Shown: piece after piece, positions 1 to 26,954 of the stretch
How positions within the stretch are numbered: position 1 is the first letter of the stretch
Layout: every line of letters begins with the position of its first letter
IMG/VR virus record: IMGVR_UViG_3300024518_000876
Coordinates: 1-26,954 of that record
DNA: 26,954 nucleotides
Origin: a virus
Reading direction: 5' to 3' (one strand)
The notes under the pieces: model-generated
The model's input: the letters and a program-made list of their open reading frames with translations, nothing else
The model's database searches: none
Told to the model about the DNA's origin: nothing
Made by a program: the position numbers and the translations under genes

Positions 1-2
1 CC

Positions 3-701
3 GTTAACGGCTAAATAAACATTATTAGAGGTTAATACACCACCGTTATAAGTGTTATTTACTTCTATATCTACAAATACACTTTGAGTAACTAAAGTAC
101 CGTTATAAGTGTTATTTATAAAATCATTTACTTGCCTACTAATATCTATGTAAATATTATTATCATTTAAAAATCTTGGTTTTTTTGTATAGGTGTAAGT
201 TGGTGTACTTGGTTTACTAACATTTAAAACACCCTCATAAATAAATACTTTGTATTCTGTACTGATACTACTAACTAAATTAGAGCCATCAAATACGGGT
301 GAAGATATAAAAAATGGACTTCTAACATTTATACGTCTAACTGAAACACTTAAATCAAACTCCACCTCAAAAGTTATCCCTGTAAATGTAGATACTCCAC
401 CACTAAATGCTATACTTTCATTTAAAGCCGTTATAGTTACAACATTGTCAAATCTACTAACTGAATACAAAGCTGGGTTTAAATCTCTATTACCAGCAAA
501 TTCAAATAATTGAGCGTTAAGAATACCTTGTTGAGTTGGGTCAGCTAATTGTACTGCAATTTCAAAAGATTGTGGGAATATATTTACATAATCCCAAACA
601 ACTTGAGTTGTAACACCTAATGTATCTTCTTGAGTTAATGTTATATTTTGCCCTACATTGGGTTGTGTATTATCAAATGTTAATTTTATAAAGTTGCTCA
701 T
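3..701 (-). CDS. Putative virion structural protein, 3' end runs off the window
   Basis: Not in the ORF track (no stop in window). ATG at 701 overlaps the TGA of 698..1210 (ATGA). Translates MSNFIKLTFDNTQPNVGQNITL...RINVRSPFFISS...NNTYNG; rich in T/V/N, in a morphogenesis context. Confidence 0.7.
   Translation of the reverse strand, partial: MSNFIKLTFDNTQPNVGQNITLTQEDTLGVTTQVVWDYVNIFPQSFEIAVQLADPTQQGILNAQLFEFAGNRDLNPALYSVSRFDNVVTITALNESIAFSGGVSTFTGITFEVEFDLSVSVRRINVRSPFFISSPVFDGSNLVSSISTEYKVFIYEGVLNVSKPSTPTYTYTKKPRFLNDNNIYIDISRQVNDFINNTYNGTLVTQSVFVDIEVNNTYNGGVLTSNNVYLAVN
42..118. repeat. 20-bp perfect direct repeat ACCGTTATAAGTGTTATTTA (42-61, 99-118)
   Basis: Read directly; copies are 57 bp (19 codons) apart and in frame, both encoding NNTYNG. 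Confidence 0.85.
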
Positions 702-1210
702 GTTGTAAAGTCTAAAAAGTTATCTAAATCTAGGTTAAATGCCTTAACTATTTCGTCTGGTAGTTTCTTAAATTGTTGTTCAAAAGATAAACTAAAAAAT
801 TTTGTAGGTTTTTGTCCTTTTGAAAATATATGCCTACTCATTATAAAACCAAATTGTTTTGCAGTAATAAACTTACCTGTTTTTTTATCTCTTGGTTTAA
901 TCCCTTTAGCCTTTGCCCATTTACCAAATACACTTGGTGGTGGTGGTTTAGTTGTATAAGAGTATGGTGTATCATATTTTTGGTCAACACCACTAACACC
1001 TTTATCTACATACTCACCATAATCTAACATTTCAAAACTAAATGAAACTATATTACCATTGTTAGATATTTTAGCGGGTGTAAAACTTAAAGAATTATAT
1101 AAATCACTTGTTGCATTCTTTTTTTCTTTTGTAAGTCTACTTCTTGACTGTTGTACAACTGCTTTACCAAACTTATTTAATGCTCTTTCTGTGTTTATGG
1201 GTTTACGCAT
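698..1210 (-). CDS. Putative neck/tail-completion protein
   Basis: 170 aa, basic; motifs LYNSL, MLDYGEYVDKGV, PPPSVFGKW, GQKPTKFF resemble phage head-tail completion proteins; position in the structural block. Confidence 0.55.
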   Translation of the reverse strand: MRKPINTERALNKFGKAVVQQSRSRLTKEKKNATSDLYNSLSFTPAKISNNGNIVSFSFEMLDYGEYVDKGVSGVDQKYDTPYSYTTKPPPPSVFGKWAKAKGIKPRDKKTGKFITAKQFGFIMSRHIFSKGQKPTKFFSLSFEQQFKKLPDEIVKAFNLDLDNFLDFTT

Positions 1211-1659
1211 ACGTCAATCTCTGGACTTGGTACTCCAATATTAAAAGTTAAATCCCATCCCGCTAATCTGTTTTGTGTTTCAGTATCTAAAACTTTATCA
1301 AATGTTGGTTGTCCATCAATATAAATACTTTCTCCTACTGAATTTCTTCTCATTAGCATAAAGAACCTCCTAATAATATTATCTGTATTATTATAAACCT
1401 CTTGTAAATTGTCATTACCTAAAAACTTCTCTTGTGTAATGTTGTTATTTTCTGTAACAATATCTAATACAGAAACAACCACAGTATAAATATTTAGATT
1501 TTCTTCTACTGTACCATTATTAACCACAATATGCGCCATAATAGGTATGTTTTGCCTGTATGCGTCTAAATCATCAATATCACCCTCAGTGATAGTAATA
1601 ACCCTTGCATCTGTCCTTAAAGTATCTTTTATGCCGTTTATTAATTTAAAGTAACTCAT
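1195..1659 (-). CDS. Putative tail-terminator-like structural protein
   Basis: 154 aa, acidic, ends NRLAGWDLTFNIGVP; size and position fit a tail terminator. Confidence 0.5.
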   Translation of the reverse strand: MSYFKLINGIKDTLRTDARVITITEGDIDDLDAYRQNIPIMAHIVVNNGTVEENLNIYTVVVSVLDIVTENNNITQEKFLGNDNLQEVYNNTDNIIRRFFMLMRRNSVGESIYIDGQPTFDKVLDTETQNRLAGWDLTFNIGVPSPEIDVCVNP

Positions 1660-1661
1660 GT

Positions 1662-1904
1662 TTATTTTTTTATAGGTCGCATTAATTTAGCCTTATCACT
1701 CTCAAAGGCTAATCTAAATAATACTTTATTGATAGGGATGTATTGTACTTCTTCAATTCTGATACGCTCTGCGCTAGCGTATGTATCATAAGTCTGATAC
1801 CATCCCCATTTTTTACTGAATCTAATTGCTCTATCGTCTGCACTTGTTCCGCTTGACTCATAAAGTTCTGGGTATCGTTTACTAATTCGCTCCCTAAATT
1901 CAAA
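1662..1904 (-). CDS. Alternative -1-frame C-terminus (80 aa) of the 1709..2428 gene; fusion about 255 aa
   Basis: -1 frame is open from the T10 run to TAA at 1664-1662 (FEFRERISKRYPEL...FSKKWGWYQTYD...LAFESDKAKLMRPIKK) and ends 2 nt before the next ATG (1659). A TGA lies just upstream of the run in this frame, and its only ATG is 6 codons from the end. Confidence 0.7.
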   Translation of the reverse strand, partial: FEFRERISKRYPELYESSGTSADDRAIRFSKKWGWYQTYDTYASAERIRIEEVQYIPINKVLFRLAFESDKAKLMRPIKK

Positions 1905-2428
1905 AAAAAAAGCAATGCGCTCTCATAAATCTCATAAGGCGCATCTTTAAAAATATCAGTATTATTTTTGTGGTTGTAGGCTTGTATTTTATAAGTTCCT
2001 TTTTTGTTCTTAGAAAACAAACTTTTGTAAAACTTCTCTTTTATTACGGGACGATAAAGTACGTTTAAAATACTGTAAGCATTTGCGTCAGCATTCCCCA
2101 ATAATTTATCTAACGTACCATATTCGCCCGTACTCATGTTTTCAATATCGGGAATAAACCCATATTTAACACCGTTTAAATCAAATGTTAAATGTAATGT
2201 ACTTTCAGTATTTAAAGCCTCTGTAACAACTTTTAATGCGTGTTGGTATTCTTTAAATGGTAACTTATCTACTAAAGAAATAGGTATATTTAAACACTCA
2301 GCTAATAATTGTGTTTCTGTAACTTCTGACTCTCTATCTTCTGCTATTTTATAAAGCCGACTAATACTTAAAAACCTTTCGACTGTTATATCTTTTTTAG
2401 TTTCTGGTATTGTGTAAGTTAAATTCAT
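1709..2428 (-). CDS. Conserved phage protein, probable tail-assembly-chaperone-type frameshifting gene (0-frame product 239 aa)
   Basis: ORF track; motifs YGFIPDIENMSTGEY, LYRPV, ALLFFL; contains the CTT TTT TTT TTG slippery run. Confidence 0.65.
   Translation of the reverse strand: MNLTYTIPETKKDITVERFLSISRLYKIAEDRESEVTETQLLAECLNIPISLVDKLPFKEYQHALKVVTEALNTESTLHLTFDLNGVKYGFIPDIENMSTGEYGTLDKLLGNADANAYSILNVLYRPVIKEKFYKSLFSKNKKGTYKIQAYNHKNNTDIFKDAPYEIYESALLFFLNLGSELVNDTQNFMSQAEQVQTIEQLDSVKNGDGIRLMIHTLAQSVSELKKYNTSLSIKYYLD
1902..1911 (-). promoter_or_regulatory. Candidate -1 frameshift / slippage site (T10)
   Basis: A10 on the + strand gives a T TTT TTT heptamer in the correct phase, followed by an open -1 frame. 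Confidence 0.65.
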
Positions 2429-2448
2429 TATAGATTTAGTTTATTAAT

Positions 2449-2461
2449 TGTAAATATACAA
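2449..2461 (-). promoter_or_regulatory. Candidate promoter element TTGTATATTTACA, copy 1
   Basis: Identical 13-mer at 4286-4298; both are intergenic and just upstream of morphogenesis genes; resembles the Bacteroidota -7 box TAnnTTTG. Confidence 0.5.
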
Positions 2462-2466
2462 TAAAT

Positions 2467-3627
2467 TTACCTTATATCTACACCGCTTTTTTTGTTACTT
2501 AAAGTCATTACTGCAAAGTATCTCATTGCATCTATACAATGATTGAAATTATCAATAGGTTTATTTAGTTTGTTTCCCTCTCGGTCTGTGTCCCAAGTGT
2601 AATTTCTTAATTCCTTAATTAAATTTGTACTTTGTTTAGTAACCTTAAAAGAGTTTTCTTGTAATAACGATATACCATAATTAATACTGTCTTTTCCTTT
2701 CTTAGCACCCTTTATAATAACTCCAGAACGTCTAATTTCTTCTATACTTTTTGGCTCGGCACTATCTGCAAAAATAAACCTCCTTAAATCTTTCTTGCAA
2801 AGTTTAGCAATATCATTATTTAATAAACCTGTTCTATAAACTGACTCATGAAAAATTATTTCATTGTTATATTTGTAAGCATCAATTAATGTTGTAGGGT
2901 CATTTGTATAACCAAAATCCATACCGCTACCTAAATACTTGGCATCTGTTGGTAAACTGTCAATCTGTTGCCAATTCTCAAACACTACACCGTCTAAATT
3001 ACCAACGTGACCAAGTCCATAAACATTATACCAATTTTTCCAAAAGTTAGATTTAACTGCTTTCTCTTTTGCTTTGAGTATAAAATCTATTGCCGACTGC
3101 GGGCAAGCCTCATTATCTTCATAAGTTAGTATTATAAAGTCAGTATCTTTATCCCCCTCTAATTCGTTATGAAACCAAAACTTTGCAGTAGGGTTCCAAT
3201 CTAAAAACACTTCTTTTTTTGTCCTACTTGCTAATTCTGTATATGCATGAAATGTCATATTGTTACATTCATTCATGTATAGAATATCTCTCCTTGCCCC
3301 TCTTAACTTTGCATCATTATCAGCACTAAAAAATTCTATGTAACTACCATTAGGAAACTGAAACTTTGAGTCTGTTCTGTTAAAATAATTATCATACCAA
3401 CGATTAGTTAATAGCATTATCTTTTTAAAGTCTTTTAACGCACCCCTTTTTAAATGTGGTATTGACTCAGCAACTATACTAATTTCTAAGTTAGGTGTTT
3501 GTATTGCCCTATTAATAAGAACAGGTAGAATACCGAAAGTTTTACCCGCAGATGTTCCACCTTGTATTCCCTTAATCCTTTTTTTTAAGGATAGTATTTT
3601 ATTTATTGCAGTTGTTCTTTTAAACAT
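2467..3627 (-). CDS. terL: Terminase large subunit, PBSX family
   Basis: Walker A QGGTSAGKT, Walker B ILYMNE, coupling motif DWNP, nuclease motifs GMDFGYTNDPT, ADSAEPKSI, NHCIDAMRY. Confidence 0.95.
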   Translation of the reverse strand: MFKRTTAINKILSLKKRIKGIQGGTSAGKTFGILPVLINRAIQTPNLEISIVAESIPHLKRGALKDFKKIMLLTNRWYDNYFNRTDSKFQFPNGSYIEFFSADNDAKLRGARRDILYMNECNNMTFHAYTELASRTKKEVFLDWNPTAKFWFHNELEGDKDTDFIILTYEDNEACPQSAIDFILKAKEKAVKSNFWKNWYNVYGLGHVGNLDGVVFENWQQIDSLPTDAKYLGSGMDFGYTNDPTTLIDAYKYNNEIIFHESVYRTGLLNNDIAKLCKKDLRRFIFADSAEPKSIEEIRRSGVIIKGAKKGKDSINYGISLLQENSFKVTKQSTNLIKELRNYTWDTDREGNKLNKPIDNFNHCIDAMRYFAVMTLSNKKSGVDIR

Positions 3628-3891
3628 TTATAGTTCATCTGGAAACAATGGTTGTATCTCGTTAATTGTTATGTCTTTTGTTTCTGTCGGTTTACCTAAA
3701 GAATACTCTAAAAGTAATTTACTAGCTGGTATATCTTGCTCATCAATCGCTTTACCTAATAGCATAGTCAAAACCTCTGCAAGTTTCTCAACTGTAACAA
3801 CACTTTTAACAACGTCTTTATATTCGTTCTTTCGTTTGTCTGCTCCTTTTGTTTTGGTGCTATGTCCTCCGTTTTGTTTTCGTTTATCCAT
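3628..3891 (-). CDS. Probable terminase small subunit
   Basis: 87 aa abutting terL upstream; RKQNGG N-terminus and ASKLLLEYSLGKP motif. Confidence 0.65.
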   Translation of the reverse strand: MDKRKQNGGHSTKTKGADKRKNEYKDVVKSVVTVEKLAEVLTMLLGKAIDEQDIPASKLLLEYSLGKPTETKDITINEIQPLFPDEL

Positions 3892-3932
3892 GATTAATAG
3901 AAATTAACTATTAATTTATTTATTAAATTTTT

Positions 3933-4283
3933 TTACTCTCTTTCGTACACCTTATTAATTTTGTTAATCCAAGTTTTCCAAGTAGATACCCCACAAGTGT
4001 AACAAGGTTTAACGCTCATTGCTAAACAGTCTTTTAATAGCCTCACAATTAGCTTAGTTTCTTCTAACTCTATTTTGTTTTGATTCGGTCTATTAATAAA
4101 TGTTTCCCACTCTAAACGCTCTGATTCGTTTAAGTTTCTTTTGTAAGGGAATAACTTATTTAACTTCTCTTGTCGTTTGTTGCAACCCTCGCATTCTCCT
4201 ACAAGTTTTTTGATACCTGTTACTTCTGTTATCTTTGCAACTGTGTCTCCTAATCCTTTTTTTGTTTTTCTTTTTCTTGCCAT
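3933..4283 (-). CDS. Conserved phage protein with CxxC pairs
   Basis: ATG at 4283 (MARKRK) preferred to TTG 4298, which lies within the promoter-like 13-mer; KGLGDTVAKIT, CEGC, CYTC. Confidence 0.75.
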   Translation of the reverse strand: MARKRKTKKGLGDTVAKITEVTGIKKLVGECEGCNKRQEKLNKLFPYKRNLNESERLEWETFINRPNQNKIELEETKLIVRLLKDCLAMSVKPCYTCGVSTWKTWINKINKVYERE

Positions 4284-4285
4284 AG

Positions 4286-4298
4286 TGTAAATATACAA
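4286..4298 (-). promoter_or_regulatory. Candidate promoter element TTGTATATTTACA, copy 2
   Basis: Identical to 2449-2461; upstream of the terminase operon. Confidence 0.5.
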
Positions 4299-4325
4299 AA
4301 TTTAAAAATACGCCATTAAAACGGC

Positions 4326-4638
4326 TCATAACACGTAATATAATTAATACTCTATTTCGTGCTTATCAATAACATATTTGGTAAACTCGTCAGCGGTTAA
4401 GTAGTGCTTCAATACATCATCAAAGTGCTTCATATCCCTTCGGGCGTTTACATCAGAGTTTCTAATTCTAATTAGTGCACTAACTACAATTCTATCTTCT
4501 TCATCTCTTGGTATCTTAACTAACACCCTCATACTTCTTTCGGTTTCTCTAACACTATCTAAAACCGCTTCATGCATTTTCATATCCATAATATTCTATT
4601 TTTTAAATACGTACTAATCATATTACCATTCATTAGGT
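4326..4638 (+). repeat. attC-like element E1, enclosing a whole gene
   Basis: TCATAAC 4326-4332; arms GTAATATAATTAATAC (4335-4350) and GTACTAATCATATTAC (4611-4626), 14/16 complementary; right core degenerate A|TTAGGT. Confidence 0.6.
4344..4589 (-). CDS. Hypothetical protein, nested in E1
   Basis: 81-aa ORF with ATG start and A-rich leader. Confidence 0.7.
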   Translation of the reverse strand: MDMKMHEAVLDSVRETERSMRVLVKIPRDEEDRIVVSALIRIRNSDVNARRDMKHFDDVLKHYLTADEFTKYVIDKHEIEY

Positions 4639-4839
4639 AACATTTACCCATTCGTCATTTTTAAATACTTCTACTTGCCACCATCTAAGCTCTGTTACCT
4701 CACCATTCATAGAGCTATCAATTTCATCACACCAAAGTATATTTATTATCCTATATTTTAATGGATTTAATCCTACCACAATACCTTCGTAGTAGCAATC
4801 ACCATCTTCTATATCTCTTATTTTATCTCCTATTTTCAT
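4633..4839 (-). CDS. Hypothetical cassette protein
   Basis: 68 aa, MKIGDKIR start suggests an SH3/KOW-like barrel; stop codon coincides with the TTA of the core site. Confidence 0.75.
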   Translation of the reverse strand: MKIGDKIRDIEDGDCYYEGIVVGLNPLKYRIINILWCDEIDSSMNGEVTELRWWQVEVFKNDEWVNVT

Positions 4840-4858
4840 ATTACTTAATTTAAACGTT

Positions 4859-4910
4859 ACCTAACAAAGTATAAAGTCCATTAAAACGCACCTTATACAA
4901 TGCGTTGTAA
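4859..4910 (+). repeat. attC-like element E2
   Basis: ACCTAAC aaa GTATAAAG tc CATTAAAACG ca CCTTATAC aatgc GTTGTAA. Confidence 0.8.
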
Positions 4911-4916
4911 GTAATA

Positions 4917-5129
4917 CTATCCTTCGTCTTCAAATTGATATATTGGGTGTAAAATAGATTTAGGGTTCTTCCTTTTTAATCCATTTTCGGTTATCTTTTT
5001 AATAGCATTGTTTATCACTTTTGCACCACCTTTGCTTATCCAAGTATCTCTACTATTTAAGTGGCTTTCAAAAGCAAGTGCTACATAATAAAGTTCTTTG
5101 TCTGTAAAATCTATTTTTTCTCGTCCCAT
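4917..5129 (-). CDS. Hypothetical cassette protein
   Basis: 70-aa ORF filling the interval between E2 and E3. Confidence 0.75.
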   Translation of the reverse strand: MGREKIDFTDKELYYVALAFESHLNSRDTWISKGGAKVINNAIKKITENGLKRKNPKSILHPIYQFEDEG

Positions 5130-5161
5130 ATTTAAGTTTTGTTATTAATTATCCGTACTAC

Positions 5162-5212
5162 TTACAACTAATATTAAACAACATTAAAACGTTGTTTACT
5201 CTTTAGTTATGT
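5162..5212 (+). repeat. attC-like element E3
   Basis: TTACAAC..TAAACAAC ATTAAAAC GTTGTTTA..GTTATGT. Confidence 0.75.
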
Positions 5213-5458
5213 GCAATTTAATTTTAAAATATTTTTTGCACTGCTTTCTTTATACGCTCGCCACAAGCTACGTCTTTGCCAATAGTTAAAATGTATTACA
5301 GTTGGTGTCTGTATTTTAATTGACCTTCTGCCGTTTGCTATCCATAGGTGTATTCCCCAAGTATCATTCATATATCTACATTCACCTAATTCCCATTGCT
5401 CGCTATTTTCATCCATAGAAGCAATTATTTTGTTTACTAATTCTTTCTTGTTTTCCAT
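5207..5458 (-). CDS. Hypothetical cassette protein
   Basis: ATG at 5458; stop codon coincides with the TTA of the E3 core. Confidence 0.75.
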   Translation of the reverse strand: MENKKELVNKIIASMDENSEQWELGECRYMNDTWGIHLWIANGRRSIKIQTPTVIHFNYWQRRSLWRAYKESSAKNILKLNCT

Positions 5459-5493
5459 CAAAAATATTTTAAAATTAAACTGTTCACTTCGTC

Positions 5494-5554
5494 ACATAAC
5501 AATGTATATAATTAACTCCATTTCATTCCGCAAATCATATACGGAACGTTATAA
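5494..5554 (+). repeat. attC-like element E4
   Basis: ACATAAC aat GTATATAATT..AATCATATAC ggaac GTTATAA. Confidence 0.8.
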
Positions 5555-5558
5555 ATAA

Positions 5559-5765
5559 TTAAATTACTTCATTCGCTCCTTTTGGTAATTCAGCCCAATG
5601 CGTTATTGGGTTGTCCGTTACAAAATCACCGCCCCAATTTTGCCAAAAACCTCTATCACTTAAATTTGAGTAATTAGCTATAAATATTCCGTTATTTTTT
5701 AAGCAAACAAGGTAAATACCAATTGTTTTTTTTGGCAAACTTTCTTTTATATCAATCCATTCCAT
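5559..5765 (-). CDS. DUF551-like phage protein
   Basis: MEWIDIKESLP...YLV...ITHWAELP pattern; start moved to ATG 5765 because the longer ORF-track start lies in E5. Confidence 0.75.
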   Translation of the reverse strand: MEWIDIKESLPKKTIGIYLVCLKNNGIFIANYSNLSDRGFWQNWGGDFVTDNPITHWAELPKGANEVI

Positions 5766-5776
5766 AATTAAACTAT

Positions 5777-5837
5777 TAATAACATTGTTTATATTCCATT
5801 TTCGTACCTCAAACGGTACATACACTAACCGTTATGG
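5777..5837 (+). repeat. attC-like element E5
   Basis: TAATAAC att GTTTAT..CC.TTT..AAA.GG..ATACAC taacc GTTATGG. Confidence 0.65.
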
Positions 5838-5842
5838 TGCAA

Positions 5843-5938
5843 TTAAAAAAGACACATAACACCGTATAAAAACAATGCTATACTTATCCCTATTAAAACT
5901 GCTTTTGTTGCACTTGGATAATTTGGTAATTTTCTCAT
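5843..5938 (-). CDS. 31-aa hydrophobic microprotein starting inside E6
   Basis: Below the ORF-track cutoff: MRKLPNYPSATKAVLIGISIALFLYGVMCLF; A-rich leader; one TM-like stretch. Confidence 0.5.
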   Translation of the reverse strand: MRKLPNYPSATKAVLIGISIALFLYGVMCLF

Positions 5939-5985
5939 AGTTTTATCTTTTTAATTCGCACTTTTCTTATACAATCACGTTATAA
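5854..5985 (+). repeat. attC-like element E6 (long loop)
   Basis: ACATAAC acc GTATAAAAACAATGC (5864-5878)..GCACTTTTCTTATAC (5958-5972) aatcac GTTATAA; arms 12/15 complementary. Confidence 0.75.
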
Positions 5986-6186
5986 TTAATCAATCCATAA
6001 TACCGACCTTGTAGAAGTGTAACTATCTCCACTAATATACCCAATCGGTAATAAAACATACTCTTCTTCTAAGTAAGCATCTCCATCTTCAAATTTTATA
6101 TCTTTAATTGTAGTACTTGGTTTTATCCAACCTTTTTTAATGTACTCTTTTAATTTATTTTTTCTGTTCTCTATTATTTTATTCAT
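5986..6186 (-). CDS. Hypothetical cassette protein
   Basis: 66-aa ORF between E6 and E7. Confidence 0.75.
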   Translation of the reverse strand: MNKIIENRKNKLKEYIKKGWIKPSTTIKDIKFEDGDAYLEEEYVLLPIGYISGDSYTSTRSVLWID

Positions 6187-6200
6187 ATTTTTAAATTTAA

Positions 6201-6253
6201 TTATAACACTATGTATAGCACATTAAAACGATGCCATACACAATACGTTGTAA
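6201..6253 (+). repeat. attC-like element E7
   Basis: TTATAAC acta TGTATAGCA CATTAAAACG a TGCCATACA caatac GTTGTAA. Confidence 0.8.
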
Positions 6254-6262
6254 GTAATTGTA

Positions 6263-6643
6263 CTAAACCTTGTTAATTGTATCTTCACATGGTCTGCAAA
6301 TATTGTAAGTCACTTTAGCCTTGTTTTCATTGCATACTTCGCACAACTGTTCGCTTTGCCGTACAACACTGGGTATAGCAAATGATTCTTTGGCTTCATA
6401 TTTAGCTACTATTTCAGCCTTATCTATAAATTCATTACCTCCATCTTTTTCAAGCATTGTAAGTAAGCCAATTAACAGTTCACTTCGTTTGCTAATATTT
6501 TGTATAGTTAAATTTTTAACCTTACATTTTAGCTCCTTTATATCTTCCTTGTACTTGTCACAGTATTTACTTAGCCCTGCAACTGCTTGCCTACTCATCT
6601 TTAGGTCTTCCTGCAATTCTCTTATTTTTCCTTTTTGTGCCAT
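6263..6643 (-). CDS. Hypothetical coiled-coil protein with C-terminal CxxC..CxxC; reads through two attC-like left arms
   Basis: 126 aa; internal repeats LTIQNISKRSELL and FAIPSVVRQSEQL map onto the arms at 6474-6510 and 6345-6380. Confidence 0.75.
   Translation of the reverse strand: MAQKGKIRELQEDLKMSRQAVAGLSKYCDKYKEDIKELKCKVKNLTIQNISKRSELLIGLLTMLEKDGGNEFIDKAEIVAKYEAKESFAIPSVVRQSEQLCEVCNENKAKVTYNICRPCEDTINKV
6361..6380 (+). repeat. Orphan attC-like left arm E8 inside a CDS
   Basis: GTACAAC actgg GTATAGCA, similar to the left arm of E7; no clear right arm. Confidence 0.55.
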
Positions 6644-6694
6644 TTTTGTTTATTTAATCGGTTAAAAATCAAACCATACAATTTACCGTTATAA
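6490..6694 (+). repeat. attC-like element E9 enclosing the 5' part of 6263..6643
   Basis: Arms TTGTATAGTTAAATTTTTAACC (6500-6521) and GGTTAAAAATCAAACCATACAA (6660-6681), 19/22 complementary; left core degenerate TGCTAAT, right core GTTATAA. Confidence 0.7.
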
Positions 6695-6749
6695 ACAATT
6701 AGTTTGTCCATATCTTCTAAATTCATAATTTTAAAAGTTTATACCATTA

Positions 6750-6947
6750 TTACAAAAGTTGCACTTTAGTCCAAGCTGCAATGTAGATTTTATTACCATC
6801 TTTATCTATACCATTACAATACATTCCATCAAGTCTATGTATAGTAATTTCATCTCCTTTTTTTATTGACACTGACTCAGGTGGGGTCTTTACATTTTCA
6901 TCAATTACTACTACTTTGGTTCCATATTTAACATTATGTGCTTCCAT
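6750..6947 (-). CDS. Hypothetical protein, possible SH3-like barrel
   Basis: 65-aa beta-rich ORF directly downstream of the helicase. Confidence 0.7.
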   Translation of the reverse strand: MEAHNVKYGTKVVVIDENVKTPPESVSIKKGDEITIHRLDGMYCNGIDKDGNKIYIAAWTKVQLL

Positions 6948-6953
6948 ATTTTT

Positions 6954-8204
6954 TTAATTTAATTTATTTAGGCAATCTTGAACATCTGTACAATATATAA
7001 AATTATAATTTTGCACTTGTTCAAACATTTTATTTACCCATACTTTTTCTTGAGTATCTGCTGTCATAATGATAAATACTTTACCAATCTGACCGTTCTC
7101 TCTTAATCTTCCTAATCTTTGTATTAAATCTTTTTGTTTAGAGTAATAAGACATTAATATACAAGCATCTAAATCCTTTAAATTAGCACCTTGTTTTAGC
7201 TTTTTAAACGACCCAATGACTCTTATATAATTATTATCAAATGCAGTTCTTATTTGGCTGTTTTTAGCCTCAGAATTACGAGATGATACTGTATTCTTTG
7301 TCACTTGTAATAAAGAATCTATAGAGTTACCAAATATTATAACTTTACCAGTTAATTTTCTGATTATTTGTTTAGTAACTTCTATTTTAGAAGGTAAATC
7401 ATACAGAATTTTACTTCTTCTACCTGCTGCACTAGTAATTTTAATGCTTTTTTGATTCTCTAATTTTTCAATTCTTTTTAGATATGTTTTGTGGTCCTCC
7501 CCTTCTTTTTTATTATAATTAATTTCAGCATTTATATTATCTTTAAATACTTTATCCCAATATGTATATGCTTTAGCTTCAGTTTGCATAAAAGGCTTTC
7601 TAGCACTTCCTGCTTTAATACTTTTAACTGAGTCATCTAACTTATGATTAATTATATAGATGTCTAAATTTCTAGCTGTACCTTCCTCTAAACCCTGATT
7701 TAAATGATACTGATAACATATAGGCGCTACTTTAGATAAATAGTAACCTTTTGTTTTATTTTCTTCTTCATAATAAGTTTCAACATCTATTAAGGCTGAT
7801 AAACCTATAATAGCAGAAAAATCATTATTTTTATAGAATTGAGAATAGGCAGGTGTTAAGCTATCATGTATTTCATCAGCTATAACTAATCCTATTCTTC
7901 TTCCTTTCCACTTATAAACAGTCTGATAACATTCAAACTGTAGATTGTAATCTACTAATACGTTTCTATTAAATATTTCATTATATTTATTTATCTGCGC
8001 TAGTAAATCACGTTGTCTGTCAACTACTTCTGCCAAAAAGTAATGTACTACATTTTTATCTTTAGGCATTGTATATAGGGCATGTAGCCCAACAAAGGTT
8101 TTACCTAACCCGGTTATAATTTCACATGTACCATGCTTATCACTGTTTAACCAGGCAGATATAGCCTTTTGTTGAACTTCATCCTTTTTCTTAATACTAA
8201 TCAA
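6954..8204 (-). CDS. Superfamily 2 (DExH, ResIII/UvsW-like) helicase
   Basis: TGLGKT, IADEIH, GLSA, QGANL, QRLGRLR; TTG start. Confidence 0.9.
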   Translation of the reverse strand: MISIKKKDEVQQKAISAWLNSDKHGTCEIITGLGKTFVGLHALYTMPKDKNVVHYFLAEVVDRQRDLLAQINKYNEIFNRNVLVDYNLQFECYQTVYKWKGRRIGLVIADEIHDSLTPAYSQFYKNNDFSAIIGLSALIDVETYYEEENKTKGYYLSKVAPICYQYHLNQGLEEGTARNLDIYIINHKLDDSVKSIKAGSARKPFMQTEAKAYTYWDKVFKDNINAEINYNKKEGEDHKTYLKRIEKLENQKSIKITSAAGRRSKILYDLPSKIEVTKQIIRKLTGKVIIFGNSIDSLLQVTKNTVSSRNSEAKNSQIRTAFDNNYIRVIGSFKKLKQGANLKDLDACILMSYYSKQKDLIQRLGRLRENGQIGKVFIIMTADTQEKVWVNKMFEQVQNYNFIYCTDVQDCLNKLN

Positions 8205-8206
8205 TA

Positions 8207-8320
8207 CTAATTATTTTTTAATAGTAATATAACATTTTGTATTTCTGCTATTTCATCAGATCCAAGTCTATCACTCCAATCTAACATTTGTTGTAATTTT
8301 TGAATTGCTTTTTTATTCAT
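8207..8320 (-). CDS. 37-aa hypothetical protein
   Basis: Below cutoff: MNKKAIQKLQQMLDWSDRLGSDEIAEIQNVILLLKNN; fills the nrdA-helicase gap with 2-nt spacers on both sides. Confidence 0.65.
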   Translation of the reverse strand: MNKKAIQKLQQMLDWSDRLGSDEIAEIQNVILLLKNN

Positions 8321-8322
8321 AA

Positions 8323-10047
8323 TTATCCTTCGCACATCTGACACTCAGAGTATAAGTCTCTTTGTTCAGAATCCGCTCTTAAAATACTTTCACTTCTAAA
8401 ATAGTATAGAGCTTTTAACCCTACTTCCCATGCAGCTATATGTACTTGATTAATAAATTTAGCAGGAGCATCTTGTTGAAATGCTAAGTTAATACTTTGA
8501 CCTTGGTCAATATATTTTTGTCTCAACCCTGCTTGTTTAACTAGTTCAAGTTGATTAATTTCCTTAAAGGTTTTAAATACATCCTTTTCTTCTTCAGATA
8601 GGCATCTAATATTTGCTACTGAACCTTTATCTGCAATAATTTGATCCCACACTTGGTGAATATCTCTTTCTTTACTTTGTAATAACTTAACTAACTCTGG
8701 ATTTCTTCTAATATGCAAACCCTTAGCATCATCATCTACATAGATATTAGCTGCTAATGGTTCTACACCCTGCGAAATACCTCCGGCAAGCTTAGCAGAG
8801 CTCCTATTAGGTGCAATAGCCATTAAAGTAAGGTTTCTACGACCTGTTCCTTTACACCATTCTGGTTCTCCTAATACTTCTCCTAATTCTAATGTAGCTG
8901 CTTCTGATTTAGCTTGTATATCTCCAAATATTTTATTAGTTAATCCATTAGCATATATAGAAACAAATGGTATATTTTTAGATTGTAAATAAGAATGCCA
9001 TCCTAATGTACCTAAACCTAGTGCTCTAGATTTTATAGCAAATCTTGTAGCATCTTCTATACCTTTTATATGCCTACTTCTATTTATGAAATCTTCTATT
9101 ACTGCGTCTAAAAAGTAAATAGCTAATTTAACAGTATTAGTATCTTTCCATTCGTCACACTTGTGCAAATTTAAAGAAGATAAACAACATACTAAGGTAT
9201 GATTAGGATCAGTTGGTAACATAATCTCACTACATAAATTACTATGATGTATTGTTAAATTATTCTTTTGCCAAAATCCTGGTAAGTTTTTATTTGCATT
9301 ATCTTTAAAGAATACATAAGGTTCACCTGTTTTAACTCTTTTCTTTAATGTTTCAGTCCAAAGTTTACGTTCTTTACCATTAGAAGCAATTACTTTGTGC
9401 ATAAAAGAGTCTTCTACTACTGCTCCTTGATGTATATTATGACATTGTCTATTAATATCTCCTTTAGGTTCTCTTATTTCTAAGAAATCTTCATAATCAC
9501 CATGATTTGTATTTAGGTACATTGCTACTGCACCTCTTCTGGTATCTCCTTGTTTTGAGGCTAATATTGTACTATCATAAGATTTAATCTGAGGAATAAC
9601 TCCATCTGCTTTACCTAATTCTCCATTTCTAATAAGAGCACCTGTAGGACGTACTAATGAAAAATCATAAGCAGTACCTCCACCACATTTAGATAACATT
9701 CTTAATTCAGTCTGTTTACGACCTAATTCAAACATATCATCTCCTACTTGTCCTGAAAAACAACTAATAGGTAATCCTTTATTTGTACCAAAATTAACCA
9801 TAACAGGAGTGGATGGTATTAACCACCCATTCCATAGTATGTTGAAAAATTCACTCTCTAACGATGCATCTTTTAAATAATAAGCTGCCGTAACTGCAAG
9901 TCTTTGATAACCTTGCTTAGGTGTTTCATTCTCCTGTAAATAACCACCTTTAATAGTAGTTAAATATAAAGGGTTATTACCCCATTCTGGATAGTCTTTA
10001 CCTGCTACCCATCCCATATCGCTCGCTAATTTATGAGTTTCTATCAT
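8323..10047 (-). CDS. nrdA: Class I ribonucleotide reductase alpha subunit (short, no ATP cone)
   Basis: GLPISCF, GGGT, RRGA, SNLCSEI, APNRSS, DQGQS, LYYFRS, C-terminal CQMCEG. Confidence 0.95.
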   Translation of the reverse strand: MIETHKLASDMGWVAGKDYPEWGNNPLYLTTIKGGYLQENETPKQGYQRLAVTAAYYLKDASLESEFFNILWNGWLIPSTPVMVNFGTNKGLPISCFSGQVGDDMFELGRKQTELRMLSKCGGGTAYDFSLVRPTGALIRNGELGKADGVIPQIKSYDSTILASKQGDTRRGAVAMYLNTNHGDYEDFLEIREPKGDINRQCHNIHQGAVVEDSFMHKVIASNGKERKLWTETLKKRVKTGEPYVFFKDNANKNLPGFWQKNNLTIHHSNLCSEIMLPTDPNHTLVCCLSSLNLHKCDEWKDTNTVKLAIYFLDAVIEDFINRSRHIKGIEDATRFAIKSRALGLGTLGWHSYLQSKNIPFVSIYANGLTNKIFGDIQAKSEAATLELGEVLGEPEWCKGTGRRNLTLMAIAPNRSSAKLAGGISQGVEPLAANIYVDDDAKGLHIRRNPELVKLLQSKERDIHQVWDQIIADKGSVANIRCLSEEEKDVFKTFKEINQLELVKQAGLRQKYIDQGQSINLAFQQDAPAKFINQVHIAAWEVGLKALYYFRSESILRADSEQRDLYSECQMCEG

Positions 10048-10050
10048 ATA

Positions 10051-10251
10051 TTAGTATAAATTTGTTATAAAGTTAGTACGCATCCTTACTGCTTCTGCAG
10101 TGGTTGTAGCTAATCCAACATAGTAACTATTAGACTTTGAATTGTTTCTAACATTTACTCTTACTTCAAATTTTCCTGTAGCTTTATGCTTACTTATTCC
10201 TTTTAAGCCCGTATTAGTTGAGCGTATTTTTCTTGTTTTTTCCATCTTCAT
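10051..10251 (-). CDS. Stand-alone AP2-like DNA-binding protein
   Basis: NTGLKGIS..GKFEVRV..YVGLATTTAEAVRMR matches the AP2 pattern of HNH-AP2 endonucleases; no HNH motif. Confidence 0.65.
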   Translation of the reverse strand: MKMEKTRKIRSTNTGLKGISKHKATGKFEVRVNVRNNSKSNSYYVGLATTTAEAVRMRTNFITNLY

Positions 10252-10264
10252 GTATTATTTTTTA

Positions 10265-11224
10265 TTAAAATAAATCCTCTTCCCAATCTTCATTTGGTTT
10301 ACTATAATTAGTTTCTCTGTTAACAAAGAAATCAGTCTGTTGTTCTCCAGACACTAATATGTAAAACCATTTCATTTCTTTAAATAGTTCATCGTCTACT
10401 TGATATATAGGTTCTAAATTCAACTCTACTAATTTCCTGTTAGCTCTATCAAGCATAAAATTTTTAAGTTGTTCTTTAGAAATGGTCTCTAGACCTTTAC
10501 CAGTAAATACACTGTCTATGTAATGAAATTCATTTTGTATAGCTAAATCTATACCTTGATATATTGAGTCTTTTAACTCTTTATCCCATATATCTGGGTT
10601 TTCTTCTATAATAGTTCTAAAAATCTTACACCCTGCTTCAGAATGCAATGATTCATCTCTAACTGAAAATATCATTTGTTGACCTACTCCAGTTAATCTA
10701 TTGCTTTTTCTAAATGAAAGCAATATAGCAAAGCTACTAAATAATTGTATACCTTCAGCTGCTGCACTGAATAAAGCTATAGATCTTGCTTTATCTCTTA
10801 ATGTACCAGTATTAGGTTCTACTTTCATTAGTATTCCTAACTTACGCATTGTAGCTTCGTCTTCTAAAAATTCTTCAAAATTATCTAGTCCTAATGAATC
10901 ATTTAAATAACTATAAGCTACTGCATGAATAGTCTCAAAAGCACCAAAAGTTTGTCCCATCATTTTAATTTCAGGAACAGGAAACCATTGTGGAATATAA
11001 GAACTCCAATAGTTACCTACTTGTGTTTCAGTTTGGGTAAATCCTTTTAGAATATTACCAATTGTTTGTTTTTCATCTTCATTTAAGTTTTCATTCCAAT
11101 CCTTAATATCTTGTGCCATGTTGATTTCAGTATGCAACCAATGTGCATTCTGTTGTTTAAACCAATAATCATAAGCCCATTGATATTGAAATGGTTTAAA
11201 AGCTATCCTTTCTTTATTTATCAT
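10265..11224 (-). CDS. nrdB: Class I ribonucleotide reductase beta subunit
   Basis: KPFQYQWA, HW, ETIHAVAY, EGIQLFSSF, RDESLH, TDFF..R.T.Y. Confidence 0.95.
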   Translation of the reverse strand: MINKERIAFKPFQYQWAYDYWFKQQNAHWLHTEINMAQDIKDWNENLNEDEKQTIGNILKGFTQTETQVGNYWSSYIPQWFPVPEIKMMGQTFGAFETIHAVAYSYLNDSLGLDNFEEFLEDEATMRKLGILMKVEPNTGTLRDKARSIALFSAAAEGIQLFSSFAILLSFRKSNRLTGVGQQMIFSVRDESLHSEAGCKIFRTIIEENPDIWDKELKDSIYQGIDLAIQNEFHYIDSVFTGKGLETISKEQLKNFMLDRANRKLVELNLEPIYQVDDELFKEMKWFYILVSGEQQTDFFVNRETNYSKPNEDWEEDLF

Positions 11225-11228
11225 TTAT

Positions 11229-11732
11229 TTATTTGTTTGTGCTACCAAACCCATTACTACCTCGCTCAGTAGTATCTAAGGCTTCTTCTAGCCATTCGCA
11301 TTGTTCTACTTTGTTTAGTACTCCTTGTGCTATTCTTTCTCCTAATTTCAATTTAACATTAAAGTTACCATGATTTACTAAGATTATATCCACTTCTCCT
11401 CTAAAATCTGAATCTATAGTTCCAGGAGAATTCATAATAGTAATACCTTGATTCCAAGCCATACCACTTCTAGGACGTACTTGTAATTCGTATCCTTTAG
11501 GAATCTCCATTTTAATTCCTGTACCTATTTTAAGCCTGTATCCAGGTTTAAATTCTACTTCAGTATTATCATGTGCAGAGATTAATTCTTCTCCCATTCC
11601 CATTCCTTCTATGTACCTACCTACTGCAATTATTTTAAAATTATTAATTATAAAATCAAAACCTGCAGATCCAGTGGTCTGATATGAAGGTAACTCTACT
11701 TTATCATTACATCTTAATACTTTTACTTTCAT
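11229..11732 (-). CDS. dut: Trimeric dUTPase
   Basis: SAGFD, RPRSG, GTIDSDFRGE, RIAQ, RGSNGFGST. Confidence 0.95.
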   Translation of the reverse strand: MKVKVLRCNDKVELPSYQTTGSAGFDFIINNFKIIAVGRYIEGMGMGEELISAHDNTEVEFKPGYRLKIGTGIKMEIPKGYELQVRPRSGMAWNQGITIMNSPGTIDSDFRGEVDIILVNHGNFNVKLKLGERIAQGVLNKVEQCEWLEEALDTTERGSNGFGSTNK

Positions 11733-12282
11733 TGTTTTTTTCTTTTAATTCAAAGGATTCATTAGATTTATAAACATAATCCCCTAATTCTGCATTACTA
11801 TTTATTTTGACTTTTAAATTCTTTTCTAATTCTTTCCTTAATGATTGCTCTTTATATAAAATTTGCTTAAGTTTCCTTAAAAACCCAATCGCGGCAGGTT
11901 TGTCTCCGTAGACATCTGTCCAAAATTCTAGTATTAACTCTTTGGCATCTTCCCCAAATTCTGAGTACTTACTTTCAATTAACTTATTATACTCTGTCAA
12001 GTATTCTTCTGGAAATTTAAATACATAAAGTACTTTATTACCAATATCTATTAACTCTACAAATAATTCATTTTTTGTAAACTTATGTTCATACTTAGTA
12101 AACTCAGGATTTTTAAAATCAAAGTCATGTAAAAGAAGTAAACAATTTGGATATTTATCATCCATATCAAACATAAATGTATTCTCTAAAAAAGGAAGAA
12201 AATCTTTATCAAACTCTAAAATTTCACTAAGTAGAGGTAACAAATATGTTTTTGATTTATTATATTTTATTTTTTTACTCAT
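11707..12282 (-). CDS. Conserved hypothetical phage protein
   Basis: 191 aa overlapping both neighbours; YLLPLL and SKYSEF motifs; no function recognised. Confidence 0.8.
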   Translation of the reverse strand: MSKKIKYNKSKTYLLPLLSEILEFDKDFLPFLENTFMFDMDDKYPNCLLLLHDFDFKNPEFTKYEHKFTKNELFVELIDIGNKVLYVFKFPEEYLTEYNKLIESKYSEFGEDAKELILEFWTDVYGDKPAAIGFLRKLKQILYKEQSLRKELEKNLKVKINSNAELGDYVYKSNESFELKEKNNESKSIKM

Positions 12283-13342
12283 CTACTACATTTATAAAGT
12301 TATCATTTAGTTCTTTATGTCCGTTAGATTCGTGAGTTAATTTACTTGTACTAAATACTTTATTAATCCAATGCCAAGCAATTAAATCTATAGTTTCATC
12401 TAATCCTGGGAAATAAATTCCTCTGTCAGTTGTAAACCCATTTAAAGCTGCTTTTTCCCACTTCTCTGTAAAAGTATATATAGCGGGTATTTTGTCAAAC
12501 CTAGATATATACACAAAATCAAATGGTAATACTGTATAACCTTCTATTTGTAACAACTTCATAACTTTATTAGCTGCAATTTGGTACAATTTAGCTTGTA
12601 TATAGTAGTTAAACGCTAATACACTGCTTAGAAATTGTCCTTCATTTTTAGCTCCAGTCTTTAAATCTTTAATAGCTATAGTTTTATTTTCATGGTCTAC
12701 TTGTACCATATCTAGATATGCTAAAAAGTCAAATCCACGGTAATTAAAAGTAACTTCAAATTGATAATGATTCTCTAAATCCGTATCAAATAAATGCTTA
12801 GTATGAGAATGTGTTCTCAGTGCATTTACAGTTAAATCTGCGTTATCTTTCTCTACTACTGTTATAACTTCTTTTCCTTCAGATAGTGCTGTATTATATA
12901 CATACGTTACAAATTCTTCAGTAAGTATTTTTTCAAGTCTTTTAGCAGGGTCTGTAGTTCTAACCCAGAGTCCTTCAGATGCATACAGTAATGCTTGTAA
13001 AAAGTTTTCATTTATATCTGTAATTTCTTCATCTACAATTGCTAATGAACTAATAATCTCTTTTGCAGATAAACTATTTAATACGTTATCTGCCACTACT
13101 CCTAAAGAAGCTGTTGGTTTTTTAAAATCATTAATAACATACTCGTCATTAAATCTTTCTTTTTCAAATAATAATAAATCTATTAATTTACCCATTTTAA
13201 TACCTTCATTAGAGATTTTCTTACGTTTCTCTAACACTGAAGGTCCGTTTTGTATAAATGAGGATACTCTACTTGCTGATAGTCTTAAATCAGAATTAGT
13301 TGAGTCCGATAGTAAATTTTCTAGTGTGCTTGCTTCTCCCAT
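12275..13342 (-). CDS. PD-(D/E)xK (RecB/Cas4-like) exonuclease
   Basis: LSASRV, GKLID, YLD..KDLKTG, YYIQAKLY. Confidence 0.8.
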   Translation of the reverse strand: MGEASTLENLLSDSTNSDLRLSASRVSSFIQNGPSVLEKRKKISNEGIKMGKLIDLLLFEKERFNDEYVINDFKKPTASLGVVADNVLNSLSAKEIISSLAIVDEEITDINENFLQALLYASEGLWVRTTDPAKRLEKILTEEFVTYVYNTALSEGKEVITVVEKDNADLTVNALRTHSHTKHLFDTDLENHYQFEVTFNYRGFDFLAYLDMVQVDHENKTIAIKDLKTGAKNEGQFLSSVLAFNYYIQAKLYQIAANKVMKLLQIEGYTVLPFDFVYISRFDKIPAIYTFTEKWEKAALNGFTTDRGIYFPGLDETIDLIAWHWINKVFSTSKLTHESNGHKELNDNFINVVDE

Positions 13343-13613
13343 TCGCCCTTGTTTTATTTGTAATTGAACTCTCTATTGCATTAATTGTGTAATCATATAA
13401 CTTATTACATTCTTTAATTTGAGTATCAACTACTGGGTCTTTTAACCCATTAATTTTTAATTCTGTTTGTTGCCTATCTAGTTCCATTAACGTATTGTCT
13501 ATAACTAACCTAGCTGAGTTGTATTCATTACTATTTAAATAATTTACAAATTTCTCACAACGTTCATTTGTTAATATTTGCTTCGCAGCAGTTTCTATTT
13601 TTTTGTTTATCAT
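13296..13613 (-). CDS. Hypothetical helical protein
   Basis: Likely ATG at 13613 (MINKKIE), 1 nt after the upstream stop. Confidence 0.7.
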   Translation of the reverse strand: MINKKIETAAKQILTNERCEKFVNYLNSNEYNSARLVIDNTLMELDRQQTELKINGLKDPVVDTQIKECNKLYDYTINAIESSITNKTRANGRSKHTRKFTIGLN

Positions 13614-13614
13614 A

Positions 13615-14082
13615 TTAAAATATTTTAAGATAAACACCGGGAGCTTCCTTGTCCACACTGTACCATTTTACAGTTCTAATGTTATCTTCTGTTGGTAATT
13701 CGCCATCTATTGACATTGGTACAGGGTATATTCTACTAACATCATCATCTTCAATAAAATCATGTGCTGTTAATAAATCAAATATAATCTCTGTACTATT
13801 TCCAAAATCAAATAGTCGCTTACTCTTTCTTACTTGGTGAAATCCTAAGAAAATAGGGTTTCCCTTATCTCCTCTCATTTCATCCCATTCCGCCCTTAAT
13901 TGTTCAAATTTATTGGGTCTAGTCTTATCTACGTAGCCTTTTACTGTCTTTCTAGTAGAACTAAACGCTTGTATTCCTAAACTCCTAATAAACCTATTAA
14001 CAGTAGGGGAACTGAATATTCCCCTAGCTGTTTTTACTTTTGAATTCTTTAGAGAAGGTACATTTCCTTCTATAAATATCAT
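13615..14082 (-). CDS. RusA-like Holliday junction resolvase
   Basis: Likely ATG at 14082; GNVPSLKN, RLFDFGN..IFDLL..IEDDD acidic pattern. Confidence 0.7.
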   Translation of the reverse strand: MIFIEGNVPSLKNSKVKTARGIFSSPTVNRFIRSLGIQAFSSTRKTVKGYVDKTRPNKFEQLRAEWDEMRGDKGNPIFLGFHQVRKSKRLFDFGNSTEIIFDLLTAHDFIEDDDVSRIYPVPMSIDGELPTEDNIRTVKWYSVDKEAPGVYLKIF

Positions 14083-14107
14083 TAATTTATTCTTCTCATA
14101 GTTTTTA

Positions 14108-14941
14108 TTAAAATATGTATCTAATAGTATTATAATCAAAGAAATCTGTGTATTCACTCTTAAATACATAAATTGCTTTTGCTTTGTATTCTAAAGGGTA
14201 TCTCATAACACCCATTTTATTTTTAACTTGATTAGCTTTAAACATCATTTCTGAAGCCAAGCCATTTACTCTTTTCATCTGCATAGGATGATTAGTTAAA
14301 AATATTACCTCACATTTATTTTCTCCCGCTATTTTATTTACTTGTTTAAAAAGCTTTCTATACTCTTTTCTAAAGTCTTTATAAATAATAACTGGTGAGT
14401 AATTAATGTGTACTTCCCAACCTAAATCTTTAAGTCTGTTTATATCGTGTATCCTAGACTTTATACTTTGCATTCTAGGTTCTAATATGTTTGAGTATGT
14501 TTGTGGCATAATACTAACCCTAACTCTAGGTTTCTTAATGAAATGATTTACATCTAACTTTAACAAGCTAGGATACTTTGTAGCCATAGTTGTGTTAATT
14601 TCAGGATGATCATCATACATTTTAAGATAGTCTATTAAAGGTATAGGACAATGCTTCTGCATAAGTATTAAATCTGTATTACATGCAACATCTACCATTT
14701 TGTAAACAGGATCTTGTTGGTCTGGTAGTTTTACGTAAGTTTTTGCCCACTCAAACACAGAAGATACAATATCCATTACATTAGTATTTACAAACACTCT
14801 TTTTCCATTATACCTAGACATATAACAATAAGTGTTAACACAACCTCCAAAACAACCATAGATTAGATTTGGAGCAATTGAGTTAGCACTATTGTTATTA
14901 GGTTTGGTAACTAAACTTTTTGTTACTTGGTATTTAATCAT
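14108..14941 (-). CDS. splB: Spore photoproduct lyase-like radical SAM enzyme
   Basis: GCFGGCVNTYCY cluster motif, ACNTD (position of the SPL H-donor Cys), TKY, RVRVS, SRIHDINRL, NYSPVI. Confidence 0.75.
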   Translation of the reverse strand: MIKYQVTKSLVTKPNNNSANSIAPNLIYGCFGGCVNTYCYMSRYNGKRVFVNTNVMDIVSSVFEWAKTYVKLPDQQDPVYKMVDVACNTDLILMQKHCPIPLIDYLKMYDDHPEINTTMATKYPSLLKLDVNHFIKKPRVRVSIMPQTYSNILEPRMQSIKSRIHDINRLKDLGWEVHINYSPVIIYKDFRKEYRKLFKQVNKIAGENKCEVIFLTNHPMQMKRVNGLASEMMFKANQVKNKMGVMRYPLEYKAKAIYVFKSEYTDFFDYNTIRYIF

Positions 14942-15636
14942 TACCAGTTAATAATATACTCTTTTCCATTATTTTTTTCTATTATTTTGTTAATAGTGTT
15001 AAAATGAGGACAATTCCAATCTCTACCCTTTCTTTTAGCTGTAGCAGGTTTTTCATACTTTAAAACATAATGATTGTTAGTATTTACCATTTCTACAAAA
15101 GGTTGCAAAGACCTCCCAATAAACAAAAAAATTACACCTGTACTGTACATATTTATAACTTCAAATACTTTTTCAGTAAAGTGTCTCCAATGTTTATTGT
15201 GGCTATTAGGCTTGTCTTTTTCTACGGTCAAAGCAGTATTTAAAAGTAATACACCTTGACTTGCCCATTTTTCTAAATCATAATCCATAAAGTATAAACC
15301 ATCTTTACATTTTTTCTCAATACAATGCTCTATATCTATTAATGTAGGATGTATTTCTTTATTGACACTCTCATTATTAGCAAATGCTAATCCGGTAGCT
15401 GACCCATCTGTATAAGGATGAGAATTTACTATAACTACCTTTAGGTCATTGAACTGAGTAAGCTTAAATGCTTTAAACATGTCTGACTTATTAGGATATA
15501 CATGAAAAAATGCATATCTTTTTTGTAAAAAATTAGACATATTATTAACCCAATTTTCTCTGAGAGAGACTTGAGCTAATTTTTTAGCCCAATCTCCCAT
15601 TTCTAGTGTGTTTATAAAATTATAAGACTTCTTCAT
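14941..15636 (-). CDS. Family-1 uracil-DNA glycosylase fold with substituted catalytic motifs
   Basis: VYP..FKAF, LKVVI, ATGLAF, WASQGVLLLNTALTVE, PNSH..W; GQDPY replaced by NSHPY and HPSP by KPAT. Confidence 0.8.
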   Translation of the reverse strand: MKKSYNFINTLEMGDWAKKLAQVSLRENWVNNMSNFLQKRYAFFHVYPNKSDMFKAFKLTQFNDLKVVIVNSHPYTDGSATGLAFANNESVNKEIHPTLIDIEHCIEKKCKDGLYFMDYDLEKWASQGVLLLNTALTVEKDKPNSHNKHWRHFTEKVFEVINMYSTGVIFLFIGRSLQPFVEMVNTNNHYVLKYEKPATAKRKGRDWNCPHFNTINKIIEKNNGKEYIINW

Positions 15637-17308
15637 CTGGTTCTACTTCATTTACTTCTTCTGGTTCTAGTGGATTTACTTCGTGATTTACTGGCTCGGG
15701 TCCTCCTACGTTAATTGGAATTTCTCCATATCTACCGGCTAAAGGATGTTGACCAAGTATTTGATCCAGCAGTTCTCTTCTATTTTGTAACTTTGTTATA
15801 TTGAAGATTTCATCAGAATTACTGTTATCAGATTTTGCCCAATTAAATCTACCAGTAGGAATACGTAGTTCATCACCTGTAATGTTACCGTCTCTAAGTT
15901 GATGACTAGTGCATCTACATCTATTAGCAAAATAGTTTTTAAGTCCATCCACTAATCTTAAATCACTAGCATATTCACTATTAATTATTTTTGAAATACT
16001 TAATCCATAAAAGGCACTAGTATCTGCTAAAATAACATTTTGTTTACGTTTAGTATATTTTAAAATTGCTGCGCAAATGAACATAAAATTTATTACTTTA
16101 TTTGGATCATCTGTTGCAGTATGAATTCTGAATTCTACTGTTTTTTTATTACCAAATATAATAGGTATTAAATTTACCCAGTGGTATCTACTTCGTACAT
16201 TCCATTTACTTCTTCCTTCTGGATCTGCCGGGTGACTAGTTACATTTCCTAAATTAGAAAACTGCTCATAATCTTGACCCATAGAAAGGTATTTAAATAA
16301 ATACCCAAAACTTTTTTTTACTTCTTTTGCATTCTTTGCTTTTCTACCCATTTCTGAAAACACTTTAAATACAGGTAAAGGTGCAGTATAGCACTTTTTC
16401 TTAACCCCATGATTTTCTTTTTTATAAATAGGAAACGCACTGAACATTTCATCTTGGACTATTGTTAACACTTTGTACAATGCAACTAAATACTCTTCTG
16501 TTCTTGGTACTCCTCCAAAGTGAATATGTAAAGAACAGTCGTCATTATGAGACGTTCTTTTTTGTAATTCCTTACAAGTTTCTACTATTGTTTGTAAACC
16601 TTTCTTTCCTGATAAAGGTATGGTTACAAATTCTAATCCTGAAATACTACCATCTCTTAAAGGTAGTACTCCTAGTCTAGAAGAAATACGTGGGGGAATA
16701 TATCCCTGTGTAGTTTCAAATTCTAATCCAAAAGATAATCCATCTAACTTAGAACCGTGCTTTTCAATTAGTAGGCTGTTAGGAGTATTAAAGTTTTCTT
16801 TATGAATATCAATAACTGCACCCATGTTTCCATTAGCATCGTAAGGTAATCTTCTTTTTGCTTCCTGTGAAATATTTTTTGAAATAAGTTGCTTAGCGTC
16901 TATTATATTGATGTGATAAAATTTTCCCGATTTTAACTCTTCTCTATAGTAGGTGTTTGTGAATAAATCTGCAAATAAAGCTATAGTTTTTTTTCCTTTT
17001 TTACATAAGACTTCAACATTAAAAAATTGATTATATGTAAAATAACCATATATAAAAGTTTCTAAATCAGGTTTTAAGTTTATTACTCCATAAATAAGAG
17101 AGTCTACTTTTTTTACATACTTTTCTAATCCGTGGTCATAAACAATATAACCTGTGTCTGCTCTGCAGAATTTTCCATCCACTTCATAGCACTGTCCTGA
17201 GCCTTCTATAGAAGAATCTCCTATTTTATAAAAGTTACCTTTGATGTATCTACACTCGTCTCTTAATGCTTCCGTACCATCTATGGTAATTACAAGTTTT
17301 TTGTCCAT
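15620..17308 (-). CDS. Putative amidoligase (Amidoligase_2, glutamine-synthetase-like fold)
   Basis: FGLEFET, DGSI, GLEFVT.PL, CSLHIHFG, RYHWVNL, TVEFRIH. Confidence 0.85.
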   Translation of the reverse strand: MDKKLVITIDGTEALRDECRYIKGNFYKIGDSSIEGSGQCYEVDGKFCRADTGYIVYDHGLEKYVKKVDSLIYGVINLKPDLETFIYGYFTYNQFFNVEVLCKKGKKTIALFADLFTNTYYREELKSGKFYHINIIDAKQLISKNISQEAKRRLPYDANGNMGAVIDIHKENFNTPNSLLIEKHGSKLDGLSFGLEFETTQGYIPPRISSRLGVLPLRDGSISGLEFVTIPLSGKKGLQTIVETCKELQKRTSHNDDCSLHIHFGGVPRTEEYLVALYKVLTIVQDEMFSAFPIYKKENHGVKKKCYTAPLPVFKVFSEMGRKAKNAKEVKKSFGYLFKYLSMGQDYEQFSNLGNVTSHPADPEGRSKWNVRSRYHWVNLIPIIFGNKKTVEFRIHTATDDPNKVINFMFICAAILKYTKRKQNVILADTSAFYGLSISKIINSEYASDLRLVDGLKNYFANRCRCTSHQLRDGNITGDELRIPTGRFNWAKSDNSNSDEIFNITKLQNRRELLDQILGQHPLAGRYGEIPINVGGPEPVNHEVNPLEPEEVNEVEPDEEVL

Positions 17309-17318
17309 TTTTATTTTT

Positions 17319-19187
17319 TTAATTAATTTCTAAAGTACTATCTATTAATGTATTGATTATCTTTATTGCCTTTTCAGCATTTTTATTAGGCAGATACTTT
17401 TTTAATGCTTCTTTACCTACAGGTAATTTTGTTAATGCATCTTCAAAAATTTCATCTATAGTATCTAATACTAATGCATTATCTGCTTCTTCATTATCAC
17501 GGTTAGGACCAAGATATGAATTACCTAAATTATTCCATTCATCTTCAACTTGACAAGTAATACATGTATTATCTCCACATACACAATCATGTAGTTGGTT
17601 AGTTGGGTTTACTTCTGCTTTAGGAAGTGGTAATTCTATAATTGGTTTCTTTGGTTTTAAAACTAGATTTGAAGGAGTACGTAAGTTATTAGTATCTACT
17701 AAGTTTCCGTTAATAAACTTATAGGTTTTATAAGCACCTAATCCTCCCCACCATCCTGTGTATAAGTCACCATTAAACATCACATTTTGAGCAGTGTAAT
17801 GCATATTTGTCAGTATATTACAAACTGGATGTTTAGACATATGACTTAACTGCTTCCAAGTAAATTCATTTGTTTGTCCTACCCTTGCTTTAACTGTTAA
17901 ATAATCTAATTCAGTACGTAAGTTTACACCTTGAACAAAGTAACTAAATTTAATTTCTGATCCCAGGAAAAAAGCCACTTTTTTATTTTCAGCGATGCTT
18001 GCTGCATAAGTATCAAACTCTCCGTCTTCATAATTAAATATTTTACCTTTTACAGAATCAGCTACTTTAGCCGCTTCGTCACGAGTGTGTCCTAAAAAGT
18101 AAAAACCATAGTCACTTATAAAAGTATAAATACCATTTATTAAATGACCGTTTCTAAAATAACGTAGTTTGTGAAAAATAGGTCTTTTACCTACTTGTAT
18201 AGTTGCGAACCTAGGCGTTTCTTTATATATGTTTTGGTCAGGAGATAATTCTATAATCTTTTCCGAAGTATTAAACGCACTATTAGCTTTAGTTATTTTT
18301 TCTGCTTTCTTTTTAAATTGTTGTCTTTTATTAATACCATATTTCCCATTGTTACTGCTAAAATGCGAATTATTATTAAAACTTGAGCCATAAGTTTGCT
18401 TTTGAGTCTGATTTGATCTATCTATTTTATATTTAATTGCTTTAGATATATCTCCATTTGTAATTTTATAAACAATATTAGTATCAAATTCTCCAATATT
18501 TGTGTCATCTCCTCCAGCTAATACTTGTAAAGAAGATTTTAAAGAAGAAATATATAAACTATTTTTACTTTCTTTAAAGAAAAACAAAGGTCTTTCTCCT
18601 TCAGTAGTAGCAGAATGTTCGTAATGTTTACTTTCTCCACGATAACAGTATATTACATTAGGTTCTTCTGTATTAGTAAACACTAAAGCAGCTCCTCCTG
18701 TGTAATCTTCAAGTACATTAAAAGAAGTTGAATGATAAATACATTCTAAGAGTATTTCACTATCAATTTTTACTCTATTTGTTACATAATGTAGCCCTTT
18801 TTCCTCTTCTGAAATTTTTACATCATAAGTATTTGCAATTTCTGTTTTATTGTATAAAGTACCATTATGTACTCCTATAAACTTATAAATGTTATTTTTT
18901 AATCCAAACCCAAACGGATGGGCATTTTCTATAGAAGCGTCTCCATTAGATGCTTGTCTAGTATGCCCTATAACAGTTGGCATTTTTACAGGGTTTGCTA
19001 AAGGTTCACCAGACACTAGGTAATCTTTAAACAGTCTAGTAGCTTTTAAACCTATTCTTATAGTCCCGTCAATAGTTTCTCCACATGAAGTTTTACCTCT
19101 AGATTCGTTATATAACCCTAGTATATTAAAAGAACTTCTGTTAAACTTAGTTGGGTTTTTTCCAGCCCATGCAAATATTCCACACAT
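17319..19187 (-). CDS. Class II (Ntn) glutamine amidotransferase with long unknown C-terminal region
   Basis: MCGIF, SRG, GHTRQAS, NAHPF, HNGTL, DSE; C-terminal CVCGDNTCITC. Confidence 0.9.
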   Translation of the reverse strand: MCGIFAWAGKNPTKFNRSSFNILGLYNESRGKTSCGETIDGTIRIGLKATRLFKDYLVSGEPLANPVKMPTVIGHTRQASNGDASIENAHPFGFGLKNNIYKFIGVHNGTLYNKTEIANTYDVKISEEEKGLHYVTNRVKIDSEILLECIYHSTSFNVLEDYTGGAALVFTNTEEPNVIYCYRGESKHYEHSATTEGERPLFFFKESKNSLYISSLKSSLQVLAGGDDTNIGEFDTNIVYKITNGDISKAIKYKIDRSNQTQKQTYGSSFNNNSHFSSNNGKYGINKRQQFKKKAEKITKANSAFNTSEKIIELSPDQNIYKETPRFATIQVGKRPIFHKLRYFRNGHLINGIYTFISDYGFYFLGHTRDEAAKVADSVKGKIFNYEDGEFDTYAASIAENKKVAFFLGSEIKFSYFVQGVNLRTELDYLTVKARVGQTNEFTWKQLSHMSKHPVCNILTNMHYTAQNVMFNGDLYTGWWGGLGAYKTYKFINGNLVDTNNLRTPSNLVLKPKKPIIELPLPKAEVNPTNQLHDCVCGDNTCITCQVEDEWNNLGNSYLGPNRDNEEADNALVLDTIDEIFEDALTKLPVGKEALKKYLPNKNAEKAIKIINTLIDSTLEIN

Positions 19188-19188
19188 A

Positions 19189-20001
19189 TTATACTTTTTC
19201 TTTTAAATTAATCATTTTTATTTCTCTTACACTAGCTATTATAGAAATAGCTAATTCTTTATTGTTACTATTAATAGCTTCTACAATCTTGTCTTGCATA
19301 GCCATTAACTTCGTTACATTTTCTTTATTTTGTACAAATTTTATTGCGTTAATAGTAGAGTTAAAAGCCCATGCTTTTAGTTCATCTGTGTAAATCCAAA
19401 AATTAGATAAAGTTCTGTACTCTAATCCATAATCTTTAAATCTAAACGCACCTGCTTTACCGTACATTGTTTTTCTTCTATCGTCTTGATCCAGTATAAC
19501 TGATGGAACACCTAAAAACAAATCCATTGCTCTTACTATGTCTTCCACTTGTCCTACATCTCCTGCATTTGGATATCCTACATGTATATGACCACCTGCT
19601 GTTCTTAATTTAGAACTTGATTCTGGTGGAGTATTTGCACATCTTAAATAAGCATTGTAATCTGGTTCGCAACCAAATTCTCTTGCTTGTTTAGTTTGTA
19701 AATACTTAGGATCCAACACTTCGCTCGCAGAATAATGTAGTCTTAAATCTTGTAAGCCTAAAGTAGCTTCTAAATAAGTTAACACTACATTTATTTCTTT
19801 TGTGAACTCCTCTGGAGATGAACAAGGCGGAGTATTAAACTCTACCATTACATTGTCCTCCTGTACAGCATGTCCTTCATCAGTTATATATTTAGGGGCT
19901 TTTTTAGTTCCACCTATTAAACCTTCAGCTGATACTACTTCTGTATCATTTGCTATAAATAATTCTGGGTCAGTTCCTAATTTTATTTTTGTAATATCCA
20001 T
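19189..20001 (-). CDS. phiEco32-like COOH-NH2 ligase type 2
   Basis: LGTDPELF, GGTK..P, QEDNVMVEFN, FGCEPDYNAY, RTAGGHIHVG, RR..YGKAGAFR, GLEYRTLSNFW. Confidence 0.92.
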   Translation of the reverse strand: MDITKIKLGTDPELFIANDTEVVSAEGLIGGTKKAPKYITDEGHAVQEDNVMVEFNTPPCSSPEEFTKEINVVLTYLEATLGLQDLRLHYSASEVLDPKYLQTKQAREFGCEPDYNAYLRCANTPPESSSKLRTAGGHIHVGYPNAGDVGQVEDIVRAMDLFLGVPSVILDQDDRRKTMYGKAGAFRFKDYGLEYRTLSNFWIYTDELKAWAFNSTINAIKFVQNKENVTKLMAMQDKIVEAINSNNKELAISIIASVREIKMINLKEKV

Positions 20002-20028
20002 TTTTTTAAATTTTAAATATTGTTTATA

Positions 20029-20745
20029 TTAACGTAATAAGTACTCTTCTATTAAGTCAAGGCACAGCTCTTTTGTATCAAGGGGACAACTCCTCATTTC
20101 TGGATGACCTTGAATAGCTAAACTTTTACTTTTTTTATAAAATACTATCTCTGGTTCTAGAAAGTCATCTTTTAATTTAATTTCTGAATTTAGACCATTT
20201 AAGTAAGAAGGTGATAAAAAACATGTAGAAAAAGCTATTAATTGAAATGCTTCTTTGTTTAAACAAAAAGGGTTCATCATTTGATGATGAGTAGAAGTAA
20301 TTTCATACTTATAATCATACATATCCCATTTTTCAACTGTTATATTCATTGAATGTGTTTTACCTATAGCGTGATTTTTTACGTCTTGAATAAGCTTTGC
20401 TCCATTAGCTACTGTTAAAAATTGAGCACCTCTACATATACCTAGTTTAGGAACATTTTGAAATTTTTCAAATGTAGTGAAGTCTTTTCTGTCTCTTGGA
20501 ATGTTTACTTGTGTAAATTCACCAACTTCTTCACCATAATATGATGGAGAAACATCTGCACCTCCTGTAAATAGAATTAAATCTATTGATTGTGTAGGGT
20601 CTTTTAAAATGTCTACTAATTTAACATTCCATCTCTTACTTAAAAATGCAACATAGTCTGAATTGCAAGGACCAGGAGAATAAACAAATAAAATAGGTTT
20701 TTTATTTTCTTTTTCTTTCGCTTTTTTCATATCAAATATACTCAT
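20029..20745 (-). CDS. Class I glutamine amidotransferase / peptidase C26 (PuuD-like)
   Basis: FTGGADVSP.YY, GICRGAQ, STHHQ, QGHPE. Confidence 0.9.
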   Translation of the reverse strand: MSIFDMKKAKEKENKKPILFVYSPGPCNSDYVAFLSKRWNVKLVDILKDPTQSIDLILFTGGADVSPSYYGEEVGEFTQVNIPRDRKDFTTFEKFQNVPKLGICRGAQFLTVANGAKLIQDVKNHAIGKTHSMNITVEKWDMYDYKYEITSTHHQMMNPFCLNKEAFQLIAFSTCFLSPSYLNGLNSEIKLKDDFLEPEIVFYKKSKSLAIQGHPEMRSCPLDTKELCLDLIEEYLLR

Positions 20746-20746
20746 C

Positions 20747-21592
20747 TTATTTATTAAATTTTTTTGTTAATAATTTTGGTAACACTTCTAAGTATTTAGA
20801 AGCAGTAACTTCTCCAAAAGAAGGCGCTGAATTAATTTCTACTACAATAAAATCTGGATTTTCTCGTACTTCTCCATTTTTCTTAGTTGCAGATTGTACT
20901 CTTAAATCTATCGCACCAAAGTCTAATCCTACTGCTTTAAGTGCTTTAACACATTCTTGCTCTATTTCTGCCCAATTGCTAGGTTTATCAAAAAGTTCAT
21001 TTTCTTCTAATACCCATACACAATTTGCATCATTTCTGAACCATTTGTGTTCATCAGGTGTATCTTTCTTTAACATTTTTCTACAAGTGTAGAAACAACC
21101 TTCTTCAGATACATGTAATCTGTACTCACGTACATAGTTGTAATACTTTTCAAAGATATATTTATCTAAATTGTTAATCATTTTAAGAAAAGTCATTAAT
21201 TCTTCTTTGCTACCAATTTTAGTATTACCTTCACCTCTACTACCATAGTGTTTTTTAGCTATAATAGGGTAAGGTAATTCTTCTATTACACGAGTTACAT
21301 CGTCTAAAGTAGGTAGTTCCCACCATTGTGCAGTTTTAACACCTTGCTCATTAAAACAACGTTTCATTAACAACTTGTTACTACTATTTTTAATAGCTGC
21401 AACAGTGTTTAACTCTACTCTATTTCCACCATTTGTTATAGTATCTGTTACTTCTGTACTAGACCCTAATCTAATTACAGATTTAAATGGTAACAATGGG
21501 AACTTCCCATATTTAGCACGTAAAACAGTGTGTGATGGATGCCTACTTTTAATTCTTGGGCGAAATTGTGTATATTTTTTTTTATTTATCAT
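20747..21592 (-). CDS. ATP-grasp ligase (RimK/YheCD-like)
   Basis: SNKLLM, PIIAKK..GSRGEG, FEKY, REYRLHV, GLDFGAIDL, VEINSAPS. Confidence 0.9.
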   Translation of the reverse strand: MINKKKYTQFRPRIKSRHPSHTVLRAKYGKFPLLPFKSVIRLGSSTEVTDTITNGGNRVELNTVAAIKNSSNKLLMKRCFNEQGVKTAQWWELPTLDDVTRVIEELPYPIIAKKHYGSRGEGNTKIGSKEELMTFLKMINNLDKYIFEKYYNYVREYRLHVSEEGCFYTCRKMLKKDTPDEHKWFRNDANCVWVLEENELFDKPSNWAEIEQECVKALKAVGLDFGAIDLRVQSATKKNGEVRENPDFIVVEINSAPSFGEVTASKYLEVLPKLLTKKFNK

Positions 21593-22016
21593 GTCTTGTT
21601 TTTGCTGTTAAAATGTAATCAATCCAATCTCCTGATTCAATGTTTTTTAAACCTTGCTTATTATTTTGATTCCAAAAATATATAAATGCTGGTCCTAAAG
21701 GAGTATTAATTATATCTTTTTGGTAGTAATTTTGGTCTTCTTCTCTATCTGCAGAATACCCTTCTAATTGATCTAATTTACTTTCTACACCTTTACATTT
21801 TATATCGTATATTTCCATTACTACTGAAGTATTGCCTTTTTTAAGTAAGGCTGGGAAATTATCTAATACTGATTTTAAAGTATATACAGGATCTGAGTCA
21901 ACTCTTCCTATAAAGTCTACCTTGTCTTCATTATCTAATAAGCGATGATTAGAACCTGTTTTTCTTAAAGTACCATATACTGCATAAAGTGTACCTTCTT
22001 TTTCTTTATTTTTCAT
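21582..22016 (-). CDS. Gamma-glutamylcyclotransferase (GGCT/AIG2-like)
   Basis: YAVYGTLR...NH, FPAL, EIY, LDQLEGY, IESGDW. Confidence 0.9.
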   Translation of the reverse strand: MKNKEKEGTLYAVYGTLRKTGSNHRLLDNEDKVDFIGRVDSDPVYTLKSVLDNFPALLKKGNTSVVMEIYDIKCKGVESKLDQLEGYSADREEDQNYYQKDIINTPLGPAFIYFWNQNNKQGLKNIESGDWIDYILTAKTRHDK

Positions 22017-22025
22017 ATATTTTTT

Positions 22026-23063
22026 TTAAAACGGGGCTTCATGTGCCCACATTAAATTTCTAAGTTGTTCTTGTGCTACTTTTGCACCATGATTCTTAAC
22101 TAAATCTGAAAAATCTTTAGATTTTAGTATAGATTTAATTTCTATTCTAGGTAAGTTTAATTTTGTAGCTAATTTTGTAGAAAATTGCCTACCCCAGTTA
22201 ACATCTGAATCAAAATCATTGTCATATAATATATATATTTTGTCAAATCTTGACTTTAATTCTTCTATTATTTTTTCTTTGGGTTTTACATTCTCTGCTT
22301 GTAAGCTAATTGCAGGTAATCCTGTACACTCATAAATAGACATAACATCTTTTAATGATTTAGTTATAATTAATGTTTCACCTGTTTTAGGTAATTGGGT
22401 CCATCCTTGCCATACAGAGTCATTATGATTATTTACCCATTTATAATTTTCATTATAAGGTTGGTAAACTTTATAAGTTTCTAAATTGTCTTTTTGCTCT
22501 ATAAAACAATATGAATACTTATCTGCACTAACTATTTTATCATTAAAAAACAAATAAGCAATTGGCTCTACATTAAATTTTTTTAAAGTAGGGTAAGTAA
22601 TACCAAATTCTTTCCAGAATCTAAAATCAGCTATTTTCCAACTTCTTGATTTTTTACCTAATTTAAATTTACTTACTTTTGAGATAGCTTTGTCTTTATC
22701 AAATACTTTTATTTTCTTTTTACCAGTATTAATCCTTAAAGGTTTACATGCATACTTTTCTTCTAAATTAAAATCGTAACCAATTTTACTTAATGCTTCA
22801 AAATAAGTTAATCCAAAAAGTAACTCTACTAGTTTTACAAAGTCTCCTCCACCTAATTTAAAATCATTAAAGCACAACTCATTATTTTCTCCTATAAAGA
22901 CTCCAAATGAAGGAGTACTTTCTTTTCTTAGTGGGGATATAAAAGCTCGGTGTATTTCAAAGTCGCCACAATAATGCCTAAATATTGTATAGTCATCTAC
23001 TTCTTTTAATATGTCTTCTTTGTTAATTAATCTTTTATAACCCATTTTGTTTACATTAATCAT
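22026..23063 (-). CDS. DNA primase (TOPRIM)
   Basis: SPLR.E.TPSF, FNDF..GGGD, KVYQP, IITKSLKDVM, LYDND, KDFSD; alternative ATG at 23045. Confidence 0.85.
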   Translation of the reverse strand: MINVNKMGYKRLINKEDILKEVDDYTIFRHYCGDFEIHRAFISPLRKESTPSFGVFIGENNELCFNDFKLGGGDFVKLVELLFGLTYFEALSKIGYDFNLEEKYACKPLRINTGKKKIKVFDKDKAISKVSKFKLGKKSRSWKIADFRFWKEFGITYPTLKKFNVEPIAYLFFNDKIVSADKYSYCFIEQKDNLETYKVYQPYNENYKWVNNHNDSVWQGWTQLPKTGETLIITKSLKDVMSIYECTGLPAISLQAENVKPKEKIIEELKSRFDKIYILYDNDFDSDVNWGRQFSTKLATKLNLPRIEIKSILKSKDFSDLVKNHGAKVAQEQLRNLMWAHEAPF

Positions 23064-23089
23064 AAGAAAAAGGGGCTAATTAAAGCCCC
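23064..23089 (-). terminator. Rho-independent terminator after the SSB-like gene
   Basis: Minus strand GGGGCT TTAATT AGCCCC TTTTTCTT. Confidence 0.75.
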
Positions 23090-23105
23090 ATTATTTAGTT
23101 AATAA

Positions 23106-23678
23106 TTACAACCATTCATCATCACTGTCAGTAGTGGAAGTAGTTCCTTCTACACTGCTAGGTAATGATGGAACGTCCTCTGTGATACGCTCAAGTAAAT
23201 CATTTTTCTTCTTAAACAATCTAGATACAGCTTCATCTGTATCAGCTGCTTCTAAGAAGTCAAAATATCTAACTCTTAAATACTTAGATGGGTATCCTAC
23301 ATTTCCGTAGGTAACATAGATGTTGAATTTCTTCTCATCTGCATTCTTATTAATAAGTTTAAATAACCCATCAATAACTGCCTTGTAATCAGCATACTCT
23401 GGAAACTCATAGTCAGCTCCTAACACTGCTCTTGCAATGTGTAATACACGGTTAATAGATAACTGTTGCTTTGTTTCCTCAGCATAGTAAAATCCATCAT
23501 TAACTTCTCCTCCATTTTCATCTGTAACAACTAATTTGTAATCAGGTAAATTATCTGCATCTGCTGCAGTTTTCTTAGTAACTGCAATAGTTACATTGTT
23601 TACTTTTCCAGCTTTACCACCGTTAAAAATTGTTGCGTACTCTTTCTCTTTAAAGTTTTCTCCGTTTAAATTTATCAT
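23106..23678 (-). CDS. Putative single-stranded DNA-binding protein
   Basis: Between a Sak4-like ATPase and primase; flexible acidic tail ending SDDEWL. Confidence 0.55.
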   Translation of the reverse strand: MINLNGENFKEKEYATIFNGGKAGKVNNVTIAVTKKTAADADNLPDYKLVVTDENGGEVNDGFYYAEETKQQLSINRVLHIARAVLGADYEFPEYADYKAVIDGLFKLINKNADEKKFNIYVTYGNVGYPSKYLRVRYFDFLEAADTDEAVSRLFKKKNDLLERITEDVPSLPSSVEGTTSTTDSDDEWL

Positions 23679-23740
23679 ATTTATTTTTTTATTATTTATT
23701 ATTTTAATTTTTTAATGTTGTATAGTAGTATCTTTTACTA

Positions 23741-24508
23741 CTATATAAAAATCTTAGTCCAATCTATCGTCAAATCGCCTGTATTTTCGTCTGATACAGC
23801 TACTACAATTTTCTGACCCTTCAGATGGGTACTTCTGGCTCCCGCCGTTAAACTTTCAGAAGGTTGAAAGTTGATGATAGTTTCATTATCATCTCTATAG
23901 ATATAACCTATAGCATCTACTTGTGAACATAAAATACTTGAACTTTTACCTGTCAAATCTAAACCTCTCTCTGGCATCTCTTTACCATCTTTTTCTACGA
24001 GTTTATCTTTTAGATGTCCTATAATAATAAAAGTATCACATAAATCCTCAAGTTCATTTAAAACCATTTGTAAAGCCATTCTAGTGTATCTATAACCAGC
24101 ACCTTGAGGTAAATCCCTCACATCTTCGCCAGTCCAATTTCTACCCATAGAAGTCTTTCTATACAACTTTCCTGCTAATCCTAAAACAATATCTTCTAAA
24201 GCTGTCACTGTGTCTAAAGCGATGTAATTATATACAAACCCTCCCTTTTCTTTATTAGCTTCTTTGATTTTATTTATTACTTGTTTTAAAATAACAATAG
24301 GTTCTACTTCTTCTTTAGTTGCTATTGCTTTAACATTAATTTTTAAAGCATCTACAAATTCAGAACCTGATTCTAAATCAATTATTAAGCAGTTATCTAA
24401 CTCACTTAATATAGTAGTTTTTCCAGTCTTAGGTTTTCCATATATAACCATAGTCTTAGGGTTTACTCTCCCTGCTTTAACTTTTTTATTTGGTAATTCC
24501 AACATCAT
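23741..24508 (-). CDS. Sak4-like / AAA_24 ATPase
   Basis: YGKPKTGKTT, IIDLESG, LDTVT, GAGY, IIGH, VDAIGY. Confidence 0.85.
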   Translation of the reverse strand: MMLELPNKKVKAGRVNPKTMVIYGKPKTGKTTILSELDNCLIIDLESGSEFVDALKINVKAIATKEEVEPIVILKQVINKIKEANKEKGGFVYNYIALDTVTALEDIVLGLAGKLYRKTSMGRNWTGEDVRDLPQGAGYRYTRMALQMVLNELEDLCDTFIIIGHLKDKLVEKDGKEMPERGLDLTGKSSSILCSQVDAIGYIYRDDNETIINFQPSESLTAGARSTHLKGQKIVVAVSDENTGDLTIDWTKIFI

Positions 24509-24530
24509 CTTCCTGTACCATCATCTTCCT
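24503..24530. repeat. 12-bp direct repeat duplicating the translation start (minus strand AGGAAGATGATG x2)
   Basis: CATCATCTTCCT at 24503-24514 and 24519-24530. Confidence 0.8.
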
Positions 24531-24538
24531 ACCTTTAA

Positions 24539-25189
24539 TTAATTTAATTTATTTTTTAATTTTTTTAATTCATGGCTATCACACTTAAAAAAGTGCATAA
24601 CGCCTATGTTTTGATTGCACTTATTAAACTTAACATACTTTTTAAACTCTTCTAAAGTCCTTTCTTCTACATGAGAAGGCTTTAATGCAATATGATGATT
24701 ATTCCAGTATCCATTTGGTAAAGTTTTCCATGCTTTACAAAATTCAGGTAAAAGCGTTGATTTAGGTACACTACCTTTTTTAAATTTACCATTAGGAACT
24801 AAAGATTTAAATAATTTTAAAGTAGCAGTTAATATAGAAGGTGCTCCTTCCCATAAAAGCCTAACTAATGTACAAACTATTAAATCAGCGCTTCTGTCTC
24901 GTAAACTTTCAAACATAAAAGTATCATCAGTTAACACATACTTTAAATCAAACATTTCACCTAAATAAGTCAACCATGCTTTTTGCCATAATTCAGTTTC
25001 TTCGCACTTTACTTCTTTTATTATAATATATTTTAATCTTTTTTTAGAAGTAATAGGTAAATGCTTTTGCTCATCATATACATTGTTTAAACCACTAAAA
25101 CAAATCGTATGTGTACCATCTTGAATTGTTTTTAAGTTACTATCTAGAAGCACATAACTTGTACTATTGTTTGAACTATATTTTCTCAT
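24539..25189 (-). CDS. Hypothetical protein
   Basis: 216-aa ORF, tightly packed with neighbours. Confidence 0.8.
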   Translation of the reverse strand: MRKYSSNNSTSYVLLDSNLKTIQDGTHTICFSGLNNVYDEQKHLPITSKKRLKYIIIKEVKCEETELWQKAWLTYLGEMFDLKYVLTDDTFMFESLRDRSADLIVCTLVRLLWEGAPSILTATLKLFKSLVPNGKFKKGSVPKSTLLPEFCKAWKTLPNGYWNNHHIALKPSHVEERTLEEFKKYVKFNKCNQNIGVMHFFKCDSHELKKLKNKLN

Positions 25190-25190
25190 A

Positions 25191-25490
25191 TTATAAATTT
25201 TTAATAAACATTTTTAAATCACCTGTATTTGGATAACCTTTTCTTCTTTCAAATTGATGTTTATTTTTAAACCCTAATTTTTCAAGATTACTCTCTAATA
25301 TATTTTCACCTGGAGAAACAATTACAAAAACTGCAGTTTGACCTCCGCCTGTAGTGATCCCTACTTCAGTATTTTCTTCTTTTTGTTTAGTTAATACTCT
25401 AATAGCACTTTTTAAGTGCTGTAAAGGTGTGTCATTACTCACACCATTAATTTGACACATTGCGCAGCACGCTGTAGTTGTTTTTTCCAT
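25191..25490 (-). CDS. Hypothetical protein (N-terminal CCAMC)
   Basis: 99-aa ORF, tightly packed; LEKLGFK motif is weakly GNAT-like. Confidence 0.75.
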   Translation of the reverse strand: MEKTTTACCAMCQINGVSNDTPLQHLKSAIRVLTKQKEENTEVGITTGGGQTAVFVIVSPGENILESNLEKLGFKNKHQFERRKGYPNTGDLKMFIKNL

Positions 25491-25507
25491 TATTTATTTA
25501 TTTTTAA

Positions 25508-26437
25508 TTATTTATTATACGCTAACATTTCAGCAGGTATTCTTGGGTATGATTTGTAATTAAATAATTCAAAATCTAATATGTCTAAATCATTTATAGT
25601 ATCATTTAAAGATTTACCTTTATTATAATGATATTCTATATTAGAATTACAAACTAATTCACATTCTCTATACATATCAACATCTCTACTCAACTGCTCT
25701 TTAACAGCATCTAAATGAGGTTCATATATGTGTACATTACTTAAATCTCCAATTATACCTTTAGGTTTCATATTAGTTAACTTACCAATAATCTGTGCTA
25801 ATAATGCATAAGAAGCTATGTTAAAAGGTAAACCTAAAAAAGTATCTACACTTCTTTGATGCCATTTGATAGTGAATTGGTATTCTGGTTTTTTTAAACC
25901 TAAGTTTGAAGATTCATTATACCTTTTATTTTGATAGATAGGCTCAACCAATATTTCAAAACTCCAATGACAAGGTGGTAAAGCCATATCATTTAATTCT
26001 GCAGGATTCCAAGCAGTTACTATATGTCTAGTTCCCATTGGGTTTTCTTTTAACCCTTTGATAAGATTTGATATTTGGTCTAAGCCTTTTATCGAGTAAG
26101 GTCTATTAAAGTCTCTCCATTGAGCACCATATACTCTACCTAAATCTCCATCTTTATCATAATTAATAGCATCTTTATCCCATATATGAATATTATTATC
26201 TGTTAAATATTTAATGTTTGTATCACCTCTTAAAAACCAAAGCAGCTCTCCTACGACACCTTTCCAATACAATTTCTTTGTAGTAATTGCAGGAAAACCA
26301 TCTATAAAGTCATGCTTAATTGTATAACTTGGTATTTGTATTCTCTGTACTCCTTTTCTGTTGGGGTCTTCGTACTTTGTACCCTTCTTTAGTATCTTAC
26401 GCAGTAGCTTGTGATACTTCTTGTCTATTTTGCTCAT
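25508..26437 (-). CDS. thyA: Thymidylate synthase ThyA
   Basis: TTKK, ELLWFL, LGRVYGAQWR, AWNP, ALPPCH, QRSVDTFLGLPFNIASY, HIY. Confidence 0.97.
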   Translation of the reverse strand: MSKIDKKYHKLLRKILKKGTKYEDPNRKGVQRIQIPSYTIKHDFIDGFPAITTKKLYWKGVVGELLWFLRGDTNIKYLTDNNIHIWDKDAINYDKDGDLGRVYGAQWRDFNRPYSIKGLDQISNLIKGLKENPMGTRHIVTAWNPAELNDMALPPCHWSFEILVEPIYQNKRYNESSNLGLKKPEYQFTIKWHQRSVDTFLGLPFNIASYALLAQIIGKLTNMKPKGIIGDLSNVHIYEPHLDAVKEQLSRDVDMYRECELVCNSNIEYHYNKGKSLNDTINDLDILDFELFNYKSYPRIPAEMLAYNK

Positions 26438-26954
26438 CTACAGGATTTAATAAATTATTAATCATACTAATTGCTAATGGGCAGTTAAACTCTTCTGGGT
26501 GATACTGAAATCCTACAACAGGTAAAGTCTTATGGGTAAATACTTCTACAAAACTAACATACTCTTTAGCTTTTTTACCTTGTCCTGTTGAAATAGTAGT
26601 TAGAAACTCAGGTTGTAATAAACTATTACAGCCTTGAAATACTTTTGTACCTCCTACTTTTACTAAATCTTTACCTAATACTTTTACTGCCTGGTGATGG
26701 ATAGTATTAATTTTAAATTCTCCACCTCCTACTGTGTACAGTGTTTGATCTGTTGCTGTTCTATCACTTCCTTGAGTGTGCCCTGTAACGTGTTGATATA
26801 AACTACCACCAAACATTACATTTAAAGATTGCATTCCTCTACAAATCCCTACAACAGGTTTTTTAGCCTCTATAAATTTAGGTGCTAACATAGCATCCAT
26901 ATACTCGTAATGAGCATTAGATCTACCTGTTTTTGGATGAGGTGCTTCTCCATA
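26397..26954 (-). CDS. Second class I GATase / peptidase C26, 5' end outside the window
   Basis: Frame stays open to the edge (YGEAPHPKTGRSNAHYEYMD..); GICRGMQ.LNV..GGSLYQ, IHHQAV, FQYHPEE. Confidence 0.88.
   Translation of the reverse strand, partial: YGEAPHPKTGRSNAHYEYMDAMLAPKFIEAKKPVVGICRGMQSLNVMFGGSLYQHVTGHTQGSDRTATDQTLYTVGGGEFKINTIHHQAVKVLGKDLVKVGGTKVFQGCNSLLQPEFLTTISTGQGKKAKEYVSFVEVFTHKTLPVVGFQYHPEEFNCPLAISMINNLLNPVDEQNRQEVSQATA

Follow-up and report, generated by a model that had tools for sequence, protein, structure and literature searches.

Hairpin-separated genes in a probable join of two phage arrays as likely cassettes of an integron-like system common to Flavobacteriaceae and their phages

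Between positions 4,326 and 6,694 of a 26,954-nt viral contig (IMG/VR record IMGVR_UViG_3300024518_000876; the window, meaning the whole stretch analysed), small genes alternate with imperfect hairpins that begin at an AAC core and end at a GTT core. The locus raises the questions of whether these units are mobile cassettes, whose array they form, and which enzyme moves them. The original prediction described an integron-like array in a phage, recombining at G|TT through an IntI-like enzyme. From comparison of related sequences we conclude that the hairpins very probably serve as recombination sites, and the bodies between them as gene cassettes, in an integron-like system that Flavobacteriaceae share with their phages. 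The predicted cassette architecture, G|TT crossover and strand polarity are retained here; the IntI-like enzyme and the assignment to a single phage are not.

The array was confirmed, with eight hairpins running from AAC core to GTT core, and extends to about 6745. Its features are given below in window coordinates, "genome" denoting the crAss-like phage, B, that is most likely joined in the window to an unrelated phage, A.

2467..3627, minus strand: terminase large subunit, phage A
genome 50453-52753: second terminase, crAss-like
4309..4334, plus strand: fixed left anchor of the array, which resembles what is left of an empty body; copy also at genome 103029
4332..4634, plus strand: hairpin H1, interior 297 nt, arms pair; phage A
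4344..4589, minus strand: 81-aa ORF in the H1 loop, no family
4632..4865, plus strand: cassette body 1, with a 68-aa ORF (4633-4839, minus); ends complementary at 13/15; phage A
4863..4906, plus strand: hairpin H2, short type with a conserved 10-nt loop
4904..5168, plus strand: cassette body 2, with a 70-aa ORF (4917-5129, minus); common to both phages, probable chimera junction
5166..5208, plus strand: hairpin H3, entry-type interior identical to genome 103052-103090
5206..5500, plus strand: cassette body 3, with an 83-aa ORF (5207-5458, minus); crAss-like phage B
5498..5550, plus strand: hairpin H4
5548..5783, plus strand: cassette body 4, with a 68-aa DUF551 gene (5559-5765, minus)
5781..5833, plus strand: hairpin H5, whose interior stands between two other bodies in locus L084
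5831..5860, plus strand: empty cassette body of 30 bp
5858..5981, plus strand: hairpin H6 of the 118-nt type; a 31-aa ORF (5843-5938, minus) overlaps it
5979..6207, plus strand: cassette body 6, with a 66-aa ORF (5986-6186, minus); ends complementary over 11 nt
6205..6249, plus strand: hairpin H7, short type
6247..6367, plus strand: cassette body 7 (121 bp), with partial decay of its ends
6365..6690, plus strand: hairpin H8, interior 320 nt
6688..6745, plus strand: last, decayed body, its end lacking one base of the AAC core

Several sites are decayed: in addition to the ends at 6367 and 6745, the right core of H1 at 4632 reads ATT, a mutated GTT that is intact behind the right half of H1 in L084. 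Two hairpins carry genes in loops of 300-320 nt; in H8 a 126-aa ORF (6263-6643) has its start within the loop and continues across the left arm. Individual parts of the array recur elsewhere. A 24-mer of the anchor, with one variable position, begins the arrays of 17 further loci, one of them the end of this same contig; a copy of body 2 in L148 (94.5%) is delimited by GTT and AAC; bodies resembling the empty one occur in L099, L249, L251 and L252; and a pattern built on H7 matches 38 viral contigs. The sole function assigned to the cargo is DUF551 (PF04448, 25.9 bits against a cut-off of 22). ESM Atlas matches for cargo proteins, at 0.83 or less, were uninformative, and homologues retrieved with the 68- and 66-aa genes were distant only. 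Promoter-like sites were at chance level. A search for viral relatives of the helicase found none.

The array had been attributed to one phage, and we find instead a probable join of two. Bases 1-4903 belong to phage A and bases from 4904 onward to the 98.5-kb phage B; within the array, 4309-4903 is assigned to one and 5206-6745 to the other, with 4904-5205 common to both. From base 4903 on, the sequence is identical to genome 103373-103499. The window is called a chimera because there are two terminases, and because the shared cassette has a read depth of 125x as against 33x on the phage A side and 76-89x on the phage B side (33x plus 85x compared with 125x). It is very probably an assembly product in which the arrays of two phages were joined at a cassette that both carry. 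Phage B has the crAss-type terminase, portal, capsid and genome size of about 100 kb expected of a Crassvirales-like phage, and its genome, judged from the repeat, would be a 98,470-bp circle. A crAss-like phage and an unrelated phage from the same seawater share an identical cassette and entry site. A cassette held in common can thus cause viral genomes to be merged during assembly, even where the result is rated 100% complete.

The flanking sequences pair across each gene rather than within each hairpin, as had been proposed, and our re-derived pairs agree with the earlier ones; at 5549/5765, given as 15/18, the count is 12/15 over the span used here. Across the genes of seven units, 35 of 42 bases pair when 6 nt are compared (permutation mean 20.3, p=0.0008), an excess over shuffled ends that the original prediction had named as a check, and 45/63 pair at 9 nt (p=0.0016). 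The flanks of a hairpin itself pair at 15/42, where random draws have a mean of 11.7 and a maximum of 25 in 100,000. In other viral units (n=47), complementarity is 4.45/6 compared with 2.27 when permuted. The hairpin arms covary, with 7.71 of 9 pairs formed and 5.59 when arms are swapped (136 sites), as counted by script since MAFFT alignment of such short sites mixed registers. The site finder was itself seeded with window sites, and many of the viral loci were fetched by patterns derived from those sites. When the circle junction is rebuilt, it folds better on the bottom strand at 47/48 phage sites and 28/29 host sites. A G.T wobble is conserved on that strand in 95/135 sites and on the top strand in none; the spacer offset is 2-3 nt, both features being scored in ungapped register only.

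By these features the stretch resembles a cluster of attC sites lacking an integrase (CALIN): at least two sites in one orientation lie between ORFs, with inverted AAC/GTT cores and inner paired arms, and the cores would be fully complementary only in the excised unit. The phage units depart from this definition, under which the gene would occupy the top strand and point to its own site. Genes are in sense orientation in all 30 host cassettes and antisense in 38 of 43 phage cassettes, including every gene in the window, so that the predicted placement on the attC bottom strand, opposite to host cassettes, is borne out. A reversed polarity, with the top strand as minus, was suggested by locus L003 and was ruled out by the Freya phages, the entry hairpin and the host pairs.

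Breakpoints in related phages, another check that had been named, reveal that entire units come and go at G|TT in the Freya series, behind the entry hairpin and in two host arrays. Freya_1, 5, 6 and 9, cultured Polaribacter phages like Freya_10, are set apart from the latter by whole units, and these differences all start from a single GTT next to the integrase. One entry hairpin is common to 17 loci and is followed by 16 different first cassettes, and the first cassette of a host is 83-85% identical, from GTT to AAC, to bodies in phage-like contigs. In no case did a hairpin interior stay with the body on its right, and in eight the same right body stood behind another hairpin. A strict attC unit does not accommodate all exchanges, as in at least five cases one body or anchor has different right hairpins. 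Some exchanges fall at the AAC core rather than at G|TT. No joint listed in the contigs of four runs traced back to an excised circle, and contigs drop rare forms. Two candidate excision joints were rejected: 4329-to-5166 (run X2) is a junction that the crAss-like phage carries at 103052, and 4629-to-6246 was too weak (depth 2, 20-nt side).

The same sites occur in chromosomes of Flavobacteriaceae, in arrays of 19 and 13, each with a divergent tyrosine recombinase and a non-hairpin first site; a gapped-pattern search of host genomes, too strict as designed, returned 0 matches. The array-linked recombinase has SAM_4 and PF00589 domains and lacks the IntI-specific insertion. The insertion is held to be what lets IntI use folded single-stranded sites. 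The link between enzyme and sites is one of gene neighbourhood: sites lie within 1.5 kb of 16/30 homologues and of 0/11 other recombinase loci, and for 14 of the 16 they lie downstream, not divergently. As predicted, the contig has no integrase in view; PF00589 and tblastn searches with the host and Freya enzymes found no recombinase anywhere in it, and hence no IntI with the insertion. None scored above cut-off in 33 records of site-bearing phages. An attI-like site, present in the hosts, Freya, Leef and Ingeline, is absent from the window, where a hairpin heads the array.

Three other explanations were weighed. The units could be classical CALIN cassettes processed by a genuine host-encoded IntI, the adjacent recombinase being incidental, and the core motifs, polarity and strand bias are indeed those of attC; Qi et al. 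(2023, PMC9892861) obtained recombination with IntI1 at five phage sites out of six. The one site of the present family in that assay, P12002L_attC1, failed. Against TIGR02249 the array-linked enzyme scores 194.6, below the cut-off of 265, and about 35-40 residues present in VchIntIA are missing from it; the Freya changes begin right at the integrase gene, and complete integrons are nearly absent from Bacteroidetes (PMC9024848). We consider this explanation very improbable, and the predicted IntI-like character of the recombinase is not supported.

Even less credence is given to the idea that the hairpins provide linker repeats at which phage annealing proteins carry out homologous or micro-homology exchange, with no need for a site-specific enzyme. 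A Sak4-like annealing protein is encoded by the crAss-like phage (23741-24508) and a RecT by Freya, hairpin interiors recur between unrelated bodies, and some breakpoints fall in or at the left arm. This would leave the cassette-specific complementary ends and the covarying arms of different sequence unexplained, and the Freya junctions join sequences sharing little beyond GTT; annealing-protein exchange may still add to the shuffling. Least probable of all, to the point of being barely tenable, is that the hairpins function chiefly at the RNA level, as terminators, RNase III sites or stability elements separating early genes. The better-folding strand in phages is the mRNA strand, as this would require, yet host arrays fold better on the same strand although their mRNA is the other; only two terminator-like matches occur in the region, Rfam profiles gave no relevant match, and flank pairing across genes is a signature of DNA junctions. 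The hairpins may have a secondary effect on transcripts.

In the integron-like system that we favour, a unit would normally comprise a body (GTT, gene, AAC and cassette-specific complementary ends) and the hairpin interior to its right. Relatives show loss, gain and replacement of such units, with G|TT as the breakpoint. A tyrosine recombinase would cut the folded bottom strand, as it does at attC, and the unit would move as a circle. The enzyme is most likely the insertion-less SAM_4 and PF00589 recombinase found beside host arrays and in some phages, which the crAss-like phage, having none of its own, would probably borrow from its host or a co-infecting phage. A conserved atypical hairpin marks the variable start of arrays without an adjacent recombinase. 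A rarer exchange at the AAC core, seen as a pattern among the loci, would re-pair bodies and hairpins.

We are inclined, with some reserve, to see here a second class of integron, in which, throughout Flavobacteriaceae and the phages of this family, a non-insertion tyrosine recombinase acts on sites folded from single strands; one cassette pool would serve the host as well as lytic phages unrelated to each other (siphovirus-like and crAss-like), phage cassettes would have reverse polarity, and new ones would arise by re-pairing of bodies and hairpins. If so, new cassettes would have a visible source in phages, and arrays of 13-19 cassettes beside an enzyme without the insertion would change views on Bacteroidota integrons and on the role of that insertion. 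The long-open origin of cassettes is testable here, since empty bodies, genes in loops and one hairpin on several bodies are visible, and cultured material exists in Freya isolates differing by single units and in their host.

Qi et al. described attC clusters from virulent phages, including a flavobacterial one, in 2023 (PMC9892861), the one directly relevant report in the literature searched, where most subscription papers were not covered and no description of a system with this simpler recombinase was found. Its phage CALINs, including that of Polaribacter phage P12002L, resemble the window in having attC-type hairpins between small genes of a lytic phage without an integrase; methyltransferase cargo occurs in relatives. 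The study treats the sites as IntI substrates and calls two in P12002L, where our finder places at least eight in two stretches; the text consulted notes no antisense genes, entry hairpin, host arrays or non-IntI recombinase. Polaribacter phages Freya and Leef have the same sites and antisense genes, and Cellulophaga phage Ingeline a first unit; unlike the window, all three have their own integrase and a non-hairpin entry site. Bartlau et al. (PMC8776804) read the integrase as a sign of temperate life, in a main text that mentions neither integrons nor cassettes.

Sedentary chromosomal integrons such as the Vibrio cholerae superintegron share with the present arrays a divergent tyrosine recombinase, a non-hairpin first site, the G|TT cut, cores complementary only when excised and a bottom-strand folding bias. 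The present system differs in its insertion-less recombinase and antisense phage genes; in the spacers, which measure about 3 and 5-6 nt, in a G.T wobble that is conserved and in arms whose first ten pairs contain no obvious fixed bulge; and in complementary ends of about 9 nt, empty bodies, genes in loops of up to 320 nt and repeated AAC-core exchange. The best sequence matches of the array-linked enzyme are XerA, XerC, XerD and archaeal Xer-like recombinases, all under cut-offs; unlike Xer, it has an IntI-type SAM_4 domain and adjoins hairpin arrays.

The array at 4332-6690 contains eight hairpins (H1 to H8) in a single orientation, each running from an AAC core to a GTT core, and all of its genes lie on the minus strand. 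The hairpins are separated by bodies (GTT, gene, AAC), and a body together with the hairpin interior on its right is termed a unit. Two bodies are of particular form:

5831-5860, empty body
end near 6745, decayed body

The loops of H1 and H8 contain genes, and the right core of H1 at 4632 reads ATT, the GTT being intact in comparison locus L084. The original observation of a cassette-type array with ends complementary across each gene was borne out: the hexamer following GTT agreed with the reverse complement of the hexamer ahead of the next AAC at 35 of 42 positions in all, as against a permutation mean of 20.3 (p=0.0008), and the flanks of a single hairpin matched each other at 15 of 42 (random pairs, mean 11.7). 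Across 47 viral units the flank match was 4.45/6 versus 2.27/6 when permuted, and in 136 sites the arms paired at 7.71 of 9 positions versus 5.59 for swapped arms, individual positions being filled by several kinds of base pair. Seeded with 15 sites (taken from the window and two cultured phages), a site finder picked up five sites in the window array and one at 103255, six in all for the 103.5-kb contig, and zero in three shuffled genomes. At H8, a 126-aa ORF (6263-6643) passes through the left arm and a second, partnerless arm-like stretch (6470-6510), and loops of this region differ in other molecules (joints 6378-6647 and 6540-6656). The 9-mer ATTAAAACG is confined to the array and to one strand (window 4315, 4880, 5183 and 6222; genome 103035 and 103067), where it forms the loops of short hairpins or lies within empty bodies; host sites contain it too, and it is possibly a protein-binding signal. 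The only match among the cargo was to DUF551, and relatives carry DNA methyltransferases among theirs.

The contig, which is rated 100% complete, has a lasso end and encodes two terminase large subunits:

2467-3627, terminase large subunit of phage A, with 53% identity to the subunits of 43-kb Flavobacterium phages
50453-52753, terminase large subunit of the crAss-like phage, with portal and capsid genes

Its last 127 bases repeat 4903-5029, the identity starting at the base just left of the GTT at 4904, and this terminal copy is preceded by a different hairpin. Read depth in the probable source run is 33x at 4231-4932, 125x at 4903-5195 and 76-89x from 5181. In two other runs the contig from 4903 on is preceded by 308 different bases, which fit the contig end in length, their letters being unseen; one of these runs has zero cover at 4304-4700. 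We consider it very probable that the window is a chimera of two phages, the rival reading of these observations being a real recombinant molecule. On the simplest reading of the chimera, the crAss-like phage is a circle of 98,470 bp (4904-103373) whose array comprises 103029-103373 plus 4904-6745, and phage A (1-4903) is attached via a cassette common to both phages. Findings within 1-4903 thus probably concern a different phage from those within 4904-103373. At 4304-4437 depth drops from ~185x to 35x at the anchor (4309-4334), and therefore most phage A molecules of the sample carry other first cassettes. At 15620-20001 the crAss-like phage has adjacent amidoligase, glutamine amidotransferase and COOH.NH2 ligase genes.

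Comparison of related arrays shows that units move mostly at G|TT. In the cultured Polaribacter phages Freya, a fixed junction lies directly upstream of a 271-aa integrase. Relative to Freya_10, used as the reference, Freya_9 lacks 307 bp, Freya_5 lacks 3.2 kb, Freya_1 lacks 4.9 kb, and Freya_6 differs in its first unit; all changes begin at the junction GTT, and every deletion stops at a later GTT, bodies being lost together with their right-hand hairpins. The anchor followed by an H3-type hairpin heads the array in 17 loci, mostly phage A relatives but including the crAss-like phage and a third backbone, which carry 16 different first cassettes and diverge after GTT. Two bacteria have a cassette and its right hairpin in common, with both outer sides different. 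In pairwise comparisons the same right body stands behind different hairpins in 8 cases, and an interior kept with the body on its right in zero. The predicted crossover point is supported by the Freya series, the loci sharing the anchor and the two bacteria. Some exchanges also occurred at the AAC core: body 4904-5168 lies next to another hairpin in L148, the window alone has the anchor joined to another interior, and other pairwise comparisons gave further cases. Both window cases would be accounted for by a single event in which 4335-5168 inserted at the entry hairpin's AAC. In L148, L149 and L150 body 4904-5168 starts at GTT without a preceding hairpin, resembling secondary-site insertion. 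In L249 (1396-2491, reverse-strand coordinates), 29-bp empty bodies alternate with hairpins whose interiors of 177-217 nt have room for small genes. A Sak4-like single-strand annealing protein (23741-24508) could add homology-driven exchange between sites.

The genes had been placed on the attC bottom strand, and this assignment held. When the circle junction is rebuilt, sites fold better on average than in integrated form, and the bottom strand folds better in 47/48 phage and 28/29 host sites; since the bias is equal in phage and host, it tracks the DNA site rather than the transcript. At a single arm position the bottom strand forms a G.T wobble in 95 of 135 sites; no site has it on the top strand. 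All 30 internal host units have sense genes. Of the 43 phage units, 38 have antisense genes, and four of the remaining five involve short, overlapping frames of comparable length. The first cassette of a chromosomal Winogradskyella array (L136:2208-2409) is antisense, the phage polarity, and its GTT-to-AAC sequence shares 83-85% identity with bodies in phage-like contigs, which points to cassette traffic between phage and host. Antisense-type arrays on short contigs L124 (Mycoplasma MAG) and L127 (Robiginitalea MAG) look like mis-binned phage DNA.

Arrays of the same site family occur in Winogradskyella poriferorum (19 sites) and Flavobacteriaceae sp. LMIT009 (13 sites). Both adjoin a divergent tyrosine recombinase with SAM_4 and PF00589 domains, and in both the first site is a non-hairpin with a common motif before GTT. 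Among the 30 best homologues in a Flavobacteriaceae sample, a full site lies no further than 1.5 kb from 16 (upstream of 2, downstream of 14), compared with 0/11 other recombinase loci; Leef and Ingeline have a related integrase and a similar first site. The predicted IntI-like recombinase was not recovered: the array-linked enzyme, at 194.6, falls short of the integron-integrase cut-off (265), and its two-piece alignment to VchIntIA leaves out ~35-40 residues at the IntI insertion. The enzyme of the system is thus likely not IntI. No recombinase exceeded the cut-off in the contig or in 33 site-bearing phage records (mostly fragments). The Winogradskyella array recombinase has an internal TAG stop. 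In L269-L292 (Flavobacteriaceae) a second arrangement places sites downstream of the recombinase gene, their top strand co-directional with it.

We conclude that these sites very probably belong to an integron-like cassette system shared by Flavobacteriaceae and their phages; at the level of sequence comparison, site anatomy, unit boundaries, polarity, phage/host sharing and proximity to one recombinase family are established. In integrons, recombination acts on a folded single-stranded bottom strand, and units move as circles. By analogy, the single-stranded bottom strand would fold here and a recombinase would carry out a one-strand exchange at the core, with the unit entering or leaving as a circle. 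The recombinase is probably supplied in trans, and phages without an integrase would obtain it from the host or a co-infecting phage. Speculatively, antisense genes co-directional with replication would make the bottom strand part of the lagging-strand template and so favour shuffling; GC skew is consistent with this idea but also follows gene direction, and so does not test it.

No description of the site family or its enzyme was found in the literature, most subscription papers lying outside the scope of the search. Qi et al. 2023 (PMC9892861) list 17 attC clusters in phages, including Polaribacter phage P12002L; IntI1 recombined all six tested sites except P12002L_attC1, which is a member of the window's site family, and P12002L attC2 coincides in part with the left end of a further array of that phage, in the opposite reading direction. 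Freya genomes measure 44.0-48.9 kb according to Bartlau et al. (PMC8776804), whose main text makes no mention of cassettes. Neron et al. 2022 (PMC9024848) report one complete integron within Bacteroidetes proper. The present system resembles integrons in its way of working and departs from them on two points of membership, the enzyme, which is likely not IntI, and the orientation of the genes.

Follow-up and report, generated by a model that had tools for sequence, protein, structure and literature searches.

Private stems enclose consecutive small genes of a phage accessory array and may close their cistrons in the mRNA

The window analyzed here, 26,954 nt in length, comprises the first part of a 103,499-nt virus record of IMG/VR (IMGVR_UViG_3300024518_000876; G+C ~30%), and according to its list of open reading frames the minus strand holds every gene. 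The region from 6954 to 26954 codes for replication and nucleotide-metabolism proteins, among them a helicase, a ribonucleotide reductase, an exonuclease and a primase. Downstream of these genes a run of small ORFs extends on the same strand from 6947 down to 4344, and is followed by the genes for a 116-aa CxxC protein, an 87-aa protein and a 386-aa large terminase of the Terminase_3 type (2467..3627). The small ORFs from 3628 to 6947 all share the minus-strand orientation and constitute a co-oriented array. The 116-aa protein (CxxC...CxxC; 3933-4283; phrog_32048), encoded just upstream of the 386-aa terminase, is widespread, with more than 560 relatives in viral contigs. A truncated gene at the start of the window (3..701), which is also the end of the contig, contains an exact 20-nt repeat (42-61 and 99-118). 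The features of the array that concern us are the following:

4309..4332, minus strand: hairpin-like local module that follows immediately on the 3' arm of the 81-aa gene and has the apex CGTTTTAATG; an exact copy lies at 103029-103052 of the record
4335..4350, minus strand: 3' (downstream) arm of the 81-aa gene, sense RNA 5'-GUAUUAAUUAUAUUAC, holding the TAA stop codon
4344..4589, minus strand: cargo gene for an 81-aa protein, a predicted four-helix bundle with 25 homologues at 73-93% identity
4590..4610, minus strand: A-rich leader from the stem to the start codon, predicted to be mostly unpaired
4611..4626, minus strand: 5' (upstream) arm of the 81-aa gene, sense RNA 5'-GUAAUAUGAUUAGUAC, ending 21 nt before the ATG, present in the MFE and centroid folds and covarying with 4335-4350
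4629..4646, minus strand: 3' arm of the 68-aa gene's stem, 2 nt from the 5' arm of the 81-aa gene; contains ATT (sense AAU, 4634-4632)
4851..4868, minus strand: 5' arm of the 68-aa gene's stem (18 bp, 3 G.U; gene 4633..4839)
4869..4898, minus strand: local hairpin with the apex CGTTTTAATG, between the stems of the 70-aa and 68-aa genes; a near-identical one occurs in Tenacibaculum phage JQ
4904..4917, minus strand: 3' arm of the 70-aa gene's stem (14 bp, 1 G.U; partner 5155-5168; gene 4917..5129); the 127-nt repeat at the end of the record breaks off at its outer end, 4903
5214..5236, minus strand: 3' arm of the 83-aa gene's stem (23 bp, 1 G.U; partner 5460-5482; gene 5207..5458)
5977..5989, minus strand: 3' arm of the 66-aa gene's stem (13 bp, 2 G.U; partner 6197-6209; gene 5986..6186)
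A 31-codon ORF of the array, minus strand: bulged 15-bp stem

The 81-aa gene (ATG 4589-4587, TAA 4346-4344) lies between two arms, 4335-4350 (GTAATATAATTAATAC) and 4611-4626 (GTACTAATCATATTAC), which are 260 nt apart and complementary at 14 of 16 positions, with the stop codon situated within the left arm. This arrangement, which had been noticed in a preliminary description of the DNA, is present in every particular. Both mismatches of the DNA read as G.U on the coding (minus) strand, and hence in the corresponding RNA GUAAUAUGAUUAGUAC (4626 to 4611) pairs with GUAUUAAUUAUAUUAC (4350 to 4335) at 16 of 16 positions, as an uninterrupted helix with 14 Watson-Crick and two G.U pairs. The element as a whole measures ~313 nt and consists of the arms GUAAUAU.../...AUAUUAC around the 246-nt ORF. 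The encoded protein matched no Pfam or PHROG family, and its AlphaFold model (pLDDT 70) found no Foldseek match in PDB or BFVD.

At least four neighboring small genes each possess a private stem of 13-23 bp with the same design, and in every stemmed gene one arm is placed 0-25 nt before the ATG while the other covers or abuts the stop codon. The preliminary description had regarded the nested gene as a second cargo mode, distinct from nearby elements of 50-60 nt; instead, at least five genes in a row are nested in this way, which makes nesting the general mode here, and the shorter elements are separate local hairpins. Each combination of two genes was scored by the longest helix without interruption that the upstream flank of one can form with the downstream flank of the other, since RNAduplex energies, with their internal loops, proved too noisy for telling cognate and non-cognate pairs apart. 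Five genes have cognate scores of 22.5, 16.5, 15.0, 13.5 and 12.0 (15.0 being that of the 81-aa gene), as against a mean of 8.0 (sd 1.4, maximum 14, n=121) for non-cognate flank pairs, and the chance that five of 12 cognates reach 12 is ~5e-7. On the opposite strand the same flank test gave much lower cognate scores. Where one spacer holds two arms (the 3' arm of one gene and the 5' arm of the next), these pair less well with each other than with their gene-spanning partners.

Across the genome a score of 12 or more is attained by seven of 129 ORFs, compared to 0.8% of non-cognate pairs, and this array contains five of those ORFs; the only strong stem matches outside it are at 29890..30456 and 37356..37844. 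The former of these, beyond the window, is a 188-aa ORF within a helicase intron, which is closed by a perfect 13-bp stem. In related loci cognate stems were found around 16 of 74 ORFs, the majority of which have no relationship to the 81-aa protein, versus 1.5% for non-cognate pairs. The negative controls from other AT-rich phage loci yielded 0 of 157 and 1 of 793 ORFs (the latter from loci around homologues of the 116-aa gene), which indicates that AT-rich phage DNA does not in general give the stem signal. In 23 other loci the 68-aa gene has homologues, none with a stem; the stems go with lineage or region and not with gene families. For the 83-aa gene, viral contigs yielded no relative.

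Loci of the 81-aa gene were recovered from viral and metagenome contigs; 15 of these had flanks, and an alignment of 13 rows (the window and 12 relatives) was used for covariation analysis. The gene-spanning helix is kept in 11 of the 15 loci with flanks and in 10 of the 13 aligned ones. Its arms come in three variants: A, GTAATATGATTAGTAC / GTATTAATTATATTAC; B, GGTATATAATTAGTAC / GTATTAATTATATACC; and C, ATTGTTATATTT(T)AGTAC / GTATTAAATATAACGGT. Variants A and B differ at two pairs in which both bases have changed in compensation (U-A to G-C and A-U to U-A), and one G.U pair of A is A-U in B. In the 13 rows 88.8% of the alignment cells are paired, compared to 25-47% when the partner is slid, and changes on both sides occur at four pairs, with the states UA/GC/UG at one and AU/UA at another. 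None of 500 shuffles reached the observed covariation score. The check put forward in the preliminary description thus comes out in favor of the hairpin: most homologous loci carry flanking arms, these covary, and a conserved 16-bp hairpin does enclose the 81-aa gene. The flanks of what would be one transcript are predicted to pair with each other, and compensatory changes maintain this pairing.

The helix is nevertheless not indispensable, because two of the loci (L007 and L012) have lost one arm and a third (L009) both, and because a homologue in Leptospira phage LE3 (38% identical), which overlaps its upstream gene, has no stem. Depending on the locus, at least eight different genes precede the 81-aa gene, and similarity between loci stops just outside the arms. 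In two loci with distant homologues of the protein (L015 and L016), which belong to another phage group, the gene is flanked by a ~28-nt direct repeat (TTTAGTTCACATTTRGATTAATTTGAA) and not by an inverted one, an arrangement resembling the promoter-early stem-loop (PeSL) modules considered below.

Predicted folds also distinguish the two strands. The sense strand of the 313-nt element folds at -64.3 kcal/mol (z = -3.84; 0 of 100 shuffles were as good), versus -36.6 kcal/mol (z = -1.53) for the antisense strand. All 16 pairs of the stem appear uninterrupted in both the MFE and the centroid folds of the sense strand, with the A-rich leader open, and in a fold of 2 kb of sense sequence (4290-6300) all closing stems are present simultaneously. 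The coding region itself has predicted nested long-range helices (4569-4563/4398-4392 and 4557-4551/4408-4402), which add to the z of -3.84. An Rfam search of 3500-7100 returned no family at E<=1. A further view of the strand comes from the mismatches in 15 distinct stems from the window and its relatives, under a scoring scheme that treats G.T and A.C alike. Read on the coding strand these stems have 17 G.T mismatches, no A.C and no transversions, which means that on the opposite strand the 17 would be A.C. The 17 are not independent events, because several of them sit at conserved motif positions (TTAGUAC/GUAUUAA and CGUUU/AAAUG); a conservative count of ~11 independent cases gives p ~5e-4. 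The pairing hence appears, from the pattern of substitutions, to have been kept on a single strand of coding polarity, for which mRNA is the simplest candidate. Single-stranded DNA hairpins also tolerate G.T.

Comparison of the stems across loci reveals that they are separable from the genes they enclose. Typical arms have the form 5'-(G)TGTT-variable-CGTTT ... AAATG-variable-AAC(G), and a second class, which includes the 81-aa element, has the inner ends TTAGTAC ... GTATTAA. The 81-aa cargo is found with three sets of outer arms. Conversely, identical arms surround unrelated ORFs, namely a 45-aa ORF in L010 and a 62-aa ORF in L008, and a 104-aa ORF in L011 and a 70-aa ORF in L002; no BLASTP similarity was detected within these ORF pairs, and their DNA identity ends at the inner ends of the arms. 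A local hairpin of L010, GTGTTGTAAAA-TCGTTTTAATG-TTTTACAACGG, shares its arms with the stem that closes a 46-aa ORF in L008 and L012, which suggests that at least the hairpins with the apex CGTTTTAATG are empty versions of filled stems. This apex occurs six times in the record, on the coding strand only, where 0.2 are expected. A search of viral contigs for the empty form of the stem class of the 81-aa gene (ATTAGTAC-N0-30-GTATTAAT) gave, among the matches listed, only chance-like ones with at most five extra pairs. Breakpoints between related loci or copies fall at the ends of the hairpin module, and L007, in which the variant C upstream arm is combined with a downstream arm matching the stem of an unrelated ORF in L044, looks like the product of a crossover at GTATTAA. 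Of the preliminary interpretation, the topology is supported, and the comparison of loci shows the hairpins as sockets, empty or variously filled; the association with attC and integrons is unsupported, as detailed below.

The last 127 nt of the record (103373-103499) are an exact repeat of 4903-5029, and the edge of the repeat coincides with the outer end of the 3' arm of the 70-aa gene. This length would be usual for an assembler k-mer. A second large terminase, of the crAss type (766 aa, 50453..52753), is encoded elsewhere in the record, adjoining a portal and a major head protein. In light of the end repeat and the two large terminases, the segment 1-4902, with the 81-aa element and the 386-aa terminase, may belong to a second, JQ-like phage joined via a common cassette end, or may represent an alternative assembly branch. 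The stem itself is untouched by this doubt because independent contigs carry it; the doubt does bear on the statement that, in this genome, the element lies next to the terminase operon. A spacer near the end of the record (103029-103093) is a mosaic of two window spacers, in which a 44-nt stretch identical with 5166-5209 precedes a 24-nt stretch identical with 4309-4332, and its junctions fall directly after GTT.

Among deposited phages the sole DNA match was to a spacer hairpin in Tenacibaculum phage JQ (MT002873.2). The small-gene array of JQ, upstream of its terminase (800-6600 of that record), follows the same grammar, including hairpins with the apex CGTTTTAATG. Its 63-aa gene is closed by GGTGTTAGGTGTAGTAC / GTATTACACCTAACGTT, a gene for a 221-aa DNA methyltransferase by TGTTACCCTTAGT / ATTAAGGGTAACG, and one for a 206-aa methyltransferase by an 11-bp stem. 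The hairpins and repeats are not mentioned in the paper on JQ (PMC11267871).

The preliminary description had called the 81-aa element attC-like, and the array does resemble those of integrons in several respects: small co-oriented ORFs, apparently without promoters of their own, are separated by imperfect hairpins whose structure is conserved over sequence, each unit begins with bases matching its own end, and many junctions have the form ...AAC(G) / GTT.... A genuine attC is an imperfect hairpin of 55-141 nt located 3' of the ORF, with the boxes R''/L''-L'/R' (RYYYAAC ... GTTRRRY); the folded site has extrahelical bases and an unpaired central spacer, and recombines as the folded bottom (non-coding) strand. 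Here, in contrast, arms of 13-23 bp private to each gene enclose the ORF, the helix is uninterrupted and lacks bulged or extrahelical bases, the strand that pairs perfectly is the coding one, and GTTRRRY/RYYYAAC are absent from the arms of the 81-aa gene; some other stems of the array start with GTT and end with AAC, yet they do not fit RRRY/RYYY. Further, IntI is lacking in the record and two complete relatives: in searches with positive controls, the tyrosine recombinase family (PF00589) had no match in the 103.5-kb record, in G001, a complete relative of 91.8 kb that has terminal repeats, or in phage JQ. Nor did the record yield a serine recombinase (PF00239), an HUH transposase (PF01797) or a GIY-YIG nuclease. 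In view of the missing recombinase, the missing boxes and bulges, the ORF-enclosing arms and the pairing of the coding strand, the 81-aa element does not look like an integron recombination site. Nor is there support for the suggestion that ATT in place of GTT at the right core may fix the element at the array end. The ATT is indeed there (4632-4634), but it is part of the stem of the 68-aa gene (sense AAU, with one G.U in pairing with GUU) and not of the 81-aa element. Its U still pairs in the window, as G.U, and in relatives the 81-aa gene is neither at an array end nor beside a terminase. Eight homologous loci with a recognizable junction have AACG at this site, where it ends the stems of eight different upstream genes.

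The PeSL modules of T4-type phages, which are short, conserved stem-loop intergenic modules bounding small ORFs in hyperplastic regions, with insertions, deletions and replacements between related phages breaking inside them (PMC2839356, PMC4122927), provide another parallel. Here too a repeated hairpin, that with the apex CGTTTTAATG, found six times on one strand, bounds variable small ORFs, and breakpoints fall at the module ends. PeSLs, however, are direct repeats with an early promoter and a terminator-like hairpin, and gene-spanning complementarity has not been described for them; moreover, the phages considered here are those of Flavobacteriia, and their spacers, read by eye, show no exact -7 motif of the Bacteroidota type. 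The paper on phage phi14:2 reported no early-promoter motif.

Long-range processing stems flank the 16S and 23S rRNAs in bacterial rRNA operons, whereas the RNase III sites of the T7 early mRNA are local hairpins between genes. As in rRNA operons, both flanks of a unit within a (here putative) polycistronic transcript pair into a loop-closing helix that tolerates G.U and shows compensatory changes; unlike them, the present stems enclose protein-coding cistrons, are shorter at 13-23 bp and have only a putative cleavage, and the T7 sites differ in not being gene-spanning. Phage group I introns of the T4 td/I-TevI type also hold a complete protein gene in the loop of an RNA helix, with helix and cargo evolving separately; the stems described here have neither a ribozyme core, consistent with the negative Rfam result, nor a surrounding host gene. 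The Correia elements of Neisseria are MITE-like, with inverted ends that pair in mRNA, and the MPME elements of mycobacteriophages offer a further comparison; these are again short elements bounded by inverted repeats inside transcription units. Those elements share one repeat consensus and are associated with target duplications, whereas in the present array the arms differ for each gene, and neither duplication nor a transposase was found. We accordingly rejected transposon or MITE ends as an explanation, given the gene-to-gene differences of the arms, the unduplicated flanks (...AATG preceding and GTGT... following the borders) and the lack of PF00589, PF00239 and PF01797. An operator pair for one DNA-binding protein is ruled out by the same differences between arms. 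Gene-spanning stems (rRNA), ORFs in helix loops (introns) and shuffling at stem-loop modules (T4-type phages) are all already known. A literature search on gene-spanning stems or gene-in-hairpin arrays in phages returned nothing relevant, and we found no description of serial protein-coding cistrons each with a private covarying stem along with empty and filled sockets.

We favor the interpretation that stems in the mRNA close each cistron of a modular accessory-gene array, and assign it a probability of about 0.5. The 81-codon gene would then be one cistron of a co-oriented accessory array in which each cistron is looped by its own long-range helix in the coding-strand transcript, and its stem would represent a "socket" of a modular array common to marine Flavobacteriia phages. 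Stems and cargo would recombine independently, with breakpoints at conserved ends, which are GTT.../...AAC(G) on the outside and CGTTT/AAATG or TTAGTAC/GTATTAA on the inside. On this reading the stem would turn a swappable cistron into an independently folding unit with paired 5' and 3' ends. Such ends would either be protected from end-dependent nucleases or present a substrate to a double-strand-specific host nuclease such as one of the RNase III type, and the unpaired A-rich leader would be left free for ribosomes and initiation. Stems of 13-16 bp are short for RNase III, and as no RNase III gene was found in the phage record, cleavage would need a host enzyme. The exchange of cargo and stems could proceed by ordinary homology-driven or copy-choice recombination at the stem ends, as with the PeSLs (PMC2839356, PMC4122927). 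Against a role in the mRNA it may be held that some homologues dispense with the stem, and that the sharp breakpoints and the empty/filled pair fit a dedicated insertion at the DNA level equally well.

Of the competing explanations, chance complementarity in AT-rich intergenic DNA with common motifs draws on the fact that a bare DNA repeat of this quality and spacing is nothing unusual: 0.62 are expected in shuffles of 3600-7000 (3.4 kb), 43% of the shuffles have at least one, and under DNA scoring non-adjacent intergenic spacers match each other as well as adjacent ones. To that extent the caution that AT-rich 14/16 matches might arise by chance was warranted. These DNA-only statistics were set aside in consideration of the G.U pairing on the coding strand and the gene-anchored controls. 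The coding-strand helix goes beyond chance in its recurrence, its placement relative to start and stop codons, its strand asymmetry, its covariation and the clean negative controls; the comparison of cognate with non-cognate flanks, along with the covariation, refutes an accidental origin, which we consider extremely improbable. A different proposal accepts the sockets but denies them a function once filled, with intergenic hairpins, whether functional or not, serving as permissive landing or swap sites for ordinary recombination between co-infecting phages, and the split arms being functionless left-overs. The identity of the arms of the L010 hairpin with those around the 46-aa ORF, the unrelated ORFs within identical arms and the homologues that lost arms yet kept the gene would all be expected on this account. 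Left-overs should nonetheless decay, and the outer arms of the 81-aa gene instead diverge by paired compensatory changes to about the degree of the gene's own divergence; nor would decay leave 15 stems free of A.C and transversion mismatches. Furthermore, the inner stem overlaps the last codons of the gene, which means that the upstream arm must have been matched to those codons. We therefore regard functionless relics as unlikely.

The third proposal places the hairpin in the DNA, in a logic akin to that of integrons, with the coding strand folding as single-stranded DNA and an unrecognized recombinase or nuclease acting at the stem top (CGTTT^TAATG or TTAGTAC^/^GTATTAA). It would account for the sharp cargo/stem breakpoints at short conserved motifs in several independent comparisons, for the resemblance of L007 to a single crossover at GTATTAA, for the 127-nt cassette end common to apparently two different phages, for the excess of the apex CGTTTTAATG on one strand and for the empty/filled pair of L010 versus L008 and L012. 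Against it, the searches found neither a tyrosine recombinase (in the record and two complete relatives) nor a serine recombinase, HUH transposase or GIY-YIG nuclease (in the record); integron core sites are absent from the arms of the 81-aa gene, it is the coding strand that folds, opposite to the situation in integrons, and the empty form of this stem class was not found among the matches listed. In the array form, moreover, the arms within one spacer do not pair together, and the hairpin site would thus exist only around each gene. Taken together, we hold such a DNA-level site to be quite improbable. A bolder version, doubtful in our view, combines it with the role in the mRNA that we favor: an integrase-free analogue of the integron, in which a "hairpin socket" system of marine Flavobacteriia phages of unrelated morphotypes would carry private stems that are empty or filled with any one of many accessory genes (in phage JQ also DNA methyltransferase genes), a dedicated mechanism would insert or exchange genes precisely at the stem top, and the same stem would serve as a unit of expression and insulation in the mRNA.

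The array shows that an "integron-like" appearance can arise without an integron. The accessory genes of phages are the main reservoir of unknown functions, including host takeover and anti-defence, and beyond the PeSL modules it is poorly understood how they are shuffled and how they are expressed independently of context. The features described here, namely a private closing stem, conserved ends, tolerance of G.U on the coding strand and separability of stem and cargo, amount to a sequence grammar that can be searched for, and that predicts unit boundaries for very small ORFs. As the grammar also occurs in the cultured pair of Tenacibaculum geojense and phage JQ, both the role of the stems in RNA and the mechanism of exchange are directly testable.

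Follow-up and report, generated by a model that had tools for sequence, protein, structure and literature searches.

Front and back halves of small proteins are apparently exchanged at translated inverted-repeat junctions in marine phages of Flavobacteria

Results

Gene 6263–6643 and its parts

The DNA analyzed here (the window) is the first 27 kb (26,954 nucleotides) of the 103,499 bp IMG/VR virus record IMGVR_UViG_3300024518_000876, and all genes of the window are carried on the minus strand. Among cultured phages, the nearest relative is the crAss-like phi14:2 of Cellulophaga, which matches only in the RNR and helicase genes, at ~72% DNA identity. The stretch 3628–6947, a run of small genes with a terminase-like gene on one side and the helicase on the other, has no DNA match in phi14:2. 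The source phage is an uncultured marine crAss-like phage and gene 6263–6643 (minus strand), the subject of this study, is one of its small early genes. The gene encodes 126 amino acids, among them the two peptides LTIQNISKRSELL and FAIPSVVRQSEQL singled out in the original prediction, and consists, in order, of a head of 41 codons and two tail cassettes, A (helical) and B (a zinc ribbon). Two copies of a junction (CTATAC, four nucleotides, then GTT or ATT with an arm) join these parts and are translated as LTIQNIS.. and AIPSVV.., respectively. The 126-aa protein had no significant hit in Pfam or PHROGs and no tblastn match among GenBank phages, and a single-sequence AlphaFold2 model of it reached a mean pLDDT of only 38.6 and was unusable. 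No Rfam family was found within 3500–7100 at E ≤ 1.

Read along the minus strand, the preceding unit ends at 6688–6696 with GTTTATAAC, in which GTT and AAC stand 3 nt apart; the relative L104 has AAGTATAAC in that place, and this unit end looks like an empty cassette. It is followed in the 5′UTR by an upstream, L′′-like arm, TGTATGGTTTGATTTTTAAC (6661–6680), and then by the head module (6521–6643), which comprises the start codon and 41 codons and encodes an N-terminal helical peptide (MAQKGKIRELQEDLK...). The head passes into junction 1, a conserved 19-mer designated H1 (GTTAAAAATTTAACTATAC, 6502–6520) that is read as VKNLTI. The upstream arm and H1 are the right and left arms of the original prediction, according to which the gene starts in the loop between arms complementary at 19 of 22 positions. 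Indeed, the inverted repeat 6500–6521/6660–6681 is 22 nt long and 19/22 complementary, and the start codon (6641–6643) sits in its loop, with 138 nt between the arms. Allowing three mismatches or fewer, the left-arm 19-mer has two matches in the window where shuffles predict 0.09, and a 14-nt core, CRAAGYGAACWGTT, occurs three times against an expectation of 0.00. The DNA under the two peptides forms a 38-nt repeat family (D1) together with a third member at 5478–5515. In its VKN variant the 19-mer (6502–6520) also contains A_AAU_UUA, a canonical −1 slippery heptamer, in frame and a few bases before the strong stem; the −1 frame after it closes within 5–6 codons, and the VKK variant has no canonical slippery heptamer.

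Tail cassette A (6375–6496; helical, SELLIGLL...KYEA) lacks its own stop codon. Its 5′ arm is ATTAGCAA (6489–6496), its 3′ arm is a remnant, TTTGCTAT (6375–6382), and within it lies a conserved inner core, CGAAGTGAACTGTT (6474–6487), read as RSELL with the rare Leu codon CTG. Junction 2 (6368–6379) is made of GCTATACC and the spacer CAGT and is read as AIPS; only the L′–R′ half of a connector remains there. Tail cassette B (6247–6367), a CxxC...CxxC zinc ribbon, begins with the 5′ arm GTTGTA, contains a second copy of the inner core (CAAAGCGAACAGTT, 6345–6358, read as QSEQL), and ends with a stop codon at 6263–6265 and the 3′ arm TACAAC at 6247–6252. The units are therefore arranged in tandem (head, A, B) and not as the two nested units first proposed. 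It had also been claimed that the second arm is without a clear partner. This is correct for the upstream side, where junction 2 has no partner because cassette A is fused directly onto it, but not for the downstream side, where GTTGTA (6362–6367) pairs with TACAAC (6247–6252) and CTATACC (6372–6378) pairs with TGTATGG (6234–6240).

Several smaller features accompany these parts. Tail A apparently has two layers of arms, an outer one (GTTAGCAA/TTGCTAAC; 6489–6496 with 6375–6382) and an inner one (GTTAATTGGC/GCCAATT..; 6467–6476 with about 6390–6398), and a mini-cassette in locus L049 has the outer arm layer enclosing only ACGAAGTGAAC and GTTTTAATG; together these hint that cassettes may insert into hairpin loops at AAC|GTT. 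A 34-codon ORF on the minus strand (6622–6726, MNLEDMDKLIVYNGK...) extends across both the empty cassette and the upstream arm into the start of gene 6263–6643, which it overlaps in a different frame. On the plus strand, an antisense ORF of 114 codons (6321–6665) lies over most of the gene; the reverse frame of tail A is open in locus L003 too, and the antisense ORF is probably a shadow frame.

A chain of cassettes and connectors

Gene 6263–6643 is part of a longer array. The minus strand of 4632–6696 holds a succession of cassettes, every one of them set between GTT..AAC arms of its own: A and B are followed by C (5979–6207), D (5831–5860), E (5548–5783), F (5206–5500, which carries gene 5207–5461), G (4904–5168) and H (4632–4865). 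Cassettes C, F, G and H hold a whole gene with its own start codon, cassettes A, B and the DUF551-like E are in-frame tails, and two cassettes (6688–6696 and D) are nearly empty. A previously unlisted 31-codon ORF (5844–5939, minus strand) encodes the hydrophobic peptide MRKLPNYPSATKAVLIGISIALFLYGVMCLF and ends in the hairpin of mini-cassette D (5831–5860).

Since cassettes begin with GTT and end with AAC, the connectors between them run from AAC to GTT. The short connector after cassette B (6208–6246, with cassette C next) is a hairpin composed of G, TGTGTATGG, the loop CGTTTTAATG, CTATACA and a spacer, and the short inter-cassette hairpins follow the same plan: G, TGTATGG, a loop with CGTTTTAATG, CTATAC and a spacer. 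Short connectors measure ~40–65 nt and the head-bearing connector of gene 6263–6643 measures ~190 nt (6688 to 6497). Whole-gene cassettes, with start codons of their own, are preceded by the same junction as well.

A second cassette array, which includes a head–tail gene (103094–103333), lies at the other end of the genome. Three segments there are 100% identical to parts of the window (103373–103499 to 4903–5029, 103050–103093 to 5166–5209, and 103029–103052 to 4309–4332). One connector and the end of cassette G are present there as exact copies, whose breaks lie at GTT and after AAC. Because the record stops inside the 127-nt exact repeat, the contig end is probably a point at which the assembler stopped at a repeat.

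The arms of each cassette covary

In these cassettes the 6–19 nt that follow the junction (GTT and the arm) are the reverse complement of an arm and AAC located at or just after the stop codon, and the sequence of the arm varies from cassette to cassette. Amongst 45 unique arm pairs, positions 4–8 are Watson–Crick paired in 38–42 pairs, as against means of 14–23 and a maximum of 31 with permuted partners. Pairing at positions 2 and 3 holds in 43 and 45 of the 45 pairs; 42 pairs start with GTT, 40 end with AAC and 5 with AAT. Exact complementary runs of at least 8 nt are found in 61% of own pairs and in 5% of non-own pairs. Moreover, homologous copies of tail A carry three compensated types of arm (AGCAA/TTGCT, AGCCA/TGGCT and GTACA/TGTAC). 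In many cassettes the stop codon TAA lies within the arm (..TAAC), so that the arm also sets the last residues of the protein.

Where the arms do not match, 16 mismatches are G:T and 14 are A:C. The minimum-free-energy fold of the sense RNA includes the closing stem in 24 of 26 cassettes, and the sense fold is more stable than the antisense fold in 22 of 26, but the latter is also true of 36 of 48 ordinary coding segments. A crude genome-wide count of GTT-anchored 8-mer inverted repeats placed 4 of 28 in 2% of the genome, a modest enrichment; counted as 9-mers with one mismatch allowed, such repeats gave pure noise.

Junction DNA is conserved beyond the needs of the protein

The DNA of the junction is identical or nearly so behind unrelated heads. 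We selected nine junctions by protein pattern alone and compared their codons with general usage. The junction Ile is ATA in nine of nine (usage 0.44), the Val that follows it is GTT in eight of eight (0.38) and the Thr is ACT in six of six (0.43), while every copy uses CTG (0.04) for the Leu of SELL and AGC (0.09) for the Ser of VS. The sequence GAACTGTTAATTGG is retained, rare codons included, even in tails with only ~50% protein identity. A third copy of the junction (5478–5515, minus strand) opens cassette F upstream of the start of gene 5207–5461 and would read LIIYIVM*RSEQF; since its in-frame TGA precedes the gene start, this copy is conserved without being translated.

Upstream of the head, GTATGGTTWGATTTTTAAC is found 14–23 nt ahead of the ATG in 24 of 27 related genes, this being the complementary arm whose presence upstream of the start codon had been proposed as a check, and it pairs with the 19-mer. 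Two positions of the arm/H1 stem are conserved as non-Watson–Crick pairs, both G–T on the sense strand. A reading frame that begins in the loop of this hairpin must leave it through the L′ box, the spacer and the arm, giving VK(N/K)LTIPxV(S/V), so the repeated peptide is dictated by the DNA site. The fixed rare codons, the copy with an in-frame stop and the partner arm in the 5′UTR all favor the view, already expressed in the original prediction, that the peptide motif is a by-product of constraint on the DNA.

Heads and tails reassort

Protein searches covering 5.8 + 1.8 billion proteins returned ~50 relatives, each of which matches one part of the 126-aa protein only. The head (residues 1–44) recurs with tail A in P0002 and with at least six other C-terminal parts (P0003, P0028, P0031, P0033, P0036 and P0037). 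Tail A (SELLIGLL...KYEANL and a stop) forms the end of more than 35 proteins with unrelated N-terminal parts, and tail B stands behind three other heads (P0004, P0010 and P0043). In all relatives the switch from head to tail falls at L-x-I-x-x-V, and junctions of the IxxVxxxSE(L/Q)L type turned out to be common in phage proteins. Loci L105 and L037 likewise have a common head and different tails.

In the closest relative, L104, DNA identity is ~93% across the upstream arm, the head, H1 and tail A. There tail A ends in a normal stop codon followed by TTGCTAAC, whereas the window continues into junction 2 and tail B; the A–B fusion is therefore specific to this lineage. In gene 6263–6643, tail A, minus its stop codon and connector, has been fused to the junction of tail B.

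Across 27 genes the heads are 38–43 codons long and unrelated in sequence, with a median identity of 8%. Their last ~14 residues nevertheless have a common amphipathic pattern (column hydropathy variance 0.70, against 0.39 ± 0.09 in shuffles), and this shared amphipathic-helix pattern means that some protein-level constraint coexists with that on the DNA. Taken together, the comparisons of sequences indicate that the front and back halves of small proteins are exchanged between phages at these junctions, and they bear out the suggestion that protein N- and C-termini can be swapped in frame here.

Breakpoints fall at the ends of the modules

In ten loci, copies of tail A are followed straight after AAC by unrelated sequence, and the connector that comes next is different in every locus. 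Loci L018 and L019 share 2.86 kb at 99.86% identity; their divergence begins after TTGCTAACGGT. We also compared contigs from four seawater metagenomes with the reference across 3600–7000. Contigs from the same seawater samples diverge exactly at 6502, the end of the 19-mer (three contigs from one run), and at 6369, two bases ahead of the GTT of tail B (two runs, X2 and X6). Further divergences fall at the start codon, at 5828, 5773, 5496 and 4900, and within the upstream arm. In one contig 4629 is followed directly by 6246, so that cassettes C–H are gone, exactly at AAC|G. The positions of these breaks show an exchange of modules between phages whose breakpoints lie at AAC|G and either at GTT or immediately ahead of it. 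With this, and with the assortment of heads and tails and the fixed synonymous positions, the inference that we set out to follow is largely supported.

Joints between 4327/4329 and 5164/5166 were considered as population variants and rejected: their source is the paralogous array at the genome's far end. No circular or excised form of a cassette was seen.

Distribution in phages of marine Flavobacteria

The exact H1 19-mer was found at 65 loci in a scan of IMG/VR. As VK(N/K)LTIP it links unrelated heads to unrelated tails in some 30 distinct small genes. CxxC..CxxC ribbons are frequent among these tails, which also comprise helical modules resembling A and one DUF551-like module. The same architecture is present in ~30 IMG/VR contigs and in cultured Cellulophaga, Polaribacter and Olleya phages, examples being gp029 of Cellulophaga phi13:2 and gp52 of Polaribacter P12002S, together with a DNA match in Olleya Harreka_1. 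As these clonal isolates have the same layout, an assembly artefact is excluded.

In a collection of bacterial genomes (596 Gb) the arm 19-mer gave 13 matches, none of them in Flavobacteriia. Nine are without a downstream H1-like site and look like chance. The other four lie on small or phage-sized contigs binned in MAGs, three of them with an exact H1, and we read these as phage contigs. The H1 19-mer also occurs in a family of ~790–800 aa proteins (L025, L027, L031, L038 and ~13 more IMG/VR loci), in which the same exact sequence gives VKNLTIP but is followed by EIAKQF.. or QLKKKF.. with no GTT arm; here VKNLTIP is probably a coincidence of AT-rich codon choice.

A search of the whole 103-kb genome for recombinases of families PF00589 and PF00239 gave no match. 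Related contigs contain RecT, YqaJ and NinG genes. L014, a contig in which tail B follows a different head, also has genes for a tyrosine integrase, an SmpB homologue and a sigma-70-like protein (1040–3381) beside its small-gene array. In phi13:2, gp038 (L087, 6761–7054) is a tyrosine site-specific recombinase whose gene follows a DNA methylase cassette and closes the small-gene array on its downstream side; it is a candidate for the enzyme.

Discussion

A model for the exchange

The region alternates between two kinds of segment, cassettes (the tails) and connectors. A cassette starts with GTT and a cassette-specific arm and closes with the reverse-complementary arm and AAC. A connector starts directly behind an AAC with the conserved arm GTATGGTTWGATTTTTAAC, continues through the 5′UTR, the ATG and ~40 head codons, and finishes with the complementary 19-mer, whose last bases are CTATAC, followed by a 4-nt spacer and the GTT of the cassette behind it. 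So described, a connector has the layout of an attC site (AAC, L′′, variable loop, L′, GTT) with a reading frame that starts within the loop. The recombining enzyme would be the host's or one that is still unrecognized, and the outcome would be combinatorial assembly of small early proteins. We infer that the folded inverted repeats drive the exchange, in a structure-directed and integron-like recombination, and put the probability of this at roughly 0.55. Points against the integron-like reading are that the genome has no PF00589 or PF00239 recombinase, that the arms depart from the attC consensus, that AAC|G and |GTT both serve as breakpoints and tails are unlinked to the connector behind them, that head-bearing connectors are larger than attC sites usually are, that circular or excised forms did not turn up, and that attC1 of Polaribacter phage P12002L, the site with the CGTTTTAATG loop, has no verified IntI1 product.

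More tentatively, unrelated marine Flavobacteria phages may have in common an integrase-less, structure-guided exon shuffling of single-triplet precision, in which the site is translated as the linker VK(N/K)LTIPxV. The ~40-aa heads would lie in attC-like hairpin loops and the tails would be bracketed by self-complementary GTT..AAC arms. If this is true, small early proteins would come as combinatorial libraries, which might serve host takeover or counter-defence.

The main rival to recombination of folded DNA combines RNA stems with short-homology recombination. On this account the stems are mRNA structures that affect how early transcripts are stabilized, processed or translated, and shuffling would follow as a by-product, the modules being exchanged by RecT/Erf-type annealing at the flanks while selection keeps intact units. 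The conserved flanks of 19–45 nt could indeed serve ordinary short-homology recombination, RecT, YqaJ and NinG are at hand in related contigs, and the promoter-early stem-loops (PeSLs) of T4-type phages, as described, offer a precedent (PMC2839356, PMC4122927). As to the stems themselves, the sense RNA folds with the closing stem in 24 of 26 cassettes and the two non-Watson–Crick positions of the arm/H1 stem are G–T on the sense strand, but the arm mismatches are without sense-strand bias (16 G:T, 14 A:C), sense-over-antisense stability is found in ordinary coding DNA as well, no Rfam family was matched, and a 20-bp stem reaching into an ORF brings no obvious benefit to the mRNA. Breakpoints, moreover, fall at the GTT/AAC triplets even where the adjoining spacers differ. 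We consider this account unlikely, though one to be taken seriously.

Miniature foldback (MITE-like) elements with terminal inverted repeats, inserted in genes and translated like the palindromic elements of Rickettsia, would account for units that are small (100–200 nt), bracketed by inverted repeats, spread over unrelated phages and absent from bacterial chromosomes (9 of the 13 matches there being chance-like and 4 read as phage contigs). They would not account for arms that are cassette-specific instead of family-wide or for interiors that are unrelated functional domains; no target-site duplications are visible, nor is there a transposase of PF00589 or PF00239, the two recombinase families searched, and we regard such elements as improbable. 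Still less probable is a motif of the protein alone, that is, LTIPxVxxxSELL as the linker of one family whose DNA similarity reflects recent common descent. Such a linker would always be in frame in fused genes, as observed, and the common amphipathic pattern at the ends of the heads (0.70 versus 0.39 ± 0.09) agrees with it, but the partner arm lies in the 5′UTR, rare codons are fixed, the covariation extends past the stop codon, the same junction stands ahead of whole-gene cassettes with their own starts, and untranslated copies, including the one with an in-frame stop, contradict it. An invertible switch of the shufflon or Gin type, in which the inverted arms flank a flipping segment that supplies an alternative C-terminus, can hardly be credited: C-terminal coding segments do lie between inverted repeats and tail A has an open reverse frame, but most of 27 cassettes have reverse-frame stops, which makes inversion unlikely, the 103-kb genome has no PF00589 or PF00239 invertase, and no inverted tail A occurs in IMG/VR, a search of low power given only two exact forward copies.

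If structure-directed recombination is the right reading, it has several consequences. A translated, head-bearing site and the combinatorial assembly of small proteins appear to be undescribed in the literature we searched; integron-like sites in lytic phages have so far amounted to a few predicted attC sites located between genes. Because the site described here sits in genes and is read as protein, recombination at it would build new proteins from N- and C-terminal halves and not only move genes, and it would do so in phage families as far apart as crAss-like phages and siphoviruses. The vast pool of small orphan early proteins in phages would thereby have a concrete mechanism of origin, and a widespread conserved peptide would be explained as the footprint of DNA recombination. 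It also carries a warning for annotation, as VKNLTIP-type motifs and their flanking 'domains' would be recombination scars and not the signature of a protein family. Cultured systems are available in Cellulophaga phi13:2, Polaribacter P12002S/L and Olleya Harreka_1.

Comparison with known systems

The likeness to integrons is close in several respects. Each connector consists of AAC, a spacer of 4–7 nt, TGTATGG.., a variable loop, ..CTATAC, a 4-nt spacer and GTT, and so has the paired outer (R′′/R′) and inner (L′′/L′) boxes and the conserved AAC/GTT triplets of attC sites; the arrays of small co-oriented genes without an adjacent integrase resemble CALINs; and each cassette has a start that matches its end, which would be expected of ends brought together in a single folded site. 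In Polaribacter phage P12002L, a CALIN of two predicted attC sites was described by Qi et al. (2023), and IntI1 recombined attC2; attC1, the one with the CGTTTTAATG loop, had no verified product (PMC9892861). P12002L attC1 has this same loop between AAC and GTT as the connectors of the window, attC2 corresponds to a spacer of P12002S, and this sister phage has the same junction inside gp52.

There are also differences. Here a reading frame starts in the hairpin loop and reads through the site to produce a linker peptide. The arms measure 8–19 nt and are cassette-specific, and most of them (GTTAGCA, GTTGTAC, GTTATGT, GTTACCC) break the RYYYAAC/GTTRRRY consensus. Head-bearing connectors of ~190 nt exceed the usual size of attC sites, which is about 57–141 nt. 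A classical integron has its crossover only at G|TT and each ORF moves with its own attC, whereas here both AAC|G and |GTT are breakpoints; since tails are unlinked to the next connector, AAC|G is also a point of crossover. Finally, a complete integron has an adjacent intI, for which this genome has no PF00589 or PF00239 match, and the elements are found in phage contigs and not in bacterial chromosomes.

Shufflons (Rci/sfx, PilV) and the Gin/Cin/Min tail-fibre systems work by inversion, carried out by a dedicated recombinase within one genome. They too have a translated recombination site inside a gene and place alternative C-termini on a constant N-terminal part, but in the phage arrays there is no invertase, reverse frames are mostly closed, both halves vary, and the exchange is seen between genomes. 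Rickettsia palindromic elements are palindromic DNA that is tolerated in ORFs and translated. They constitute one conserved family of selfish inserts, whereas the elements of the arrays studied here are conserved only in their ~20-nt ends and enclose diverse protein modules.

The closest analogue of this shuffling at structured motifs is the PeSLs of T4-type phages, which are described as regulatory (promoter–terminator) cassettes that shuffle genes (PMC2839356, PMC4122927). In both cases small early ORFs of hyperplastic regions are flanked by short, structured motifs that are conserved and that show where modules are shuffled between phages. The array of the window has a conserved 5′UTR and a stem-GTTTTAAT-stem hairpin. 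The motif of the present phages differs from PeSLs as described in lying within coding sequence and swapping halves of proteins, and in that each cassette has its own covarying arms.
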